Shown: positions 1-64,000 of the stretch, piece by piece | Numbering within the stretch: the first letter of the stretch is position 1 | Layout of the letters: every line of letters begins with the position of its first letter | Source: a virus | Direction: 5' to 3' (one strand) | Virus record (IMG/VR): IMGVR_UViG_3300025087_000048 | Coordinates: 1 to 64,000 of that record | Length of the DNA: 64,000 nucleotides | Notes under the pieces: model-generated | Told to the model about the DNA's origin: nothing | What the model saw: the letters and a program-made list of their open reading frames with translations, nothing else | The model's database searches: none | Made by a program: the position numbers and the translations under genes

Positions 1-29
1 TACTTGACCCCGGGGCCAAGTACACTCTC

Positions 30-329
30 GTGATCAAAGCCAAAGTGAGCCGTCGAGAACAAGTACAAGGACACGGATTAGGCTCATGCTCATCCCTGAT
101 CTGGTCTGGAAGAGAGATGCGTCTCAAAGACCGAGCAGTTTCTCCAGACCTCACACACAACACCACCTTGAAAATGGCAAAGAAACGGGCACTCGTAGAC
201 AGTTGTCTCAATACAACGGCAGCCGCTGAGTTCTTCACCCAAGATCTTGATGAATATATTGACCAACAAAAAGACCAGGAAGGAGGAGCACAATCCGAAC
301 TGACAAAACCACGATTCATCAAACCCTAA
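30..329 (+). CDS. Putative single-strand annealing/recombination protein, C-terminal part (probably truncated by the window edge)
   Basis: Motif NTTLKMAKKRALVD...AAAEFFTQDLD resembles a phage Rad52-like annealing-protein motif recalled from memory. Confidence 0.45.
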   Translation: MIKAKVSRREQVQGHGLGSCSSLIWSGREMRLKDRAVSPDLTHNTTLKMAKKRALVDSCLNTTAAAEFFTQDLDEYIDQQKDQEGGAQSELTKPRFIKP

Positions 330-341
330 CAAGGATCAAAA

Positions 342-614
342 ATGACAGACCGTGAACAAGCCATAGAACTCATTGAAAAATGGGCTCACGATCTCCTTGA
401 CGCAAAACGGAAAGGTCCCACAGAGACACACCGTTGGTTACTGTGCTGGGATGGGACCGGTGATGGAACACAGGACTGTGCCTGTTGTATCATGCCAAAT
501 CTTGATCCTCAATTCGCTGGATTGTGCGAATGTATCTGTCACGAGCGCATCGCCTCACTGGCAGATCTGCTCATTCGCTACGCTCAACTTCATACACGGA
601 GACAACTCCAATGA
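342..614 (+). CDS. Hypothetical Cys-rich protein
   Basis: SD AAGGA upstream; CACC and CECICH motifs; ATGA overlap with the next gene. Confidence 0.6.
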   Translation: MTDREQAIELIEKWAHDLLDAKRKGPTETHRWLLCWDGTGDGTQDCACCIMPNLDPQFAGLCECICHERIASLADLLIRYAQLHTRRQLQ

Positions 615-913
615 ACACAACACTCCTCATTCTCGATCCTGGAAAACGAGCCTACATCCCCAAGGAGATGGAACACATGGTCCAAGTGGTTGATTTTGAC
701 AAAGTCAATATCATTCTATCAAATAAGTCATTACAAACTCTGGTCATGCGCGCAGGATACGTACTCAAGAATAAGCCTGGGATAAATCAGCACACACTTT
801 CTCAAGGACAAGTACACTCCAGATGTGCCCCAAAGAAGACCCCACCCCGCGATCACTACGGAGCCATCGTTTCTGGGACAACACCATTTCGCATTACCAA
901 GAGACCGAGGTAA
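611..913 (+). CDS. Hypothetical protein (MNTTLLILDPG...)
   Basis: Start moved to the ATG overlapping the upstream stop. Confidence 0.5.
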   Translation: MNTTLLILDPGKRAYIPKEMEHMVQVVDFDKVNIILSNKSLQTLVMRAGYVLKNKPGINQHTLSQGQVHSRCAPKKTPPRDHYGAIVSGTTPFRITKRPR

Positions 914-919
914 CCAACC

Positions 920-1087
920 ATGGGAATCCTGGAAGCTGTCAATTGGGCGATCATTGCCCTCAATGCAATTGGATTGTTACTTTCAATACCTTCTCCGCCT
1001 GCGGAGCACCTAACACCGCCAGTGCAACAGGAGATCAAACATGATTCACTCACGCATGAATCCATGTCGATCCAGAACGCTCCGTAA
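920..1087 (+). CDS. Small membrane protein, 55 aa (MGILEAVNWAIIALNAIGLLLSIP...)
   Basis: Read manually; GAGG SD; hydrophobic N-terminus; TAATG overlap with the next ORF. Confidence 0.5.
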   Translation: MGILEAVNWAIIALNAIGLLLSIPSPPAEHLTPPVQQEIKHDSLTHESMSIQNAP

Positions 1088-1263
1088 TGAACACCAATAC
1101 ATTACCCCTTGACAATACACTTATCTGCCTGGACTGTGAACAACTCTACCTCCTTTCCATGCTTCCGTGTCCATGCTGTGGAAGCCTGCGAAACTGGCTT
1201 CTTACGAAATGGCTCGAACCTCAACCAGATATAAAGAAAATCGAGGAGGGACGCGATGAGTGA
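1087..1263 (+). CDS. Small zinc-ribbon protein, 58 aa
   Basis: Read manually; CLDC...CPCCGS; coupled to both neighbours. Confidence 0.55.
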   Translation: MNTNTLPLDNTLICLDCEQLYLLSMLPCPCCGSLRNWLLTKWLEPQPDIKKIEEGRDE

Positions 1264-1762
1264 CCGAGCGGACGAGCTAGCGCAGCGACTCGTCAGGGTG
1301 CTGTCGGACGGCGACGGCCATCTCGGGATCGACATCGCCGGCACCTGGTTTGATTGGGACACGTTTGAGTGGATCGGAGCCATTAGGGACGTACAAGATG
1401 TCGCGGATGAACTCGCCGGGAAGCTGGCCACTGCCCTCCGCACCTTCGCCGAGGAGGCAAGCGCCCACTGGAAGCGCGAGGCGGAAAACGGGGCAGCCAT
1501 GCTCGCCGCGATCCACCGGGGGCTTGGGCTGCTCGGGGCAGACGCGGGTGGGATCAGCGCGCAGGACGTGCTTGGCCGCGTAGATCTACTCGCCTCGGAA
1601 GCGAGGCGAGAGGAGCGGGCGGTCATAGAAATTCTGATCCGCATGAGCGAACAGGAGGAATGGCCGAAAAATCTGTGGTTCTCCGGGTTCCTGAGTCGAA
1701 AGGACGCAATTCAGCTCGGCGAGTTGCTCACCGCCATTCAGGCGCGAGGAGAGAAGGGATGA
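1256..1762 (+). CDS. Hypothetical protein
   Basis: Strong SD GAGGAGG; 168 aa; GC-richer than its flanks. Confidence 0.65.
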   Translation: MSDRADELAQRLVRVLSDGDGHLGIDIAGTWFDWDTFEWIGAIRDVQDVADELAGKLATALRTFAEEASAHWKREAENGAAMLAAIHRGLGLLGADAGGISAQDVLGRVDLLASEARREERAVIEILIRMSEQEEWPKNLWFSGFLSRKDAIQLGELLTAIQARGEKG

Positions 1763-1827
1763 AGCCTTCCTGGTGCCACTGCCAAACATGCAGGTGGCGT
1801 CACTGCAAGTGCTGGTGCCACCGATGA
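1759..1827 (+). CDS. 22-aa Cys/His/Trp micro-protein MKPSWCHCQTCRWRHCKCWCHR
   Basis: ATGA overlaps at both ends exactly bridge two genes; GAGGAG SD. Confidence 0.5.
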   Translation: MKPSWCHCQTCRWRHCKCWCHR

Positions 1828-2192
1828 CTCCGCCGACTGACTCCCTCGAGGTCGCGCTGGCGAAGGTGTTGTGCAAAAAATGTGGGCAACCTGCTGTGGC
1901 TCACCCCGCCCGATGCTGCGCTGACACTGCGGCTCCGCATGACTGCGACGACTGGATGCCCTTGACAGATACCCTCGCCACCGCTGTGCGGGAGTGGATG
2001 CGGCAGCAACTTGTTGACCCTGATGTCCTTGCACTTGCGATGTGCCTGGGCGATCCAGACACTTGCCGACTTGGAGACACCGCGTATATCCCGTGCCAAG
2101 GCCATCGAAACGCAGCCAGCTATGTCATGGCCGACGTGGAGCTATGGCTGGGGCTCTCAAAAACCATTCATCCACACATGAAAGGAGAATAA
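1824..2192 (+). CDS. Hypothetical Cys-rich protein
   Basis: Start at the ATGA overlap; CKKCG..H..CC..HDC. Confidence 0.55.
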   Translation: MTPPTDSLEVALAKVLCKKCGQPAVAHPARCCADTAAPHDCDDWMPLTDTLATAVREWMRQQLVDPDVLALAMCLGDPDTCRLGDTAYIPCQGHRNAASYVMADVELWLGLSKTIHPHMKGE

Positions 2193-2195
2193 CGC

Positions 2196-2411
2196 ATGCA
2201 AAAACATTGGTCCCCAACAAAACTGAAATATGTTCAGAATAAGAAATTAGATAAATTCCTTCAGGAGATTGTAGACGTGTGTCATAAATACGGATACTGC
2301 ATTGAGCATGAGGATTCCCTTGGAAGCTTCATCATCCGCCGTGGAACTAACCATGAATGGTTCATGGAAGCCATGGACAATACACAAGAAAAAAGACAGG
2401 AGAAGAAATAA
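2196..2411 (+). CDS. Hypothetical protein
   Basis: SD AAGGAG; 71 aa. Confidence 0.6.
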   Translation: MQKHWSPTKLKYVQNKKLDKFLQEIVDVCHKYGYCIEHEDSLGSFIIRRGTNHEWFMEAMDNTQEKRQEKK

Positions 2412-2752
2412 TGATAGCCATTACACTTCCCAAAGTTATTACCTACTGTGATAAGTACAATCCGGCAATGAAGATTGAAACACAAGATGATGCTGATGCC
2501 TACTTTGAAGCATGCGTCCAGCATAATATGCTCCATGGAACGTCCAGAGAAAAAGCTGAAGCCATTGAACGAGAAAACCTTGGATATTACGCCGGATATT
2601 TCAGTGATGAAGTACAACAACGTGTCAACCGTTTATTTCGTACCAGACATCCAATCTTTGGCATGCATCCCCCAACACCAATAGAAGCTCTGAACATAGG
2701 AATCAAACGTGGACGTAAAAGTAAAAGGGAGGCAAAAGAATGCCACCGGTAG
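2411..2752 (+). CDS. Hypothetical phage protein
   Basis: TAATG overlap; ENLGYYAGY...HPIFG motif. Confidence 0.6.
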   Translation: MIAITLPKVITYCDKYNPAMKIETQDDADAYFEACVQHNMLHGTSREKAEAIERENLGYYAGYFSDEVQQRVNRLFRTRHPIFGMHPPTPIEALNIGIKRGRKSKREAKECHR

Positions 2753-3057
2753 AAGAAACACACGAAACAATTATGAATACTTTGTTTCCTCTGAACTTGG
2801 TGCCCCTTGTTATTACGTTGTTAGATGATGAGTGGCCACCTGTAGCTGAACCAACATTCGTCTTTTGCCCATGTCCTCCCTGTATGGAACAACGCGATGG
2901 AATCACAGATGATAACACCACAAAAGAACTCGTAGAATTAGCCCGCCACGGCAACGAAGAACAGTTTCGTGAACTTGCCGCCTGCCTCATGCCGATTGAA
3001 GACATACAAGAATGCTGGGACGGAGCCCGACAACGATTAAATCTAAACAAAACATAA
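2740..3057 (+). CDS. Hypothetical protein
   Basis: GGAGG SD; CPCPPC. Confidence 0.55.
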   Translation: MPPVEETHETIMNTLFPLNLVPLVITLLDDEWPPVAEPTFVFCPCPPCMEQRDGITDDNTTKELVELARHGNEEQFRELAACLMPIEDIQECWDGARQRLNLNKT

Positions 3058-3070
3058 TAGGGAGACCACC

Positions 3071-3277
3071 GTGATTCTTTTCGTCGCTCCTCGGTACAAC
3101 CCATCCGTTACAACCATGCTGGCTCAGCACTTTGAAAATCAACCTGGAATTCGCATCATTGAAGACCGTCGCACTAAAGAACGTCGGACAAAACCGCTCA
3201 TGATGGAACGCACACGTCGGCATCTTTCCCGCCGTGGGTCCCTGTGGGCATTCAAGGGAGCCTTTATCAATGATTAA
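3071..3277 (+). CDS. Small protein with IIEDRR..ERR motif
   Basis: GGGAG SD, GTG start. Confidence 0.55.
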   Translation: MILFVAPRYNPSVTTMLAQHFENQPGIRIIEDRRTKERRTKPLMMERTRRHLSRRGSLWAFKGAFIND

Positions 3278-3491
3278 ATGGGTATGCGTGTATGCAATTG
3301 AAGGAGGCGCATGCTACAGCTATGAATGCACATTATGCAATGAAAAAATATCAGTTAGCAGTGAAAACGTTAGCGATTACCAAAGTTCTTTATTGGTTCA
3401 ACACTTGAACAGAACACATTTCTGTTGCGACCCTACGACGAATGAGCAAGACTGTGCCGAATTTAGTTCTGACAGACAGTCTGAAAAATGA
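3270..3491 (+). CDS. Hypothetical protein, possible C2H2-type zinc binder
   Basis: CTLC...HLNRTH; start chosen after a GGGAG SD. Confidence 0.45.
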   Translation: MIKWVCVYAIEGGACYSYECTLCNEKISVSSENVSDYQSSLLVQHLNRTHFCCDPTTNEQDCAEFSSDRQSEK

Positions 3492-3706
3492 ATCCGAAAA
3501 TCATCAGTCAAACGGCTGAATACTACCCAAAACAAGATGGAGAGACGTGCACCCTTACGATTGTACTGGTGGAAGGAACGATTGGAGATTATGCCGCCTA
3601 CATCGGTCAGGGTGACCCCGTGTGGGTGGCTCGCTTTGGACAGAAACTACTCTTTGGGGATGCCTGCCGATACTTTCATCTTACTCAAGAGCTCTACCGC
3701 GATTAG
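3488..3706 (+). CDS. Hypothetical protein
   Basis: ATGA overlap; last plus-strand gene; overlaps the convergent kinase 3' end. Confidence 0.6.
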   Translation: MNPKIISQTAEYYPKQDGETCTLTIVLVEGTIGDYAAYIGQGDPVWVARFGQKLLFGDACRYFHLTQELYRD

Positions 3707-4288
3707 TGCCTGAAACTCTTTCAATGTCCCAGTATTGTGAAGTGTCAAATCCCACATGCCATCCGATGTTGCCAAATGTTCAGAGACATGCGTATGGATC
3801 AACTCAGGTTCACAATGAGCTGGACGCACCGCCCGAATTAATATCCCGCCTTGTTCACGAATCACCGAGCATTCATTTTCGAATCGCACATCTGGAACAA
3901 CTACCCGTACCGATGCTTTGATCTGATGCCACTGTCGAGACCACCGGGTCACCCAGTATCCTGGATCGTCAGCCCGTCGAACATTCGTCCCCATTTCCTG
4001 TAATAAACATCGAACCAGAGGCGTCCGATGACGCCAGACAATTTCTTGTAAGGCTTGTTGCACAGTATCAGGTGGATCAGAAGGATAGATCCAACCAACA
4101 TCAAACAAATGAACAATCAATGTCCCTCGAAACTTCTTAATGACTTCCTGTTTCAACGCATCGGCAAATCCAAGGCGAGTATATCCATGATGTTCGACCA
4201 AGTAAGAGGCCACGACATCCTTCCCTGACCCAGAGGCCCCACCAATGCCAATCAACCGTGGGAGGCTATCATCCCCTTGGTTTATCAC
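3647..4288 (-). CDS. Deoxynucleoside monophosphate kinase (T4 gp1-like)
   Basis: P-loop GASGSGKD, FADALK, R.LLQEMGT, VVPDVRFENE; GTG start after AGGAG. Confidence 0.9.
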   Translation of the reverse strand: MINQGDDSLPRLIGIGGASGSGKDVVASYLVEHHGYTRLGFADALKQEVIKKFRGTLIVHLFDVGWIYPSDPPDTVQQALQEIVWRHRTPLVRCLLQEMGTNVRRADDPGYWVTRWSRQWHQIKASVRVVVPDVRFENECSVIREQGGILIRAVRPAHCEPELIHTHVSEHLATSDGMWDLTLHNTGTLKEFQALIAVELLSKMKVSAGIPKE

Positions 4289-4329
4289 TGATCGTCGCTC
4301 CTGAGCCAACTGTGGCCCGTACAGAGGCG

Positions 4330-4515
4330 CTACGGGATGATCTCCAGGCACTTACTGAGTCCCGTATCTGGAATCAGCAATTCTTGAAACTGTTTCACGA
4401 CCATACTCCGGAATTTCTCACACCCTGCCTTTGTCTGTGTCGTCACCGTAATCACGATTGGCCCACCAAATGATGGGAGTGACAACGTAATAATTAATAT
4501 CCACGCAGCCACCAT
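4330..4515 (-). CDS. Small membrane or exported protein
   Basis: Hydrophobic N-terminus; TAATG coupling. Confidence 0.5.
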   Translation of the reverse strand: MVAAWILIITLSLPSFGGPIVITVTTQTKAGCEKFRSMVVKQFQELLIPDTGLSKCLEIIP

Positions 4516-5840
4516 TAGGCACGCCCTCGATGCTGATCCATTGTCTTTGCCATCGCAATCAATCGAATGAGATGCTCTGGACTGGCCTGGCTCGGTGCGT
4601 TATTCATCCACTCAAGGATCGGAGCAAACTTCCTCACTGCCTCGGGGCGAACCACGAACTCACCCTCTTTAGCCGTAATCGGAACGGTCTCAAGCTGTGA
4701 CATCCCACGATTTGGAATCATCCCACCACGATGAAACGGCCCCCCAGGATCTCCTGGACCAGAACTCGCATCACCTGCGCCGCCACCCCCACCGCCTGGA
4801 CCTCCGCCCCCAGGCCCATCACCGCCCCCAGAACCCCCACCACCACTCACTCCCACATCCCCAGGAGGGCCACCAGGTTCGCCTGATTGTCCACTCGTCA
4901 CACCTGTTGGCCCAGTGACTCCTGTATCAATTCCCGGAGGTCCCGTTTCTCCTGTTCCTCCATGCTCCGCTTGAACAGCAAGATCATTAAGCGTCGGAGT
5001 TAATCCAATATTCGGATCAACATCTCCCACACTTGAACGTGGAGCCCGAGCAAGCATAGATAATAAATTCAAATTCTGCATTGCATTATACCCACGAACA
5101 CCTCCAATAATTCCGCCCAATCCGGCATTGACAATTCCAGCAAACGGTCCTCCCAACACCGATAACGCCACATTCGCAACGTTGCTTGCAACAGGGCCAA
5201 GACCTAACGCATCAAGTCCTTGTCCTAACGCTCCACCAAAACTAATTCCTCGCCCTGAAAAGTTTGGAGAGACTGAGAACCCGCCGAATCCAAATCCGCC
5301 ACCAGTCCCACCACCTCCGGGCGGTCCGGACGAATCCTCGCCAGTATCCCCTCCAGCTCCAGTTGATGGCCCTGGTTGCGGACCAAATGCACTGGGCGGA
5401 TATGACCCAACAACCCCTGGTGGTGTGCCGGGCGGATACCCAGGTGGAATCGTCCCACCGGGAGGCGGTGCTGTTCCGCCACCAGGAGGTGGAACCACTG
5501 GGGGTTCAATTAGAGACGGCCCTGGATACGGCCAGACAGGGAACTGATTCACATCCCGATTCGGCCAAAACAACTGCGGAGGCGACTGACGATTCCACCC
5601 AGTGACATCAGGTTGTGGAACGGCTGGCGTCAAATTAAACGGATGATACGTCTGACTGCCTGCTGGACCAGATCCTGGCGTCCATAATCCTGGATTCCCA
5701 GGGGCAAAGTCAGGTTGATTTGCACCAGAAACACCCGCAATATTTCTTTGTTCCCACGGTCGTGGACCCGTAGCACGCCGTTGCTGGCGCATTGATCCGG
5801 GCTGTCCAAAGAGACGTCCGACGAAATCAGAATCACCCAT
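4515..5840 (-). CDS. Gly/Pro-rich, probably virion-associated protein
   Basis: Low complexity; C-terminal FHRGG...VPITAKEGEFVV...A motif of the kind seen in phage tape-measure and internal proteins. Confidence 0.6.
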   Translation of the reverse strand: MGDSDFVGRLFGQPGSMRQQRRATGPRPWEQRNIAGVSGANQPDFAPGNPGLWTPGSGPAGSQTYHPFNLTPAVPQPDVTGWNRQSPPQLFWPNRDVNQFPVWPYPGPSLIEPPVVPPPGGGTAPPPGGTIPPGYPPGTPPGVVGSYPPSAFGPQPGPSTGAGGDTGEDSSGPPGGGGTGGGFGFGGFSVSPNFSGRGISFGGALGQGLDALGLGPVASNVANVALSVLGGPFAGIVNAGLGGIIGGVRGYNAMQNLNLLSMLARAPRSSVGDVDPNIGLTPTLNDLAVQAEHGGTGETGPPGIDTGVTGPTGVTSGQSGEPGGPPGDVGVSGGGGSGGGDGPGGGGPGGGGGGAGDASSGPGDPGGPFHRGGMIPNRGMSQLETVPITAKEGEFVVRPEAVRKFAPILEWMNNAPSQASPEHLIRLIAMAKTMDQHRGRA

Positions 5841-5849
5841 CCCTGCCTC

Positions 5850-6296
5850 CTACAATGCTCGAATAAACGTGTGATTCCCGATCACTGCTAAAACCAATGC
5901 GTCATTCAGCTCACCGGGTACCCCAGGTTTAGCCGCCCATAGTGGTAGTGTACCACCACGAAGAACCTTTGTCAGTTTCACATTCAAATAATGAACAGCC
6001 CCACGAACACGATTCGATCCAGTACACGCATCCTCCCACGCACGAAAACACTCTTGAACAACTCGATCTTGATCATCCAATTTGAATGAAGGAATTCTAT
6101 TCGGATCTCCCGCATTCATTCCGCTAAATTGTTGTTTCCATAATACGGTTCCGGCCATCGTCCCATCACTCATATATTTTAATTTGGTTCGATTTCGCAA
6201 CACCTCGGCGACTCCGACCTTACCTGTATAAGGCTCTCCTCTACTTTCTTGCCAAATAACCAACGTCGCCAATACCTCATCGGTAATCAAGCGCAT
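5850..6296 (-). CDS. Cell wall hydrolase (SleB/Hydrolase_2-like), putative endolysin
   Basis: IWQESRGE..GKVGVAEVLRNR, QFS, GAVHY, IGNHTF. Confidence 0.88.
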   Translation of the reverse strand: MRLITDEVLATLVIWQESRGEPYTGKVGVAEVLRNRTKLKYMSDGTMAGTVLWKQQFSGMNAGDPNRIPSFKLDDQDRVVQECFRAWEDACTGSNRVRGAVHYLNVKLTKVLRGGTLPLWAAKPGVPGELNDALVLAVIGNHTFIRAL

Positions 6297-6510
6297 CAGA
6301 TGTCTCCAATCTATGATTCAAAATACGTAACATTTTTTGATCATCGACACCTGGTAACAAAGTTTTTGGCGGACACATGTCCATAATGCCATCCACTAAC
6401 CGTGTTTGTGTCAAACACATGACACATTCCCACTCATTCCATTGCACGTGTGTTTGCTGCCACTGATCAGCAGTACACACGGGACACTTCAATAACAATG
6501 ATTCGCTCAT
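6277..6510 (-). CDS. Small zinc-binding protein
   Basis: CPVC...CVMC; start moved to MSESLL at the ATGA overlap. Confidence 0.5.
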   Translation of the reverse strand: MSESLLLKCPVCTADQWQQTHVQWNEWECVMCLTQTRLVDGIMDMCPPKTLLPGVDDQKMLRILNHRLETSDALDYR

Positions 6511-6680
6511 GAACTGATCCCCATAAAGGCACCAAGAGCCGCAAGCAAGCCAATGATAATACCGACACTGAGCCACAGAGCCGCCCCGCTCGTGCCAACA
6601 AAAACCATCCGCCATTTCCCGGGCCCTGATATCGTTAACGAGGACCGACGCTCCTGTCCGTCCCACTCACTACGAGGCAT
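6507..6680 (-). CDS. Holin-like single-TM protein, 57 aa
   Basis: Read manually: MPRSEWDGQERR...AALWLSVGIIIGLLAALGAF; overlaps both neighbours; next to the lysin. Confidence 0.5.
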   Translation of the reverse strand: MPRSEWDGQERRSSLTISGPGKWRMVFVGTSGAALWLSVGIIIGLLAALGAFMGISS

Positions 6681-8899
6681 CAGACCACGACTCCGTTAAC
6701 CCTGATCCTGAGTCCAGGGCGCGTCACGATGTCCACGTCCGGTGGCTCCACAGGGGGCGGTGGAGGTGGGGGCGGTGCGGGTGTCCCAATCGCCGACCCG
6801 ACCGAGCAGTGCCGCAGATACTCACGCAGCGCGGGAACGTCAGCTCCCATATCCGTCCCCGTTCCGAACCCATTCGCTGCGAGCGCCGAGAACTCGACGT
6901 CTGACAGAACAGCGAGCTCCGCAGCTACCGGCCCGCCGAGCTGGTCCTGACATGCCGCACCACGCAGCGAGTAGATTGCAGGCCGCGACCCGAAATGCCA
7001 AAGCCCGTGCCCGCGAAGGTACAACGGCATATTCGGAACGATGTCACTCGGTTGCCTCTTCGTAACCCGAAACAGTGCCTCCGCTCCCGTGCAGTTGCCC
7101 CAGATCGACCCATCGTTCCCGATAGCGACCGCTGACAGATACGGAACCGCCATCAGCTTGTCAAGCGGGCCATTGGTAAGCTGCCGATCCTGCCACGCCA
7201 GACCCTCTGGGAAGAACGCACCCTTGTACTCTCCAGTCGCTGAAAATCGGTAGTTCTGCTGCTGCCCCCAGAACGCCACAAAGATGTCGCCCTTCGGGCC
7301 GACCACCCCGTGCACGTCCACGGCGAGCCCCGGGTTCCGCGTGTTCGCGTCGGCCTTCACCGTCGCAAGCGTCTTGACCGTCCCGGCCATGAGGTCGGTC
7401 TTCCGGATGGCAAACGTGTACCGCTCGACCGTGATGAGCGCCGTTTTATCCTCGTCCGCCCAGTCGATGGCCTCGGGGCGCACATAGGAGCACACGCCGA
7501 ACGGCCCGTCCTTGAGGTACTTGGCACGGAGCGCCGCAAGCGCGGCGGGCCCGGCTTCCTGGGTGCTCGACACGTCGTCGTCTGCCCGCACGCCGAGCTC
7601 GGCGTTGGTGGGATTGACGATGCTCTTGACCACCGTCTCGACGGGTCCCTCGCCCTCGGCTCCGTCCTGCGCATTGATTTTGCGGAGAGAGTTGTTCTCG
7701 CGGTCGGTCACGTAGAGGTCGCACGACAGCCCGTCCCTGTACTCGGGATGAACCGTCTTCATCACCACGCCCCATGGCTGGTTGAAGAGGGCGAGGTGTC
7801 GAGGCCCGTCCCGGTGGCCCGCCTCCTTCGTGCGCGAGCCGGCGTAGGTGCGGGCTGTCCATGGGCGGGTCCGGTCAGCGGGGTCCTCGATCGCGTAGAA
7901 CACCCTGTGGTTCAACGTGTCGCCGCCGTACCAGTCGTCACCCCACCGAGGGCATTGGATAACCGACCACGGCTTGTTGAGCCCCGCAGGCCCGTCCAAC
8001 CACATCCCGACCTGCTCGTAGTGCGCCTCATGCCACGCGGAGTACTTCGCCCACCAATCCGAGTCCACAGTGTCGTGGTACGGCATCAGGCGGTCGGCCT
8101 TCAGCCGGCGACCGAGGACAGTCGTCACGTGCCCGGAAAGATCCACGCGTAGAATGCGCCCGCCCACGTTGCAGCCGACGAAGCTGTTGTCCCTCCGATC
8201 GACGACGGCTTGCCACACGTAGCCGATGTTCCCTACATTCCGCGAGCCATCTTTGAACCCAGGCACGATGCTCCCCGCCTTGTCGAACCAGGCGTAAACC
8301 TGGCGCGGCTTGACACAAACGTATCCACCAGGCGTGTCGGTAAACCTCGCAAGTGAGTCTTTCGGGACCGCCATTGCCATACGCTCGACCCACAGCGATG
8401 ACGTAGGAAGGCGTGTCGCGTAAGGCGTCCCAGCACGTGGGATGAGCGGGTCGGGGCGCGGGCCGACGCCTGGCGTGTAACGAACCTTGACCCCGCCAAC
8501 AGAGCAGACGTTGTTCCGCAAGGCATAATTCGTAGGCCCGGTCCAGATATCCTGCTCGCCTACGACGGGCCCGCCACCGTTATCCACCGTGACCTCGATG
8601 CCCTCCGCGACGTGTTGACCGAGCAGGTCCTCGCATGAGAGCCAGTGTGAACCAGGCGAGACGGTGCGCCAGTCACACGCCGCACGCCACACCCCAGCCG
8701 TGCTCGAGATCCAGGCGGTAATCGGTGTGCCGTCAAGGGTGAACCGGACGTCCGCTGTCACGGCCATCGGCCCACCCCCGATCGTGTTGGCGCGCACTTC
8801 GATGGAGTTCAGCCCGCCGACGCGCAAGAAGTACGTGTTGCGCCGGTATGACTGATTCTCGCTCTGGGCGTTCGGATTCCGGAAGACAAGTTGAGCCAT
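6680..8899 (-). CDS. NHL-repeat/beta-propeller-like protein, 739 aa
   Basis: LNKPWSV, GHRDGP...FNQPWGV, LYVTDRENNSLRKI; poly-Pro C-terminal linker; high GC. Confidence 0.6.
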   Translation of the reverse strand: MAQLVFRNPNAQSENQSYRRNTYFLRVGGLNSIEVRANTIGGGPMAVTADVRFTLDGTPITAWISSTAGVWRAACDWRTVSPGSHWLSCEDLLGQHVAEGIEVTVDNGGGPVVGEQDIWTGPTNYALRNNVCSVGGVKVRYTPGVGPRPDPLIPRAGTPYATRLPTSSLWVERMAMAVPKDSLARFTDTPGGYVCVKPRQVYAWFDKAGSIVPGFKDGSRNVGNIGYVWQAVVDRRDNSFVGCNVGGRILRVDLSGHVTTVLGRRLKADRLMPYHDTVDSDWWAKYSAWHEAHYEQVGMWLDGPAGLNKPWSVIQCPRWGDDWYGGDTLNHRVFYAIEDPADRTRPWTARTYAGSRTKEAGHRDGPRHLALFNQPWGVVMKTVHPEYRDGLSCDLYVTDRENNSLRKINAQDGAEGEGPVETVVKSIVNPTNAELGVRADDDVSSTQEAGPAALAALRAKYLKDGPFGVCSYVRPEAIDWADEDKTALITVERYTFAIRKTDLMAGTVKTLATVKADANTRNPGLAVDVHGVVGPKGDIFVAFWGQQQNYRFSATGEYKGAFFPEGLAWQDRQLTNGPLDKLMAVPYLSAVAIGNDGSIWGNCTGAEALFRVTKRQPSDIVPNMPLYLRGHGLWHFGSRPAIYSLRGAACQDQLGGPVAAELAVLSDVEFSALAANGFGTGTDMGADVPALREYLRHCSVGSAIGTPAPPPPPPPPVEPPDVDIVTRPGLRIRVNGVVV

Positions 8900-8928
8900 C
8901 GTGGTTACCTATTCCCGGCCCTCCCAAG

Positions 8929-9369
8929 TCATGGTGCCAGTCCCCGATGGGGTCGTTGGGGTTGAAGCCCCTGCGACTGCTGCTCCCCAATAACATTCAA
9001 CCCTCGAAGTTTCAAACTCAATAAGCCAAGTCCTGATATCTGCTTACGTGTATCCTCATCGAGACGCCAATACAGCGTGACGAGCATCTGCCGCTGTTCA
9101 TCTGTTGGCAATGCATTATTGAAGGTCTGCAATTTCAACTCGTTAAACATGCGCTCATTGTTTGTTTTCATCGTGTCTCGATCGTCGGCAACCCGCTTTG
9201 AGATGCCTGCCTGCGCCGTACGTGCCATGCCCCATTCTTCAATATTTCGCCACACTAACCACGTTTGTCCCACCAGTACCACCAAGATCATGCAAAAAAC
9301 CAGAGTGGACCACTTCATGGCTGGAACACGAAACCGAGAACCATTAATCGGCTGTTCGTTCTCTGCCAT
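8929..9369 (-). CDS. Membrane protein with coiled-coil (possible lysis accessory)
   Basis: TM segment LVFCMILVVLVGQTWLVW. Confidence 0.55.
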   Translation of the reverse strand: MAENEQPINGSRFRVPAMKWSTLVFCMILVVLVGQTWLVWRNIEEWGMARTAQAGISKRVADDRDTMKTNNERMFNELKLQTFNNALPTDEQRQMLVTLYWRLDEDTRKQISGLGLLSLKLRGLNVIGEQQSQGLQPQRPHRGLAP

Positions 9370-9586
9370 ATGCATATCCCTCACGTAGCATCATTGCAAA
9401 ACACGAAGGGCACCGACGCTCTGTTTTGACTTTGGACGCATGCTTATCCCCCCCTGGAGTTGGAATATATCGAAACATCCAGCCCTTTGGATGCCACGAA
9501 GACATGGTCTCACATTGTCCACAGGGCGCTTTTCGCGTTGTCCCCGCATGATACTCCTGCCATTCCACCCTTATAACTTGGCTCAC
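9344..9586 (-). CDS. Small zinc-finger protein
   Basis: CGQC...CPSC; GTGA overlap. Confidence 0.5.
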   Translation of the reverse strand: MSQVIRVEWQEYHAGTTRKAPCGQCETMSSWHPKGWMFRYIPTPGGDKHASKVKTERRCPSCFAMMLREGYAYGRERTAD

Positions 9587-12500
9587 GGGTTCACCTCGCT
9601 GGCTAACGTGGCCCACAGAGATGGAGGCGGACCAAACGCATATTCCGAAGTCCGTAACCCGACCGGCATCCGGGTCACCTGCCCTGGAGGCATCACACGC
9701 CGCATCTTGGCATTGCGAATCGCCTGCTGCCCAATATCATAGACGGGCCCAGGAAGAACATCCTTGTACCGTTCATTAAACTTTTCCATCTCCTGCATCG
9801 CTTCAACATGTCGGCCAACCGCAAGAAACTCTGCGGCTTTCCGCCGTGCTGCGCCCAAGTCCTGTTCCATCCCGGTCACCCTCTCGGCAGTATAGCGTTC
9901 CCGTTCACGGAACGCCGGAGGCATCCCAGCCGCCTGAAGCATGATCTGCTGCAAATCCACGGCATTTTTCGAAAGCATCCCGCCATCTGATGGCTGCAAT
10001 CCAAATGCTTCACTCATATCGAGTGCTTGACGAAACTGTCCATCATTCTGAACAAGCCGTAACGCTGTCATAATTCGGTTGAGTTGCACCCCACCCGGAA
10101 GAGACTGTGCGATCAACCCAGCTCGTTCCTGAGGAGACAGCGGACGGCCCGCCGTACTCATGTCAAATCCACGACCAGCTGATTTTCCCCACCCAAGTCC
10201 GAGCAACCCTTGAACATGCCCGAACGAAGGCCCTGGCAAATAGAACATCCACGAGTTTAAATCCTCGGCTCCAATTGTCCCGAGTCCCAATTGATGCTGC
10301 AATGAAACCCCGAACACCAATTCCGGAAGCCCAGGAACTGTCATCGCTCGCTTCCAGATGGACCGTGTCGCTTCTTCTTCCCCCCACTGTCCAAGCGGGA
10401 GCCCAGCTCCACCAGCCAGAATCAACGAGGGAACCCAGAATTTGATAAACGGTAATGTCCGATTCCACTCGCCCTTTGTCGCCCCTTGCTGAGCCTCTTC
10501 AAAGAGCCGGAGCATAAAATGGGTCTGGTTCAATCTGAATGTCTGAAACTGGCCAACCGTCCGCCAGATATCACCTCGAAACTTTGGAACCATATTCGCC
10601 CGTGAATGAATAAACTGTGTCTCATTCATCACCTTCCGGGCAAACTCAGTCAACTCACGTGGATCAACAATCCCCTGCGCTTCCCCTTCGCGCAATCCCG
10701 CGAGAAACGCATGCGTCTTATTTCCACGTTCCGATGCAGAGAACATCTTCCCGCTGACCCGCACCAACTTATCCCAAAACTTCCCGGCCCCTGTTGATTC
10801 GATAGATTCCTCAATCCCAAGTTTCCGCAGAACGTCAGCTTCAATATTCAATCCAGCTTTCTGTACCAGAGCCATTCGCTCAGGATTCCGTGTATCCGTT
10901 AGAGCCTGGAAAAATGCTGATGGACGGACCACGGCAAACGTATTCAATCGCTGCAATGTATTAACAAACGGCGACAGAATGGAGAACCCAATCGTGCGAA
11001 CAAACTGGACTTCTCGCATTCGTCGCCAGAATTCCGACGTTGGTTTTCCGGATGCCCCAAGCCAGTAGTTCACATGCTCAGCCATATACTGCTTGATTGC
11101 AGGGTCCTTGATCTCTGCAAGCGCAGCCTTTAATTCTGGCATAATTTCACGCACAGCCACATGACGACCATATTGCGTCGCATAGAGCTTCAACGTTTCC
11201 GCAAACGGAATATTCTGAGGATAATCCTCCGGCGTCATGATAGATCGACGTCGCGTCGAAACCGGAGCACGCGCCCGAATTAAGTCCTCAATAGGAACGG
11301 GCTGGTACCCAGTCCCTCGTTCGATCTGAAGTTCACCAGACGCCACAACACGTAACTTATCCCGATACACTGGAAGATAATTTGTCATCCGCTGCTCTGG
11401 ACGAATTACCCCGTCAGCAACGTACCTGGTAAACACTCGATCCATCACATCACGCAATTTCGAGACAGATTCCCCCACTGCCTCGGGGGCCTCTCGCTGC
11501 AACATTGAATAAAACTCCTCCTCCGGGCGCAACATATTTTGATAGAAAATTCGACTCACCTTTTTCATTGTCTCAGGAGCCCACTTCATTGCCCCTGGTA
11601 TCTCGTTAAAAAATGATTCCACAACACGAGCCTGTGTCCCATCCGCTCGTGTCAGCAAATTGATGATTCTCTCTCCCGCTGTTCCAGCAACAACCCAGCT
11701 CACAGGCAACCACCCTCGCTGCCCGAGTGCTTGAACAATCTTCGAGTTTGAGTACCCAGACGCCCGAAGCACAGGTGTCTCAGACGCAAGACGACCAGAC
11801 CCACCAGAAATTGGAGGAAGATTGGTAATCTCAGGGAATGGCACATCATTGGCGACTCGCACCGCCCGACTCACCGACGAAGGAAGGGTTTGACCCCTTC
11901 CACTTCGCAGAATTGAATATCCAGACTCAAGAACCTCAGGTCGCACAATATCTGGATTCACCAATGGATTCGCCACTGGGGTTACTCCAGGAGGGAACGT
12001 CGGAGATTCAAATGGTCCTTTCAATGCCTTCAGCACGCGCCCAGGTCCAGCCAACGCCCGCCCAACCAGACGTTGCCGTTCTGACTCTGTCACCCCGTAT
12101 CGAAGTGCGAGATTGAGCGGAGCTGGAACCGATCCAGGAGTCGGAGGATTCCATGGAGTTGGCGCAACAGGTAACCCCTTCCGACTCAGTAATTCTCCAA
12201 GTAACGAACGCGCTTCAGCCGCAGCCAAGTTCGTTGACATTCCCATTGACTTCAAAAACATTGACACCTGTTCATCAGACATCTGACCCACCATCGTACG
12301 AACGGCTTCATTCGAAATCATGGGGGCTTTTGCAATCCCGACCCGCTCGAGCATCTGCTCCGCTTGACTGACCCCTCCGCCACCCCGCCCGAAGGGGAGT
12401 TGCGTTTGTCCAACCGCAGGTCCCTTGCCAAACACCTTTGAATAATCCTGTGCCGTTGGACCAAATACTGCCAGCGGATCTCCCGCCGTTGAAACTCCCG

Positions 12501-13485
12501 CTTGCACTTGACGCAATGCAAGATCCTCAGGACCACCAAGGGCCGGTGGTTTCAAAGACATCCCCCGTGCCAATTCCCCTGATTGTCCAAACTGTCGAAG
12601 GGCCTCGAGATCAGCAGCCTCTGGAGGGACACTCGCTTGCACCCGGCGCAACGCGGCAAGATCATCCTCCTGGATTGGACCAGTCGGAGGATGCACCGCA
12701 CCTGACCGTCGCTCCAGATAATCTATTCGATTCTGAAGGGTCCGCTTGTAGAGCTGCCAATCCTTCTTAATCCGCTTATTCGGCGCATTCGCAATCTGCG
12801 CCGTCACATCCGCCATCTCTAAACGAATTGCACGCAATGCCTCTGTTGCCGTTTTAGAAGAATCCTGAATCAACTGTTCCGTTGCCCCAATAACCCCAGG
12901 TGCTGGGGATAAAATATCTGTAGCCCGTGTTCCGGCTGTTCCAGCCGCTCCCCGCCATTTCACCCCGGCAATGCGAGCCCCAGCTGCGCCAAGCCCTGCC
13001 CCCAGAAGCGTCTGTATGACTGTTCCTGGTAGGGTACGAGCCTCTGGCTCCACAAGTTCCGGCAGCGTGGCTCCTGCGGCCCCTGAGAGGGCATAGGTAC
13101 TCAGCCGACCAGCATCAGAAAGGGCTTTTGGCAGGGCTCCGAACCCCGGCTTCAACATCGTGGTTGCAGCCGCCCCTGGTCGCACTCCAGCCGCAAGCAG
13201 TTTCGGGAAGATAGCCCCTGCCCCAGCCACCCCCATCCCTGCGGCACGAGTCAGCGGAGTAAACCCAACTCCCATCCCGGCAAGACTTGACAGAGTTTCT
13301 GGCCACCCCCCGGGGCCAGCTTCCTCATACGGGCGTAGCCCCAAGGGTTTGTCAAGACCAAATGAAACACCAGATGAAAACCCGCGAGCAATCTGCTGCC
13401 ATGTCGAAGCCCCTGGAGGGGCCGTCGGAACCTGCCCCGGCAAGGGACCAAACACTGCGAGATAATCATCCTGATCAAGAAGCAT
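9583..13485 (-). CDS. Large internal virion/DNA ejection protein, 1300 aa
   Basis: Size, helical Ala/Gly-rich composition, and position after the nozzle genes in podoviral order. Confidence 0.65.
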   Translation of the reverse strand: MLLDQDDYLAVFGPLPGQVPTAPPGASTWQQIARGFSSGVSFGLDKPLGLRPYEEAGPGGWPETLSSLAGMGVGFTPLTRAAGMGVAGAGAIFPKLLAAGVRPGAAATTMLKPGFGALPKALSDAGRLSTYALSGAAGATLPELVEPEARTLPGTVIQTLLGAGLGAAGARIAGVKWRGAAGTAGTRATDILSPAPGVIGATEQLIQDSSKTATEALRAIRLEMADVTAQIANAPNKRIKKDWQLYKRTLQNRIDYLERRSGAVHPPTGPIQEDDLAALRRVQASVPPEAADLEALRQFGQSGELARGMSLKPPALGGPEDLALRQVQAGVSTAGDPLAVFGPTAQDYSKVFGKGPAVGQTQLPFGRGGGGVSQAEQMLERVGIAKAPMISNEAVRTMVGQMSDEQVSMFLKSMGMSTNLAAAEARSLLGELLSRKGLPVAPTPWNPPTPGSVPAPLNLALRYGVTESERQRLVGRALAGPGRVLKALKGPFESPTFPPGVTPVANPLVNPDIVRPEVLESGYSILRSGRGQTLPSSVSRAVRVANDVPFPEITNLPPISGGSGRLASETPVLRASGYSNSKIVQALGQRGWLPVSWVVAGTAGERIINLLTRADGTQARVVESFFNEIPGAMKWAPETMKKVSRIFYQNMLRPEEEFYSMLQREAPEAVGESVSKLRDVMDRVFTRYVADGVIRPEQRMTNYLPVYRDKLRVVASGELQIERGTGYQPVPIEDLIRARAPVSTRRRSIMTPEDYPQNIPFAETLKLYATQYGRHVAVREIMPELKAALAEIKDPAIKQYMAEHVNYWLGASGKPTSEFWRRMREVQFVRTIGFSILSPFVNTLQRLNTFAVVRPSAFFQALTDTRNPERMALVQKAGLNIEADVLRKLGIEESIESTGAGKFWDKLVRVSGKMFSASERGNKTHAFLAGLREGEAQGIVDPRELTEFARKVMNETQFIHSRANMVPKFRGDIWRTVGQFQTFRLNQTHFMLRLFEEAQQGATKGEWNRTLPFIKFWVPSLILAGGAGLPLGQWGEEEATRSIWKRAMTVPGLPELVFGVSLQHQLGLGTIGAEDLNSWMFYLPGPSFGHVQGLLGLGWGKSAGRGFDMSTAGRPLSPQERAGLIAQSLPGGVQLNRIMTALRLVQNDGQFRQALDMSEAFGLQPSDGGMLSKNAVDLQQIMLQAAGMPPAFRERERYTAERVTGMEQDLGAARRKAAEFLAVGRHVEAMQEMEKFNERYKDVLPGPVYDIGQQAIRNAKMRRVMPPGQVTRMPVGLRTSEYAFGPPPSLWATLASEVNP

Positions 13486-13486
13486 C

Positions 13487-15517
13487 TTACGGACCCATCG
13501 CCCCTACGGGAGCCGGAGGAGTCAACGAACGTGCCGCAATCGTCGCATCCACTTGCGCCTTTCGCCGTAAAAGCTCTTGATTCATTCTCATCAGCACATC
13601 CCGCTGCTGATTCGGACGTAACTGCTGCCACGTTTTTCCTCGATATGCAGGAACCGCCACCATCACTTCATCCCGAATCGTGTTCACCTGTTCTGGTGAC
13701 GGAGATGGTGGCCCTTGATACGGCAGAGGTTCAGTCTGTTCCCATGGAGCGAGCGTCGGACTGAGACGCCCACGTTCGCTCATCACTGGTTCTTTTGAAA
13801 ACCTCGGACCTCCCTGCTGAACTTCCGTGCTCTTCCCCTCTACCCTGGGGGGTTGAATCGACGCCTGTACTTGCCGCTTCGCCTCAGCAATCATCGTCAA
13901 CGCCTGCTGCTTCACTTGTGGTCCATATTCATATGATGTCGGATCATCTAATCCTGGCTTGCTATTAAGACGTTGTTCCATAATCGCAAGACGCTGCAAC
14001 TTTGTCGCAGGAGGCTCGTTTAATTGCATGACATCAGCAATATTCCGCCCAAGTCCCCGGATATCAAGGGTCGCCAATGTCCCAGGCAGATACTTTTGAA
14101 AGTGCCCACGCTTTGCTATTTCATACGTATTTCGTAACTCCTGATACCGTTGTTCGGCGGGGAGCAGCACGTTCTTTTTATACACATCAGACACTTCGCC
14201 TTCCGTCGTCGCAGTCGGAGAAACCTTCCAACCCGCTGCCTGAGTAATGGCAGCCTTATCTTGCGCCATTGTCCACACTTGCTGCGCCTGTGCCAAATCA
14301 TCCGATGTCGATGCCACTAAACGCCACGACTGTTCCTGTTCCGCAAGATTCTGCCGCCATCGCTGATCTGTCGTCTGCGCTTTTATTTGCTCCTGTTTCT
14401 GCTGGAACTCCATCGCCTTCTCTTGGAACGTATCAACTTCACGCCGAACCATCGGCCAATATTCTTTGGCTTGCATCGCCTGATATGTTGCAACACTCAG
14501 AGGTTTCCACGCGGCTTTTGAATCTGCATACACAGGAAAATCGTTCATCAGCAACCCCACCGCGACCATATTTTCCGCATTCGCAAGGATCTCTGGACTC
14601 AGCGGCTGACCAACATCGGCAAGCCCTCGTAATGCCGATGTGAATTTACGCATATTCACACCCTGAGCATCTCCGCGCTTCTCAAACGCATCGAGTGCAC
14701 GATGATTCGTGGCAATCTGATCCTTTTCTTTTTCCTTTGCCACGAGCAAAGCACTGAGAGTTTGGCGATCCGTTGCCGGATCATCAAACAACGGAAGACC
14801 CTTCTCCTCTGCCATCTTCCGTGCCGACACACGAAATCGCTGATCTATAGACATAGCCTGCATCAATCGTGTTGTGTCTGGATTCATGTCTCCAATAAGT
14901 GACATCAGTACCTTCGATGCTTCGTCATCCAGAGGATTTGCGGCAACACGCTCCATCGCTTGCAGCCCAATTTGAGTCCGCTGTCGTTGTCGAACGCCTT
15001 CCGTCTCGGCCCGCTGCCGCGCATACTGCGCCATCATTGGCCCAGGCGTGGCTCCAGTTGCCCCACGGAAATATACCTCACGTTGCTTTGGTGACATCGC
15101 CATCAGCGTCTGAGCCGACGTCTCCGCAGGCTTCGCCAACTCAGTTGCCTGTTGTGTAAACGAAATCGGCAACGTCGCCCGCTCCGGCAATGTTGGAGCC
15201 CCCTGAGCCTCGCCCATCGCCCACGGCACATTCGGTTCCGAATATGGAACTTCACTCCCCTTTGGCATCTGCTGTTGGGACGCGGCGCGTTGCGCCATCC
15301 ACGTCATCAAATCCTGATTCTCTTTTTTCTGCTGCAACCCGCCATACATCTGACCAAATCCAGAAAGCGCATTCCGAATATCAATGGTTGACCGTTGCGG
15401 ACCGTACAACGTATTCCGAGTATGCGTAATGTTCGGCGCAAGCAACCCTGCGATTTGCAGAGCCAGAGCGGGGTCCTGCCATGCCTTCTGTGCAACTGAC
15501 GTATCGAATTCACTCAT
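13487..15517 (-). CDS. Internal virion/ejection protein, 676 aa
   Basis: Gln/Ala-rich and helical; synteny. Confidence 0.6.
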   Translation of the reverse strand: MSEFDTSVAQKAWQDPALALQIAGLLAPNITHTRNTLYGPQRSTIDIRNALSGFGQMYGGLQQKKENQDLMTWMAQRAASQQQMPKGSEVPYSEPNVPWAMGEAQGAPTLPERATLPISFTQQATELAKPAETSAQTLMAMSPKQREVYFRGATGATPGPMMAQYARQRAETEGVRQRQRTQIGLQAMERVAANPLDDEASKVLMSLIGDMNPDTTRLMQAMSIDQRFRVSARKMAEEKGLPLFDDPATDRQTLSALLVAKEKEKDQIATNHRALDAFEKRGDAQGVNMRKFTSALRGLADVGQPLSPEILANAENMVAVGLLMNDFPVYADSKAAWKPLSVATYQAMQAKEYWPMVRREVDTFQEKAMEFQQKQEQIKAQTTDQRWRQNLAEQEQSWRLVASTSDDLAQAQQVWTMAQDKAAITQAAGWKVSPTATTEGEVSDVYKKNVLLPAEQRYQELRNTYEIAKRGHFQKYLPGTLATLDIRGLGRNIADVMQLNEPPATKLQRLAIMEQRLNSKPGLDDPTSYEYGPQVKQQALTMIAEAKRQVQASIQPPRVEGKSTEVQQGGPRFSKEPVMSERGRLSPTLAPWEQTEPLPYQGPPSPSPEQVNTIRDEVMVAVPAYRGKTWQQLRPNQQRDVLMRMNQELLRRKAQVDATIAARSLTPPAPVGAMGP

Positions 15518-15532
15518 GCATGAATCCTCACG

Positions 15533-15778
15533 TTAAAACTGTCGATCAGATCCTGACTGTTTCTGTTGCATCACCTTTAACAATTCAACCATGGCAGGAG
15601 ACACGCCACCAGACAACCCGCTATCCTGCAACACTGACCCACCCATCGCCGGAGAACCACCGCCTGACTGAAACATATCCGGTGACATTGCCGGAGCTCC
15701 AGTGGACGGATTCTTCTTCAAATATTGCGCAAGCAATAGAGCAAGCGTCCCGTACGTCCCAGCGTTACCTTCACCCAT
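15533..15778 (-). CDS. Small Gly/Met-rich virion protein
   Basis: Coupled ORF in the ejection cluster. Confidence 0.5.
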   Translation of the reverse strand: MGEGNAGTYGTLALLLAQYLKKNPSTGAPAMSPDMFQSGGGSPAMGGSVLQDSGLSGGVSPAMVELLKVMQQKQSGSDRQF

Positions 15779-16349
15779 TTACCCCTCCGGAAGATTGACC
15801 GGACAGAGCGAGATACCCGGGGAACCGAGCTGCAAGCAACTGTGAAATCTGCTCAGCCGACGATGGCCTTGAATATGCCCCAGGTGGCCCAAGCAAGTAT
15901 CGAGATCCTCCACGCTGAGGAGGTGGAGCCCCCACAGATGGTAAATTTGGAAGCGGACGCATCTGCTGAGCCTGCCGTTCAGCCCGTCCCTCCGCAACAT
16001 TCTTTGCCACAGCCTGCGACGCATAATCAAACCCAGTCGAACTCGAACGAGGAGCCCCCTTTGCCAACGTCTCTTTCTCAGACTTTGATACAGAAAGAGG
16101 CTCTCCAAATTCCCCGTACGGCGTCTGTTTCACCGATTCCTGTGACTGCAATGCCTGCGTAAATGCGTCCTGACGTTGTGGACGCATTCCATATTCCAAC
16201 ATCGCCGCTGCCACAGGAGCTGCACTGCCGATCGCCCGTGGACCACCAGCCAGTGAATTCACAACCCCCATCCAACGCATCGCAGCATCCGGATTCTCCG
16301 ACACGTACGATCCTAATGCCGCTGGCATCCCTTGAATTGTCTCTCCCAT
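15771..16349 (-). CDS. Putative internal virion protein
   Basis: Synteny; start after the upstream stop. Confidence 0.5.
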   Translation of the reverse strand: MGETIQGMPAALGSYVSENPDAAMRWMGVVNSLAGGPRAIGSAAPVAAAMLEYGMRPQRQDAFTQALQSQESVKQTPYGEFGEPLSVSKSEKETLAKGAPRSSSTGFDYASQAVAKNVAEGRAERQAQQMRPLPNLPSVGAPPPQRGGSRYLLGPPGAYSRPSSAEQISQLLAARFPGYLALSGQSSGGVNG

Positions 16350-16354
16350 AATTT

Positions 16355-17503
16355 TTATTTCCCCAGTGACCATCCACCACCAGAGACATCACGTTCTGTC
16401 GTCACTTGCGACGGCACATTCGATGATTGTGCAAACGACCCAAAGGGATTCACAAACCCAAGTGCCATTTCTCGATTTCTCAAATATGCGTCCATCAATG
16501 ATTGATTTTGTGCCAATTCAATTTGCCGTTGCTGATTTCCGGCGGTCATCATCTCGTTAATACTTTGAATAGGACGTTGCCCTTCCTGAAATCCAATTTG
16601 CCTCAACTCAGGCACCATCGACACCGTCGCCTGAAGCTGCCGCATCTGCGCCTCAGTCTGAAGAGCCTGCTCATTCTGACCCAAGGACATGTACGTATCC
16701 CGTAAATTCTGGAGCGCACGAAGTTGCTGATCCAACGCCGCCGTCCCACCCGACAAAAGCGCATTCCCGGCCCCTGCTTGAAGCCCCCCCTGCTGAATAC
16801 CCCCCTGAAGGAGTGCCTGACCCGCCTGCTGAGACTGCTGCAATCCCTGCATATACAACGGAGTCAACGCATTGGCGTACGTTCGACCCACTTCTTCCGG
16901 AAGAAATCCAGATTGAGCCAATCCGGCTTTTGCTGCCGCATTCTGCACTTGCGGAAGGATCTGCCCTTCAATCTCGCGCAACGCATTCTGAACAGCCGGG
17001 GACGTTCCAAATGCATCTGGAGACGTAAACTGTGTCAGAGCATTCGCCCCCGCATATGTCATCGGCCCAGGGGCCATCGCCGATTGCAACCCTGCCACAC
17101 CAGACTGAGCAAAAGGCAACAGACTTTGACCCTGTTGAGCAATCTGACCCGCCGTAGAAAGACCACCGGACATCCACGGACTCACCTGGACCTGCGTTCC
17201 CGCCGCTCCTGGCAACGCCGACGCATATGCCCCAGCCGTCTGTTCCGATGGTGGAGTTGGAATTCCGTAATATCCACGATTGGCAATCTGCTGCGATGCA
17301 AACATTTCCAAAGGTGATTGTCCGGGTATTGTCAATCCCGCCCCGCCAGTAAAATTGCCTAACCATAAATTCGGATCATCAAGCGTCCCACGAGCAATCT
17401 CACCAACCCGCTGAACATACGGCTGCAACTCAGGGATTACACGCGCCCCACCTCCACCCGTCGTATTGACAACTGTCCGCTCGGTATCATCCCCGCCCAT
17501 CAT
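16355..17503 (-). CDS. Putative pilot/ejection protein (Gln/Gly/Ala-rich)
   Basis: N-terminus MMGGDDTERTVVNTT is typical of podoviral pilot proteins; GGAGG SD. Confidence 0.6.
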   Translation of the reverse strand: MMGGDDTERTVVNTTGGGGARVIPELQPYVQRVGEIARGTLDDPNLWLGNFTGGAGLTIPGQSPLEMFASQQIANRGYYGIPTPPSEQTAGAYASALPGAAGTQVQVSPWMSGGLSTAGQIAQQGQSLLPFAQSGVAGLQSAMAPGPMTYAGANALTQFTSPDAFGTSPAVQNALREIEGQILPQVQNAAAKAGLAQSGFLPEEVGRTYANALTPLYMQGLQQSQQAGQALLQGGIQQGGLQAGAGNALLSGGTAALDQQLRALQNLRDTYMSLGQNEQALQTEAQMRQLQATVSMVPELRQIGFQEGQRPIQSINEMMTAGNQQRQIELAQNQSLMDAYLRNREMALGFVNPFGSFAQSSNVPSQVTTERDVSGGGWSLGK

Positions 17504-18543
17504 TTTCCTCCTTGGGAGGCTCGCATGCTTGGAGGAACAGGACCCTGGTACCCTTGTGAACGAGGCGTCGTCGTAAACGGCGTCGCCCCCGCATAACCAG
17601 AATAACCTTGCCAATTGCCCTGCTGCGGGGGCGACTGTTGCCCCAAGGAATCATAACCATACGACGCTACGCCTTGTGACGGACCACTGCCAGATGGCGT
17701 AATTCCTGTACCAGTTCCAAGCCGTTGTAGCGTTGGCTGACGAGATTGACCTTGAGGTCCAGCCCCCTCGACCCAGCCGTATCCTGCCGGTGCCGGATAT
17801 GGGGGCTGAGGATTCGTGCCGTACCCCGGCAGGAATCCTTGAAGGCTCTGCCCACCCCCCTGCGCCAGCGCCTGAAGTTGCTGCGCGGTCATCGGCAAGC
17901 CGCCAGCGTTGCGGCCCGGCTGGCCCATCGCGTCATACTGCTGGCCGGCCTGCTGGGGCTGGTCGCCGCTCGGCGCGGAGAGATACCCGCCGCCGGAGCC
18001 GGGCACCGCAGGCCAGGTCTGCCGTGTAGGCGCTGCCGGTTCTTGCCTTATATTCTGAAAATAAGGGGTAGAACCAATAGTGTTTGGCGGATTCGGTGTC
18101 CCGGTTGACCTGTATAATCCAGTGCTCTCATCAAAATCTGTAGACCCGCCGGGTGCACCTATAGAATCTCTGGGCACACTCGATGGAGCCACACCAAATA
18201 CCCGCCGGCCAATCTTGGGATCTTGATACCACGTTCGGCCCCAAACATCTGGCCCCGGAGGAGGCGATCCTCTCATCCCAAACGCGTTGATGAATCCAGG
18301 AAGAACCCCTTGATTTGTTGTACCACCGGGCCCGCTGAACGGAGCGATACCGGTCGTCGGCGTACCCATATTGGGCGCAACACGTGGCTGTTGATTCCAG
18401 TACATCGGATTCGATGGCTGTCCTTGTACCCGAGCCTCTTTACCAGCCGAAGAAGGCCACCCAGATCGGTATGCTTGACTCAAATACGGTGCTAGTGCCG
18501 ACCCGAGTTGCCCACTCATGTACATTCCTCCCTGCGTGAACAT
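17500..18543 (-). CDS. Gly/Gln/Pro-rich low-complexity virion protein
   Basis: 347-aa ORF in the structural block. Confidence 0.55.
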   Translation of the reverse strand: MFTQGGMYMSGQLGSALAPYLSQAYRSGWPSSAGKEARVQGQPSNPMYWNQQPRVAPNMGTPTTGIAPFSGPGGTTNQGVLPGFINAFGMRGSPPPGPDVWGRTWYQDPKIGRRVFGVAPSSVPRDSIGAPGGSTDFDESTGLYRSTGTPNPPNTIGSTPYFQNIRQEPAAPTRQTWPAVPGSGGGYLSAPSGDQPQQAGQQYDAMGQPGRNAGGLPMTAQQLQALAQGGGQSLQGFLPGYGTNPQPPYPAPAGYGWVEGAGPQGQSRQPTLQRLGTGTGITPSGSGPSQGVASYGYDSLGQQSPPQQGNWQGYSGYAGATPFTTTPRSQGYQGPVPPSMRASQGGK

Positions 18544-18567
18544 CGCCCCGACATTATCCTAACACAA

Positions 18568-19032
18568 TCACTCCTTTGGCAGCGAGAACTTCATCAATGT
18601 TTTATGCTGTGTAAACCCCCACCGCCTCGCCATCGCCTGAGACGACCGATGTGTCACCATCACGAGCCGTGATAATCCCAATGATTTTGTCCATTGTTTC
18701 ACCAATTCAAAACCTTGTTCCGCAGTTTTACGCAAGTCAACCCCTTTATCCGCTTCGACTTGACGAATCAATACATACCGATGCTGCGGAATCTCAATGG
18801 GCTCTGGGGTCGCCAGCATATGCCCAACCAATTCACGTTGATCTTTCACGGCAATCCATAATCCAAGACGATAATCGCCCATCATGAACCAGAGGCGAAC
18901 CAAATCTTGTGCCTCTTGTGGCAATGTCTCCGTATCCATTTTTGTACAAAACGCACCAACCCGATGAAGCACGTAGGGCATCCACGCCCACGCAAGGGGC
19001 ACCTCTCGATGCATGTGAATAATTTCAATCAT
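18568..19032 (-). CDS. GNAT-fold/acetyltransferase-like virion assembly protein
   Basis: C-terminal W.K..G.....T.R....MARRWGF pattern; position typical of podoviral acetyltransferase-like genes. Confidence 0.55.
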   Translation of the reverse strand: MIEIIHMHREVPLAWAWMPYVLHRVGAFCTKMDTETLPQEAQDLVRLWFMMGDYRLGLWIAVKDQRELVGHMLATPEPIEIPQHRYVLIRQVEADKGVDLRKTAEQGFELVKQWTKSLGLSRLVMVTHRSSQAMARRWGFTQHKTLMKFSLPKE

Positions 19033-19033
19033 A

Positions 19034-19441
19034 TCAACGCAGCAAACACAAATCGAGAAGGTGGCCAGACGGCACGGCTGGAGAAAACGTAAATTGTATC
19101 CCGGTAGTTGTCCTCGTCTGCTTCGTCATGACCATTCCGGTTGATACGTTTGGACTATACAAGATCATATACGACGCATCCGGCTCAATATTTGCAAAGG
19201 ACCACCAAATAGACGTCTGATTCCCGATCCCGAGTGACCCGTACGTAAAATTCTGAGATATGACACCACTGCTCGATAACCCATGAACCCCCAGCATTCC
19301 TTGAGCATTCGTGACAACTCGTGTAATAAACGTGTTAATAGATTGATCAAGCGCGCCTAAGTATTTAATAATATCTGCAATATCGGACCCTGGGCCCAGG
19401 CGTGGAGGCGTCTGGGGTCGAAGTGGAACGCCTGTAAGCAT
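19034..19441 (-). CDS. Putative tail-associated protein
   Basis: TAATG coupling to the nozzle gene; beta-rich C-terminus. Confidence 0.55.
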   Translation of the reverse strand: MLTGVPLRPQTPPRLGPGSDIADIIKYLGALDQSINTFITRVVTNAQGMLGVHGLSSSGVISQNFTYGSLGIGNQTSIWWSFANIEPDASYMILYSPNVSTGMVMTKQTRTTTGIQFTFSPAVPSGHLLDLCLLR

Positions 19442-20994
19442 TATCCCTCTCCACGAGGATACACATACAGCACTCCACCCCTGTAATGGTGGTTCCCCAT
19501 TGCAAACGGTATTCGATGTCGGACGCACACAAACCGGGCTTGCTGGTCATAGTATGTTGCACGCAATTTATCTGACGATGTCAAAAAAACAGACTGCGGA
19601 CTTGCTGTTGTTCCCTCATCCGAAGAGAGCGTATCGGATTTTACCAAGATAATCTCAGTTGTTAACCCGGTACCCTCCCCCTTAAAATATGATTCGATCG
19701 CGTCAATTCGCGTATTCTCGCCGGGTCCAGCAATCTGACGCCATGGCAAATCCCATATCGCCTCGTAACTATGTCCGTCATCCCCTCTCCCAGATCCAAA
19801 ATTATAGACTTGACCATTCACTCCGCCCGTGAGCACCGCCGGACGACCACGCATTAACATGCTATCCCACGTCGGATATGGCAGCTTATCCCACGGAGTT
19901 GGAAGATCATCCCATGTTAATACTGTAGTAATACGCCACGAAAACGACGCGCTTAATCTCAGTCCGTAATAATGCAACGTAGAAAATGCGCCAGGCACAT
20001 CGTCATACGGAAGTCGATAAGTAATCCCAACAGAAGGAGTCCCAGATGAACCAGACTCCCAAAACCACCAGATTTCACGATTTAACGGATCGTACACCCC
20101 ATGCGTTCGACCCCGGTTAAGCCAATACATATCCGATTGAATCAGACGTTTTATTGCCCCACCAATTGCAATACTTCTATCGCCGTCAAATTTATAAACA
20201 TCACCATCTTGTCCAATATAATAATGCACATTCTCAGCCGCAACAACACTAGCAGGAGACACTGGGCCTGATTGGTTCCCACGAAGTTCAAAAACAAATG
20301 GAAACAATCCACCAGTTCCAATTCCAACCCATTGCGACCAATCCTTGTACACTGCAAAAACTTGAGGGTTCAAGGATCTCACAGCCACAATGCCATCCTT
20401 TGCATCCGGCAGATTCACCTCACGAGTCGATGACCACGCTGTCGTATCTTGGAACCCACTAATCCACAGAGAAGAAGATTGTCGCGTTCCGCCAACAGTA
20501 ACATTTCCGAGCACCACACGTTCAAAAGCGACCGTTACATCCTTTGCAATTGGCGGAGACCCAGCAAGTGCAGCAAAATTACCTGTGCCGGTATACACTT
20601 GAGGAGCGTCTTTATCATTTACAGCAATAACTCGCGTCGAGTTCGCAAATGGAAATGCCACAAACCGTACTTGGTTATCAAGACCACCTGTTAGTGCAGA
20701 CCCCGTGATGTCTGACCACGATGTTGTATACAAGTGAAACCCGTTTGTCGTCCCAATAAGCAGTCGTTCTGTCTGTGTGTGATCCTCGTAAAACAATCCA
20801 CCCAGTACAGAATTCACAGATGGAACTGTTGATGAAACTCTGATTTGACCTGGACGAACAAGAATCTCACCATCACGACACAACACATTTTTTCCACCAG
20901 CAAGAAATCCATCTGGGATCATGTGCTTCGGAAGATCAGCTCGCATGCCTCGAGTTGGAGGATCAAGCGGAATACGAACACTCCCTCGTGGCAT
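19441..20994 (-). CDS. Tail nozzle/stabilization protein (P22 gp10/T7 tube B-like)
   Basis: GMRADLP..IPD..L....NV...DG.I..RPG N-terminus; beta-propeller character; synteny. Confidence 0.75.
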   Translation of the reverse strand: MPRGSVRIPLDPPTRGMRADLPKHMIPDGFLAGGKNVLCRDGEILVRPGQIRVSSTVPSVNSVLGGLFYEDHTQTERLLIGTTNGFHLYTTSWSDITGSALTGGLDNQVRFVAFPFANSTRVIAVNDKDAPQVYTGTGNFAALAGSPPIAKDVTVAFERVVLGNVTVGGTRQSSSLWISGFQDTTAWSSTREVNLPDAKDGIVAVRSLNPQVFAVYKDWSQWVGIGTGGLFPFVFELRGNQSGPVSPASVVAAENVHYYIGQDGDVYKFDGDRSIAIGGAIKRLIQSDMYWLNRGRTHGVYDPLNREIWWFWESGSSGTPSVGITYRLPYDDVPGAFSTLHYYGLRLSASFSWRITTVLTWDDLPTPWDKLPYPTWDSMLMRGRPAVLTGGVNGQVYNFGSGRGDDGHSYEAIWDLPWRQIAGPGENTRIDAIESYFKGEGTGLTTEIILVKSDTLSSDEGTTASPQSVFLTSSDKLRATYYDQQARFVCVRHRIPFAMGNHHYRGGVLYVYPRGEG

Positions 20995-20997
20995 CGC

Positions 20998-21930
20998 CTA
21001 CGACCGTGTTGCCTTAATCGTCAACGTCGCCAGAAGCGTGGTTGATACAGAATCAACGTTATAGCGAAGAATATCCCCTGCTGTAATTAACGTCGTCCAT
21101 CCGGTCAGCGTAGAATCCTGGGCCTTAATTGCGTTTGTCAACGTCGGCTTTGCTGATGCCGTGATCGACTGCCACGTCCCACCTGGAAAATTTGCATATG
21201 TTGTTTTGTAGATATCAACCACAAGACTTCCGGTTGGGTACCCAACAAGCGTAATTTGATTGATTGTCGCTGCAAAATCAATCGGAAGATCCAACTTGAT
21301 ACCCGTTGAAACGACACTCCCACCACCATCGAAAACAGCAACAATATCAGAAATTGAAAGGTTTGCCGAAAGACTCTGAACCAATGGGTCAGCCCAGACG
21401 AGATCCGCATTTGACCCAGCAGTCTGTAAGAATAACCCAGAAACTCCTGGGTCAATACCTGACCACCCAGCTGAATTCCGATGAAGAAGACTCCCACGAC
21501 GTTCACCCGGAACCGTTAATTTTGTCGCATCGAGCATTCCTGTTGGCGTTGTCACATCGACAGAATTTACTCCGGCTCGTAATTGCCCACCAAGACGGAA
21601 CATGTGTGACGGCATGACAACTCCAGTTGCCATAAATTGCATAATAGTATTGCTTGCTACCTGCAATTCCATCGAAGTATACAACGCGGACATCTTGAAA
21701 ATACCAGAGGGACCACCGAGCACATATGTCGGAAGATACGCCGGGCTCTGCGACACCGTCACAATCCCAGCCGCAGTGATCGCAAATGCCGCCGCAGTCA
21801 CCGCTGTATTATCCGGAACCCCAAACACATCAACAATGTACTGTTTCAAAGAGCGAAATTCGTTATCTCCAAGAGAAGGGGCATCCGACCCTGCTGGGGT
21901 TGCCGCATTTACCGTCTGAGGGAGTGAAAT
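20998..21930 (-). CDS. Tail fibre/baseplate-like protein, probable ATT start
   Basis: Frame extends 27 codons upstream of the TTG to ATT-TCA-CTC (SLPQTVNAATPAGSDAPSLGDNEFR), 8 nt after AGGAG; C-terminal GSLVVDIYK...ASAKPTL...GWTT.I.AGDILR. Confidence 0.7.
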   Translation of the reverse strand: MSLPQTVNAATPAGSDAPSLGDNEFRSLKQYIVDVFGVPDNTAVTAAAFAITAAGIVTVSQSPAYLPTYVLGGPSGIFKMSALYTSMELQVASNTIMQFMATGVVMPSHMFRLGGQLRAGVNSVDVTTPTGMLDATKLTVPGERRGSLLHRNSAGWSGIDPGVSGLFLQTAGSNADLVWADPLVQSLSANLSISDIVAVFDGGGSVVSTGIKLDLPIDFAATINQITLVGYPTGSLVVDIYKTTYANFPGGTWQSITASAKPTLTNAIKAQDSTLTGWTTLITAGDILRYNVDSVSTTLLATLTIKATRS

Positions 21931-21941
21931 CGCCCTATCTC

Positions 21942-22541
21942 CTACGTTCCCGCAATTTCCATTGCGGTTTTATTCGCCTTTATCCGATTACATTGAGCAC
22001 AAGCTAACGCAAGATTAGACCCCGATGATCCTCCTCCACGACTTCTTGGAATCATATGATCAAGCACAAATGTTAAAATATCAAGAGTTTGATGACAGTA
22101 GTAACAACACCCTTCTTGAAACCACCACAATCGTCTAATTGTGTAGCCAATTTCTCCACTGACATGCCCTTTTCTATACCAAGCAGTCGCAGCACGTAAT
22201 CTTCTGCCAGCACGAACCCACTCTGGATGTTTCGCCAGCCAGCCAGCAGTACGTCGAATCTCTCTACCTTTATTCGTATAATACCGTACATGCTCTTTCA
22301 TACGAAGTTCTTCTCTATGTGTATCCGCGTAGCGTTTCCACGACAAAGCTAAGCGACCTGACGTACTCCTATTACGTCTCCAACGAGTCACATCAAGCGG
22401 ATGTTTCTTTTCCCATTCCCGGGTATATTGTGCTTGACACAAACGACAATATGTTCGCAATTGTGCCACCCTACCCAAACGAAATCCAAATTCAAGTTCT
22501 GACTTCTCAACCTTACAACGTGGGCATATTTTCATTAACAT
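21942..22541 (-). CDS. Free-standing HNH homing endonuclease
   Basis: CPRC..CRLC; CYYC...LDHMIPRSRGG...NLALACAQCNRIK. Confidence 0.9.
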   Translation of the reverse strand: MLMKICPRCKVEKSELEFGFRLGRVAQLRTYCRLCQAQYTREWEKKHPLDVTRWRRNRSTSGRLALSWKRYADTHREELRMKEHVRYYTNKGREIRRTAGWLAKHPEWVRAGRRLRAATAWYRKGHVSGEIGYTIRRLWWFQEGCCYYCHQTLDILTFVLDHMIPRSRGGGSSGSNLALACAQCNRIKANKTAMEIAGT

Positions 22542-22555
22542 ATTAATACCCCACC

Positions 22556-23455
22556 TTACAGATTAATACTATCTCTTGACAAATAGAAATCATCTCCACG
22601 CTCACCACTTCTCACGGAATCCCGTACATGCTGCACCACACTAAACCGTGACAAATCATCGGCCTTTGCCCCATCTAACGCTTCTACGTACCTCTGATGA
22701 AACCGATCTGCCAGTGCAAGCCACGCCGCATCCCCTGTTTTCCCATGAAGAAAGAACGCTGCCGATTCTCCAGACTTCCACACCAGTACGTCAGACCGAT
22801 ACAACGGAATAGACGCATCAGCTGACAACTCATTATTCATCAGATATTCAATACGAATCGCAGTGGCTGCGGAAGGCACTGGCCAAAACTCGATCTGATA
22901 CACTCCGCTACTCGTCTGTGCATCCAGCCCACGAATACTGAAGACATCAGGCTGAGACGCTGTCGTACTTCGGTACGGGTCAATACGATCAATATCCGTA
23001 AGCGACCACTCAGAGAGCTTTGTGTCTAACGTCACATTCAGATGTCGCCCAAAATTAGATGGCAGAACATAAATATGCTGAAAGATTGTATACGTGGACC
23101 CAGCCGCAGCATCCGAAGGAAGTGCCGCTTCTAATTCAATCCCAAGCGCACTAGTAAACGATGCAATTTGATGATAAAATTGATTCGATCCGATCCGCAT
23201 CCACCGCCCAACCATCGCGGAAGTAAACGTCGTTCCAACCCCAGTCACCGTGGTCCCTGACGTGGACACGCTGCCCGTAGAGTACGGAGCAACCAGATTG
23301 ACAATCGTCTCTTTCTTCCGCCGTGACCACGCGTTATCCTCCAAAATCGTGACATGCTCAGCCTGAACAATGGCAAGAATATCCCCATCGGAGATCATTG
23401 AGTTTGACGCTACCAGGTTTTTCACCTGAGATACTATCGTTACCCTCGTCGCCAT
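22556..23455 (-). CDS. Head-tail adaptor with an inserted fibre-like domain
   Basis: STGSVSTSGTTVTGVGTTFT insert; IEFWPVPS...IRIEY; synteny. Confidence 0.7.
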   Translation of the reverse strand: MATRVTIVSQVKNLVASNSMISDGDILAIVQAEHVTILEDNAWSRRKKETIVNLVAPYSTGSVSTSGTTVTGVGTTFTSAMVGRWMRIGSNQFYHQIASFTSALGIELEAALPSDAAAGSTYTIFQHIYVLPSNFGRHLNVTLDTKLSEWSLTDIDRIDPYRSTTASQPDVFSIRGLDAQTSSGVYQIEFWPVPSAATAIRIEYLMNNELSADASIPLYRSDVLVWKSGESAAFFLHGKTGDAAWLALADRFHQRYVEALDGAKADDLSRFSVVQHVRDSVRSGERGDDFYLSRDSINL

Positions 23456-23543
23456 GCTGCCTCCCAGATCAACGATCGTAACAGCAGGGCTACCTACCCA
23501 TTACTCGCTCCCCGATCGTCGCTCCATGCCACGCCCTTGGCCC

Positions 23544-24953
23544 TCACGGGGCCGCTGGAACACGACGCTGCACCCTGCTGTCTTGGGTATTTGTCCCAGA
23601 TCCCATTGAATGTTCAAAATTCTCAGCACCAGACAAATGATCCCCGCTAAACCGTTTCGGATACGGAATCCCCAATTTCGTACGAACATCATCCTCGATT
23701 TCATCACGCAATGCAACCAAATCTGTCTTACTCAGATCTGGAGTCCACACATGGCTAATATATTCTTTTGGCTTCCCTTTGTAAAAGGCAAACTCGGTAG
23801 CGTAATTAATCTCCTCAAAGTACAATGTCGCACCATTTTCCTGCAAAACCTGGCTCTTCCGCACGTACTGACACACTCGATGTCCATTGGACGTCTCTGG
23901 TAACACCTGACGCTCTTCCCACAGAGGCGTACCCGGATAAACCGTAATAACGGTTACATCAAAATCATCTGGACGTGCCCACAAGAGCCAATCCTTCAAG
24001 TTCTGTGCAGACTCATGCGTCTCCCCAGGATGCCCCAGGGATGTAAACGCTTTACTCCTCATTCCGTGTTTCCGCACAAGATCTACATATTTCTTATTTA
24101 TTTCCCGTGTTGTCTGCTTCTGAATCACACCAAGAATACGATCATCTCCCGCCTCCACACCAGTACAAATATCCACAAACCCAGCCTCAGCCATAGCTTC
24201 TGCTTGCTGATCTGTAAAAAGATTCGCCTTCACAAACGCCCGAAACTTCATCCCCAATGGCTTGATCTTCTGACAGAATTCCAGAAGAGGCTCATTCAAA
24301 AGATTTATTTCATCGTCAAACGCCATCACCGCACGAATTCCGTATACCTCCACAAGATGTTCCATCTCAGCAACCACATCGTCCACTGACCGAGTACGTA
24401 CACGTCGATAATACGGATTCGTCCTTCCACAACAAAATAGGCAACCAAAAGGACATCCCTGAGACAACATCATGGACGTCCCCTTCAACCCACGCAGCGA
24501 ATATTGATACGAATTCAAATCAATCAGATGCCGAGCAGGCCACGCCCATTGAACCAAACCCTTCTGTGTCCCACTCGCTTCATCCAAGACAGCAGGCGCA
24601 TCTGGTTCAATAGCCGAAAGAATCGCCTTCTCCCCGTCCCCTCGAATCACACAGTCAAACATCGAGCAAGATTCCGGCATCACTGTGGCATGCGGACCTC
24701 CAAGCAGCACACGCTTGTCAGGCTGATGCTGACGAATCCGCTGAAGCAAGGCTACTACTGTTGGAAACTGCGGTGTCGTCGCCGTAATACCATATGTATC
24801 CCATCCCCAACTTAAATACGGCTGAAGATCCTCCAAGGGAGCCACAGATCCAGCCAGATCCACAACCCGAACATCATGACCAGACTGCTCAAGAATAGCC
24901 GCTACCTGCAATAATCCAAGTGGAGGGAAAACCCTATCATCAAGAAGCGTCAA
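23544..24953 (-). CDS. Cobalamin-binding radical SAM protein; the N-terminal 13 aa lie in another frame (ATG 24991 or 25135)
   Basis: FPPLGLLQVAA, LLGGPHAT, GDGE, SQGCPFGCLFC, GVEAG, LGHPGET. Confidence 0.85.
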   Translation of the reverse strand: MTLLDDRVFPPLGLLQVAAILEQSGHDVRVVDLAGSVAPLEDLQPYLSWGWDTYGITATTPQFPTVVALLQRIRQHQPDKRVLLGGPHATVMPESCSMFDCVIRGDGEKAILSAIEPDAPAVLDEASGTQKGLVQWAWPARHLIDLNSYQYSLRGLKGTSMMLSQGCPFGCLFCCGRTNPYYRRVRTRSVDDVVAEMEHLVEVYGIRAVMAFDDEINLLNEPLLEFCQKIKPLGMKFRAFVKANLFTDQQAEAMAEAGFVDICTGVEAGDDRILGVIQKQTTREINKKYVDLVRKHGMRSKAFTSLGHPGETHESAQNLKDWLLWARPDDFDVTVITVYPGTPLWEERQVLPETSNGHRVCQYVRKSQVLQENGATLYFEEINYATEFAFYKGKPKEYISHVWTPDLSKTDLVALRDEIEDDVRTKLGIPYPKRFSGDHLSGAENFEHSMGSGTNTQDSRVQRRVPAAP

Positions 24954-25135
24954 AGGAACGGTGAAGGTGGATTAATAAGACAAACATTCATCGTTCCGGA
25001 TCACCCCCTCGACGGCTGATGATCGCAAAATCCATCAGCAATGTTCCACTTTCGATCCAAACGTGGAACAGCTAAAGAAGACAATGTTACCGCTAATAAG
25101 AAAGGACTTGGCGGATTTATTAAGCATATGTTCAT
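24948..25135 (-). promoter_or_regulatory. Structured leader cassette with two recoded copies of the radical SAM N-terminus
   Basis: MNICLINPPSPFLL at 25135 and MNVCLINPPSPFL* at 24991; three consecutive hairpins. Confidence 0.6.
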
Positions 25136-25138
25136 AAT

Positions 25139-25339
25139 CTATCTACGCCTCGGCCTAAAAATAGGAATAAAAGAATCAGCAGCACTCACTCCACCACCAC
25201 CAGCCATCACATACATAAAATCAGTTTGCGCCCAATCCTCAGTTCCCACAGTCCCATCAGGCAAAGGCCACAACCCCCGCCATGGACAGGCAGGAGCAAT
25301 TGCCGATGCACGCTTCTCCCGCGTATCTAAATCTGCCAC
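25139..25339 (-). CDS. Small tail-associated protein
   Basis: (M)ADLDTREKRASA motif; coupled to the upstream gene. Confidence 0.6.
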   Translation of the reverse strand: MADLDTREKRASAIAPACPWRGLWPLPDGTVGTEDWAQTDFMYVMAGGGGVSAADSFIPIFRPRRR

Positions 25340-26013
25340 TACGGACCTGCCCCCACCTCACCCTTGGTAAACGTCGTGGCATTATCCGACACAGTTGCTT
25401 TCTGATCCACAGTCAAGGCATCATCGCCAAATAAACTGTACTGCGTCGCGGTCTGCGTGCTCGTGTTGCGCCACGCCTTGTAGAGATAGGCAAGCATCTT
25501 GCGGAGCGTCTGCGTAGCCGCCGGAGCTTCCTGACCCACTTCAGCATAGGTGTCCACGTTCAGCGCATCCACTACTTCGCTTTGCACTTCCGCGTCCCAG
25601 CTTGCATTCCACGGGATAGCCGTCAATCCGGCGCCGAGCGCACCGATCACGGCGGTGTCCACGAGGATCGCCTGCACCACTTCGTACAGCGTCGAGGCCG
25701 CCGCCCGCACAACGAATGAGCCCACGAATCCCGCCGGGTTGACGCTGCTGATCGTGAGCGTGCAGAAGACCGCGTACTCGCCCTCGGCGTAGCCCGTCGT
25801 GTCGATGGCGATCTCATGGAGGCCGTCCGAGTAGTTCGCATGCGTGAGGAGCGTGGGCGTCCCGCTCGCGGTGGGTGCGGCACCCGATGCGGCACCCGCC
25901 AGTCGCACGTCGTAGAGGGGCGTGGCGCCGTCTCCCGCACTCCCAGCCGTCGTGTTCGCGGCGAACCAGAAGTAGACCGTCCCTCCGACCGCGACTTCCT
26001 TGGGGGCGCTCAT
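25339..26013 (-). CDS. Tail fibre-associated structural protein
   Basis: Ala/Thr-rich and beta-rich; YLYKAWRN..TQT..DQKATVSD C-terminus. Confidence 0.65.
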   Translation of the reverse strand: MSAPKEVAVGGTVYFWFAANTTAGSAGDGATPLYDVRLAGAASGAAPTASGTPTLLTHANYSDGLHEIAIDTTGYAEGEYAVFCTLTISSVNPAGFVGSFVVRAAASTLYEVVQAILVDTAVIGALGAGLTAIPWNASWDAEVQSEVVDALNVDTYAEVGQEAPAATQTLRKMLAYLYKAWRNTSTQTATQYSLFGDDALTVDQKATVSDNATTFTKGEVGAGP

Positions 26014-27443
26014 AGGGTGGCTCCTCGGAACTCAGGCCGAGCACTCGACAACTCATTGCTGTAGGCGCCGCCGGGGACAAGAGATTGTCGAGGACTTGAA
26101 TTCGCACCACTGATACTCAATTTCGGGCAGGCATACACGGTGTACGACGCCTTCGCCAGCCCCACTCGGCACCGGTAGTACCCCTTCTCCTGCGGCGTCT
26201 GCGTCGTCACGAGCTTCTGCCTATTCGGATTGGTCAAGCCGGTCGTCGTCCACGTCTCGGTGCTCGCCGCCTGATCCGCTGGCGTGGCGAGGATGTCCGC
26301 CGCCCTGTCATTGGCAAAGAGGCTCAGCGGGAAGCCGCTCGTCCCGAGGTACTCGGTTTCCAACCACACCTCGTCGTCCTGGAGATTCGTCACGCTGTCG
26401 TGGAGGATCTCGCAGGTCACGGTCTGGCTACTCCCAACCGCCTCGTTCCAGATCACCATCTCCGGGCCACACAGCGGCGCGTAGAACTTGCTGTTGGCGC
26501 TGCTGACGTGCTTGTGGCTGAGGCCGGTAGTTCCGTCGGATGCTCCACTAGTGCGGATCAGCGTGGTCTCAGAATAGGAGTCACCTTCGTACTGGTGGCG
26601 CTGCATCCGGTAATTCGTGTCGCCGGAGTCGCAGTTGTCCAGAAGGATTGAACCGCCTGGGCCGGGCACGGCTCCACTGACCAGCGAGACAGAGGCGCCA
26701 AGTTTACATTGCAAGAACGAGATGAGTGCGGTCATCTGCATAGCGGCGGGATTTACCAGATTCTTGCCAGACCCTGACGCACTTAAATCGACGCCCACGA
26801 CTCGAACAATTCCGCCGAGATCGCTACCGAAGAGCGACGTAGGAATTGACCCCGTGCCATCCAGGGACCCACCCCGCCAAGAGAAGCTGACGCGAGTGGC
26901 CGAAATCACCTGACCAACTGCGGCAAACTTGACTGTACAGTTAATCCAGTTAATCGTGTGAAGGGTGAGTGTCCCTGCCGCTGTGCCATAGAGAAGAAGC
27001 TTTGCCCCGCTTGCGGTTGTGGCGACCACGAACTTGCAGGAGTCGTATGTCTGTACCTCGTTCGCGGCACTATTCCCGGTCAAGACGAGATCGGTGGTGT
27101 TTATAGTGCCCTCTGTGAACGTGATCCCGTAGCAAATCAGAGAGCCCTTGATGGTCATGCTGAAAGCACCCGTCACCGTCACCGTCGCCGTCGTCGCCAG
27201 CGCGGTTGGGGGCTCCGCTGCGTCGTTGCCACAAAGGATTTCGACGGGTGCTGCCGCCGTCCCTGCGGAGGTCAACGTCATTGCTGACGCTTGCGTTTCT
27301 GCGTGGGCCTGGCTGACCCAGATCCGCTCCCCTGCGGCCGCGACCGCAAGCGCGCCAGCGAGTGTCGCTTTCGCAAGTGCCCATGTCAAACCAGAATCGG
27401 CGTCGCTTCCATCCGTTGATCGGACGTAGTATGGGCCGGCCAT
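26010..27443 (-). CDS. Tailspike/beta-helix-like receptor-binding protein
   Basis: YYVRSTDGSDADSGLTWALAKATL..A...AGE.IWV start typical of pectin-lyase-like folds. Confidence 0.65.
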   Translation of the reverse strand: MAGPYYVRSTDGSDADSGLTWALAKATLAGALAVAAAGERIWVSQAHAETQASAMTLTSAGTAAAPVEILCGNDAAEPPTALATTATVTVTGAFSMTIKGSLICYGITFTEGTINTTDLVLTGNSAANEVQTYDSCKFVVATTASGAKLLLYGTAAGTLTLHTINWINCTVKFAAVGQVISATRVSFSWRGGSLDGTGSIPTSLFGSDLGGIVRVVGVDLSASGSGKNLVNPAAMQMTALISFLQCKLGASVSLVSGAVPGPGGSILLDNCDSGDTNYRMQRHQYEGDSYSETTLIRTSGASDGTTGLSHKHVSSANSKFYAPLCGPEMVIWNEAVGSSQTVTCEILHDSVTNLQDDEVWLETEYLGTSGFPLSLFANDRAADILATPADQAASTETWTTTGLTNPNRQKLVTTQTPQEKGYYRCRVGLAKASYTVYACPKLSISGANSSPRQSLVPGGAYSNELSSARPEFRGATL

Positions 27444-27444
27444 G

Positions 27445-27684
27445 CTACTCGCCCACCGTCGCGCGGATGCGGTTCACGGTCGTCATCATATCGTCCAGCC
27501 GAGCGCGGAGCGCCGCCGTCTGGGCATCCGTCAAGCCGAAGAGGGCCTTGAGTTGCGCGTCCGTCAGCACCGCGAAGAAGCGAGCGATCTGGAGGGCCTC
27601 CAAGCGGGAGGCGTCCCGGAACCGCTCTCGGAGGCGCTGGGCCAGTTGCCCACGCGTCGAGTGGTTAAAGGTCGGCACGGTCAA
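27445..27684 (-). CDS. Tail-associated helical protein (MTVPTFNHST...)
   Basis: TTG start after GGGA; ends 1 nt before the spike gene. Confidence 0.5.
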   Translation of the reverse strand: MTVPTFNHSTRGQLAQRLRERFRDASRLEALQIARFFAVLTDAQLKALFGLTDAQTAALRARLDDMMTTVNRIRATVGE

Positions 27685-28006
27685 CTGGTCCCTGCCCCGC
27701 GAGTCGCCGAGCCTTGCGCTCGTGATATGCCTCGTAGGCGGTGCCGACGAGCCCCGCGAGTCCAAGCTGAACGGCGCTACAGTGGGTCTCGCACAGCTCC
27801 CGCTCTGACTCTGTCATCGTGGCGATTCCCCATTTCGCGTCCGCGTCACGGAGTTTGGCTTGCCATGCGTTCGGAGACGCCGTACAGCCGCGGCGATGCC
27901 ACCGCCCGTCCACGCGGAGTTCGCCGAAGCTGACGAGCGCGCTCGACAGGCGCAGCATGCGGCTGAACACGGCGTCGTACTCATCCCAGGTCGGTTGTAT
28001 TGTCAT
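27665..28006 (-). CDS. Hypothetical protein
   Basis: ATGA overlap with the upstream gene; GC-rich. Confidence 0.35.
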   Translation of the reverse strand: MTIQPTWDEYDAVFSRMLRLSSALVSFGELRVDGRWHRRGCTASPNAWQAKLRDADAKWGIATMTESERELCETHCSAVQLGLAGLVGTAYEAYHERKARRLAGQGPVDRADL

Positions 28007-28230
28007 AGCTCTGCTCCCAAGACTTCGGCTTCGTTCGCGGCAATCTCCGCTTCGGTTAGCTGCGCCTCGATTCGGGCGGCAGAGGCCGCGAGATCCACCA
28101 CCTGCCCCGCCTCAGCCATGTAGACGATCTCGTGGACCACGCCCATTTGGTCGATGTGCTGCTCGCGGACCCAGCGGCGCCCGTCGATCTGGCGGGAATC
28201 CTCGGCGATGCGGGAGGAGACGATTGCCAT
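28003..28230 (-). CDS. Small tail-associated protein
   Basis: MAIVSS...QIDGRRWVRE.H.D..G; high GC like the spike module. Confidence 0.6.
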   Translation of the reverse strand: MAIVSSRIAEDSRQIDGRRWVREQHIDQMGVVHEIVYMAEAGQVVDLAASAARIEAQLTEAEIAANEAEVLGAEL

Positions 28231-28351
28231 CTACGTCCCCGCCAAAGCGCCGAGCCCGACGCGCGGCATCAGCGCACCGTCGCCAGGAGGAGGGAGACGT
28301 CCACGTTCGACACGCCCGCGCTGGCCAAGAGACCGCGTGGGGAAGGGCACA

Positions 28352-28969
28352 TCAGAGCGCGCCCACCCGGCGACGCATCTCCGCAATTTCAGCCGCCAGT
28401 ACATCTCTTGTACTTGTTAATACGGACAATTCCTTCTTAAATGTATCAAACTTTATCTTATGCTCATCAGCAAGTACCCGCACTTTATCCACCGCTTCCT
28501 TCTCTTTATTTTCCAATATAATAATCGCCTGAGTCACACGCTCACGCACCACAGCAATATCACCCTCAGCTTGACGCTGTTCATCCGCAAGTTTCTGCCC
28601 AAACTTCGCAATCTCCGCCGACACTTCCAACTGTTTTGTATTGACCTCTAACGCAAGTGCGTTTTTCTGAGCGATAACATCTTGAGCATACTGCAACACA
28701 TCTCTATCCAAATCACCTCTTCTCTGTGTATATTCTGCCTCTAAATTACTCATTCGTGCTTCGTGATCGCGTAACAACTTATCCACACGAGCTTGTATCG
28801 TAGGAATTTCAGCAAGTAGCAATTTCTTTTGTCTATCTGCTTCATTCGCCGCCTGCTGTTTTTCAGCAAAAGATAGCAGTAACGCATCCAATCGCTCAAA
28901 TGCCCGAAAATGATTGCGCATCTGCTGAGCTGCATCCAACGCCTCATTCAATGACATCTCATCAGCCAT
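28352..28969 (-). CDS. Coiled-coil protein
   Basis: Heptad-rich, 205 aa; GGGGAG SD. Confidence 0.7.
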   Translation of the reverse strand: MADEMSLNEALDAAQQMRNHFRAFERLDALLLSFAEKQQAANEADRQKKLLLAEIPTIQARVDKLLRDHEARMSNLEAEYTQRRGDLDRDVLQYAQDVIAQKNALALEVNTKQLEVSAEIAKFGQKLADEQRQAEGDIAVVRERVTQAIIILENKEKEAVDKVRVLADEHKIKFDTFKKELSVLTSTRDVLAAEIAEMRRRVGAL

Positions 28970-28980
28970 GACACTCCCCC

Positions 28981-29364
28981 TTACGCATTCGCCACTGAAA
29001 TATCATACGCAGTCGGAGTTGATACAAGCATCTTCACCGTCAAGCTTGTCGTCCCGTCAGCTCCACTCGCCAATGGACGAACCACGTAGGTATTCTCCAG
29101 AACCTGTTCAATCTTTGCCACTGTAATTGTCAATGCGTTCCCTTGTGGATCAGCCAACGTCGCATACGTCGGGGCCGAGGAATCATTGCTCCCCTGAACA
29201 GTCACTGTTGCCCCGCCAAATGTCCCGTACACTTGAATAGACTTATCAGCAAACATCGGACAGACAAACGGAGTCCCATCAAGATTTGCTGCAACCAGGG
29301 GGGTCCACGTCACAACCTTGACACCACCTATTAAGTTTTCAACCGTGTACCCTACGGTAGCCAT
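28981..29364 (-). CDS. Small beta-sandwich structural protein
   Basis: SIQVYGTFGGATVTVQGSND...LADPQGNAL motif. Confidence 0.7.
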   Translation of the reverse strand: MATVGYTVENLIGGVKVVTWTPLVAANLDGTPFVCPMFADKSIQVYGTFGGATVTVQGSNDSSAPTYATLADPQGNALTITVAKIEQVLENTYVVRPLASGADGTTSLTVKMLVSTPTAYDISVANA

Positions 29365-29377
29365 ACCTGCTCCCCCC

Positions 29378-29716
29378 TCAATTCAAAAAAGCTTGGACGA
29401 AGACTCCATCGTCACTTCCAGTAGCCCCTTCAGCCGCAGTCGTCGCAAACATCGAACACCGATTCGTAAAATACAACCCAGGCTCGTTAAAATCAATAAA
29501 TTGAAACCCAGATGTCGCAGCAACCGGAATAACAAACATTGGACGTGTCGTCCCAATTGTCACAGAAGCGATCGGAGCATCAAACACTTGGATAAATGCT
29601 GCCGCACCAGTCGTATTCACAACAAGAATTTTAGCAATATGGCAAACCCCATTCGATACATTTGCCCCGTTATCGTCTAAGTTCCGCACATGAACTGACG
29701 TAATTCCCTGTGACAT
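29378..29716 (-). CDS. Small structural protein, paralog 2
   Basis: 112 aa; highly similar to 29725-30063. Confidence 0.75.
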   Translation of the reverse strand: MSQGITSVHVRNLDDNGANVSNGVCHIAKILVVNTTGAAAFIQVFDAPIASVTIGTTRPMFVIPVAATSGFQFIDFNEPGLYFTNRCSMFATTAAEGATGSDDGVFVQAFLN

Positions 29717-29724
29717 AGCACCCT

Positions 29725-30063
29725 CTAATTCAAAAATGCTTGGAGAAAAACTCCAGCACCACTCCCCGTATTCCCCTCAGCGGTTGTTGTAGAGAACGCA
29801 GAAAAACGAGACGTAAAATACAAACCAGGTTCGTTAAAATCAATGAATTGGAAACCCGTCGTCGCTGCCAAGGCAATCACAAACAATGGGCGAGTTGTTC
29901 CGAGGGTGACACTCGTGGCAGGCGAATCAAACACCTGAATAAATGCAGCAGCAGCTGACGTGTTCAACGCCAGAATCTTCGCAATGTGGCAGATACCGTT
30001 TGAGATATTCTGCCCCGTATCATTCAAATTCCGAGCATGCGTACTAGAAATAGCTTGGGACAT
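29725..30063 (-). CDS. Small structural protein, paralog 1
   Basis: 112 aa; shares AAFIQVFD...GFQFIDFNEPGLYFT...QAFLN. Confidence 0.75.
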   Translation of the reverse strand: MSQAISSTHARNLNDTGQNISNGICHIAKILALNTSAAAAFIQVFDSPATSVTLGTTRPLFVIALAATTGFQFIDFNEPGLYFTSRFSAFSTTTAEGNTGSGAGVFLQAFLN

Positions 30064-30085
30064 ACGACTCCCCCCTCACACTAAT

Positions 30086-31075
30086 CTACTGAGATTTGCC
30101 CGCAGAGTCAATAGATCCACCCCCAACTTGTTGCTCAATCCACTGATATGTTGGCACAAGTCCATCATACAACTTCGTACTCGGTTCCCAACCAAGAAGT
30201 TTCTGAATTAACGTATTATCACTATTCCGCCCACGCACACCCTGCGGGCGAGCAAGATCATACTGCTTATATATCCGCTTGCCAGCAATTTTACATATCA
30301 TATCAATTAACTTATTCACCGAAACTACCTCAGTAGACCCAAGATTTAATGGTTGGTGTATATCAGACTGCATAATGCGATAAATCCCCTCTACACAGTC
30401 ATCAACATAACAATACGATCGCGCCTGTGCGCCATCTCCCCACACCTCAATGGTCCCCCCATCGGGGGCCATAGCGATCTTGCGGCACAGAGCCGCTGGG
30501 GCCTTCTCACGGCCTCCCTGGTAGGTTCCGAGCGTGCCATAAATGTTGTGAAAACGAGCAATACGAGTTGACAGCTTCTTATCTTCCCAATAATACTTAC
30601 ACAGTTCCTCTGCAAACAATTTCTCCCACCCATATGCTGGCTCAGGATTCGCCGGATATGCTTCCCATTCAGCCAACGGTTTTGCTCCAACCCACCCCTG
30701 CCGTTCAACTGGGTACACGCATGCGCTAGACGAATAAAAGAACCGTCGTACCCCGACATCAGCCGATGCCTCTAGCATATTCGAATCAATCAACACGTTA
30801 TTGCGAGCAACATCCGCATGCACTGACGTAATATACCCGATCCCGCCCATGTCAGCTGCAAGATGGTACACTTCGTCAATATCTCGTACAGCCTCATCGC
30901 AAGCCGACACCTGACGCAAATCCAATGTCAAGAACTCATGAGCAGCTGATAGCTCATACTCAGGCAACTTCACATCAACACCACGCACATGATATCCACC
31001 ACGAACAAGATATTTCACAAGGTGATGCCCTAGGAATCCGCCCGCACCTGTCACTAACGCATTTATTTTGCTCAT
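30086..31075 (-). CDS. GDP-mannose 3,5-epimerase-like extended SDR
   Basis: VTGAGGFLG, HLAADMGGIGYI, YSSSACVYP, YGWEK, RFHNIYG, GGREKAPAALCRK, GVRGRNSDN. Confidence 0.88.
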   Translation of the reverse strand: MSKINALVTGAGGFLGHHLVKYLVRGGYHVRGVDVKLPEYELSAAHEFLTLDLRQVSACDEAVRDIDEVYHLAADMGGIGYITSVHADVARNNVLIDSNMLEASADVGVRRFFYSSSACVYPVERQGWVGAKPLAEWEAYPANPEPAYGWEKLFAEELCKYYWEDKKLSTRIARFHNIYGTLGTYQGGREKAPAALCRKIAMAPDGGTIEVWGDGAQARSYCYVDDCVEGIYRIMQSDIHQPLNLGSTEVVSVNKLIDMICKIAGKRIYKQYDLARPQGVRGRNSDNTLIQKLLGWEPSTKLYDGLVPTYQWIEQQVGGGSIDSAGKSQ

Positions 31076-32322
31076 CGCACAACCCCCCCAAGACGAAGCA
31101 CAGGCGCTGTTACTTCAAGCTTCGCCTCACCGTACATCAGATTGTCAAACTCCGGCCACGCCGTCGCAATAATAAACACGTCTGCCTTATCTAATACGTC
31201 AGAGAGCCCCAGCGGAGTCTCGCACGACACCCCTGACACAATGGAACCGCCCATCGGATCATACCCAAGCACGGGCCATCCGCGACCAATACATGCATCG
31301 ACGATTGCCATGCCCTGAGACAGTGTCGTGTCGGCAGCCCCTGGGTTATACACAAGACCAAGAACTCCAATTACAGGCTTTTTCCGCGCACTACTGAGTT
31401 TTATATGCGTCTCAATCCAACCCAGCGTCGAAGTAATCACTCGCTGTCTAGACAGTCCATGCCCCAGCTTTGCACTCACAGCCATCGGCGATGACCCCAG
31501 CGAGCACCACACATCAAGGTCACGAGGCAAGCAAGGTCCCGCTGGACTCCAACCAGGTTTCAAATATGCAGACCCAATACGCGCATCCCCACCTACAGCT
31601 TCAAGAACCTTCTCAGACGACGCTCCAACGGCACGACACATCTCAGCAATCTCGTTTGCCCAAGCAATACGTGATGACAACGACACATTGATTGCCAATT
31701 TTGCCACCGCAATACTCAGAGGATCACCCACAACTTCACGAACATTCACCTGATGAACACCCGACCAACCCCACAACTCTCTCAGAACCTCCAACCCCGC
31801 TGACGTATTCATCCCAAAAAGACCCACCGTCGGATACGCCAAATCCTCAATCACATGCCCAAGCCGAATTAACGGCGGGTTATACAGCACTTCAGGCCCA
31901 GTACACACTTTCGTCACCGTACGAGGATCGAGCGTAGACCCAACAATGACCCACCCGGACCACCCAGATATGTTGATCTGATCCAGAACCGATTTGACAT
32001 ACTCCGCTGAAAGCCCAGAACCACGTTTTGGAGTTGGAACAATGACGTATGCGTACGCTCGATCAGAAACAAGTCCTTTTGATATCCCTGGATGATACAA
32101 CGCCTCATCAAGCGTTCTTACGTATTTGATTGACCCGAGCCATTCAGCAACACCAGGTTCCCAAGGAAGCGGATTTTCCCCTTGAGATAGCCGTGACAAC
32201 AACTCTGAATCCACATCATACCCGATCACTTGATGCCCAAGACGAGCAAAATAGCAGGCAGTAGGAAGTCCGACACGCCCTAATCCGATCACAGCAACAT
32301 TCACGGTTCGCTGTCCGGCCAT
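31072..32322 (-). CDS. UDP-glucose/GDP-mannose dehydrogenase family protein
   Basis: IGLGRVGLP, VPTP, ST, AKLA.N...I..ANE, DARIG, GPCLPRD, YDP, ATAWPEF. Confidence 0.88.
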   Translation of the reverse strand: MAGQRTVNVAVIGLGRVGLPTACYFARLGHQVIGYDVDSELLSRLSQGENPLPWEPGVAEWLGSIKYVRTLDEALYHPGISKGLVSDRAYAYVIVPTPKRGSGLSAEYVKSVLDQINISGWSGWVIVGSTLDPRTVTKVCTGPEVLYNPPLIRLGHVIEDLAYPTVGLFGMNTSAGLEVLRELWGWSGVHQVNVREVVGDPLSIAVAKLAINVSLSSRIAWANEIAEMCRAVGASSEKVLEAVGGDARIGSAYLKPGWSPAGPCLPRDLDVWCSLGSSPMAVSAKLGHGLSRQRVITSTLGWIETHIKLSSARKKPVIGVLGLVYNPGAADTTLSQGMAIVDACIGRGWPVLGYDPMGGSIVSGVSCETPLGLSDVLDKADVFIIATAWPEFDNLMYGEAKLEVTAPVLRLGGVVR

Positions 32323-33371
32323 ATTTCTCTCCCATTCCAATATGTAAAATTGTCAACATCGTTAATTGGAACTGACGCCGTCGTTCTCCATCCGGTCAAC
32401 AACTCTGATAACTCATCCATTGACCACGGATTCAATGCTCGAGGGGACCCACCCGCTTGCATCTCTGCCTTCCGACGTTCCACGTACGCCAATCCATCGG
32501 GCCAACTCCAACGTCCCTCCAACCGAATTGGCTTTGACGATCCAAAAGGCAGCGCAGGATCAATCATATGCGGATCGAGATAGCACACCGATACCTCAGG
32601 AGCCCACCATAATTCAACATGTGCCGCTAACAAACGATATTGTAAGTCAATATCCAGCGGACCCCGCCCCCGTTCCAACCGTTCATCTAACCCGTTGAGC
32701 TCCCACATCACATCACGACACACCGAATCATTCTTAATATGGAGCCACCCATCTCCAAGACCAGACCCACCCGTTCGCCTCAACTCTGTCATGCGAAGAT
32801 CCTGATGGCGTACTGGCAATCCCATCAAATGCGGCAGCCACGCAGATTGAAATCTCCCAGCCTTCATTGGGTACATCTCATCCAAAATCTCCCCGCGTGC
32901 CACCGGGCTCTCTTCCGTACATTCGAATCCTGCTTCCCACTTTCGCACCACCGCCTCAAAATCATACGGCTGCTTGAGAACAAGTTCAGGAATCGGGACA
33001 AACCGGTAGCTCCCCGCCACGTACCGCCGCTGCCCGTCCAACGCCTTCAGGTGCCCCTCAATCCATCCTGGCGGGGTATACATCCAATCAGCCAAGAAGA
33101 TCACCACACGCCCTCGAGCCAACGCAATTGCAGTATTCCAAGCTGACGCGAAAGACACCCATTTCCCATTCCGCCGATGTTCAGGAACATGAAGCAACGG
33201 CACATCATAACCCCACGCCATCTCCTGTACTTCTTTATGTCTCTTCTCGTACCGACGGTCAACCAAAATAACTTCAAAATCTTTGAACGTCTGATCTCTC
33301 ATCCCAGCCAAAAGAACATCAATTCCGCCCGGCCTGAACACAGTAGACAATACGGACACTTCAGGCGTCAT
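32301..33371 (-). CDS. Glycosyltransferase family 2-like
   Basis: QTFKDFEVILVD, AWNTAIALARG, NGLDE...DIDLQYRL. Confidence 0.8.
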   Translation of the reverse strand: MTPEVSVLSTVFRPGGIDVLLAGMRDQTFKDFEVILVDRRYEKRHKEVQEMAWGYDVPLLHVPEHRRNGKWVSFASAWNTAIALARGRVVIFLADWMYTPPGWIEGHLKALDGQRRYVAGSYRFVPIPELVLKQPYDFEAVVRKWEAGFECTEESPVARGEILDEMYPMKAGRFQSAWLPHLMGLPVRHQDLRMTELRRTGGSGLGDGWLHIKNDSVCRDVMWELNGLDERLERGRGPLDIDLQYRLLAAHVELWWAPEVSVCYLDPHMIDPALPFGSSKPIRLEGRWSWPDGLAYVERRKAEMQAGGSPRALNPWSMDELSELLTGWRTTASVPINDVDNFTYWNGREIWPDSEP

Positions 33372-33877
33372 ACAGACACCAAATACGACCAAGATCGTCC
33401 CCTACGAACGTCACGAATAGCAGAATCAGACACTCCAAAACGACGACCTAACACTGGTGCAGACTCATTACTCATTCTTATTTCCAAAACACGCGCTTCT
33501 GTCAATTTAGTCCAACCCAACCGCTCACCTCTTCGCCACGAATGGTCAATTAACCCCAAAGCATTTGCATGTTTCATATTTTCGGAGCGAGTAACATACT
33601 CCAAGTTAGAAACAAAATTGTTAGTTTTAACCCCATCTAAATGGTTAACCTCATACCCATCCGGCCTTGGTCCAATAAACGCTTCTGCAACAACTCGATG
33701 AACAAGCATCAAATTTGTCACTCCTGGACGTCTAAGGCGAATACATAAGTACCCACCTGGGTGTTTCCACACTCTCATCATATGTACACGCCCTTTAATT
33801 CTGAACACATCCCCCAAATTAGATACCAAATATTGCTGCTCGTAACCAACAACAGGACGCCAATCAAGTTCAAGCAT
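33368..33877 (-). CDS. NUMOD4-HNH homing endonuclease
   Basis: WRPVVGYE..YLVSNLGDV; VHRVVAEAF; VNHLDGVKTNN.VSNLEYVT.SEN. Confidence 0.93.
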   Translation of the reverse strand: MLELDWRPVVGYEQQYLVSNLGDVFRIKGRVHMMRVWKHPGGYLCIRLRRPGVTNLMLVHRVVAEAFIGPRPDGYEVNHLDGVKTNNFVSNLEYVTRSENMKHANALGLIDHSWRRGERLGWTKLTEARVLEIRMSNESAPVLGRRFGVSDSAIRDVRRGRSWSYLVSV

Positions 33878-34433
33878 GCCTAACCCCGGTCACATGCATT
33901 TCCCATTTATTATACCAACCGCCATGCACAATATTAGAAAAACCAGCAAATTCTAACTCAGTTTTAAACGAATCAAAATTATACAACCATTTATGATATC
34001 CAAATCCATTTTCATTATTAGGCCCATGAAACAAACATGAAAGCCACCCTTCAAACAATCCATCCTCTCGTAACCGTTCAAGAATAAAATCACCATCCCC
34101 TATCATCACAATAATTTGCCCACCAGTATCAAGAATACGATAACATTCACGAAGAATTTTTCGAGCTGCATCCCGTGATAAATGCTGTAAAGAATGAATT
34201 GCCTTTACACACTGTGCATGCCCATCATGAAACGGAAGATCTTCCTGTTCCAAATCGCACACAATATCCACATTTGGCCCAGCAGATATATCAACATTCG
34301 GATGATAGACATCCTCTGCCGGACCCCCACCAATCTCCACCCACCGAGAGATCCCACACTGCTCGCACAGAGGTCCATACCCCCCTGATGGCGGAGGAGG
34401 CCCATGGGACTGCCACCGCGTAATATCCACCAT
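33870..34433 (-). CDS. Class I SAM-dependent methyltransferase
   Basis: VEIGGG, NVDI, DLPF, HSLQHL, L.ECYRIL..GG. Confidence 0.8.
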   Translation of the reverse strand: MVDITRWQSHGPPPPSGGYGPLCEQCGISRWVEIGGGPAEDVYHPNVDISAGPNVDIVCDLEQEDLPFHDGHAQCVKAIHSLQHLSRDAARKILRECYRILDTGGQIIVMIGDGDFILERLREDGLFEGWLSCLFHGPNNENGFGYHKWLYNFDSFKTELEFAGFSNIVHGGWYNKWEMHVTGVRHA

Positions 34434-37264
34434 CAGACCACCTCGACAGGTTTCTGAAGCAACCGCTTCCTGGCGTACCACACGGCCTGCTTTGCAAACT
34501 CCTCCAGATTTCCGCCAAACTCATCAGCCGTTCTCACTAACACACGATCCCAAGCAAGCCGTAACAACACATCCACCAAATCCGGCCATTGAAGCCGAAG
34601 TAATAAATTCATCTCTTCGTAAAATCTGGAACTCTTCTGTGAAGCAATATTCAAATATGTAAATTCCTCAGTTGGCCAGATAATATTCCCATACCGAAGA
34701 TCAACCTCACCCCACTGGCCTCCGTCCAACCCGCGTTTCACAATCGCGATCGTTCGCCTATATTCCTCAGCCAATAATGTCGCGGGTCGTCGAGATGCCA
34801 CCTGCAAAAGCCACTCATAAAACTCCCGGTATGACACACCTTGAACATCATGCAAATACATCGCAACTTCCCGGAGTAACCCAAACCCATGAAATGTCTG
34901 AACTGCCCACGAGAACATATACGCCTGCACCCAATCCGCTTCCGGCATCGTTGCGGTCTCAATACATAGGAGACAGGTTTCTTGAATTCCATCCTGATTC
35001 GGAGTCGAGTGCTGTTGCAACAGCGGAGACTGAATCACACGCATTCCATGCTTCTTCTGATACTCGAGATCGCCCATCTCTGCATTCGGAAGAACTGCCA
35101 ACAAATAAATATTCAGTCCCTCATGTTGCCCAGCCTTTAATAGCTGCTCAATCCCCCTGGTAAACGAGTCGTATGTCTCCCCTGGCAAACCAAGAATTAA
35201 CTCCGTGTATGTAGGAATTCCCTCCTGACGATATGTCCCCAACAATGATTTGAAGTTCTCGATCTTAATATTACTCCGCTTGATCTCCTGTAACGTATGT
35301 GCGTCAAGGCTCTGAAAACTCAATGTGGTCCCCTTACTCATTCCTGCCTGGTGGACCACACTAGAGATATCAAGAACTTTCTGATTACTGTTCTTTGCGT
35401 ATGCCGCCCGAAATTGCCGTGGATAGCCATATTTTTCTTTCGCAGCAACCATTTCCTTTGTCAATTCAAGATCACGTGGAAGCAATCCAAAATTCGCATC
35501 ACAATTATAAAGTAGTTCAATTTCGTGCTGACCCATCCACTCAAATTCACGAACAAGACGTTCATCATCAAACGCTCGTATCTTCGTAAGGACCGCAGAA
35601 CCCCAATCACAATTGTGGCTTTCCAACCCGAAAACACTATAAATTGGAGTATCTTCTACTTCTAAATTAAAAACATACCCAGAAAAATCGGCATCACTTA
35701 CGGACGTCACATACGCCCACAAGTTTATTGGTAACTTTTCCGGAAACCGCCCAGCAAATTCTATCCGATAGGATTCATGCACATTAACATCTCGCCCGCA
35801 AATTCTAGGAACAAGCAATTTACGTTTAGAAACACCAGCACAAATACCAAGCAGACTCAGCAAAACCTGAAGTTGAGTAGCAAGAGTCAACGACACAGTC
35901 GAAGCAATACAGCGACCTTGAGAATTCTTCTTATCAATACTGAAACACCCATCTCCATCGAAATAGCCGCGAATAAACGCATGTATCAATTCCGACGAAA
36001 CACTAAACCACGCGTACGGAATCTTTTTCCTTAACGATCCAGAACCGAACAACTTAGAAAACAAACGAGCATACACCGAACTACAAACATAAATTTGCAT
36101 GCCTGTATCAGTTTCAGATACGATCGGTTCGACACCTAAGCACAACCTAACCAGTTGGCATGTTTCAGTAATTAAATCAGTCTCGTGTTTCCCAAACGTC
36201 CATCCTACAACACCAGAATTTGGCCGAGTTTTTGAAAAAGAAACATGTCCTTCCGCAACATACAACCCGCACAAACGCATAAACAAGTTATTCATAATTA
36301 CATAACGTGGCACTTTCACTTTGCCACGCTTGAATTTAACAAACATACCATCTACACACAACGCATCTAAATAGTTACATAGATCTAAAATCTCCACGCC
36401 CGCTCTCTGTGTATCCGGCACAGATACACGAATACGATCTCCTACAGTAATTTCACCAGCAGAAATCCATCCGCGCTGCGTCAACCATTCATGATTAGGC
36501 GTACACTGTATCAAAGGACGCCCTACAACTTTCACTCGTTTAATCACCCCGGAGTACCGCCGCTCATACCTATGCAGAATCTGCTTCAATCCAGTATGCG
36601 TCCAAACTTGTTCGCCTACTTTATCCAAAACAACTTCAGAAATAGGCACAGACCCAGCGTCTGTCATAATAACTGCATCACCTGTCAAACAAAAACTGCA
36701 AGAATAGACACATCCCCTATGCGTCTCTTGACTAGCATTATGATTATAGTCCGCTTCAAGCATCATGTCGAACACACCGGTCACATACGGAGATGGCAAA
36801 ATAGAAAGATCAGCAATTCGTGAACCAGATCGGTGAACCAAGGTTTCTGCCTTCAACCCACTACAACGAACCAGTAAAATCTCAGAAAACGCGATTTCTC
36901 CCTCATGATGAACAACAACGTCCACATAATCCGGGATATCACGACGTAATGCCACTGACTTTGGAACATGCGGACCACCAAACACGATCAAACAGTCCGG
37001 ATACGATTCACGAACTTTCTGTGCAAGAACCTTGTTAAACTCCCAGTTCCAAATATAACATGAAAACCCGACAACATCCGGATTTTCCATTCGTTCCACA
37101 ATCGCATCAGAACGCTCTCGAAGATAAATCAACTCTTTGAAACAGTATTCTTTGTTTACCCAATCAAGTGACTGACAGTATGCTTGAATCAATCCGACGG
37201 AATACGGAAGAAACACGTTATCCCCGAACCGATTATTCACTTGAACCAAATACACGTTACGCAT
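34433..37264 (-). CDS. Cobalamin-binding radical SAM protein with a LAGLIDADG intein
   Basis: LPYSVG, GFSCYIWN, VFGGPHV, ETHRGCVYSCSF[intein]CDWG, CDANFG, ELILGLPGET. Confidence 0.9.
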   Translation of the reverse strand: MRNVYLVQVNNRFGDNVFLPYSVGLIQAYCQSLDWVNKEYCFKELIYLRERSDAIVERMENPDVVGFSCYIWNWEFNKVLAQKVRESYPDCLIVFGGPHVPKSVALRRDIPDYVDVVVHHEGEIAFSEILLVRCSGLKAETLVHRSGSRIADLSILPSPYVTGVFDMMLEADYNHNASQETHRGCVYSCSFCLTGDAVIMTDAGSVPISEVVLDKVGEQVWTHTGLKQILHRYERRYSGVIKRVKVVGRPLIQCTPNHEWLTQRGWISAGEITVGDRIRVSVPDTQRAGVEILDLCNYLDALCVDGMFVKFKRGKVKVPRYVIMNNLFMRLCGLYVAEGHVSFSKTRPNSGVVGWTFGKHETDLITETCQLVRLCLGVEPIVSETDTGMQIYVCSSVYARLFSKLFGSGSLRKKIPYAWFSVSSELIHAFIRGYFDGDGCFSIDKKNSQGRCIASTVSLTLATQLQVLLSLLGICAGVSKRKLLVPRICGRDVNVHESYRIEFAGRFPEKLPINLWAYVTSVSDADFSGYVFNLEVEDTPIYSVFGLESHNCDWGSAVLTKIRAFDDERLVREFEWMGQHEIELLYNCDANFGLLPRDLELTKEMVAAKEKYGYPRQFRAAYAKNSNQKVLDISSVVHQAGMSKGTTLSFQSLDAHTLQEIKRSNIKIENFKSLLGTYRQEGIPTYTELILGLPGETYDSFTRGIEQLLKAGQHEGLNIYLLAVLPNAEMGDLEYQKKHGMRVIQSPLLQQHSTPNQDGIQETCLLCIETATMPEADWVQAYMFSWAVQTFHGFGLLREVAMYLHDVQGVSYREFYEWLLQVASRRPATLLAEEYRRTIAIVKRGLDGGQWGEVDLRYGNIIWPTEEFTYLNIASQKSSRFYEEMNLLLRLQWPDLVDVLLRLAWDRVLVRTADEFGGNLEEFAKQAVWYARKRLLQKPVEVV
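35612..36691 (-). mobile_element. Intein with homing endonuclease (360 aa) in the radical SAM
   Basis: CLTGD...CTPNHEW...GLYVAEG...FIRGYFDGDG...VFNLEV...SHN|C. Confidence 0.93.
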
Positions 37265-38273
37265 ACCACGCCCACTCTGGTTTTTGCCCCACAAGATGCC
37301 CTGCATTGCCGCTCACAATCCTGGACGCATCATGCTCACACGCCAAAAACCTCGGGAGCGACGCTTCAGGTGTACTTCTCCACACTGAATGCGGGAAGTA
37401 ATGCCGAGGATTCACAATCTCAACAGTTGCCACCGGATCAAGAAGCATCCATGCAGCTCCAGAACGACTCAGACGAAGACCCATATCCGAATCATCATAA
37501 CAATGACCGATCCACGACTCGTCAAACCCGTTCACTTCACGTCCCCGCTCAGCCCCCATCCCTTCATTTTTCGCATGAAACGCAGTCGGAGGAACATCTC
37601 CACTCACAAGTCCATTCAATTTTGGATCAGCACGGAAAAAATACGGATCTTCATCCAAAGTCAGAACTTGCTCAGGATACTTAATCGGCGGATCAAAGAT
37701 CGTGTACATCCATTTATCGTAAACCCCGTCCTGTATCGCGTCAGCAAACTCTTGTCCAGCCTGTGCTGAATATTGGTAGGTTGCTCCCTGCACTGGTTTC
37801 ACCACACAGTCCACTGTGGCTGCTCCGTATACCCAATGTGCCCGAATTGGTGCATACGCTGGAAGATCATATGCCAGAGTCGGAGGATACCGGTATCGGT
37901 GCGCTCCCATCCCGGCCTTCTTCTTCTCGGTGTACTCCCAGACCCCCCAGTGTTCCCGTAAGCATGCTTCTGGGAAAAACGAGTAATCCACCCCCCACAC
38001 AATCAGTTCCCCGGATGCCTTCGCAATCGCCGTATTCCTAGCGGCCGGAACTGAATCCAATGGGAATATCCGATCCTTCGGGGGTGTATGAACCACCCGA
38101 ATACTCGCATCAAAAAAGGCATCCGCCACTTGTTCGGCCCGGCGATGGTACAATGCATCAACGAGTACCACCTCGAAATCATCAAAGATCTGACGAGTCA
38201 ACCCAGCTAAAAGAACATCAAGACCGCCTGGCCGCACAGTCACAATACACAAACTTAACCTGGGTGCCCCCAT
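37257..38273 (-). CDS. Glycosyltransferase family 2-like (paralog of 32301-33371)
   Basis: RPGGLDVLLAG..Q.F.DFEVVLVD, ARNTAIAKASG, VNGFDE..G..YDDSD...RL. Confidence 0.82.
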   Translation of the reverse strand: MGAPRLSLCIVTVRPGGLDVLLAGLTRQIFDDFEVVLVDALYHRRAEQVADAFFDASIRVVHTPPKDRIFPLDSVPAARNTAIAKASGELIVWGVDYSFFPEACLREHWGVWEYTEKKKAGMGAHRYRYPPTLAYDLPAYAPIRAHWVYGAATVDCVVKPVQGATYQYSAQAGQEFADAIQDGVYDKWMYTIFDPPIKYPEQVLTLDEDPYFFRADPKLNGLVSGDVPPTAFHAKNEGMGAERGREVNGFDESWIGHCYDDSDMGLRLSRSGAAWMLLDPVATVEIVNPRHYFPHSVWRSTPEASLPRFLACEHDASRIVSGNAGHLVGQKPEWAWYA

Positions 38274-38488
38274 TACCGAACATCTGCCAATTGCATATGA
38301 ACCAAACGAGATGTTAACACCAGCTCTGGTTCCTCATGAACCCCCTCAACAACACATGCACACACGTCTGAAAATACCTGCCGCACTGTCCCTGTCCATG
38401 ACGACACACCCCTCGGACCCCAGCCTGACTTCACAAACACAACATCTCCAACATTAATCACTCGGAGATCCTGACTTGCATGTGGCAT
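38273..38488 (-). CDS. Small SH3/KOW-like hypothetical protein
   Basis: VGDVVFV...WTGTV; coupled. Confidence 0.5.
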   Translation of the reverse strand: MPHASQDLRVINVGDVVFVKSGWGPRGVSSWTGTVRQVFSDVCACVVEGVHEEPELVLTSRLVHMQLADVR

Positions 38489-38500
38489 ACGTCACCCCTT

Positions 38501-39553
38501 TCAGTTTTTACCAGTGTACAACTCACGAAGCACCGCCTCCTCGGACTTTACCCACGTGCACATGTCCTTCACTCCAGCCTGGATCGTCACCGTTGGATGC
38601 CACTGCATCCCCACCATTCGCTCAATATTCGATACATACACTTTATTGTCCTGTGGCCTCCAATCTCCGTACACGATCACTGGTTTCATTCTCAACTCAT
38701 CGGCAATCAACGCAAGTGCTTCGACCAATGACGTAGCGTTCCGCACTCCACCACCGAGATTGAATAATTCGCCCTTGTACACATCAGCCACCTCGAACAA
38801 CCGATCAAACGCAGTACACACATCCAGCACATGCAACATATCTCGCACCTGGAACCCGTCGCCCTTGATCTCAATAGGCAACCCCAGGAGCGTTGCAATA
38901 CAGAACCACCCGAGCCATCCCTGTGCGGATCGTCCAAATTGCCGTGGACCATACATCCCGGATGGCACGACAATCACAATTGGCATGTCATACATCGCCG
39001 CATAACAACGGCTGTAATATAATCCAGCTATCTTCGACGCCCCGTACGGCTCCTTCGCATCCGTATAAAATGGAAACTGCTCCGATGGACCGTGCCGATT
39101 CCCGACCCACCGATATCGAGATCCATTCAACTCGACAGGCCACCCGGTCACGTCGTATACCTTGTTCGATGCTAAATACAACACCTTTGCCTTCGGAGCA
39201 GCGTGTCGAAGTTCGTCCAGAAGCGTAAATGTACCAATAACATTCGATGAAAAATCAACTTCAGGAGCTTCCATTGATACATTGACACTTGACTGTGCTG
39301 CGGCATGTACAACACGATCAATCCCATCAAATTGCTTCAATGCACTTTGCACCACTTCTGGTAACGCAACATTTCCGTGAACAATTCGCAAAAACGGAGA
39401 CGTCGCATATTTCCTAAGCCACTCTTCGTTATACTTACACGATCTCCCACGAGTATACCCATCAAGCACAACAACCTGATATCCATGTTCCAGGCAATGT
39501 TTTGCATAGTTACTCCCGACCAACCCTAGACCGCCCGTAATTAACACTCGCAT
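38501..39553 (-). CDS. NAD-dependent epimerase/dehydratase (CDP-paratose 2-epimerase RfbE-like)
   Basis: LITGGLGLVGSN, HAAAQ, ASNKVY, PYGASK, MYGPRQFG...QGW.GWF, GDG.QVRD.L, DWRP.D.KVY.S. Confidence 0.85.
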   Translation of the reverse strand: MRVLITGGLGLVGSNYAKHCLEHGYQVVVLDGYTRGRSCKYNEEWLRKYATSPFLRIVHGNVALPEVVQSALKQFDGIDRVVHAAAQSSVNVSMEAPEVDFSSNVIGTFTLLDELRHAAPKAKVLYLASNKVYDVTGWPVELNGSRYRWVGNRHGPSEQFPFYTDAKEPYGASKIAGLYYSRCYAAMYDMPIVIVVPSGMYGPRQFGRSAQGWLGWFCIATLLGLPIEIKGDGFQVRDMLHVLDVCTAFDRLFEVADVYKGELFNLGGGVRNATSLVEALALIADELRMKPVIVYGDWRPQDNKVYVSNIERMVGMQWHPTVTIQAGVKDMCTWVKSEEAVLRELYTGKN

Positions 39554-39567
39554 GGATAATCTCCTGT

Positions 39568-39744
39568 TTAATTCAAACACGTACGCTGTGAATCCAGATC
39601 TCCCATCTGAAGTAACGCTCCCTGTAGCAAATACATTTCCCCGTCCGGCACGAACGGACAACACACCACCTCCACGTTCCCCATCTTTCCGACACTCTTA
39701 TGGTCAAGCTGACAAATCGGACACCAGACACAAACCTTATTCAT
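39568..39744 (-). CDS. Small Cys-rich hypothetical protein
   Basis: CVWCPIC...CCP; ATGA overlap. Confidence 0.4.
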   Translation of the reverse strand: MNKVCVWCPICQLDHKSVGKMGNVEVVCCPFVPDGEMYLLQGALLQMGDLDSQRTCLN

Positions 39745-40847
39745 GTTGGAAGCCTGCGCTGAATCATCTCCTCCCACTGACGAGCCACCACATCCCACTG
39801 ATACTGCTGGGCAAACGCACGAACCTGTTCACGAGCATTATCAATCGACTCCGGATGCTGAAACGCCTGAAGAACAGTCTCAATATAACTATCCGTCCAT
39901 TTACGTGTTTCTCCGCGAGGAACAACCAAAGCCCCACTCTCTCCATAAATCTCTCCGAGCGCATCCGCATCAGTAATCACTGGAACCACACCAGCGGCAC
40001 ACGCTTCCAATACAGCAACTCCAAACCCCTCAGTAAAACGAACTGGATCACATGGATACAGCATCACATCAGCCTGCAACAACTCCTCTGCCAGTACGTG
40101 AGGAGCAACTGCCCCGTGAACAAACACACCATGTCCCTTCAACTCGTTCAATCGTCGTACAATAAACTTAGCCCGTTGCCCGATCTCGGAATTCAACAAG
40201 ATCGCACTATCGAGCCATTTTTGAATTTCATAAAATATATGAAGTTCCGCGTCCGGATACGCCAAATGGATCTCGGCCCACATTGCTAACACCCAGTGCA
40301 ATCCTCGATCCGGAGATGACAAATAAACACATCGTCTCTTCTTACGAGGTCTCACCGCTAAAAACCGATCCACATCAACTCCATTCGGGAGAATCTCCAC
40401 TCGCTCCATACTTGTCGGATGCCCATCTTCTTTCCACAAGTGATCCCGATGGGCCTGTGAAACTGAAACATAGACATCGACAAAGTTCTCAAACCCGTGC
40501 GTTGACAACATCCAATCATTAATCTGAATACTCAACACCCGCAACGTCTTCGACCCAAGATCTCGAAGAAAATCTGCGGTCAACCACGAAATCACGACAT
40601 CAGCCCCATCAGTTCTTCGCAATCGAGGCCACGCTCTCCGCACATCCAACACTTCCACCCCGTCAAAGAATCCTGGTTGATCTGTCGGCATATAGCACAC
40701 CACACGGTAACCACTCTTGGCCTGAGCCTTAGCCAGATACAACATGGTCTGTTCCGACCCGGTCACCCCTCGACCACCAGATACAAGATCTGAGTAGCTC
40801 AATGGGCCGTGGGCCGTTTCGAGCAAACAATGCACCAATGTTTTCAT
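39741..40847 (-). CDS. Glycosyltransferase family 4 (GT-B)
   Basis: GSEQ, VS..H, PNGVD, YLSSPDRGL, EGFGVAVLEA (EX7E). Confidence 0.88.
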   Translation of the reverse strand: MKTLVHCLLETAHGPLSYSDLVSGGRGVTGSEQTMLYLAKAQAKSGYRVVCYMPTDQPGFFDGVEVLDVRRAWPRLRRTDGADVVISWLTADFLRDLGSKTLRVLSIQINDWMLSTHGFENFVDVYVSVSQAHRDHLWKEDGHPTSMERVEILPNGVDVDRFLAVRPRKKRRCVYLSSPDRGLHWVLAMWAEIHLAYPDAELHIFYEIQKWLDSAILLNSEIGQRAKFIVRRLNELKGHGVFVHGAVAPHVLAEELLQADVMLYPCDPVRFTEGFGVAVLEACAAGVVPVITDADALGEIYGESGALVVPRGETRKWTDSYIETVLQAFQHPESIDNAREQVRAFAQQYQWDVVARQWEEMIQRRLPT

Positions 40848-43717
40848 GCTAATCTCCCAATAAATAGCCGTTCCCAGTACGCAGCACAATCATCCCAGGA
40901 TGTATTCCGACGCGTCCACTCCATCATGGTCTGACGCCCAGCCTGCGTCTGAGCCGCTTCACACACCGCTTCAACAAAATGTGCATCATCCACCTTCCAC
41001 CCGAACACTACGGATTGACCAAGAGCCCCCATCGGGAACACCACAGGCCATGCCCCGCACGCTTGCGCCAGATAACTCGAGATACAATTTTCTTCTTTCC
41101 ACGTACTCGGGTAACACCAAACCCCTGATTTCAAAAGTTCCTTATACAGTTCTGGCTGCCCAATCCGCCCACGCCACGTCACTCCTGGCAACGTCTGGAC
41201 CAACGACATCACGCGCTCCTTGAATGCCGCCCCTTCTGGTGTCGCGGTCACCCCCATTTTATCCGCTGAATCCCACCCGTAATAACAGTGGAGCTCCGCC
41301 TGAGGAAGTTGCTTCACAATCGTCGGCCAATACCGCTCGAGCAATACATTCAATCCACGAAACGGTGTACTCACATACACCATGCGCATAGGATTTCTCT
41401 GTTTCTCAACCTCATCCTCATCTTCACACGGATTAATATCATGCGGATCAATCCCATTTCGCCCTGAATATATTTTAGAAATCCCAGAATATAAACTAGC
41501 GTGATAATCTGAAATACACCAAATCGCATCGACCCACTGGGATGCCATCTCCACCCGTTGACGATCAATCGAATCATGCAACCACAGCCCCCGCCACCCA
41601 GCTTCCAATGGGCGAACCTGATTCACAAAGATCTCTGGATGCCTCCAGCCGAGGAGAATCTCAGTCGGGACATACTCAGATACGGGTTTGTAGGAGATCT
41701 CGCCGTACAAGTCAACGTCGGCCCCCACAAAGCCACTCCCATACACCGTCACCGCATGCCCCCGGCGGGCAAACGCCCGACTCAACCGGATCACCGCCTC
41801 TTCGCTCCCCCCAATCCCTTTCCCAAGGGATTCAGGACCCCACACTTCTGGTGACAGAGGGCACACAATGGCAATTGTTCGACTTCGCACCGAACTCATG
41901 GGAAGTGGAACCATCAAGGCAAGGTCACCAGCATCAGCCGGAGCTCCGCCCAACACAGCTGGCATTCGCACCGTTCCCATGACTTGACGGAACGTGTCAA
42001 CTGAATACGCACGTAACCGTGCCGTCTCGAACCTTGGAGGAGCCAAACCCTTGGACGACGGCCCATTTGGCACCAACGCAAAAACATATCCACCCGGATT
42101 CACCACTTGATATGCCCGTTTTACAACTTCGTCCGGGTACTTCACCCGTTCCAAACAACTCCACAGCACCACCGCGTCATAGTGACCGACAATCTGATCA
42201 ACTCGTTCAATCCGCACCGCCTTCAACCCGTATTCTTTGTAAAGAACACTTGTTTCAAGAGGCCCTCCAATCTGAAGCAGCGACTGAATCTCAGGAGCTT
42301 GCGATATATGATCAAAGATATACTTCACCGATGGATCATCCCACGTGTCTTCAAATTGACGAAGCTGCGCCTTAGGGATCTCCCCACGAGACGCAGCACC
42401 ACACACGGCTCCAGCAATACGTATCCATTTTTTGATTTCCGCACAATCACGAAGAACTGGACTGGATCGAGCAATAATTAATCCTGCCGTTTCCGCATCA
42501 TCATGCCGAAGGAAAAACTCCGCAGCATCTGAAATGGCCTGCTGCCCGCGACGAAGATTCAATGCAACGGACAACGTATCCACATTATGCCGATGCGCCG
42601 TATCTTCAGGAACACGGCACAACGCCGTCTCTGACTCGTCCAATGCCTCCTGGAGCTGCCCAACTTCCATCAATGCCCGAACATAGTCCCCCACCCAGCC
42701 CACGGACTCATGGAGCGGGTTAATCGCAAACGGCGTCTCTGGAATCTCAGCCCGTTTGGCCATGGCTCCGTAATAGATACATGAATTCCAATCAGACTTC
42801 TTCGCATGCGTTTCAAGCAATCCTGCATACGCATCCCGCCATGTCGGACGAAGCGCCACAGCCTGTAAATCGTATCCAACAGATCGATCCAAATCCCCCT
42901 TGAACCGATACAGATCCCCCAAAAAATGTAACGCAAGATATTTTTCATCTGACACTGTAGCTTTTGGCAGGTACTTCTCAAACGCAGACACCGCCGCATC
43001 AAACTCCTGATGATGCGCATGCTCTAATCCAAGATAAAATAAGATCCTCTCATCATATTTTTCATACGGAACCTTCAACAAAATATCCAAATTTCGACGA
43101 CTTGGCACCGCTCGCTTTCGCACATGACGACGATGCACCACTTTCATATGCGTATATTTTCCCAGCCGATGGCCTGCCGATGGAATTGCTTCATGCACGG
43201 GATACATCCACCGCCAATTCGGATCATTACGAACCAACCGCTCACGATGTTGCGTCGTAACACACCGAAGCCCCAACTGCTGAATCAACTCCTGCGGGAT
43301 CAATTGCCCTGCACGAATTAACGGATCAATCTGCTCAGTCAACAGCTTCTCGCCAACCCCATCAAACGCATACAAATATTCCAGCACCGCGCCATCTAAA
43401 TTCTGTTCAATACACTTCTGCAACATATCCTCAAGATATTCACGACCGACCAGCACGTCATCGTCGTCGAGCCAAAAACAATATTCAGTTGTCAATTTAG
43501 AAAATGATTCATTTCGGGCTGCTGAGAAATCATCAATCCACGGGAAGGAAGACACTTCAGCACCAAACGCTTTTGCCACTTCAATCGTATTATCAGTTGA
43601 ACCAGTATCTACCACCACAACCTGATCAAATAATCTATGCACTGAACGAAGACACTGCTCCAACGTCTCAGCACAATTTTTCACAATCATAGCAAGACCT
43701 ACAGAGCCTTTTCGCAT
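40844..43717 (-). CDS. Multidomain GT2-TPR-methyltransferase-like-GT4 fusion
   Basis: MIVKN..VVVDTGSTDNT..WIDDFSAARN..WLDDDD..VHE; TPR-like helices; YDAVV..CLE.V..P..NPGG; GGSEEA..NGID..YVSTPFRGL..YPS. Confidence 0.88.
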   Translation of the reverse strand: MRKGSVGLAMIVKNCAETLEQCLRSVHRLFDQVVVVDTGSTDNTIEVAKAFGAEVSSFPWIDDFSAARNESFSKLTTEYCFWLDDDDVLVGREYLEDMLQKCIEQNLDGAVLEYLYAFDGVGEKLLTEQIDPLIRAGQLIPQELIQQLGLRCVTTQHRERLVRNDPNWRWMYPVHEAIPSAGHRLGKYTHMKVVHRRHVRKRAVPSRRNLDILLKVPYEKYDERILFYLGLEHAHHQEFDAAVSAFEKYLPKATVSDEKYLALHFLGDLYRFKGDLDRSVGYDLQAVALRPTWRDAYAGLLETHAKKSDWNSCIYYGAMAKRAEIPETPFAINPLHESVGWVGDYVRALMEVGQLQEALDESETALCRVPEDTAHRHNVDTLSVALNLRRGQQAISDAAEFFLRHDDAETAGLIIARSSPVLRDCAEIKKWIRIAGAVCGAASRGEIPKAQLRQFEDTWDDPSVKYIFDHISQAPEIQSLLQIGGPLETSVLYKEYGLKAVRIERVDQIVGHYDAVVLWSCLERVKYPDEVVKRAYQVVNPGGYVFALVPNGPSSKGLAPPRFETARLRAYSVDTFRQVMGTVRMPAVLGGAPADAGDLALMVPLPMSSVRSRTIAIVCPLSPEVWGPESLGKGIGGSEEAVIRLSRAFARRGHAVTVYGSGFVGADVDLYGEISYKPVSEYVPTEILLGWRHPEIFVNQVRPLEAGWRGLWLHDSIDRQRVEMASQWVDAIWCISDYHASLYSGISKIYSGRNGIDPHDINPCEDEDEVEKQRNPMRMVYVSTPFRGLNVLLERYWPTIVKQLPQAELHCYYGWDSADKMGVTATPEGAAFKERVMSLVQTLPGVTWRGRIGQPELYKELLKSGVWCYPSTWKEENCISSYLAQACGAWPVVFPMGALGQSVVFGWKVDDAHFVEAVCEAAQTQAGRQTMMEWTRRNTSWDDCAAYWERLFIGRLA

Positions 43718-43733
43718 ATTGACTCTACCCCCG

Positions 43734-44027
43734 CTATGCCGTTGTACGCTCCCACCGCACTGCAACTTCCTGAAGAACAGTTTGTTTGACAAGGCAATGT
43801 CCAAGCAGATCCAACCAGAGACACTCAGAATCCCATAAACGGCGAGTCAGAAAATCATAGGCATCATCTCGAATCAGTTGCAGTTCTTGTTGCGTTTGTA
43901 TGTCCGTAACCTCGTGAACCTCTAAGTCACTCAACGCCTGCCGAACCACACGAACAGCAATCAATACGGGAAAATCAAATCCTTGAAGATCATCTCCACC
44001 CCAGACCGCTCTCATCGAAGTGCTCAT
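43734..44027 (-). CDS. Hypothetical protein, first gene after the internal promoter
   Basis: VVRQALSDL...DDAYDFL motif. Confidence 0.55.
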   Translation of the reverse strand: MSTSMRAVWGGDDLQGFDFPVLIAVRVVRQALSDLEVHEVTDIQTQQELQLIRDDAYDFLTRRLWDSECLWLDLLGHCLVKQTVLQEVAVRWERTTA

Positions 44028-44033
44028 GAACCC

Positions 44034-44062
44034 ACGATAACCCAACCGGTTGGACTATGCAA
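44034..44062 (-). promoter_or_regulatory. Sigma70-like promoter with a palindromic spacer
   Basis: TTGCAT-N17-TATCGT with an A-tract upstream; perfect palindrome CCAACCGGTTGG at 44042-44053. Confidence 0.6.
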
Positions 44063-44096
44063 GCACTTTTTTCAGATCACGGACGTAAAAACTCAA

Positions 44097-44909
44097 TTAT
44101 AAGATAAGTCCCTTATTAGAACCACCACCACCAAAGAAATAATACGGATTATTATACAATTTCAAAGCAAGAGTATTCCCCGACGGAATGAACTCATTAA
44201 ACTGGTACCAGTATTCAAAATCAGCAGTCGGAGCATCAATAGTAACACCCAAGGTAATCGGCAAAGCACCGGGACTCGAACTATTAATCTCCGTAGCTTT
44301 ACTTGACACCAGTACGCCATTATCCCAAATTGCCATTCCAGTTGCCGAATCAGCACCAGTCCCGTCGCTCCATGACACCATGATCGCATGCCACTCATTA
44401 ATTAACGTTGACCCAGCAGTCCCATCGAGGAAATCAGCACCCGGAGATGCTTCCGTGGCGGATATCCGTTGACCCAGATTCAGCGAGATGACATCATTAC
44501 TAGGAAAAGCTACCTCTGGAGCCTGAATCGAAAACATTGATAGGGGGTTACCAGCAGACTCATTATTCGTCATAATCAATGTGGGGGTTTGCACCAACAC
44601 CCGTTGCGCCCACGCGATTGTACGTCGGTGCCGATCCATCGCGAGAAACGACGTTTCGGACACCTGGACAGACCTCGCCCCTGTCGTCCCTCCCCCGTTC
44701 ATGTTCACTCCGTACGATTGCCATGTTGTCTGCCCAGTTGCACCAGCGTTGAAAGTCGTTGCGTCCCCTGGAAGTCGCGTCACATATTCTAAAGTCGTCG
44801 TAGGATCTTCACCTTGAATTAACGGGCAACATCCAACTAACGACGCTGGTGCTACACGCCAATTAATAAGCGCCTGCGGATTTGGTTTTGGAGATAGCGT
44901 ATATGCCAT
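44097..44909 (-). CDS. LamG/concanavalin-A-like surface protein
   Basis: NEWHAIMVSW.DG....IWDNGVLV; LYNNPY C-terminus. Confidence 0.6.
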   Translation of the reverse strand: MAYTLSPKPNPQALINWRVAPASLVGCCPLIQGEDPTTTLEYVTRLPGDATTFNAGATGQTTWQSYGVNMNGGGTTGARSVQVSETSFLAMDRHRRTIAWAQRVLVQTPTLIMTNNESAGNPLSMFSIQAPEVAFPSNDVISLNLGQRISATEASPGADFLDGTAGSTLINEWHAIMVSWSDGTGADSATGMAIWDNGVLVSSKATEINSSSPGALPITLGVTIDAPTADFEYWYQFNEFIPSGNTLALKLYNNPYYFFGGGGSNKGLIL

Positions 44910-44923
44910 GTTAATCCCCTAAC

Positions 44924-44967
44924 AAAGAAAAGGCCCGACTGAGAACCACATATTCCCAGCCGAGCCT
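44924..44967 (-). terminator. Rho-independent terminator after the decoration genes
   Basis: 15-bp stem AGGCTCGGCTGGGAA/TTCTCAGTCGGGCCT (3 G-U) followed by TTTCTTT. Confidence 0.65.
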
Positions 44968-44987
44968 ATCGTAACACACATCGCCGA

Positions 44988-45260
44988 TCAATACCCGTAC
45001 GCGATTGCCTTCCCCTCCAACGCGGCACCCTCCAGAACAAAGGTCACCACCCCTCGACGACTCACTGGAGATGAAATCGTCACCCCCCACTGAGTCCCAC
45101 CAGCCGCCGTACTCGGCGTAAACATAAAATGTTCGATGATCGCAAGCCCTGGAGTCCAAGTCTCGCCATCGCCAACTGATGTCAGATCTGCCTTCACACC
45201 ACGCATGTTTCCCTCGATAAAATCCAATCGAGTTCCAGCTGTCTCAGCAACTTCTGCCAT
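44988..45260 (-). CDS. Small capsid-associated protein, paralog 2
   Basis: 90 aa; AETAGTR.DF..GN.R.VKADLTSV...TWTPGL. Confidence 0.75.
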   Translation of the reverse strand: MAEVAETAGTRLDFIEGNMRGVKADLTSVGDGETWTPGLAIIEHFMFTPSTAAGGTQWGVTISSPVSRRGVVTFVLEGAALEGKAIAYGY

Positions 45261-45273
45261 TGCATCCTCCTAC

Positions 45274-45546
45274 TTAATACCCGTACGCCATGGCAATTCC
45301 CGCCAACGTCCCAGACTCAATGGCAAACGTGACGACAGCTTGCCTCGTTGCCGGAGCTGACACTGTCGCACCCCACTGTGTCGTTGCCCCAGCCGTCGTT
45401 GGAGTAAACACAAAACTCTCGATAATAGACAACCCAGGCGTCCACGTATCCGCATCATCAACGGACGTCAGATCCGCCTTCACGGCCCGCAGATTTCCCA
45501 CAACAAAGTCACGCCGAGTCCCCGCTGTTTCTGCCGCTGCCGCCAT
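45274..45546 (-). CDS. Small capsid-associated protein, paralog 1
   Basis: 90-aa tandem duplicate; both copies end in AYGY. Confidence 0.75.
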   Translation of the reverse strand: MAAAAETAGTRRDFVVGNLRAVKADLTSVDDADTWTPGLSIIESFVFTPTTAGATTQWGATVSAPATRQAVVTFAIESGTLAGIAMAYGY

Positions 45547-45576
45547 ACCAGCATCCCCCTTTCGTCGTCATCGACT

Positions 45577-45636
45577 GTGTGGTGGCCGGAGGATAACTCG
45601 ACCCCATCCAACGTCCTGGCCCTCCGGCCACCACAC
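45577..45636. repeat. Perfect 16-bp intergenic inverted repeat
   Basis: GTGTGGTGGCCGGAGG-N28-CCTCCGGCCACCACAC. Confidence 0.9.
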
Positions 45637-45646
45637 GCAACACCGA

Positions 45647-46108
45647 CTACAATTGACTGATGAAAACAGCCGACCCAGCAGACAGCCCGGTCTGAATCGC
45701 AATCGCAGCCGCATTGAAGTGCGACGTATTGCGAATACTCAGAACACCCGTGTTTGCACTCGGGCCAAGACCCGCGCCAGCCGCATCCGCCGTCACCACC
45801 CGACCCGTTGCCGGACCGTAGATGGTCACCCAGCCGAAGTTCAACGCGGCCAGAGTCGTCTCAGCGATGCCGAAGAACATATCCGTCGCGCCGCTGGACG
45901 CCTGTACCTGCATCCCCATCAATGCCGCCGTCGTCACGGACGAATCCATCTTCAGAGCTTCACCAGCCGGAATCAAGGCACTCGCCTTCACATACCGCAA
46001 CACCTTGCCCGCTTCAAACCGCCACACACCAAGCTCTTCCTGTTGCGTGGTATCATTGGCAGTGATTTTTGTTTTGAACGGCCCAGTATTCAAATACGGC
46101 CCACTCAC
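45647..46108 (-). CDS. Capsid decoration/cement protein
   Basis: GKVLRYVKA, GIA......FGWV..YG; follows the major capsid gene. Confidence 0.7.
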   Translation of the reverse strand: MSGPYLNTGPFKTKITANDTTQQEELGVWRFEAGKVLRYVKASALIPAGEALKMDSSVTTAALMGMQVQASSGATDMFFGIAETTLAALNFGWVTIYGPATGRVVTADAAGAGLGPSANTGVLSIRNTSHFNAAAIAIQTGLSAGSAVFISQL

Positions 46109-46126
46109 GGCAATCCTTTCGCGTAC

Positions 46127-46759
46127 TTACAGTACGCCACTAGAGGTGGTTCCCATGGCCGGGTGGGGATTCATTTCTCGCTCTCGGTCGGCCCCTACCA
46201 CACCCTCTAGCGGAGACCCAACTGAGCCAAGGACAACCCGAGAGGGCTCAGACAGAGTCGGTTCCACTACGTCGCCATGGCCAATTCCACGACGATTCAA
46301 CTTTTTTACACCCATCAAAATAGATAAAATTTCTTTATCTGTAACCATCGGTACTGTAGTTTTATACCCAGCCCCCAAAGAAATTGCACGACGTCGTGCA
46401 ATCAACCGAATAAGCAAATCTGCGTGAGCGCGTTTCGTTACAAGATATGGCTGGACCGAGCTAATAAATCGCTCAATTTGCTCCTTGCCCTTAACTTCTA
46501 GCCACCACGCTGGCTTACATCTTGGATTTGGCTGCTGATAATATTGCACAAAATACTTTACCCCGATCGTATCCAAAATTGAACTAGTCTCTAAGATCAT
46601 CGCCTCGTCGGTATTAGACAAAATAAATCTAATCACCAAGCTTGAGTACGCAGATCCCCCTCGACGCGTACGCACACTCTGGCTTAAACGGGCTTGAAAA
46701 GAACCTTCCCCGTCAACTATCCCAGCAAGCCAGCCGAGACGACAATCCAGAGACTTCAT
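46127..46759 (-). CDS. Free-standing LAGLIDADG homing endonuclease
   Basis: WLAGIVDGEGSF, SNTD, PYLVTKR.HA.L, KKLNRRG. Confidence 0.92.
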   Translation of the reverse strand: MKSLDCRLGWLAGIVDGEGSFQARLSQSVRTRRGGSAYSSLVIRFILSNTDEAMILETSSILDTIGVKYFVQYYQQPNPRCKPAWWLEVKGKEQIERFISSVQPYLVTKRAHADLLIRLIARRRAISLGAGYKTTVPMVTDKEILSILMGVKKLNRRGIGHGDVVEPTLSEPSRVVLGSVGSPLEGVVGADREREMNPHPAMGTTSSGVL

Positions 46760-46781
46760 GTCACCACCCCTATTATTTATT

Positions 46782-47753
46782 TTACGATAAACCGGTCATG
46801 CGACACTGCAACCTTGGAGCTTGAATGACAAGCTGACCTGCAAAAAGGATCTGACCCAGCAATGCATCCTGGTTCGTAGGCTTCTGGAATCCAGTAAACT
46901 GGAAATCTCGATCCTTATGGATGAGCAGCTTGATAAAGTCCGTATTCAGCTGCCACAAATTCCCTGACGCACAGTGGCTATCCACCACCACCGCAGCGCC
47001 ATTGAAGTTGATCGCAGAGAACCCAACACGCGCAAGGTCATCAAACCCAGGCCCAGACGGGGTCCGCTGAGAGGGCTGAGACCGCTCCCAGAACCTATCC
47101 CAGAGGGCCTGCGTGGTCACGATCAGATCAGGCCGATGGGGCTGAATCGTCGCACTCCCCATCCCGGTATTCACCAACGCCAAAGACAGCGCCCCACCCG
47201 TCGTATTCAGATTCCCCTGAACAGCAGTTGCCTGAACCGATCCATCGTTCCGGCTGATCCCGCCGTAGGTCGCCACGTTCGTCCCGCTGTCAATCCCGGC
47301 GATCAGACCCTGAATCGCCTTATTGGCGTTCCCAGTACCGTCGAGATACGCATCCGTCCCGAGCAGATCAGCCAGAGTGATCCGGGCCGTCTCCATCTCG
47401 GCTTCAACCAGATCAAGAATCTTGGTCCCTGACCCGGAAGTCTTCAGAATTGTCCGCCCATCCACCGTCAGATTGACATAATACTGTGCCCAGTCGAACT
47501 GCAATACCGTCTTGGTCGGGCGACGGCTGATATCAAACGTATCCAGACCAGAGTATGACCCTGCATTCAGCTTGTCATACAAGATCGGCTGCCGAATCAG
47601 ATCTCCCCCATCGAGGATCGCCCGCTCCTTGGACGCCAGTCGGACCCACATCGCATTGCTATTGAAAAACAGATCAATAAGCCCTGGCAGATATGAGTCA
47701 ACAGCACTGGCTGCCACATCGGCAAGCTGTCGGCTATCAGTAGGAAGCGCCAT
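46782..47753 (-). CDS. Major capsid protein
   Basis: 323 aa after the scaffold gene; GG..I.QPILY..N.GSYSG.D, DG.GN..K.I.GL, TYGGISR, PDLIVTT, GF..I.FNGA.V..D..C. Confidence 0.88.
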   Translation of the reverse strand: MALPTDSRQLADVAASAVDSYLPGLIDLFFNSNAMWVRLASKERAILDGGDLIRQPILYDKLNAGSYSGLDTFDISRRPTKTVLQFDWAQYYVNLTVDGRTILKTSGSGTKILDLVEAEMETARITLADLLGTDAYLDGTGNANKAIQGLIAGIDSGTNVATYGGISRNDGSVQATAVQGNLNTTGGALSLALVNTGMGSATIQPHRPDLIVTTQALWDRFWERSQPSQRTPSGPGFDDLARVGFSAINFNGAAVVVDSHCASGNLWQLNTDFIKLLIHKDRDFQFTGFQKPTNQDALLGQILFAGQLVIQAPRLQCRMTGLS

Positions 47754-47790
47754 GTCTCATCATCCTCCTCGCAGGGGCGATCATCCGACG

Positions 47791-48720
47791 CTATTCGTTA
47801 AACAACGACGGACCAAACTTCTTCGCAAGTGCATTCGCCGCCTGCTGTCTCAGTGTTCCAAATCCCGCCTTGTTCCCTAAAGAAATAGGAACCTTATAGA
47901 CGGGGGCTCCACCAGCCTGCGCGGGAGCCGCCTCGAGCTTTTTATTTGCAACCTCCTGCTCAAAATCCTTCTTCCCCTGCTCGTACGCCGCCTTCTTTGC
48001 CGTCTCCAACTGTGACCCAAAAGACGACGCCTGAAGCAGTTGCTCTCCAAGAGCGATCGGGTCCATCTGCCCACCAATCGCTTTCGCCGCTTGCTCCATA
48101 ACAAGATCCACATTGAACGACGGATCTTGGGCCTTCCGCTCCAACGCCTTCCTCAAGAGCGACAGATGATTCGTCAAGTACGTCTGGTACCACTGTTCCT
48201 TATTCGCCAACGTTGTGTTCATCGCCTGAGCAAACTGATTTAGCGTCTGATTCAAATTCTGAGCAAACTCCTGTCCCATCATCTGACGAAACTTCCCAAA
48301 CTGTTCCGCCACCGGGAGCCCTTCATACTCTTCAAATGTATTCCGCGTCTGTTGGGTCGGCTGCTCCGTCGCCTGCCGAACCTGCTGCCGACCCTGTCCA
48401 GTAAGCTTCGCCCGCAACACCGCCTCAACATCATCACCCCAGAGGGGCTGTACCGTCTGCCACCACTCGTTCCACCGCTGTGCCTGTGTCTGAGCTTCGT
48501 CATACTTCTTTTGCAAATCCCCGTGCTGCTGCGTCCACTTCCCATGTTCAGACTGAAGGGACTCATACGCTTTCCCAAGATCGTCAACTGAACCGTACTC
48601 TTTCCCGCCAAACTTCAGCGGCTGACCTGACGGCGCACCTGCACCGTTCGACACCGATGTTCCCGTCGATGCCGCCGCTGTCCCTGTTCCACCAACTCCG
48701 GTAACCGATTCATCCGCCAT
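47791..48720 (-). CDS. Capsid scaffolding protein
   Basis: Y.SVDDL.KAY.SLQ; Gln-rich and helical; directly upstream of the capsid gene. Confidence 0.75.
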   Translation of the reverse strand: MADESVTGVGGTGTAAASTGTSVSNGAGAPSGQPLKFGGKEYGSVDDLGKAYESLQSEHGKWTQQHGDLQKKYDEAQTQAQRWNEWWQTVQPLWGDDVEAVLRAKLTGQGRQQVRQATEQPTQQTRNTFEEYEGLPVAEQFGKFRQMMGQEFAQNLNQTLNQFAQAMNTTLANKEQWYQTYLTNHLSLLRKALERKAQDPSFNVDLVMEQAAKAIGGQMDPIALGEQLLQASSFGSQLETAKKAAYEQGKKDFEQEVANKKLEAAPAQAGGAPVYKVPISLGNKAGFGTLRQQAANALAKKFGPSLFNE

Positions 48721-48795
48721 GATATTCCTGTCTCCCTCAGAAGTTCCCGTTACGGTCCCCAGTTCCCTGGGCATAACGAGTTCTGGTTCGATATA

Positions 48796-49161
48796 TTACA
48801 TTCCTGGCATCATTCCCGGGGGCATCCCCGGAGGCATCCCGCCGCCAGCCGACGGGCCACCCATCATCGAACCACCACCGGCCCCTGGAGGCTGTGAGGC
48901 ACCCGGTCCGCCGGGTGGTCCCTCGAGCAGCACACGCAGAGCCTCGCTCGCAATCATTCCAACGCGAGGGTCCGATTTTGATACTTCCCGAAGCAATTGC
49001 ACAATCTGTGACATTTTCTCCTGAGTCGTATCTGGCGGTGGTGACTTCTGTCCAAGCATCATCGCCAGCATTGACATCGGCGACGCACTGTCTGGCGTCA
49101 CCCCCTGAGAAGCCGTCAATCCTGGAACAGGAGGAGCAAATCCCACAGGAGTTTGCGGCAT
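48796..49161 (-). CDS. Pro/Gly/Met-rich small protein
   Basis: GAGG SD; low complexity. Confidence 0.55.
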   Translation of the reverse strand: MPQTPVGFAPPVPGLTASQGVTPDSASPMSMLAMMLGQKSPPPDTTQEKMSQIVQLLREVSKSDPRVGMIASEALRVLLEGPPGGPGASQPPGAGGGSMMGGPSAGGGMPPGMPPGMMPGM

Positions 49162-49162
49162 G

Positions 49163-49360
49163 TTACATTCCTCGTCCAGACTTGAGACCACGCTTACCAA
49201 TCGAGAACGTCTTCGTTCCAAGAGACTTGTCCGCCTTATACAAAGACTTCGGACTCCCGACAAACCCACCACCAGCCCCACCTGGTGACGCAGATCCCTT
49301 GATCACAGACGACTTCCCGCCACCCTTGCTGCCCATCACCGCCTTGACCCCCTCACCCAT
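49163..49360 (-). CDS. Small basic Gly/Lys-rich protein
   Basis: GGGGGA SD; tight packing. Confidence 0.5.
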   Translation of the reverse strand: MGEGVKAVMGSKGGGKSSVIKGSASPGGAGGGFVGSPKSLYKADKSLGTKTFSIGKRGLKSGRGM

Positions 49361-49377
49361 ATATTCCCCCTATTCAG

Positions 49378-49581
49378 CTAGACACGCCGTTGATAGACCC
49401 GTGCTGTCTTCCGATCTCGAGTCGGAGAGAATACACGAGCCGCGCGCTTCGGCCCCAATGACCGAGCATCTCCACAATCCCGATGACCTTCCATGTCCGT
49501 ATAGTCACCAGACGAATCACGAATCCCTTGTGCCTTCTCGGTCGATTCGCGCGCTGGCCCCATTGAAGACATCGCCTTCAT
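49378..49581 (-). CDS. Small hypothetical protein
   Basis: ATGA overlap; AAGGA SD. Confidence 0.5.
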   Translation of the reverse strand: MKAMSSMGPARESTEKAQGIRDSSGDYTDMEGHRDCGDARSLGPKRAARVFSPTRDRKTARVYQRRV

Positions 49582-49736
49582 GACATTTTCCTTGAACCAG
49601 TAGGCAACTTTGGCGTCATCTTCTTTTTATTCGCCGTAGCGTAAAAATTACTTTTGCCCTTCTTCGACCCGTACCGAGCCACCATTGATCGCATGACTTT
49701 ATCTCCTCGCCCCTTGAAGTACGCATTAACTGGAAT
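49578..49736 (-). CDS. Small basic protein (M)PVNAYFKGRGDKVMRSM..YGSKKGK..FYATANK, probable ATT start
   Basis: Read manually; GGAG-N7-ATT; in-frame TAA just upstream. Confidence 0.55.
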   Translation of the reverse strand: MPVNAYFKGRGDKVMRSMVARYGSKKGKSNFYATANKKKMTPKLPTGSRKMS

Positions 49737-49758
49737 TGTTTTTCTCCATTAGACACAG

Positions 49759-50190
49759 TTACATCGCCCCTGGAACACTCGGCGGACGCAACTGCCGCAC
49801 CATCTGATCCGGACTTGGCATCCCCGTCTGCCCTGGCATCCCCACAGGAACACCCTGTTGAGACAATTCATCATTGGAACGATGCGGTTTTGACACAAAC
49901 TTGCCACTCTTTTCAAGAGCTTCCCTCAATCCCATCCCAGCAAAAAGAAGAACCGCAGCCGGATTCAACTGCTTCGTCTGCGGGTCCATCAGCAGAAGAG
50001 ACACACGCTGAAATAAATCTAAATCAGATCCACCGTCTGGACCACCTTGCATCAGTCCAGGAACTTGACTACCTGGAGGACCACCAGCTCCGGGCGCTCC
50101 ACCCATCGGAGGACCTTGCATCACTGGGGGCGTCGCCCCCCTATTCAAAAATCCAGGAACACTTGAAAATGGCGACGGAGCAAGCGGCAT
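49759..50190 (-). CDS. Pro/Gly-rich hypothetical protein
   Basis: GGAGG SD; follows the portal gene. Confidence 0.6.
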   Translation of the reverse strand: MPLAPSPFSSVPGFLNRGATPPVMQGPPMGGAPGAGGPPGSQVPGLMQGGPDGGSDLDLFQRVSLLLMDPQTKQLNPAAVLLFAGMGLREALEKSGKFVSKPHRSNDELSQQGVPVGMPGQTGMPSPDQMVRQLRPPSVPGAM

Positions 50191-50265
50191 ATTATCCTCC
50201 AACTAATCAATCACACACTTACAACTCGTGGTCAATAGTTGCACCATAAGACCACCTATTTATTT

Positions 50266-51939
50266 TTAACGCCGCCCACTTTTTCCTTTCGGCGGAGGCG
50301 GTTGAGGCAACTTTGCTAGTTCTTCCAACCCCTCCTGAATCAGCTCATCCGGGTCTCCAAGATCTGCTTCGCCAAGAATTCGACGCACGCTTGGAGCCAC
50401 CCCAGTCGCTGCTCGCAACTGAAGAGCTGCCATCACACGCTGAATGCGTGTACTCGCAAGAGAACTTCCAGGCGTCACCAAAAACTTAAAATCACGATAC
50501 ATCCGAGACCGCTCCTCCGCTGGACGCGCATTCCCCTCGTCATCCTGAAGCAACTTTTGCCGTTCAAACGTATACGAAACCCACTCGTGACTTGGGCCTT
50601 GCTGAAAGAGAATACGATCTGATGTATAATATTGAAAAATACGAGAAATAATCTTCTGCCCGACACGCCCCAACAACGATTCAAACCGACGAGCAACAGA
50701 ACGAATCAGCACCTGACGAGAACTCTGCAATCCCTCTAACCCGGCTCCAGGTCCTGATTCTCCACGAGACCCAGACGGGTCCATATTCCCGGTCAACAAA
50801 TCGCACAACTGCATGAGAGATTGAATCGCCGTTGGAGTCCCAGGATCAGCAGGAATCGGAGCTTGATATTCAAACTGACGATTAGGCTTTTTCCGTACAA
50901 TCAGTCCAGCATCATTGTCAAGTTTATCCCACTGATCTGGATCGAGTGCATCTGCATCGGCGATCACACGGAAGTTACTTCCAAGCAACAGATTTTTAAT
51001 CCACGAATCTCCCATCCGATTGATTGCTTCTTGAAGCCTCTTCAGATCTTGAACCTCACCAATTCCCCATGGATGATCAAAATCAACATCCCACTCAAAC
51101 ATATCAATAGGCCATTCGCCATCCCAGTTTTTATTTGCTTCATCCACAAGAATCAAATTACCAGCTCGTGTGACATGTCGCCCACCAGGAAACAGAAGAT
51201 CACCCTCCGTGTTTATTTGTGGATCATTAATCCAGTAATCCCGCAATTCTGCCCGTGGAATCGGCCCTGATTTTCTCGACGCTCCAGGGTGATACGGACG
51301 AGGCAACATTGCAAGTGCCGCCGAGATCAACGACGTTTTATTCTTCTCAACATAGGAACTCAATCGCTCGTCCGGTTGTACCAACGCACCACGCCCCGGA
51401 AATCGTTTTCTGATTTCAGCCAACGATGTCGGTGTATCAATTCGAAGATATTGTGCATGTCGTAAATCCGCCCCAGAGGATACACCCGGGTCAATTTGAA
51501 CACGACGAGGGTCAATAAACGAAAGAACAATATCATCCTGAATCGGATCGTACATTGTCGAAATAAACCCAGGACCGATCGTCATCGCAAATAAACACAT
51601 TCGATAGAACACATCGTCCGTTTCATTCCGATCAAAAATAGCACGTGTTGCGTTGTACAGCACCGATGCCGCTTTTGTCAATTCTAGCTTCTGTGCGCTG
51701 ATACGAATTTGCGGCTTCATCTCAGTCACCGCACTGATTTTTCGTTTCACTTGATTCTTGATAATATTAACCAAGAAGTATGGAGCCCGTTTAATCTTCC
51801 ACTGATCCCCCTGCACCTGCCGAATATTCTCCTCCCATGGGCGAGCGATCTCCCGCTTCGCAGACTCGGATTCGCTATCCAACGCATCCAGAAACCGAAT
51901 CAGCGTCAGCTCTTCGCCCTTCGGAGGAAGACTTGCCAT
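50266..51939 (-). CDS. Portal protein (P22-like)
   Basis: G.QW...VNIIK.QV, IDP..V.IDP, WGIGEV.DL..LQ.AIN; follows the terminase. Confidence 0.85.
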   Translation of the reverse strand: MASLPPKGEELTLIRFLDALDSESESAKREIARPWEENIRQVQGDQWKIKRAPYFLVNIIKNQVKRKISAVTEMKPQIRISAQKLELTKAASVLYNATRAIFDRNETDDVFYRMCLFAMTIGPGFISTMYDPIQDDIVLSFIDPRRVQIDPGVSSGADLRHAQYLRIDTPTSLAEIRKRFPGRGALVQPDERLSSYVEKNKTSLISAALAMLPRPYHPGASRKSGPIPRAELRDYWINDPQINTEGDLLFPGGRHVTRAGNLILVDEANKNWDGEWPIDMFEWDVDFDHPWGIGEVQDLKRLQEAINRMGDSWIKNLLLGSNFRVIADADALDPDQWDKLDNDAGLIVRKKPNRQFEYQAPIPADPGTPTAIQSLMQLCDLLTGNMDPSGSRGESGPGAGLEGLQSSRQVLIRSVARRFESLLGRVGQKIISRIFQYYTSDRILFQQGPSHEWVSYTFERQKLLQDDEGNARPAEERSRMYRDFKFLVTPGSSLASTRIQRVMAALQLRAATGVAPSVRRILGEADLGDPDELIQEGLEELAKLPQPPPPKGKSGRR

Positions 51940-52430
51940 TAGACCCCTTTCGCAGCACCAAGCCCAGTCGGGCAATCAGACGTATGTCCAAACGCCGCCA
52001 GCTTGTTAAAGTGGCACGGAGCACAACAATACTTTGCCTGTGCGAATCGTGATCTAAACATCCCGCCACATGTCCCGCACGGACGTTCCTCATTCGGTTT
52101 CTTCCCCGCTTCCCATGCCGCCAGCAAAAACGGAGAAAAGAGCTCCGACCGATCGGACACAATCATGACATATCCAAGAAACATTTGCCATAATGGCACT
52201 TGCATAGCCTCTTTCGCTTCACGAATCAGCATCTGCGTGTCTTCTGGAAGATACGGAATAAGAATTTCAGCCGCCTTCTCAGGGTCATCCTCCATCACAA
52301 AAACAGAACCAGGCTCGTTAGGCAGAAAATCCATTTCCACATTCGGAGGAACATTCAATTCCAACGTAGGTGGTCCCTGTTCCACAGTTGCACCAGATCC
52401 AAATCGACGACCAATCTTCGGCACTGCCAT
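51939..52430 (-). CDS. Zinc-binding hypothetical protein
   Basis: CGTCG..F......KYCC..C. Confidence 0.6.
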   Translation of the reverse strand: MAVPKIGRRFGSGATVEQGPPTLELNVPPNVEMDFLPNEPGSVFVMEDDPEKAAEILIPYLPEDTQMLIREAKEAMQVPLWQMFLGYVMIVSDRSELFSPFLLAAWEAGKKPNEERPCGTCGGMFRSRFAQAKYCCAPCHFNKLAAFGHTSDCPTGLGAAKGV

Positions 52431-52441
52431 ACATTCCCCTT

Positions 52442-55315
52442 TCATTCCCAAGGTTCATCTTCTCGCCCACCAACCATCCTACGGAATGTTCTATCACATT
52501 CCCAAGGTTCAGGCTCCCGCTTCTCTGCCCCACCAGATACGGTATCGCGTGACACTAACTTCTGAAGCCCATAATATTTCTCAAAACATTCATCATCTGA
52601 TGTCAAAAGAGCAATCATCCACGCAATCGCTCGATCATCATGATGTCCAGCAACAGCCCCCCATTCGTTCGGACCCTTCTGCACGAACATTTCCAATTCA
52701 CGCAGGAGTGATTCACTGGCGATGTGGACCCGGCCATTCACCATCTCATGAGATGCAAACCCAACGAGCCACGGCTTCGATTTAGAATTCGTCTCCCAGC
52801 CCGTTTTTCGAGAATAGCGAGGCACCACCTCATCCCTATACCTCCAGACGTAATTATTTGAATAGCCCATCTTACTTAGTTGTTGATTTGTCCCACCGCC
52901 AATCCCATTTGTTTCAACTGCAATCTGTGCAGTGTTATAATATTTCCCTAACCAGTACAACACGTTTGCGAGTTCAAACGGATCAACAGCCCGTGATGTC
53001 CACTCAGCCACCTGCTTATTCGATCCCCGCTGCAACACGCACGCGACCGACGAATCCAAATCCTCTTCCATCGAATCATCTCGACCTTGGCCCATCGCCA
53101 CATCTATGCCAATGTCATATGCCTTCCCCTGTTCTGGCTCATCCCAGATCCACAGTTTACCTTGTGGCGCATCAAGAATCCGTGGACCCGAATGCACCTC
53201 AGCCATTCGCATCGGGGGACGCACTCCATGCCGAAGCTCCCGCAACGATTTCGCAGGAAATACCTGTGCCCCAGGGGTCACCCACGCATCTTCAACCGTA
53301 TTATGCGTAAGAATTCCATTGGTATCATGAAGATGGTCAGGAGCAACACGAAAATCGTACACATCCACACACCCGGCCGATGTAACAGACTTTACTCGAT
53401 CGCTTAACACATGACGTAAACGAACCTTTCCAGAAGGATATGCACGACGCCCATTTTGTTTACGTGCCGAAACAAATCCGATCTTCTCGTGAAATAAAGT
53501 TGCTTCAGACGCCGATAAATAAAGCATCGTTTTATACCCAAGAGACCCATCAATATACGGACGGCTCTGTCTTTCTCGTCGCAACCGCCCCTTAATTCCA
53601 AACGCAAGCAATAATAATTGAATATCACGACAGAACTGCTCCCCCTTTGAACAAAAAACAACTTTCGCCTGACGATTTCCAGCGTAACCGTCACTTTCAA
53701 ACAAAGCGGATAAAAATCTGCGAACACAGGGCTGCGGACTCCGAAAGATAGCCTCCGGAACACGAACCACTCGATGCCACAAACCCTTCCCAGAATACTG
53801 TTCGGCGATTTCAAATTGAGATAACAGGTGTATCCAATCGCGTGTAAACGATCGTACGCCAATAGCCCCCTGCAACCGATGTCGTCGTGTAATTGATGGT
53901 CGAGTACCCCGCGACGTTAAATAACCAGATGCAACAATACCAACCACACGTTCTATATCTTCAACCACATCCATATCTCGACTATCAGAAGCAATCTCGA
54001 CACAGTGCCCATCAAAACTTCCATCTCCCAGATAATACCCAAGAAATGCAGATAATTCTTCTGTTACCAACACGCTACTCTGTACACCAGGAGAAGAAAT
54101 CCAACGATGAACAAACATAGATTCAGACAAGCGAGGGGGTTCTAACGTAAGAACCATATCTTCCAACAGATCTTTTGCTTCAATAAACGCATCACCAACA
54201 ACAAATGGATGATTGGGAGTACATTGAACACGATACCCATCTTTAGTTTCCACAAGAACAGTCTCATGTACCCCTTGTGGCAACCACTCCTTTACTACAC
54301 GAGACCCAGAAAGTTCTGAAACTCCTTGTGCTTGATCAATCCGAATCAAGCCAAGATTCGTTCCGACTCGAGTATCTCCGGACACACACAAAGGAAAACT
54401 TTGCCGAAACAGATCCCAATCGTTCCCCATTTCACCGAGCTTTTCCCGCATCCATTTGATATGTCCAGGATTCAACCCGAATTCCGCTACGATATGGCGC
54501 TCATTCGCTGAAAACTCGATGGACTCACCCACGTTCAATGGCATACAATATTCAGGCTGAAGGAACCATGGGACAAAGGTAAATTCAAACGCGGTATCTC
54601 CACGCATGGATGCTTCACAAAAATCTCGATACCACGTCCCTGCCATTTCAGCAGAAGACTCCATGATAATAATCGTCCCAGGAACCCGATGGACTGCCGG
54701 GATGACCCCGTCAAGCACAAACGCCGGATCAGGGAACCGGGCACATTCTGACAAATGAGCAACCTGCCAATTCGCACCTATAGCTATGTTTTTCTTGTGG
54801 GCAGACTCCACCACAATTCTCGATCGTAACCCTGGATCATGTTTACGCGTTGCCTGGGAGGGATTGGCAAACACCAGTTCCCGTTTGGTAATATACCGAC
54901 CCACTGGGCGAATATCATCATCCAGATGGTCATAAAATGTCCGTGAAATCTCGAAGAGCGTCCGTGCCCGTTCAGCTTGATCAGCCAGCACCAACGCGTT
55001 CACATGAGGCCAAAGCATTGTCCGCCATGCAACCAACGATTCGGCCAACGTGCTGGCCCCAACCTGGCGAGCTTTCAACCAAACACATCGCGCAAACCCT
55101 CGAGCTTCAAATTGGCGCTCAATAGATTCAAGAAGTGGGATTTGGCACGGCCAGAAGTTAAACGGGTTATCCCCAATTCTTAACTGCTCCGATGCGAACG
55201 CCCGGAAATCCCGACGGTACCGGACAATCTTCTGTGCCGATTGCTGTGCTTCGCCAAGCACGACCCCCGTATCAACCGTCCGAGTCAAGGTAACCGGTAT
55301 CTCCGCTTCCGACAT
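52442..55315 (-). CDS. terL: Terminase large subunit with a LAGLIDADG intein
   Basis: LKARQVGAST (Walker A), HLSECA (Walker B), IMESSA, IGIDVA, IAVETNG, HDDRAIA. Confidence 0.95.
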   Translation of the reverse strand: MSEAEIPVTLTRTVDTGVVLGEAQQSAQKIVRYRRDFRAFASEQLRIGDNPFNFWPCQIPLLESIERQFEARGFARCVWLKARQVGASTLAESLVAWRTMLWPHVNALVLADQAERARTLFEISRTFYDHLDDDIRPVGRYITKRELVFANPSQATRKHDPGLRSRIVVESAHKKNIAIGANWQVAHLSECARFPDPAFVLDGVIPAVHRVPGTIIIMESSAEMAGTWYRDFCEASMRGDTAFEFTFVPWFLQPEYCMPLNVGESIEFSANERHIVAEFGLNPGHIKWMREKLGEMGNDWDLFRQSFPLCVSGDTRVGTNLGLIRIDQAQGVSELSGSRVVKEWLPQGVHETVLVETKDGYRVQCTPNHPFVVGDAFIEAKDLLEDMVLTLEPPRLSESMFVHRWISSPGVQSSVLVTEELSAFLGYYLGDGSFDGHCVEIASDSRDMDVVEDIERVVGIVASGYLTSRGTRPSITRRHRLQGAIGVRSFTRDWIHLLSQFEIAEQYSGKGLWHRVVRVPEAIFRSPQPCVRRFLSALFESDGYAGNRQAKVVFCSKGEQFCRDIQLLLLAFGIKGRLRRERQSRPYIDGSLGYKTMLYLSASEATLFHEKIGFVSARKQNGRRAYPSGKVRLRHVLSDRVKSVTSAGCVDVYDFRVAPDHLHDTNGILTHNTVEDAWVTPGAQVFPAKSLRELRHGVRPPMRMAEVHSGPRILDAPQGKLWIWDEPEQGKAYDIGIDVAMGQGRDDSMEEDLDSSVACVLQRGSNKQVAEWTSRAVDPFELANVLYWLGKYYNTAQIAVETNGIGGGTNQQLSKMGYSNNYVWRYRDEVVPRYSRKTGWETNSKSKPWLVGFASHEMVNGRVHIASESLLRELEMFVQKGPNEWGAVAGHHDDRAIAWMIALLTSDDECFEKYYGLQKLVSRDTVSGGAEKREPEPWECDRTFRRMVGGREDEPWE
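53300..54388 (-). mobile_element. Intein with homing endonuclease (363 aa) in TerL
   Basis: FPL|CVSGDT...CTPNHPF...LGYYLGDG...LSALFESDG...VYDF.V...NGILTHN|T. Confidence 0.93.
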
Positions 55316-55497
55316 TGCCCAGAACAAAACCTTGTATATTGCCCTGTCGCATTCGCTGCAATATCATGTCCGCATACCTCACACACACGCCCGGACCCAG
55401 CGAATTTATACCCGCGCGGCACGTCCCTCCCAGGCACACGTTCAACCCGTTCACGTCCCGTCAAACCCAACTGCTGTCGTCTCCGCGCTTCACCCAT
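55285..55497 (-). CDS. Small zinc-finger protein
   Basis: MGEARRR; CEVCG...FCSGQCRKR. Confidence 0.6.
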   Translation of the reverse strand: MGEARRRQQLGLTGRERVERVPGRDVPRGYKFAGSGRVCEVCGHDIAANATGQYTRFCSGQCRKRRYRLP

Positions 55498-55717
55498 GTT
55501 CGACCTCTTCCTCGTCTTCTAACCAACGCGGAGGCAAAACAACATGTGTCCCGCCTTCCTGCAACCGCGCTTCGGCCGTTGGTCCGAGCTGACGAAACAC
55601 GGTTTCGAGACGATTCACACGACGCTGCAATTTCACAAAGTTCACTACAGCAAATACAATAAGGTATACATACGATATTATAAAGAGAACCAGTAAAACG
55701 TTATTTCCCATGTTCAA
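55490..55717 (-). CDS. Small membrane protein
   Basis: N-terminal TM helix, acidic tail. Confidence 0.55.
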   Translation of the reverse strand: MNMGNNVLLVLFIISYVYLIVFAVVNFVKLQRRVNRLETVFRQLGPTAEARLQEGGTHVVLPPRWLEDEEEVEHG

Positions 55718-55910
55718 AGATCCTTTCCCATCCCGATCTAAATAGTTTTGAAGTAAAACGGATCTGCGAATAACTCTTCCACGTCCGTGACCCTACCTGA
55801 GCCTCCCGAGGTCGTACCTGTCCGTACTCTCGGACTTCACGAGCCACATCGTCCTTGTATTCCAAAGCCCGCCGTTCTAGCACACGATCTAAATGGGCAG
55901 ACTTTGCCAT
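55701..55910 (-). CDS. Hypothetical protein
   Basis: TGATG coupling; FRSGWERIF ending. Confidence 0.55.
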   Translation of the reverse strand: MAKSAHLDRVLERRALEYKDDVAREVREYGQVRPREAQVGSRTWKSYSQIRFTSKLFRSGWERIFEHGK

Positions 55911-56146
55911 CAGCCCTGCTCCTCGATCCCCGCCACCAATTTCAACACATCGGCCGTCGTCGGACGCCCCCCGCCACGCTTCCGTATCATGGTCTTTCCT
56001 TCTCCGAGGATATACTTGGCCAACAATTCAGATACCTTGATTTGATCCTGGGGCTCCGACTTGTCTGACCCCATCATCGTCACCCAAAACTCAGTCAGCA
56101 TCACACGAAGATCCTCTTTCGTGACCTCCTGCTCCTCTGTCGTCAA
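55910..56146 (-). CDS. Hypothetical protein, possibly terminase small subunit-like
   Basis: DQIKVSELLAKY resembles the TerS D.IKA.ELL.K motif; close to terL. Confidence 0.4.
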   Translation of the reverse strand: MTTEEQEVTKEDLRVMLTEFWVTMMGSDKSEPQDQIKVSELLAKYILGEGKTMIRKRGGGRPTTADVLKLVAGIEEQG

Positions 56147-56595
56147 ACCGGGATCACCTCCACCCCCTGCTTCTGTTCCTTCTCACGTGTATCATCAAAC
56201 TGTGCCTGACGCACTGCGGCGATTACTTCAGAAAGAAGCACTTCCCAAATATCCTGATGCAAAAGAATCCCCTCCCCGGACGGCTTTCCAAACTTGTACT
56301 TCCTCAAATCGAAATAACACCCGCGAGACCATTGAATCTTTGAAAATCTATATTCTGTCTCCCGATGCTGAAAATATAAATTCGGATGCTTAATCCGACA
56401 AATGATCTCTTTACATCGCTCAAAGAATTCATAATCCATACGGCCTTTTGGCCACGTACCGCCAGCTGTTCGTTTCTTTGGGTACCGTTTGCCAGGGCTA
56501 AACTCAATCGGGGACATCGGCCGTAGCACACGAACCTTCGAATCCAATGCAAACGACCGACGAACCTCCGTCGGTCGCTTAATTTCAAACCCCAT
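56143..56595 (-). CDS. PC4/YdbC-like ssDNA-binding protein
   Basis: YFDLRKY..GKPS..GI.L....W. Confidence 0.6.
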   Translation of the reverse strand: MGFEIKRPTEVRRSFALDSKVRVLRPMSPIEFSPGKRYPKKRTAGGTWPKGRMDYEFFERCKEIICRIKHPNLYFQHRETEYRFSKIQWSRGCYFDLRKYKFGKPSGEGILLHQDIWEVLLSEVIAAVRQAQFDDTREKEQKQGVEVIPV

Positions 56596-56891
56596 TACTT
56601 CGACTCCACCTCAGTCCTGCACTCTTTCGGAGACCCACCCAATGCCAGACATGCTGCTTTTAACTCACGCTCGAGTCCAAGACCCCACTGCACCATCGTT
56701 TTTAGATCAGGCTCCCAGAGGTTCACACAGCGCCCACGTTGCCCGTTGACCACTTGGCAATCTATGACGTCAGGCTGGACGGTCAACGTCGGTCGTGGGG
56801 GAATCTGGGGCCTGTAGGGTGCCATTGAGACGCTAGGTGCAGCACAGGCTGTCAACAGCATTATGCTAAAACACAGAACCACAAGTTTCAT
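56595..56891 (-). CDS. Lipoprotein, possibly o-spanin-like
   Basis: Signal peptide with lipobox LTAC; Pro-rich segment. Confidence 0.6.
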   Translation of the reverse strand: MKLVVLCFSIMLLTACAAPSVSMAPYRPQIPPRPTLTVQPDVIDCQVVNGQRGRCVNLWEPDLKTMVQWGLGLERELKAACLALGGSPKECRTEVESK

Positions 56892-56923
56892 ACATCCCCC
56901 TCCACAATACCAACAACAGCATA

Positions 56924-58801
56924 CTACAGTTCGACGGTCACATCAGGTTCCCATGTTGCCGATCCCCTCCCGTCTTTCCTTGGTCCGTATCTCCGATATT
57001 TCACAACCGGAACAATTTTAATCAATGGAGCCCCAAGACTCGCTGGGCTCAAGAGCCGTTGTTCCACATAATTTCCCATGGGAATCTGCCCCTGCTTCGC
57101 CCCCTCGACATATGATTTTGAAAACCCGCCACATCCGACCATGTACACCTTCCGATGAACCAGATCAGGAGAACCGAACCCGTGCCACCGTGGCATAATC
57201 CGATTCACCGGAGCTGCCGCCTGTTTCGTCATATGTCCAAGAAGAAACACATCAGCATCCCAGTAGGGGAGAAGATTTTCAATCTTATTCAACGGTGCCG
57301 ACATTTTCATCCCGCCTCCGCACCCGTGATGGACAAAAAGAACAATAGAAAATCGAGATCCGTTACTGCGAAATACGAGACGAATATATGCACAGGTCCC
57401 TAAAAACTTCGCATCGAGCATCTGACATAATCGCATGTCGGTCGTATCACCCGTACGCAATTGCGCCCAATGATGCCCATGGCATAACCCAAGCCAACGA
57501 CCCTTCGTTGGTTTCAAATAATCCTCATATAATTCATGCACAAGTTCAAGTGCCGCGTCATCCACCACATCTTCGGCCGAATTTCCAGTAAATGATGTTT
57601 GCCCTTCATAACAGCCCATCCACGTACCTGTGTCAGTCACCGGACACCACACAGTCTCATGAGCCACAATCCTCTCAACAGATCGAGCCCACGCCTGCCC
57701 ATGCACCCAACGCAATGCGCTTGATCGTGTTCCAGTTCTCGTTATTCCATCAACGTCAATAGACCGGTGCCTAGTGGGCACTCCCAGAAGAGCACAAAGA
57801 GCATAAAACAAATCAAGACGAAGTGGGTCCTTCTGAGTAAACTGCCACCCCCCATGATCTGATCCTCGACCTTTAGAAAATTCCCGATGCCCCTCCGCGT
57901 GCAACATCGCATCCAGCATCGCCCGACGAGCCTCAACAGACAAACACATCGAAATTCGTGGGATATCACCCTCAACAGATGCCCCAGCTCGTGCGAATAA
58001 CCCACGAATTTCAGGAGCAGAAAATCCCCATCGAATCCACGTTCCCTTACCAGCCCCATATCCTGTCTGTTCATTCTCTGTTTCTGCAACTTTGAGCCAA
58101 GGCAACCGAGCAAGCAACCGACGAATATCCTCCACGTATTTTCTTTTCGTTTGAGATAAGTACGTAGTCCAGCACTCTGGAAATTTCACATGACCATCTG
58201 TTAATATCCACCCCAGCAACGCTGCTTCATCAGGAGATAGATCAGCATCTCCACTCTCATCGCACACCCCCGCAGTAACAATTCTATGTATTCCTTGACG
58301 AAGAGCGTATGTGGGCATCATACTCTGGTGTCCATCAATATGCTGAACAACCCAGCGATGATTATCTGTAACTCGCCACGACCACCCTCTTGCTTTTACA
58401 TTGACAACAGGAGCATGCTCCCACGTCACAACTTTACGAAGAGGGGTCCACACAGCCTTCCGCGTTACCAAATCGTACCCCAGAATATCTTCACCTATGA
58501 GAAGTTGTGAATAAAATTTCCACCCAAACTTAGTCAAAATTCTTGTATCAACAGATACACAATCGTACAATGCCGCCGCTTTGAATCGCTGTCTATTGCT
58601 CGGAGACATAAAATCTGTGTAATCCCCAAGACCAACAAACCACGCACCCAACTTCATACACTTGTCAATATGACGTTTAAGAATATCCCCAGCAGTTGAT
58701 CCACGCTTTCCTGACCACTGAATATCCCCGATAGGCGCAATCACGATCGGCTGATGATTTCGCCTTGAGGACCACGTAATATTATGAGTGGCCAGTTCCA
58801 C
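56924..58801 (-). CDS. Calcineurin-like metallophosphoesterase with an intein
   Basis: IGDIQ, GLGDYTD, GHH, VHHG, LLGHMT. Confidence 0.8.
   Translation of the reverse strand: MELATHNITWSSRRNHQPIVIAPIGDIQWSGKRGSTAGDILKRHIDKCMKLGAWFVGLGDYTDFMSPSNRQRFKAAALYDCVSVDTRILTKFGWKFYSQLLIGEDILGYDLVTRKAVWTPLRKVVTWEHAPVVNVKARGWSWRVTDNHRWVVQHIDGHQSMMPTYALRQGIHRIVTAGVCDESGDADLSPDEAALLGWILTDGHVKFPECWTTYLSQTKRKYVEDIRRLLARLPWLKVAETENEQTGYGAGKGTWIRWGFSAPEIRGLFARAGASVEGDIPRISMCLSVEARRAMLDAMLHAEGHREFSKGRGSDHGGWQFTQKDPLRLDLFYALCALLGVPTRHRSIDVDGITRTGTRSSALRWVHGQAWARSVERIVAHETVWCPVTDTGTWMGCYEGQTSFTGNSAEDVVDDAALELVHELYEDYLKPTKGRWLGLCHGHHWAQLRTGDTTDMRLCQMLDAKFLGTCAYIRLVFRSNGSRFSIVLFVHHGCGGGMKMSAPLNKIENLLPYWDADVFLLGHMTKQAAAPVNRIMPRWHGFGSPDLVHRKVYMVGCGGFSKSYVEGAKQGQIPMGNYVEQRLLSPASLGAPLIKIVPVVKYRRYGPRKDGRGSATWEPDVTVEL
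57581..58561 (-). mobile_element. Intein with homing endonuclease (327 aa) ending in GN
   Basis: YD|CVSVDT.ILT..GW...TDNHRW...LLGWILTDG...LDAMLHAEG...VWCPVT..GTW...FTGN|S. Confidence 0.9.
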
Positions 58802-60760
58802 TTAACTTGGTGACTCCTGTTGATCTGACAGAGCCGTCGCTCCAGCCCCCAGTCCAATTGCTGACGGAGCAAACTGCCACAGAGGCTGACCCTTCGTCAG
58901 TATATCCTTCCGCATCTGCGGCGTAATTGGCAGATAGTGAATTTGAGCCATATTTGCACTCCTGGATGCTTGCTCTTTCAAGTAGGTGATTGCCTGTTTA
59001 ATCTCCTTAAATGCTTCCTGCTTTGTCTTATACGGCCGCTCCAAAAACCGGAACACACGCAATACCGACTGATGATCTAATCCTGTATGCTCTAATTCTT
59101 TACGAAAAGTTGTTTCCATTCGTACCACATACCCGGAACGTTGCTCACTCCGTGTCAACGGACGACCTTTTGCTTCCGCATATTGTGGAAATAATGTTGC
59201 AATCGCCTTCCCTTCTCGTCCACTGTCAGAAAGCACATAATACGCATCTTCATAACCTGGCAATTGGCCCCGATCAAACATATGGGCTTCCGTTACATTT
59301 TTCAGCGCCAACTTCGAAGGGTCTACCATAAATTCTCCAGACGTAGAAATATCACGATCCTGAACCTTCACCCCCCACTTCTTCGCATAATTATTTGCAG
59401 TATTCGGCAATATTTCATCGTAGAACCTCCGCATCCCCTTCCCACCCAGCTGAATCTCTTCCCCCTCAAGCAGCCCCACATTTCCAACACCACGAAAGAG
59501 CACCCGTGGATTCGTTGCCTCAAGCTTATTGACCCCCTCACCAGCAAGAATCTTCTTTGCCGCGGATGCCCCAACCCACGATGAAAGATCCTTCGGATCT
59601 ATTCCGCCAAACTCCTGACCTTGTGCGTACAAAGCGTACCCATTTGGCGTCTTCTCCCAACGTAATGTTCCAACTCGTTCGGATAATGATGCATATCGCC
59701 TCAACTGCTGATCGCCAGTGGTCCACCCGATGCCATCATACCCACGAGCCACCGCATCATTCAGCATTTTCTTGATTGACAACTCAGGCCATGATTTCTC
59801 GAAGGGACCAACAGGAAGCGCCCCGCCAAATTCAGGCCGATATGCCTTTGACAATTGTGCAAGTCGTTCCATTGCGTTCACGTATTGATCGTATAAATTT
59901 TTATAAACATCCCCGTATTTTCTGTCCCATTCAGGATCATTAAGAGACAGCCGTGAATATGCGCTTGCATGCTCTACTTCACGCATTTTAGAAAATAGCG
60001 TCTTCACATCCTTTCCCAATTTAGTTTTAGCCTCTTCCAATTTAATCTTTTCCTCTGCAACACGTGGCCCAATCTCCCGTGGAATGTATCCCATCCCACC
60101 TTCTTCTTTCATTGCTCGTGCCTTCTGATGCCAGTCAGACTGAATCTCTTCGCCAAACAACACCTTCTCCCCAGTGGGAAGCTGCCGATCCGTCGTCCGC
60201 ATATGAAATACCGTATTCGAAGAATAATGCCCCTCCACATCTTGGAGATAGGGTTGAACAATCTTTGGATATTGCTCCTGAATTTGTTCTTTCCCGATAC
60301 GCACTGGAATCTCCCGATATGCTTTCCCCCCGGGCAGTTGATAATCGGGATTTTGAAACAATGCACTTGGCAAACTCCTATGTTCAACAACGCGTTCCGG
60401 TTCAAAAAGAACAGCACGTTCACCTGTCGCGGATATCGGACCTTCCTGTATGATTCGCGGATGTTCCAATTTTGCCAGCCGGGGCGTTGCCTCCAAGGAC
60501 GGAGATCGTTCCTGGACATACCTCAGTACATCCGGTTTCATATATTGCTGTTTCGGATCGAGAAACCGTGAGAGTCCAATCCACTCTGCTTCAGCAGGCT
60601 TCGCCCCTTGGGCAATTCCGAGCACCTGTTGGCCAGAGGCCCGCTGTGGCATCTTCTCTGTGAGCAACTGTGCTAATTTCGAAAAGAACCCTCCACCTTC
60701 CCTTTCGAATATCCCAGGGACTTGCTGCGTCCAAAATGGACGAAAAGACGGCACTGGCAT
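58802..60760 (-). CDS. Large-polyvalent-protein-type domain protein (probably injected)
   Basis: YQLPGG..YREI, H.R.TDR, KVLF.EEIQSDWHQ, PF.K.W.EL..K..L..A...GYD.I.WTTG.QQ, GM..FYD. Confidence 0.7.
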   Translation of the reverse strand: MPVPSFRPFWTQQVPGIFEREGGGFFSKLAQLLTEKMPQRASGQQVLGIAQGAKPAEAEWIGLSRFLDPKQQYMKPDVLRYVQERSPSLEATPRLAKLEHPRIIQEGPISATGERAVLFEPERVVEHRSLPSALFQNPDYQLPGGKAYREIPVRIGKEQIQEQYPKIVQPYLQDVEGHYSSNTVFHMRTTDRQLPTGEKVLFGEEIQSDWHQKARAMKEEGGMGYIPREIGPRVAEEKIKLEEAKTKLGKDVKTLFSKMREVEHASAYSRLSLNDPEWDRKYGDVYKNLYDQYVNAMERLAQLSKAYRPEFGGALPVGPFEKSWPELSIKKMLNDAVARGYDGIGWTTGDQQLRRYASLSERVGTLRWEKTPNGYALYAQGQEFGGIDPKDLSSWVGASAAKKILAGEGVNKLEATNPRVLFRGVGNVGLLEGEEIQLGGKGMRRFYDEILPNTANNYAKKWGVKVQDRDISTSGEFMVDPSKLALKNVTEAHMFDRGQLPGYEDAYYVLSDSGREGKAIATLFPQYAEAKGRPLTRSEQRSGYVVRMETTFRKELEHTGLDHQSVLRVFRFLERPYKTKQEAFKEIKQAITYLKEQASRSANMAQIHYLPITPQMRKDILTKGQPLWQFAPSAIGLGAGATALSDQQESPS

Positions 60761-60999
60761 TATCGAATCTCCCGCACCATCAAAATGCTACTCAAATACC
60801 GTGGCTCCTGCACACGCATCCCACTCCGTTCAAAATACACATATCCAAAATATTCCAATTCCTCCGGAGTCAGCATCCCGTGTGATCCACGGGTGTTCGC
60901 CCACCTGAATTCCCGGCTGTAGGGCCTCTGGACGCCTCCAGGTACGGACTTCTCCGCCTGGGCAATGCCCGGATACCCCTCGATCATGTTAGGACCCAC
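60760..60999 (-). CDS. Hypothetical protein
   Basis: Coupled at both ends. Confidence 0.45.
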   Translation of the reverse strand: MGPNMIEGYPGIAQAEKSVPGGVQRPYSREFRWANTRGSHGMLTPEELEYFGYVYFERSGMRVQEPRYLSSILMVREIR

Positions 61000-61795
61000 G
61001 CTGAGACCCTCGGCGGGACATGAGATTCAATTCTCGAGCAAATGAGGCCAGACGCTCTGGATGCTGTGACTGTGTTTTCCACGCTGAAAGATAGAGCAGC
61101 GGATCGTTCATCGCCTCCCGGAGCATCTGACGGGACTGATATTCGGTCATCATTTCGGACAAGGCCCGCCAGATCGGTTCCTGCGGGCGATACATCCCGT
61201 ACATCTGTTGCAGATCAGGGAACTCTGTCACCGCATGTTGAATTTGTTCCAATGATTGGTCCATGGGCATCCCAGCGTTCACCACTTGCTGTGGGGACAT
61301 CGACCCTGGAATCCCCGAGGGGAACCGTTGCGTCGCCAAATCGGCATGTCGCCCTTCGTGTAATAACGTCCCAGACGCTTCTAAATCATCCTGAGACAAC
61401 CGACGCATTGACGGGCGATCCAACCCCAGATGGAGTGATCTCCCTTTCGTGGCAATATCCGGACGAGAGAGGCGCATGAGATCCATGGCCTCATATTCAC
61501 TGGGACGAAGCTTTTTCATCGGGAGGGATTCAACCGTTCCCATAAACCCTCGAGCACTGAATTCAGGGGCTTGCGGGCGGAGGAACACTGGCGTCGCAGC
61601 CTGTTCAATCCGCCCCGCCATCTCCGGAGCAAGATTGAACAGTTTTCGCTTGAGGAGCGCCCCTCCGCGACCGACTGGAATGAGCGCGGCAAGGACGGCA
61701 GGAACGAGAAGGGCAGCCAACTGAGCAAGGGGATCAGTCTGTTGTCGTGGGGCCGGAGCCTCACCCTGCTGATCCCCCTGGTCAAATTGAGCCAT
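60989..61795 (-). CDS. Zincin-motif (HExxH) protein
   Basis: GTLLHEGRHA with a distal E in ALSEMMTE. Confidence 0.55.
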   Translation of the reverse strand: MAQFDQGDQQGEAPAPRQQTDPLAQLAALLVPAVLAALIPVGRGGALLKRKLFNLAPEMAGRIEQAATPVFLRPQAPEFSARGFMGTVESLPMKKLRPSEYEAMDLMRLSRPDIATKGRSLHLGLDRPSMRRLSQDDLEASGTLLHEGRHADLATQRFPSGIPGSMSPQQVVNAGMPMDQSLEQIQHAVTEFPDLQQMYGMYRPQEPIWRALSEMMTEYQSRQMLREAMNDPLLYLSAWKTQSQHPERLASFARELNLMSRRGSQRGS

Positions 61796-61836
61796 GCTAA
61801 AACATACTCAAGAGGCAGTCTACCACAGAGCAAACA

Positions 61837-61980
61837 TCACGACTCCCACTTGATGGGACCACGCGTATGCTGGCCCGGATGGCCCTGAGCCCGCTGGCAC
61901 TGATACTCAATCGCCGTTTTTCCCTCTGCTCGTTCTACCGTCGATGCCTGACACCGCGTTTCCTTTCGAGGTCGAGTCAT
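61837..61980 (-). CDS. 47-aa protein with a C..C...GHxGxH motif
   Basis: Read manually; perfect SD AAGGAGGT. Confidence 0.6.
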   Translation of the reverse strand: MTRPRKETRCQASTVERAEGKTAIEYQCQRAQGHPGQHTRGPIKWES

Positions 61981-61994
61981 GTTGTCACCTCCTT

Positions 61995-62480
61995 TTAGAA
62001 ATATTTGATTGATCCATCACTGAGAAGATACGTTCCTGATGCGGCATTTTGAAGCTGTCCCAAAGACCAGTTCACCTGCCCTTGACCCTGGGGTGTTGCT
62101 GTTCCCAATCCAGTGAATGACCCGATAATGCTCCCCCCGACATTTGATGTTGAGAACGTGCCGAGCGAATGACTAGAACCGTAACGAATATTCAATCCGA
62201 GCGTCTCCAGTTTTTGTGGAGTAATCGGACTAATCTGATCTGCTTTCTTGTTTTTCTCATGGCGTTCTTTGATCTTGTCAAGGTGTCCTGCACGTAAATC
62301 ATCCAGATCCCGCTTGATCAGTTGGGCTGTTTCCACCGCCTCTTTCCGTGTTTTTTCTGCTTTATGCAACGCTTCCAGAGCCTGTTTCACCAATACTTTT
62401 ACTTCATCCACCCGATCTTTCTTCAGAGCTTTGACGGCTTCTCGATAGGCTTCCTGATTGTCCTTCGCTGACATTTCCAT
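61995..62480 (-). CDS. Coiled-coil hypothetical protein
   Basis: Charged helical N-terminal half. Confidence 0.6.
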   Translation of the reverse strand: MEMSAKDNQEAYREAVKALKKDRVDEVKVLVKQALEALHKAEKTRKEAVETAQLIKRDLDDLRAGHLDKIKERHEKNKKADQISPITPQKLETLGLNIRYGSSHSLGTFSTSNVGGSIIGSFTGLGTATPQGQGQVNWSLGQLQNAASGTYLLSDGSIKYF

Positions 62481-62528
62481 CTTCGCCCCTTTCCCACGCA
62501 TTATGGGAGGCGTGGACTTCGATTTATG

Positions 62529-62605
62529 TGGTCAGGGTAGGAGGCTTTGATCCTCCGACCCCCGCGCCCCAGACGCGGTGCGCTCCCAGGCTGCGCCATA
62601 CCCTG
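62529..62605 (-). tRNA. tRNA-Pro(UGG), atypical, with encoded CCA
   Basis: CAGGGTA/TACCCTG-A-CCA acceptor stem; GCGC D-stem; CCGCG-TCTGGGG-CGCGG; GGAGG-ATCAAAG-CCTCC. Confidence 0.85.
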
Positions 62606-62620
62606 ATCCAACATGGGCCT

Positions 62621-62649
62621 ATAGAAACACATGAAAACGAATAAGTCAA
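62621..62649 (-). promoter_or_regulatory. Sigma70-like promoter for the tRNA
   Basis: TTGACT-N17-TTCTAT with an A-rich upstream element. Confidence 0.45.
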
Positions 62650-62686
62650 GGAATTTTTCCACGGGATCTACAGGGCAATAATACAG

Positions 62687-63127
62687 TTAAATACCGCCTC
62701 GATCCAACGTACCAATATCCAGCACGGCATGCAACAATTCATGCCAGTAGACTTCCCACTGTCGTTGTTTTGTCAAGCTCTTGTCGATGTAAATCGTTCG
62801 TTCTGTATCTACCCACGCACCAGCAGAAGCTCTGCGTATATGCTTATACATGTAGTTTCTACTTGAGTTCTTACTTGCTGTAGCCCAAAGGGCTACATGG
62901 TTGTTGCCTATAACAACTCTGTTTCTGTTTATACTTGTTGGGGCCCGTAGGGCCCCTGCATGTTGTTTTTGCTTGCTGTTGTTCAGAAGACGAGCTTTGC
63001 TCTTGCTTCTTTGAAGAGCTTTTGATTCGTTTGTAATACTTGCTAATTCCGTGGGTGTTACAAGCTTTACGTGTAGTACATAGCCTCTGCCTATGTTCTT
63101 TCTCTTGGGAAGCTTATGGTATTTCAT
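62687..63127 (-). CDS. Small HExxH metallopeptidase-like protein with an internal insertion
   Basis: GAW...RTIYID..L....WEVYWHELLHA. Confidence 0.65.
   Translation of the reverse strand: MKYHKLPKRKNIGRGYVLHVKLVTPTELASITNESKALQRSKSKARLLNNSKQKQHAGALRAPTSINRNRVVIGNNHVALWATASKNSSRNYMYKHIRRASAGAWVDTERTIYIDKSLTKQRQWEVYWHELLHAVLDIGTLDRGGI
62823..63019. repeat. Array of about 8 short inverted repeats
   Basis: For example TGTAGCCC-AAA-GGGCTACA and GGGGCCC-GTA-GGGCCCC. Confidence 0.75.
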
Positions 63128-63434
63128 ATGTGTTTTGCTCCTGTTCTTGCTTTGTTTTAGATTCTAGTTCTTGTATATAATATGTATGTATATTGCCTTG
63201 CCCTACTTGTATTCTACTGTTTTGCTGCTGTAGATATTCATATACTTGTATACGAGCTCTATCCCCCGGGCAATATTTCATCTCAATGACCTGTTCAAGA
63301 CTTTGATTTGGTACTACTCGACCCTCAATCGGCGTGGTGAAGAGGGCAAAGGCCGTGCACACCAGCCAGGCAGCACCCCCGAATATGCCACTGTGCGGCC
63401 CACAAATGCCCCAGGATCGACGTTTCCACCCCAT
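63114..63434 (-). CDS. Hypothetical protein (uncertain)
   Basis: GGGAG SD; low-complexity C-terminus. Confidence 0.3.
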   Translation of the reverse strand: MGWKRRSWGICGPHSGIFGGAAWLVCTAFALFTTPIEGRVVPNQSLEQVIEMKYCPGDRARIQVYEYLQQQNSRIQVGQGNIHTYYIQELESKTKQEQEQNTYEIP

Positions 63435-63607
63435 CCCGCTATCTCCCTATTGCCAGCCTGTCGATCGTTGATCCTGGAGGCTCCTGGAGATTATCCCGAT
63501 CTCCCAAGGATGAACCCAATATACCAGCAGATTCCACCGGCAATCAAAATTATGGCAGCCATGCCTTGGAAGGTGCAGAGCATAGCTCGTACATACGCGC
63601 GTTGTTA

Positions 63608-64000
63608 TTACGAGTCAATAGTGGCAGTTCTTACGGTTGTATCCTGCGCTGAATATTCATGGGGGCAACGGCCATGGAGATGTCGTGGTCCAGTATCTTT
63701 GGCCTTATGGCAGTTAAAACATAGGATCTGGAATCCATCTGGATATTGATGTTGCTTGAGCCAGCGTCCAATATGTTGGCGGACCATCCAAGATGTTCGA
63801 CGGTGTTCCCCACCCCCACCTTTGATATGGTCAAACGTTAAAAATACAGGTTCTGTTTCGCCACAGCAAACGCATTGTCCACCATAGATTTGAAGTGTTT
63901 CAAGTTTTATTGTCCAATCCGTGGATGGTTTTCCTCCTTGACGTTTATATCGTGCCTCGTTTTGTGCATCACATAGTCGGCAATAGGCTCGAAATCCAGC
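63608..64000 (-). CDS. HNH endonuclease, 5'-truncated by the window edge (not in the ORF track)
   Basis: Read manually: YCRLC...YGGQCVCCGE..FLTFDHI..G..HR...WL...YP.GFQILCFNCH.AK...CPH. Confidence 0.88.
   Translation of the reverse strand, partial: AGFRAYCRLCDAQNEARYKRQGGKPSTDWTIKLETLQIYGGQCVCCGETEPVFLTFDHIKGGGGEHRRTSWMVRQHIGRWLKQHQYPDGFQILCFNCHKAKDTGPRHLHGRCPHEYSAQDTTVRTATIDS

What the first reader, a model, noticed from the sequence alone, without database searches (positions are those of the whole stretch)
24940..25135. Radical SAM gene whose N-terminus is duplicated, recoded, out of frame and folded into a three-hairpin RNA
Seen (minus strand): ATG 25135 encodes MNICLINPPSPFLL and runs on to a TGA at 25003-25001. 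ATG 24991 (SD GAGGGGG) encodes MNVCLINPPSPFL then TGA. The two copies use different synonymous codons at almost every position. The gene body (LLDDRVFPPLG...) is in another frame, after CTT-TGA-CG-CTT-CTT-GAT. The segment folds into consecutive stems: 25070-63/25049-42, 25039-33/25021-15, and a long stem in which GGAACGATGAA (containing the AUG) pairs 10/11 with TTCACCGTTCC and CGTCGAG pairs with TTTGACG. The frame-breaking bases are therefore themselves paired, which argues against a random error. Known: the hydrophobic xxLINPP strand begins cobalamin-binding domains, and matched-codon hopping over a stop is the T4 gene 60 mechanism. Inference: four options fit, namely a CUU-to-CUU 8-nt stop-hop, excision of a ~150-nt element joining copy 1 to LLDD, TTGA re-initiation under leader or ligand control, or the relic of a homing element.
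Basis: partly seen in the sequence, partly recalled or inferred. Interest (0 to 1): 0.85.

Follow-up and report, generated by a model that had tools for sequence, protein, structure and literature searches.

The report
Conserved 8-base gap in phage enzyme gene
A phage gene for a vitamin-B12-type radical SAM enzyme has an 8-base frame-breaking insert after codon 13, kept under strong selection in three diverged phage lineages, so ribosomes probably skip it ("stop-hop") to make the full enzyme; the duplicated N-terminus upstream is a decaying recombination scar.

Summary
On the minus strand, ORF1 (ATG 24991, MNVCLINPPSPFL) ends at TGA 24952-50. The 469-codon body is in another frame. A second, recoded copy of the N-terminus starts at 25135.

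The break is an 8-nt insert (CTT-TGACG-CTT-CTT) relative to every intact homologue. It is not a read error or a pseudogene:
- It occurs in two independent metagenome contigs (L004, L011) and in at least 8 protein variants on more than 55 contigs.
- The body has dS of 1.1-2.0 and dN/dS of 0.04-0.10.
- All five base changes in ORF1 codons 5-13 are silent (P about 0.001).
- ORF1 encodes the beta1 strand of the B12-binding domain.

An 8-nt hop of peptidyl-tRNA-Leu from CUU over UGA-C to the next CUU/CUC gives a 479-aa product that aligns without a gap to the intact 479-aa homologue. CUUUGAC is also the prfB slippery-stop heptamer. I favour programmed recoding, most likely this hop. UUGA termination-reinitiation is the main rival.

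Of the three hairpins, only the one pairing the SD and AUG with codons 9-13 plus the insert is conserved. Copy 1 is a relic of the resident gene's 5' end. It is degenerate in L004 and absent in L011, which refutes the excision model. No protein evidence exists.

The parts
24950..24991 (-). ORF1: 13 codons (MNVCLINPPSPFL) plus TGA. It encodes the beta1 strand of the B12-binding domain.
   Evidence: Translation. The Pfam B12-binding profile matches the TTG ORF only from profile position 12. In the AF2 model of intact homologue P0002, residues 2-7 form a strand with pLDDT about 92. Codons 5-13 carry only silent changes in L004 and L011.
24953..24955 (-). Proposed take-off codon CTT (Leu 13).
   Evidence: invariant in all three lineages. 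CUU-UGA-C is identical to the prfB slippery-stop heptamer (PMC10798248).
24948..24952 (-). Coding gap TGACG: the in-frame stop TGA with a weak +4 C context, then G.
   Evidence: Invariant in WIN, L004 and L011. None of the 15 TGA stops ending long minus-strand ORFs in the window is followed by C.
24945..24947 (-). Proposed landing codon CTT (CTC in L004). Together with the gap it makes up the 8 nt that are absent from intact homologues.
   Evidence: Alignment A2 shows an 8-column gap in L002. The L004 variant CTC is read by the same Leu isoacceptor class (the tRNA assignment is inferred).
23544..24944 (-). Resume codon CTT and the body of the B12-binding radical SAM enzyme (466 codons plus stop).
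   Evidence: Pfam PF02310 and PF04055. dN/dS is 0.04-0.10 at dS 1.1-2.0 among the broken lineages. The hop product of 479 aa aligns ungapped to P0002.
24951..24953 (-). TTG overlapping the stop (TTGA): the rival restart codon used by gene callers.
   Evidence: the ORF listing. All 469-aa cluster members start here. No purine-rich SD lies within 20 nt upstream.
24940..25012 (-). Conserved hairpin. The SD (GAGGGGGTGATC, 25010-24999) and the AUG pair with codons 9-13, the insert and the landing codons.
   Evidence: Consensus fold of the three lineages has 34 pairs, with changes that keep pairing. Single folds give -20.5, -25.3 and -27.6 kcal/mol, with z-scores of -1.5, -2.9 and -3.6. The intact L002 has no such fold (z -1.0).
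25001..25135 (-). Copy 1: relic of the resident gene's 5' end, now a 44-codon upstream ORF that stops at a TGA inside the SD of ORF1.
   Evidence: Its upstream context is syntenic with that of the intact gene in L002. It shares 24 of 39 nt with copy 2. It is degenerate and 18 codons shorter in L004, and absent in L011.
25042..25070 (-). Hairpin 1 (8 bp). It lies within a ~54-nt segment that L004 lacks and is not conserved.
25015..25039 (-). Hairpin 2 (7-8 bp). It is shared with L004, where changes lengthen the stem, and is absent from L011.

Best explanation
The radical SAM gene is an active gene that needs programmed translational recoding. The steps below marked 'inferred' are not shown by any data.

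1. Ribosomes start at AUG 24991 and translate 13 codons that encode the beta1 strand of the B12-binding domain.
2. They pause with peptidyl-tRNA-Leu on CUU and the weak stop UGA-C in the A site. This is the prfB heptamer CUUUGAC.
3. Inferred: a fraction of ribosomes escape RF2. The tRNA unpairs, the mRNA slides 8 nt, and the tRNA re-pairs with the next CUU (CUC in one lineage).
4. Decoding resumes at CUU-GAU-GAU. The product is a 479-aa enzyme with the family junction ...SPFL-LDDRVF...
5. Inferred: initiation is gated by a conserved hairpin in which the insert and landing codons pair with the gene's own SD and AUG. Ribosomes that finish an upstream ORF open this hairpin. In this window and in L004 the upstream ORF is the relic copy 1, which stops inside the SD. 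In L011 it is a 98-codon gene that ends in an AUGA overlap.

Copy 1 is a scar of a recombination that replaced the resident gene with an incoming, already-interrupted allele.
For: - The insert is real and old. It is present in L004 and L011. At least 8 distinct 469-aa variants on more than 55 contigs all begin at the same TTG.
- The gene is under strong purifying selection despite the break. dN/dS is 0.04-0.10 with dS 1.1-2.0, and this includes the B12-binding domain.
- ORF1 is selected as protein. Five base changes in codons 5-13, including CTT to TTG, are all silent (P about 0.001 by simulation). The N2K and C4L changes fall at family-variable positions.
- ORF1 encodes beta1.
- 105 of the 120 listed homologues have the motif at identical spacing; the other 15 are fragments, truncated start calls or motif variants.
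- Only the hop product aligns ungapped to the 479-aa homologue P0002. The +2, -1 and double +1 models need 2-3 extra residues.
- CUU, UGA-C and CUY are invariant across the three lineages. No true TGA stop in the window has C at +4.
- Literature supports the mechanism. Stop-hops between matched codons flanking a stop occur in E. coli (PMC5009743). Ribosomes stalled at UGA can hop to codons that match the P-site anticodon (PMC6815119). The 10-nt frame-disrupting inserts in the phage Hau3 terminase gene were argued to be bypassed on the same logic, with mass-spectrometry support (PMC10732093).
- The hairpin is predicted in all three lineages.
Against: - There is no protein, ribosome-profiling or reporter evidence.
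- Only three DNA sequences carry the site, so covariation and site conservation have little statistical power.
- No SD-like element lies near the landing site and no take-off stem-loop is evident, so efficiency could be low.
- The junction (residues 12-15) has pLDDT below 50 in the AF2 model. A 2-3 residue insertion from a +2 or -1 shift might therefore be tolerated.
- The TTG overlapping the stop (UUGA) is equally conserved, so reinitiation cannot be excluded.
- The SD-to-AUG spacing is about 7 nt longer than at other genes of this phage with similar SDs.
Confidence: 0.55

Rival explanations
1. Termination-reinitiation. Ribosomes terminate at UGA and restart at the overlapping UUG (UUGA). They release a 13-residue peptide and make a 469-aa enzyme that lacks beta1. 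ORF1 would act only as a coupling leader, or its peptide would complement the enzyme non-covalently.
For: The UUGA overlap is conserved in all three lineages. Overlapping stop-start coupling is common in phage operons, and L011 uses an AUGA overlap just upstream. Gene callers choose this TTG.
Against: No SD lies upstream of the UUG. The product would lack the central beta1 strand, yet the B12-binding domain has dN/dS of 0.04-0.10. ORF1 codons 5-13 change only silently, which is not expected of a mere leader. Non-covalent rescue by a released 13-mer is inefficient (inference).
Confidence: 0.22
2. Recoding by an overlapping-codon shift rather than a hop. Three forms are possible: a single +2 shift (CUU to UUG re-pairing, product SPFL-TL-LDD), a -1 shift (SPFL-LTL-LDD), or two successive +1 shifts at CUU-UGA-C and then UCU/CCU-UGA-Y (SPFL-DAS/DAP-DD).
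For: CUUUGAC is the prfB +1 site. The +1 frame runs into a second YCU-UGA-Y only three codons later. The junction loop has low confidence in the AF2 model.
Against: Each form adds 2-3 residues at a junction whose spacing does not vary in the 105 of 120 listed homologues that carry the motif. There is no SD 3 nt upstream as in prfB. Re-pairing is poor for the -1 shift and for the second +1 shift. The T-to-C change in L004 would be non-synonymous (Ser to Pro) under the double +1 model but silent under the hop model. Two sequential low-efficiency events are unlikely.
Confidence: 0.13
3. The break is a neutral or recent lesion or an assembly error, and the gene is a decaying pseudogene.
For: An 8-nt indel with an in-frame stop is the ordinary signature of pseudogenisation. 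Copy 1 upstream shows that this locus has undergone messy recombination.
Against: The same insert is present in independent assemblies from different sample sets and on more than 55 contigs. The 469-codon frame is intact in every variant, with dN/dS of 0.04-0.10 at saturated dS.
Confidence: 0.03

Closest known systems
[quoted passage not shown]
   Same: Both are phage genes with a short (8 or 10 nt) frame-disrupting block whose flanks are adjacent in uninterrupted homologues. In both, a slow-to-decode codon lies at the 5' end of the block, a highly conserved protein junction argues against single-nucleotide shifts, and local RNA structure surrounds the site.
   Different: Here the A-site codon is a stop (UGA-C), not the rare sense codon UUA. 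The take-off and landing codons are Leu CUU. The gene encodes a radical SAM enzyme, not terminase. There is one insert, not two. The insert pairs with the gene's own SD. No experimental support exists yet.
Phage T4 gene 60 50-nt bypass (PMC5009743; bioRxiv 10.1101/2022.08.31.505936)
   Same: [quoted passage not shown]
   Different: The gap here is 5 nt (an 8-nt move) rather than 47 nt (a 50-nt move). Only 13 residues are made before take-off, so no long nascent-peptide signal is possible. No take-off stem-loop or gap SD was detected. There is no sequence homology to the gene 60 cassette.
prfB (RF2) programmed +1 frameshift site
   Same: The heptamer CUU-UGA-C is identical. The first ORF is short and ends at UGA. 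There is potential for competition with RF2 and therefore for sensing RF2 activity (PMC10798248).
   Different: No SD lies 3 nt upstream. The +1 frame closes after three codons. The body is in the +2/-1 frame, so a simple prfB-type shift cannot express it.
Synthetic 'stop-hops' in E. coli (Weiss et al. 1987, as reviewed in PMC5009743)
   Same: Peptidyl-tRNA leaves a codon 5' of a stop and re-pairs at a matched codon just downstream.
   Different: Those were engineered, low-efficiency events. The 2016 review notes that no natural in-frame stop-hop was then known. The case here is natural, conserved and frame-changing.

Membership tests
Programmed translational bypassing (hopping) | A non-coding block inside a gene whose flanks are collinear with uninterrupted homologues | tested here: met
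   There is an 8-column gap against L002. 143 of 147 scorable family loci are uninterrupted. The hop product of 479 aa aligns ungapped to P0002.
Programmed translational bypassing (hopping) | Matched or cognate take-off and landing codons | tested here: met
   CUU/CUU in the window and L011, and CUU/CUC in L004.
Programmed translational bypassing (hopping) | A slow-to-decode A-site codon (stop or rare) immediately 3' of take-off | tested here: met
   UGA followed by C in all three lineages. None of the 15 genuine TGA stops in the window has C at +4.
Programmed translational bypassing (hopping) | The interrupted state is maintained by selection on both coding parts | tested here: met
   Body dN/dS is 0.04-0.10. 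ORF1 codons 5-13 change only silently, P about 0.001.
Programmed translational bypassing (hopping) | Stimulatory signals: nascent peptide, take-off stem-loop, SD 5' of the landing site | tested here: inconclusive
   A conserved hairpin exists, but its 3' arm is inside the ribosome at take-off. No SD lies near the landing site. The nascent chain is only 13 residues long.
Programmed translational bypassing (hopping) | A single polypeptide spanning the gap is demonstrated | not testable with these tools
   This needs mass spectrometry or a reporter assay.
prfB-type +1 programmed frameshift | Slippery-stop sequence CUU UGA C | tested here: met
   motif as given in PMC10798248.
prfB-type +1 programmed frameshift | The +1 frame encodes the remainder of the protein | tested here: not met
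   The +1 frame reads GAC GCU UCU UGA and then stops. The body is in the other frame.
prfB-type +1 programmed frameshift | A stimulatory SD about 3 nt upstream of CUU | tested here: not met
   The upstream sequence is CCACCUUCACCGUUC, which has no purine-rich tract.
Termination-reinitiation coupling | Overlapping stop and start codons, with an SD serving the restart | tested here: inconclusive
   The UUGA overlap is present and conserved, but no SD lies within 20 nt upstream.
B12-binding (class B-like) radical SAM enzymes | An N-terminal B12-binding Rossmann-like domain plus a radical SAM core | tested here: met
   PF02310 (8e-16) and PF04055 (2e-20). No NCBIfam subfamily reaches its cut-off. 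The best solved relative is AprD4, 6fd2.
Riboswitch or other described cis-regulatory RNA | A match to an Rfam covariance model | tested here: not met
   Only sub-threshold chance hits at E of 0.6 or above.
Intron-like excision joining copy 1 to the body | The upstream exon (copy 1) is present and conserved wherever the break occurs | tested here: not met
   L011 has the break but no copy 1. Copy 1 in L004 has lost invariant Ser and Pro residues.

The most novel reading that the evidence does not exclude
A naturally used, evolutionarily conserved 'stop-hop'. Ribosomes carry peptidyl-tRNA-Leu 8 nt from CUU over UGA-C to the next CUU, at the prfB slippery-stop heptamer, to make a phage B12-radical SAM enzyme. 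The bypassed bases also act as an anti-SD that closes the gene's own ribosome-binding site. Enzyme output would then depend both on upstream translation and on the host's RF2 termination capacity.
Probability: 0.35. Interest if true: 0.8.

Novelty: new variant of a known kind. Interest (0 to 1): 0.66.

Why it matters
Natural, functionally used translational bypassing is known from very few systems: T4 gene 60 and its cassette relatives, Magnusiomyces mitochondria, and the Hau3 terminase candidate. The 2016 recoding review (PMC5009743) notes that short stop-hops had been shown only in synthetic constructs.

A short hop conserved over saturated synonymous divergence, at the well-studied CUUUGAC motif, would be a compact and easily engineered model. 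It could be used to study take-off, landing and competition with RF2.

There is also a practical point for annotation. Gene callers truncate this enzyme by its beta1 strand in more than 55 metagenomic contigs.

Tried and rejected
- Sequencing or assembly error. Rejected: independent contigs and at least 8 protein variants share the break.
- Pseudogene. Rejected by dN/dS.
- Alternative genetic code. TGA is a normal stop in this phage (15 of 35 long minus-strand ORFs), and reading it as sense does not restore homology.
- Riboswitch or known RNA family. None found.
- Promoter or terminator in 24700-25500. None found.
- Repeated or MITE-like element. The 140-nt leader has no other copy in the 94-kb genome.
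- Excision of a ~150-nt element. Rejected.
- Recurrent breaks at the same junction in other lineages. The truncated database proteins P0064, P0065, P0068 and P0078 look like mis-called starts. Their nearest loci (85-87% for two, about 67-73% for the others) have the intact N-terminus in frame.
- Search of GenBank phages. No relative by DNA. The only protein hit is a 27%-identical Streptomyces phage SF3 gene.
- Motif scans of IMG/VR. None found, but the window's own and very near records are excluded from these scans.
- Motif scans of GTDB genomes. The exact junction pattern found nothing; a degenerate pattern gave only 5 chance hits inside unrelated continuous ORFs.
- The genome search 'relatives' is not available for virus records.

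Full report
**Observation**

The window is part of a 94-kb IMG/VR virus record. The relevant features are on the minus strand.

- An ORF starts at ATG 25135 (MNICLINPPSPFLLAV...) and stops at TGA 25003-01.
- A second ORF starts at ATG 24991 (MNVCLINPPSPFL) and stops at TGA 24952-50.
- A 469-codon frame is open from TTG 24953 to 23544. It begins (M)TLLDDRVFPPLG....
- Pfam finds a B12-binding domain and a radical SAM domain in the long frame. The B12-binding profile is matched only from position 12, so the first strand is missing from that frame.
- The two short N-terminal copies share 12 of 13 residues but only 24 of 39 bases.

**The break is an 8-nt insert**

- Every full-length homologue reads M-x-x-x-L-I-N-P-P-S-P-F-L-L-D-D-R-V-F-P-P-L-G.
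- 105 of the 120 listed proteins carry the F-L-L-D-x-R-V-F...L-G motif at exactly the same spacing. The rest are fragments, truncated start calls or motif variants.
- Aligned with the intact 84%-identical gene in L002, the window has eight extra bases: CCG TTC CTT [TGACGCTT] CTT GAT GAT.
- I fetched 160 further family loci from IMG/VR and GTDB genomes. Of the 147 that could be scored, 143 have the N-terminus in frame, and two of the remaining four (L132, L185) are intact on inspection with variant motifs.
- Four database proteins begin at the junction (P0064, P0065, P0068, P0078). They look like mis-called starts, because their nearest loci have the intact N-terminus in frame.

**The break is old and selected**

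- The 90% cluster of the TTG-start protein holds at least eight distinct 469-residue variants. They differ at up to 33-34 positions, lie on more than 55 contigs, and all start at the same TTG.
- Two metagenome contigs gave DNA: L004 (JGI) and L011 (Hainich groundwater). Both carry the insert. L004 has CTT TGA CG CTC CTT GAC GAT, and L011 has the same sequence as the window.
- Between these lineages the body shows dS of 1.1-2.0 and dN/dS of 0.04-0.10, including the B12-binding domain. This rules out an assembly error or a pseudogene.

**ORF1 is selected as protein**

- In codons 5-13 (LINPPSPFL), the five base changes seen in L004 and L011 are all silent: CTT to TTG, AAT to AAC, ATT to ATA and TCA to TCG.
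- Random changes would all be silent with probability about 0.001.
- The two replacements, N2K and C4L, fall at positions that vary across the family.
- In an AF2 model of the intact homologue P0002, residues 2-7 form the first strand of the Rossmann-like domain. The mean pLDDT of the first ten residues is 92.
- The enzyme therefore most likely needs ORF1 fused to the body.

**Which recoding event**

- The body is in the +2/-1 frame relative to ORF1.
- A hop of peptidyl-tRNA-Leu from CUU (24955-53), over UGA-CG, to the next CUU (24947-45; CUC in L004), with resumption at CUU 24944, gives a 479-aa protein. This aligns to the 479-aa P0002 in one ungapped block.
- The +2, -1 and double +1 models each add 2-3 residues.
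- Both base differences in L004 are silent under the hop model.
- CUU-UGA-C is exactly the prfB slippery-stop heptamer, in which the C after UGA weakens termination (PMC10798248). Here the +1 frame closes after three codons and no SD lies 3 nt upstream, so this is not a prfB-type shift.
- None of the 15 TGA stops ending long minus-strand ORFs in the window is followed by C.
- Stop-hops between matched codons flanking a stop are documented in E. coli (PMC5009743; PMC6815119).
- The 10-nt inserts in the Streptomyces phage Hau3 terminase gene were assigned to bypassing on the same collinearity argument, with mass-spectrometry support in E. coli (PMC10732093).
- I put recoding of some kind at about 0.65-0.7, with the 8-nt hop the most likely form.
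- The main rival is termination at UGA followed by reinitiation at the overlapping UUG (UUGA). That site is equally conserved. However, it has no SD and would give an enzyme without beta1.

**RNA structure**

- Only one of the three hairpins is conserved.
- Hairpin 1 (25070-25042) lies in a ~54-nt segment that L004 lacks, and L011 lacks it too.
- Hairpin 2 (25039-25015) is shared with L004, where changes lengthen the stem, but it is absent from L011.
- The third structure (25012-24940) is predicted in all three lineages, at -20.5, -25.3 and -27.6 kcal/mol with z-scores of -1.5, -2.9 and -3.6. The intact L002 leader has no counterpart.
The SD tract GAGGGGGUGAUC pairs with GA-CGCUUCUU, which is the insert plus the landing codons.
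- The bypassed bases therefore double as an anti-SD.
- With three sequences the covariation support is weak: one double change and several G-U to G-C changes.
- In each lineage an upstream ORF ends at or just before the AUG. The copy-1 ORF stops at the TGA inside the SD in the window and in L004. In L011 a 98-codon gene ends in an AUGA overlap. This suggests translational coupling that opens the hairpin (inference).
- No Rfam family, promoter-like site, terminator-like site or genomic repeat matches this leader.

**Copy 1**

- The sequence just upstream of copy 1 is the end of a small gene (...IPIFRPRRR*) followed by GAGGCGTAGATAGATT. It is homologous to the sequence just upstream of the intact gene in L002.
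- Copy 1 therefore sits where the resident gene's start should be.
- It is as diverged from copy 2 (62% nt identity) as distant family members are from each other.
- In L004 it has lost invariant residues (NPPYLFLL), is 18 codons shorter, and sits in a different upstream context. L011 has none.
- Copy 1 is thus a relic of a recombination that brought in an already-interrupted allele. It now serves at most as an upstream ORF. This rules out excision of a ~150-nt element.

**Context**

- In other phages the same enzyme lies next to genes similar to this window's glycan island at 30-41 kb.
- The closest solved relative is the aminoglycoside sugar diol-dehydratase AprD4.
- No NCBIfam subfamily reaches its cut-off.
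- A role in sugar tailoring is plausible but untested.

**Limits**

Only three DNA sequences of the site are therefore in hand.
- All mechanistic steps after 'the ribosome reaches CUU-UGA-C' are inferred.

Noticed in passing
window 21942-22541 (-): The HNH endonuclease gene is an insertion relative to the otherwise collinear locus L002. L002 has 48 nt where the window has 657 nt. It looks like a free-standing homing endonuclease about 1 kb downstream of the interrupted radical SAM gene. Whether the 8-nt insert protects a cleavage site, as proposed for T4 gene 60 and MobA, is untested.
   Followed up: partly
L006, L007, L008, L010 upstream flanks versus window 30100-41700: In other phages the homologous radical SAM gene sits directly next to genes similar to this window's glycan island (epimerase and glycosyltransferase region). 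This links the enzyme functionally to sugar tailoring.
   Followed up: partly
L011:1847-2143; L008 upstream of 2464: A small, very acidic protein gene (98 aa in L011; a similar acidic tail in L008) lies immediately upstream of the radical SAM gene and is translationally coupled to it. It has no Pfam or NCBIfam match. The window has the copy-1 relic in its place.
   Followed up: no
window 23544-24947 versus L004: Divergence inside the gene is mosaic. dS is 0.23 over the first 345 nt and 1.09 over the rest, which indicates recombination within the gene between lineages that both carry the insert.
   Followed up: no
window 62529-62605 (-): The phage encodes a tRNA-Pro (GGG).
   Followed up: no
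L017 (Ga0137411_1380395): This homologue contig shows several single-base homopolymer deletions relative to the near-identical L012 and L018. These look like assembly or read errors, not recoding.
   Followed up: partly
window 25139-25339 (-) and L011:1698-1841, L002 about 1240-1340: A small gene ending ...(F)IPIFR(P/S)RRR* precedes the radical SAM locus in three phage lineages. It has no family match.
   Followed up: no

Follow-up and report, generated by a model that had tools for sequence, protein, structure and literature searches.

A capsid-linked island of sugar enzymes in an uncultivated groundwater phage, a candidate system for virion glycosylation

Directly after the capsid genes of an uncultivated groundwater phage lies a 14-kb island of soluble enzymes for the synthesis, transfer and tailoring of sugars. 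We consider it probable, on balance, that this island constitutes a late-expressed cytoplasmic protein-glycosylation system decorating the phage's own particle, for which we infer below what is glycosylated, which sugars are used, and in what order the enzymes act. The most likely acceptors would be the major capsid protein, the small head proteins whose genes lie shortly before the island, or both. The window analyzed (i.e., the whole stretch of DNA, 64,000 nucleotides) belongs to a 94-kb record with a completeness of around 83%, such that genes could be missing.

Gene content of the island and its surroundings

The island (window positions 30086-44045, minus strand) comprises 12 tightly packed genes, which overlap their neighbors or are separated from them by less than 80 nt, and all of which share the orientation of the head and tail genes. 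The co-oriented, coupled block of about 14 kb noted in a preliminary description is thus real. It begins downstream of a hairpin trailing the small head genes, and no convincing terminator, nor anything comparable to this hairpin, was found within it. From the head side to the tail side, the features are:

46782-47753, minus strand: major capsid protein (phrog_9953 major head protein, 2e-51), the upstream anchor; shares 72-83% identity with its counterparts in the related loci L001, L085, L089, and L090
45647-46108, minus strand: protein X, 153 aa, beta-rich, candidate capsid cement/decoration protein
45274-45546 and 44988-45260, minus strand: two tandem 90-aa genes, paralogous as seen in their sequences, with orthologues in L083-L090
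44967-44931, after the 90-aa genes: strong terminator-like hairpin (16-bp stem, then a T-run)
44097-44909, minus strand: 270-aa protein, a variable slot between head genes and island
43734-44045, minus strand: protein Y, around 100 aa, helical; a real conserved gene with homologues in 8 relatives
40844-43717, minus strand: four-module enzyme of 957 aa with GT2, TPR, methyltransferase-like, and GT4 (GT-B) modules (Pfam)
39741-40889, minus strand: GT4, putatively for elongation (Glyco_trans_1_4 3e-12, Glycos_transf_1 2e-10; EX7E motif at residue 287; start codon uncertain); L084-L092 orthologues 51-64% identical
38501-39553, minus strand: SDR, NDP-hexose 4,6-dehydratase-like (Epimerase 1e-41; TIGR01181 dTDP-glucose 4,6-dehydratase 6e-43, below cut-off)
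38273-38488, minus strand: 71-aa ORF with no family match, its stop overlapping the next start
37257-38273, minus strand: divergent GT2-like protein (Glycos_transf_2 1e-3, 19.5 bits, below the Pfam cut-off; EpsD-like 5e-5); L089 orthologue 53% identical
34433-37306, minus strand: cobalamin radical SAM, KedN5-family C-methyltransferase (B12-binding 3e-10, intein and LAGLIDADG domains; best family match NF033712, 2e-73, its 248 bits lying far below the 700-bit cut-off)
33870-34481, minus strand: SAM methyltransferase (Methyltransf_11 6e-7; weak MftM-like match); L084 orthologue 47% identical
33368-33877, minus strand: HNH/NUMOD4 homing endonuclease (HNH_3 3e-16, NUMOD4 1e-7)
32301-33392, minus strand: GT2, putatively for elongation (Glycos_transf_2 4e-9); L089 orthologue 60% identical
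31072-32340, minus strand: NDP-sugar 6-dehydrogenase, presumably for uronic acid supply (three UDPG_MGDP_dh domains; TIGR03026 4e-46); catalytic Cys270 in GPCLPRD, kept in L089
30086-31075, minus strand: SDR, Fcl/GalE-like epimerase/reductase with a YGWEK motif (Epimerase 1e-46; GDP-L-fucose synthase model 1e-31, below cut-off)
29378-30063, minus strand: two tandem 112-aa genes directly after the island, paralogous as seen in their sequences
26010-27443: beta-helix tailspike-like protein, judged by eye
23544-24953, minus strand: second cobalamin radical SAM (generic class-B matches to BchE, ApyD, AprD4, and PhpK, 1e-28 to 1e-32)
22556-23455: SU10-adaptor-like protein, weak match
19441-21849: virion proteins

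Gene by gene, the Pfam, NCBIfam, and fold results bear out the inventory given earlier, namely three GT2 and two GT4 domains, two SDRs, a dehydrogenase, a methyltransferase, and a B12 radical SAM; the intein within the latter (360 aa), the HNH endonuclease, and the conserved gene Y had been missed. The small genes said to flank the island as structural genes are present on both sides, but their structural role is presumed; the flanks are anchored by the major capsid protein on the head side and, on the other side, by the virion proteins at 19441-21849, the weak SU10-adaptor match, and the tailspike-like protein judged by eye. Protein X is situated directly 3' of the capsid gene, an order kept in 6 relatives; it weakly resembles phrog_29386 (1.4e-4), annotated as 'virion structural protein', and the atlas provides a lead to Phage_cement_2, PF09956 was not detected in it, and its predicted fold reaches a pLDDT of 32. 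The 90-aa genes presumably encode abundant proteins of the head, and the 270-aa protein yielded neither a Pfam, PHROG, or PDB match nor a homologue among the close relatives. Concerning the tail side, orthologues of the 112-aa genes in L001, L085, and L089 are found directly behind the sugar genes or behind a homologue of the second radical SAM, and the nearest atlas clusters of these proteins are 91-100% viral.

The catalytic motifs of the sugar enzymes are intact. In the 4,6-dehydratase-like SDR, GxxGxxG and YGASK are present and the TDE motif was not found; its start was set at 39553 instead of at the longest ORF (39664) because of the Rossmann motif and the length of the orthologues. An unusual GGGP motif I occurs both in the SAM methyltransferase, probably a sugar O-methyltransferase, and in the methyltransferase-like module of the 957-aa enzyme. 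In the radical SAM, the LAGLIDADG intein (protein residues 206-565) interrupts the CxxxCxxC motif, between GCVYSCSF and CDWG; intein-less orthologues are 77-86% identical. KedN5 itself probably methylates a carbon of a small molecule. In 80 further viral loci, relatives of the island's radical SAM have genes for sugar SDRs and dehydrogenases in their vicinity, which, together with the family assignment, makes the radical tailoring of a glycan suggested earlier plausible. The second radical SAM is probably linked to the island as well: orthologues (67-68%) close the sugar block in L085 and L089, where the 112-aa genes come next, and homologues (29-32%) adjoin the four-module enzyme in L097, L149, and L150. 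The HNH/NUMOD4 gene, absent from L089, is a selfish insert outside the pathway.

In the pathway that we propose, host nucleotide sugars would be converted to an NDP-6-deoxyhexose by the 4,6-dehydratase-like and Fcl-like SDRs, and the dehydrogenase would supply an NDP-uronic acid; to this extent, the idea that the phage makes nucleotide sugars of its own is a reasonable reading of the enzyme families. The GmaR/SunS-like GT2 module would then start the glycan by linking a sugar to a Ser, Thr, or Cys residue of the acceptor, gripped by the TPR module of the same enzyme, and the chain would be elongated by the enzyme's GT4 module together with the three stand-alone transferases (one GT4, two GT2). 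Finally, the glycan might be O-methylated by the methyltransferase, and the spliced radical SAM might C-methylate the sugar or the O-methyl group. Some of these steps may take place only under certain conditions, because radical SAM chemistry depends on low oxygen and on cobalamin from the host. The island was earlier called self-contained, but it is not fully so: a sugar-1-phosphate nucleotidyltransferase and genes of cobalamin or reductant supply are absent from it.

The four-module enzyme and its linkage to capsid genes

The 957-aa enzyme was modeled by AF2 with a mean pLDDT of 90. Its GT2 module (69 bits in Pfam) carries an invariant DxD (D84/D86/D87) in alignment A1, in which GGSEE, H714-D715, and E875-E876 mark the GT4 module. 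A PDB profile search with the N-terminal GT2 module identified GmaR (8e-25) and SunS (1e-14) as the closest solved relatives, and in a Foldseek search with the whole model SPY, SunS/ThuS, and OGT came out on top, followed by PimA/MshA. GmaR, SunS/ThuS, SPY, and OGT all glycosylate proteins or peptides, which lends support to a target on the virion; we propose that the four-module enzyme is the initiating and first elongating protein glycosyltransferase of the island.

Relatives of this enzyme were found in 309 IMG/VR stretches and 113 metagenome stretches, with more than 300 full-length relatives in IMG/VR, and in no cultured phage. The synteny search suggested earlier covered 98 loci with at least 3.5 kb of upstream DNA; in 86 of these, a capsid gene of the same orientation ends less than 3.5 kb before the enzyme gene (median gap 507 bp). 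In the reverse search, starting from the capsid gene, the enzyme was present in 24 of 25 relatives with at least 50% identity and in 1 of 24 at 28-43% identity. At least two capsid families are linked in this way (phrog_1328 and phrog_9953), and a complete podovirus of 42.6 kb (MW202524) is annotated with the same gene order. Distances among the enzymes track those among the capsid proteins (Spearman 0.59, a value reached by 0 of 500 permutations). Representative cellular genomes of 185,579 species contained only 7 matches, i.e., the enzyme is nearly absent from them; the two matches with readable neighbors (L243, L246) have a capsid or portal gene just upstream, and a further one (L245) belongs to a 2.2-Mb contig, on which no neighboring capsid gene was recognized.

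This synteny reflects co-inheritance and probably co-expression, and does not show the substrate. Hundreds of other uncultured phages likewise carry the enzyme next to the capsid gene, such that they, too, probably sugar-coat their own particles. The downstream tailoring genes exhibit rapid turnover; SDRs, C-methyltransferases, radical SAMs, and nucleotidyltransferases are frequent companions of the enzyme's relatives. The pathway may be termed elaborate, as it was earlier, but it is not unique, because these relatives often carry similar partner genes.

Acceptors and alternative targets

For the virion target put forward in the preliminary description, there is comparative support from capsid synteny, near-absence from cellular genomes, and the likeness to protein and peptide glycosyltransferases, but a search for features of an acceptor found none: the capsid proteins lack a Ser/Thr-rich C-terminal tail, and among the virion proteins only one Gly/Pro-rich protein (4515-5840) shows an enrichment of the G-x-[ST]-[GA] sequon. 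The major capsid protein is the leading candidate acceptor.

The island could instead remodel a surface glycan of the host (LPS, capsule, S-layer, or flagellin sugars) at a late stage of infection, which could block superinfection or the re-adsorption of progeny to debris. GT2, GT4, SDR, and dehydrogenase genes are indeed typical of O-antigen/EPS clusters, EpsD, EpsE, TuaC, and TuaD are the weak hits in NCBIfam, cellular GT2-TPR proteins are labelled 'cell wall biosynthesis' in the sources, and enzymes of the GmaR type modify flagellin, a host surface protein. However, none of the island proteins has a membrane-spanning segment, and neither Wzx flippase, Wzy polymerase, nor a priming phosphoglycosyl transferase is encoded in the island; furthermore, the full-length enzyme hardly occurs in cells and is fixed after the capsid gene in the structural operon, not near lysogeny or early genes, such that we regard this remodeling as unlikely. 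A small phage protein such as Y, in the manner of a glycocin, or a cytoplasmic host protein modified during takeover is likewise a rather improbable acceptor. Y is small and helical, its motif RxDAYDFLTxRLWDxxCLW includes an invariant Cys, its gene runs up to or into the beginning of the enzyme gene in 8 of 8 close relatives, and SunS/ThuS, which the GT2 module resembles, S-glycosylate a Cys of a small helical peptide encoded nearby. A small gene at position -1 exists in the wider enzyme family, too, but its products are not homologous to Y (hhalign) and have no common Cys motif. Moreover, export or leader-peptidase genes are lacking, five transferase domains with their own sugar supply appear large for a regulatory mark, and it is the capsid gene that is the conserved partner across all lineages.

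Post-replicative hypermodification of the phage DNA by addition of a glycan, be it of the C5-MT/5mYOX/GT or the T4 glucosylation type, appears very improbable. Phage glycosyltransferases and epimerases do put hexose, HexNAc, heptose, or hexuronic acid on 5hmC, and the clusters concerned, which resemble the island in these genes, are sometimes situated near structural genes (bioRxiv 10.1101/2023.12.21.572611); the incomplete record likewise leaves room for such partners. The hallmark of these clusters is, however, a neighboring C5 cytosine methyltransferase together with a 5mYOX/TET dioxygenase (same source), neither of which was matched here. In agreement with the earlier remark that DNA-modification partners are missing from the block, neither PF00303 (thymidylate-synthase-type hydroxymethylase) nor PF00145 (C5 DNA methylase) had a match in the 94-kb record; a Tet_JBP search without a match was uninformative, its control having been silent too. 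The 25 commonest downstream families of the enzyme's relatives include no DNA methylase, dioxygenase, or other DNA-modifying family. The TPR module and the protein- or peptide-glycosylating closest relatives also argue against DNA, as does the position in the late structural operon, the replication genes being situated beyond 64 kb on the opposite strand.

Comparison with known glycosylation systems

Glycosylation of the virion, the reading that we prefer, has its nearest phage counterpart in mycobacteriophages. In cluster O, three glycosyltransferases act together with an O-methyltransferase on capsid and tail tube (PMC11600133, citing Freeman 2023), and in Che8 as well as cluster O (Corndog) the phage-encoded transferases are expressed with the structural genes (PMC11600133, PMC12619734), as is proposed here. 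The mycobacteriophage systems consist of two to four single-domain transferases without the sugar-nucleotide synthesis and radical SAM of the island, and their glycans are placed on C-terminal regions of the subunits, whereas the capsid proteins of the present phage exhibit no such tail.

Regarding the four-module enzyme, GmaR (the Listeria flagellin O-GlcNAc transferase, PDB 22ao) and SunS/ThuS (PDB 7msn, 7msk), the best matches of its GT2 module over a span of only about 100-400 residues, equally possess a GT-A domain followed by a helical/TPR domain, and their acceptors are proteins or peptides. They are single-function enzymes encoded by cells or prophages, whereas the phage enzyme adds the methyltransferase-like and GT4 modules. 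OGT and SPINDLY likewise carry a TPR array before a GT-B catalytic domain; they belong to GT41 and the phage enzyme to GT4, and the rmsd of around 30 Å indicates a shared domain order only, not a rigid architecture.

Virus-encoded, cytoplasmic multi-domain enzymes of capsid glycans, as proposed here, are described for the chlorovirus PBCV-1 (A064R, A111/114R) and for giant viruses, which also make nucleotide sugars of their own including 6-deoxyhexoses (PMC7826918, PMC9614988); in A064R, two rhamnosyltransferases are joined to a 2-O-methyltransferase (PMC7826918). These systems differ from the island in their eukaryotic hosts, N-linked glycans, and domain order, and in having neither TPR nor cobalamin radical SAM, and we propose the resemblance as an analogy only.

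Gene order and enzyme content of the island

The source record, a single IMG/VR record of which the window constitutes the initial 64 kb, is linear, has a length of 94,223 bp and a GC content of 51%, and is about 83% complete according to CheckV; a close DNA relative was not found among 50,697 deposited phage genomes. The island has the capsid gene on one side and the genes of adaptor and tail on the other, within the following order of structural and selfish genes:

52442-55327, minus strand: large terminase, carrying an intein-sized insert
50266-51975, minus strand: portal protein
46782-47753, minus strand: major capsid protein (phrog_9953, 2e-51)
46127-46759: LAGLIDADG endonuclease gene between the capsid gene and the gene of protein X, present in the related locus L085 and lacking in L089
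33368-33877 and 21942-22541: two HNH genes
22556-23455, minus strand: SU10 adaptor (weak match), farther downstream of the capsid gene
19441-21849, minus strand: virion proteins, followed by large tail proteins

The structural region is thus rich in selfish elements (LAGLIDADG and HNH endonuclease genes as well as the intein-sized insert in the terminase, which comprises 961 aa vs. 527-594 aa in relatives), and inteins are also present in several orthologues of the big enzyme of the island (P0002, P0003, P0014; L090:2518-6303). In the tail region, a 477-aa protein rich in Ala, Thr, Ser and Gly (26010-27443, minus strand), whose N-terminus MAGPYYV... resembles by eye that of beta-helix tailspikes, is encoded in a segment with a GC content of 62% vs. 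about 50% elsewhere; it may therefore be a receptor-binding gene gained recently.

Concerning the island itself, the preliminary description had reported a tight, co-oriented block of glycan enzymes. Both the arrangement and the enzyme inventory are borne out: 12 co-oriented ORFs, which overlap or are separated by gaps of less than 80 nt, are located between 44045 and 30086, and the families are supported by Pfam, NCBIfam and an AlphaFold model of the big enzyme (mean pLDDT 90). They comprise:

40844-43717, minus strand: 957-aa protein with GT2, TPR, methyltransferase-like and GT4 modules (the big enzyme)
stand-alone GT4 encoded by a separate gene, with EX7E at residue 287
two more GT2 enzymes, one of them only weakly matched
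SDR nearest to dTDP-glucose 4,6-dehydratase
second SDR, nearest to GDP-fucose synthase or GalE
NDP-sugar dehydrogenase with conserved catalytic Cys
33870-34481: small methyltransferase
34433-37306: B12-binding radical SAM enzyme, with KedN5-type methylcobalamin C-methyltransferase as best family (2e-73, under the curated cut-off)
33368-33877: HNH/NUMOD4 homing endonuclease

Three features had been overlooked, namely a 360-aa intein in the radical SAM enzyme, the HNH/NUMOD4 gene, and the small protein Y as a real gene. All three domains of the dehydrogenase are matched (PF03721, PF00984, PF03720), and its Cys270, situated within GPCLPRD, is kept in L089; against TIGR03026 it reaches 157.5 bits, under the cut-off of 189.8 bits. 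A Pfam search of the island proteins revealed no membrane-embedded priming transferase, flippase or polymerase, and no membrane-spanning segment was detected in these proteins, the top 19-residue hydropathy of 1.83 being found within a Rossmann fold. Genes for sugar making, transfer and methylation are present, as claimed for a self-contained island; however, nucleotidyltransferase and cobalamin supply are absent from it, so that it is not fully self-contained.

The island radical SAM enzyme possesses an N-terminal B12-binding domain (PF02310, 3e-10). Its CxxxCxxC motif is interrupted by the intein, which is of the LAGLIDADG type, and splicing would be predicted to restore the motif by rejoining CVYSCSF to the C behind the intein. 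Its score with the KedN5-family model of NCBIfam (247.6 bits, in two stretches) is far under the curated cut-off of 700 bits even allowing for the intein, and the enzyme is consequently regarded as a relative of this family and not as an assigned member. Its own family comprises 102 IMG/VR stretches, found on viral contigs that range in length from 5 to 370 kb. Among 80 of these loci (L163-L242), sugar SDR genes are located within 8 kb in 20 and dehydrogenase genes in 15, neighbours with which a sugar as substrate would fit; a second class-B radical SAM enzyme is found within the same distance in 23. Such a second enzyme exists also in the window:

23544-24953, minus strand: second cobalamin radical SAM enzyme, among tail genes and 5 kb from the island

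Orthologues of this enzyme close the sugar block in L085 (8679-10217) and L089 (21171-22598), and remoter homologues adjoin the big enzyme in three loci of the wider family (L097, L149, L150). To judge from these placements, it probably belongs to the same glycosylation system, and the gene orders point to a functionally linked gene that was moved by rearrangement in the lineage of the window.

The four-module enzyme and its linkage to the capsid gene

The best solved relative of the profile of the big enzyme's family is GmaR, the flagellin O-GlcNAc transferase of Listeria (8e-25), followed by SunS (1e-14) and ThuS, which are peptide S-glycosyltransferases. The SunS model of NCBIfam matches the GT2 module with 7e-12, under its cut-off, and in a profile search the TPR segment matches OGT. 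With the whole structural model, Foldseek hits are led by SPINDLY, SunS/ThuS (target-normalised TM-scores up to 0.68) and OGT; for the C-terminal module, PimA, MshA and BshA follow (target-normalised TM-scores of 0.6-0.7), corresponding to the GT-B fold of GT4. Across 21 sequences, the DxD motif of the GT2 module (D84, D86, D87) is invariant, as are the GT4 signature residues GGSEE, H714-D715 and E875-E876, and an all-helical stretch (roughly residues 208-443 of the model) follows the GT-A domain. Judged by alignment and predicted structure, the N-terminal module is thus of the GmaR/SunS type, combining GT-A similarity, DxD and a following helical/TPR domain, and the C-terminal module is a GT4 with predicted GT-B fold, EX7E-type motif and Gly-rich N-terminal loop. 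The methyltransferase-like module has an unusual GGGP motif I in common with the stand-alone methyltransferase of the island.

Close relatives of the big enzyme number 24 (49-99% identity), several of them intein-bearing. The wider family comprises 309 IMG/VR and 113 metagenome stretches of about 27-36% identity, matched mostly over nearly the whole length. A full-length counterpart was not found in any cultured phage; annotation is available for one record only, the complete genome (42.6 kb) of a Manatee Spring podovirus (MW202524), in which the capsid gene is followed by a small gene, the big enzyme, two transferases, methyltransferases, a GT2 and tail genes. Among representative prokaryote genomes of 185,579 species, the enzyme was matched seven times only: in L243 and L246, whose neighbouring genes are readable, capsid or portal genes are situated just upstream, and in L245, a 2.2-Mb Dehalococcoidia contig, a capsid gene was not recognised near the enzyme.

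For the wider family, the ORFs of 161 loci were clustered, as an HMM iterated from the capsid protein of the window fell short of the wider-family capsids. In these loci, the enzyme is preceded, at a distance of two to four genes, by a capsid gene of a family corresponding to phrog_1328; the genes of portal and terminase are situated farther upstream. In 98 loci, the DNA upstream of the enzyme extends over 3.5 kb or more; in 86 of them, a capsid gene of the same strand ends less than 3.5 kb before the enzyme (median gap 507 bp). The reverse search was seeded by an alignment of six capsid sequences, one of 24 sequences having proved too diverse for the locus scan; the enzyme is present in 24 of 25 capsid relatives with at least 50% identity and in one of 24 with 28-43% identity. 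Enzyme distances are correlated with capsid distances (Spearman 0.59; none of 500 permutations as high), the enzyme diverging faster. Since such co-variation is expected of linked genes, it indicates stable linkage and nothing beyond.

The genes behind the enzyme are less constant: the set of five downstream genes changes fast, the Jaccard index being 0.35 at 10-25% capsid divergence. Pfam matches in 149 ORFs that were sampled behind the enzyme in 57 loci comprise GT2 (22), methyltransferases (at least 10), sugar SDRs (8), SU10 adaptors (6), radical SAM enzymes (4), GT4 (4), sugar C-methyltransferases (3) and nucleotidyltransferases (3); the adaptor marks the onset of the tail genes. The close relatives of the window lineage derive from Hainich groundwater, in the 0.1-µm fraction of which such relatives occur, apart from one IMG/VR contig. 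Also in them, the layout is kept, but the content differs:

L089 (capsid 79% identical): Y, big enzyme, GT4, dehydratase-like SDR, both GT2, dehydrogenase and second SDR, without the intein-bearing radical SAM enzyme, the methyltransferase and the HNH gene
L085: only Y, big enzyme, a GT4-like stretch and one gene of no known function
L084: Y, big enzyme, GT4 and methyltransferase
L001 (capsid 72% identical): GT2, dehydrogenase, hexapeptide acetyltransferase, GT4-methyltransferase fusion and another GT2

Small proteins and candidate acceptors

Directly upstream of the big enzyme, the following gene is situated:

43734-44045, minus strand: Y, about 100 aa, helical, with an invariant Cys in RxDAYDFLTxRLWDxxCLW

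It is kept in eight relatives (L082-L090), and each time its end coincides with the start of the big enzyme or overlaps it; Y may serve as cofactor or chaperone, and even a role as substrate is conceivable. In the wider family (L002-L161), the slot between capsid gene and enzyme is occupied by another superfamily of small helical proteins of 105-145 aa (e.g., L049:6497-6934, L124:167-535 and L019:9627-9998). These end in a motif like W-F-x-K-F-P-x-[FY]-R, and their clusters 4, 9 and 16 are mutually related (hhalign, 96-98% probability). Homology of Y with them was rejected, as hhalign shows no relationship.

The island had been described as flanked by structural genes on both sides. This applies to the capsid gene, which is a firm anchor; the small flanking proteins are presumed structural proteins. 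Protein X (45647-46108, 153 aa) adjoins the capsid gene; hints of a cement protein are weak, and its predicted fold is of low confidence (pLDDT 32). PF09956 was not detected in the genome, and no PDB sequence was matched by X, by a 270-aa protein (44097-44909) or by the capsid protein. Tandem pairs of paralogues flank the island, one of 90 aa (44988-45546, minus strand) and one of 112 aa (29378-30063, minus strand). The two pairs belong to families that are kept in relatives, and the atlas clusters nearest to the 112-aa family are 91-100% viral.

Concerning possible acceptor sites, a Ser/Thr-rich C-terminal tail was not found on 93 enzyme-adjacent capsid proteins (overall Ser/Thr content of the last 25 residues 13% vs. 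18% for the whole proteins), and the capsid protein of the window lacks a C-terminal tail. Neither the capsid protein nor the small head proteins are enriched in the sequon G-x-[ST]-[GA]. The sole protein of the genome standing out for it is a 441-aa protein with 23% Gly and 14% Pro (4515-5840, minus strand), which contains 11 such sites vs. 3.5 expected from shuffles.

Proposed pathway and comparison with known systems

The island enzymes are soluble and encoded in the late structural operon. In the proposed pathway, a 6-deoxyhexose and a uronic acid would be made from nucleotide sugars of the host. The big enzyme would initiate a glycan on a virion protein through its GT2-TPR part; extension would be the task of its GT4 module together with the three other transferases, and methylation that of the methyltransferase and of the radical SAM enzyme after splicing. 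A strong terminator-like hairpin (44931-44967, minus strand; 16-bp stem with eight G-C pairs, T-run) is situated after the small head genes, with the second 90-aa gene on one side and the 270-aa gene on the other; it might act as an attenuator, with strong expression of the capsid and small head genes and weak expression of the enzymes.

As an alternative, the enzymes might serve glycan hypermodification of DNA, of the type combining C5-methyltransferase, 5mYOX and glycosyltransferase. Clusters of this kind can also adjoin structural genes (bioRxiv 10.1101/2023.12.21.572611), and further genes might lie in the part of the genome lacking from the record. Against it, neither the hydroxymethylase-type family PF00303 nor the C5-methylase family PF00145, for which the control responded in nine of 14 genomes, has a match in the genome, and DNA-modifying families are absent from the 25 commonest families downstream of the enzyme. 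For the dioxygenase family Tet_JBP (PF12851), genome and control were both silent, and this search speaks neither for nor against the alternative. Glycosylation of the virion is, on balance, the best explanation for the island and somewhat more likely than not; the observation made in the preliminary description stands, and its interpretation is partly supported. A more far-reaching interpretation is put forward tentatively and appears rather doubtful at present: an undescribed large group of environmental tailed phages (more than 300 IMG/VR contigs, at least two capsid families) might carry a lineage-variable capsid 'glycocalyx', made by a conserved capsid-linked four-module enzyme and fast-changing tailoring genes, and here, by means of the two cobalamin radical SAM enzymes, might form a virion whose sugars, or even capsid residues, are C-methylated. 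We know of no report of such sugars or residues on a virus particle.

If virion glycosylation holds true, sugar-coated capsids would be common in uncultured phages of freshwater, soil and groundwater, and their builder would be a dedicated enzyme co-inherited with the capsid gene, far more elaborate than the known cases. This would bear on adsorption, particle stability, aquifer transport, recognition by host defences and antibodies, and phage engineering, and the cobalamin radical SAM enzymes would link virion maturation to B12 and redox state of the host. The four-module enzyme constitutes a concrete, clonable handle on these questions. To our knowledge, proof that phage enzymes glycosylate the particle exists for a few actinobacteriophages only, and glycosylation of the capsid by viral enzymes is otherwise known only from giant algal and amoebal viruses; a description of a capsid-adjacent GT2-TPR-methyltransferase-GT4 enzyme was not found in the literature searched.

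Mycobacteriophages glycosylate their virions with a few single-domain transferases, to which cluster O adds an O-methyltransferase (PMC11600133); in chloroviruses, A064R is a multi-domain capsid-glycan enzyme of the order GT-GT-methyltransferase (PMC7826918). The island resembles the mycobacteriophage type in that its glycosyltransferases are encoded among or beside the structural genes of the virion. A Ser/Thr-rich C-terminal tail was not found on the enzyme-adjacent capsid proteins, unlike the C-terminal sites that are reported for mycobacteriophages. From both the mycobacteriophage and the chlorovirus systems it differs in the four-module architecture with a TPR arm, in its own sugar-nucleotide tailoring, in the cobalamin radical SAM enzymes, and in its wide spread among uncultured tailed phages.
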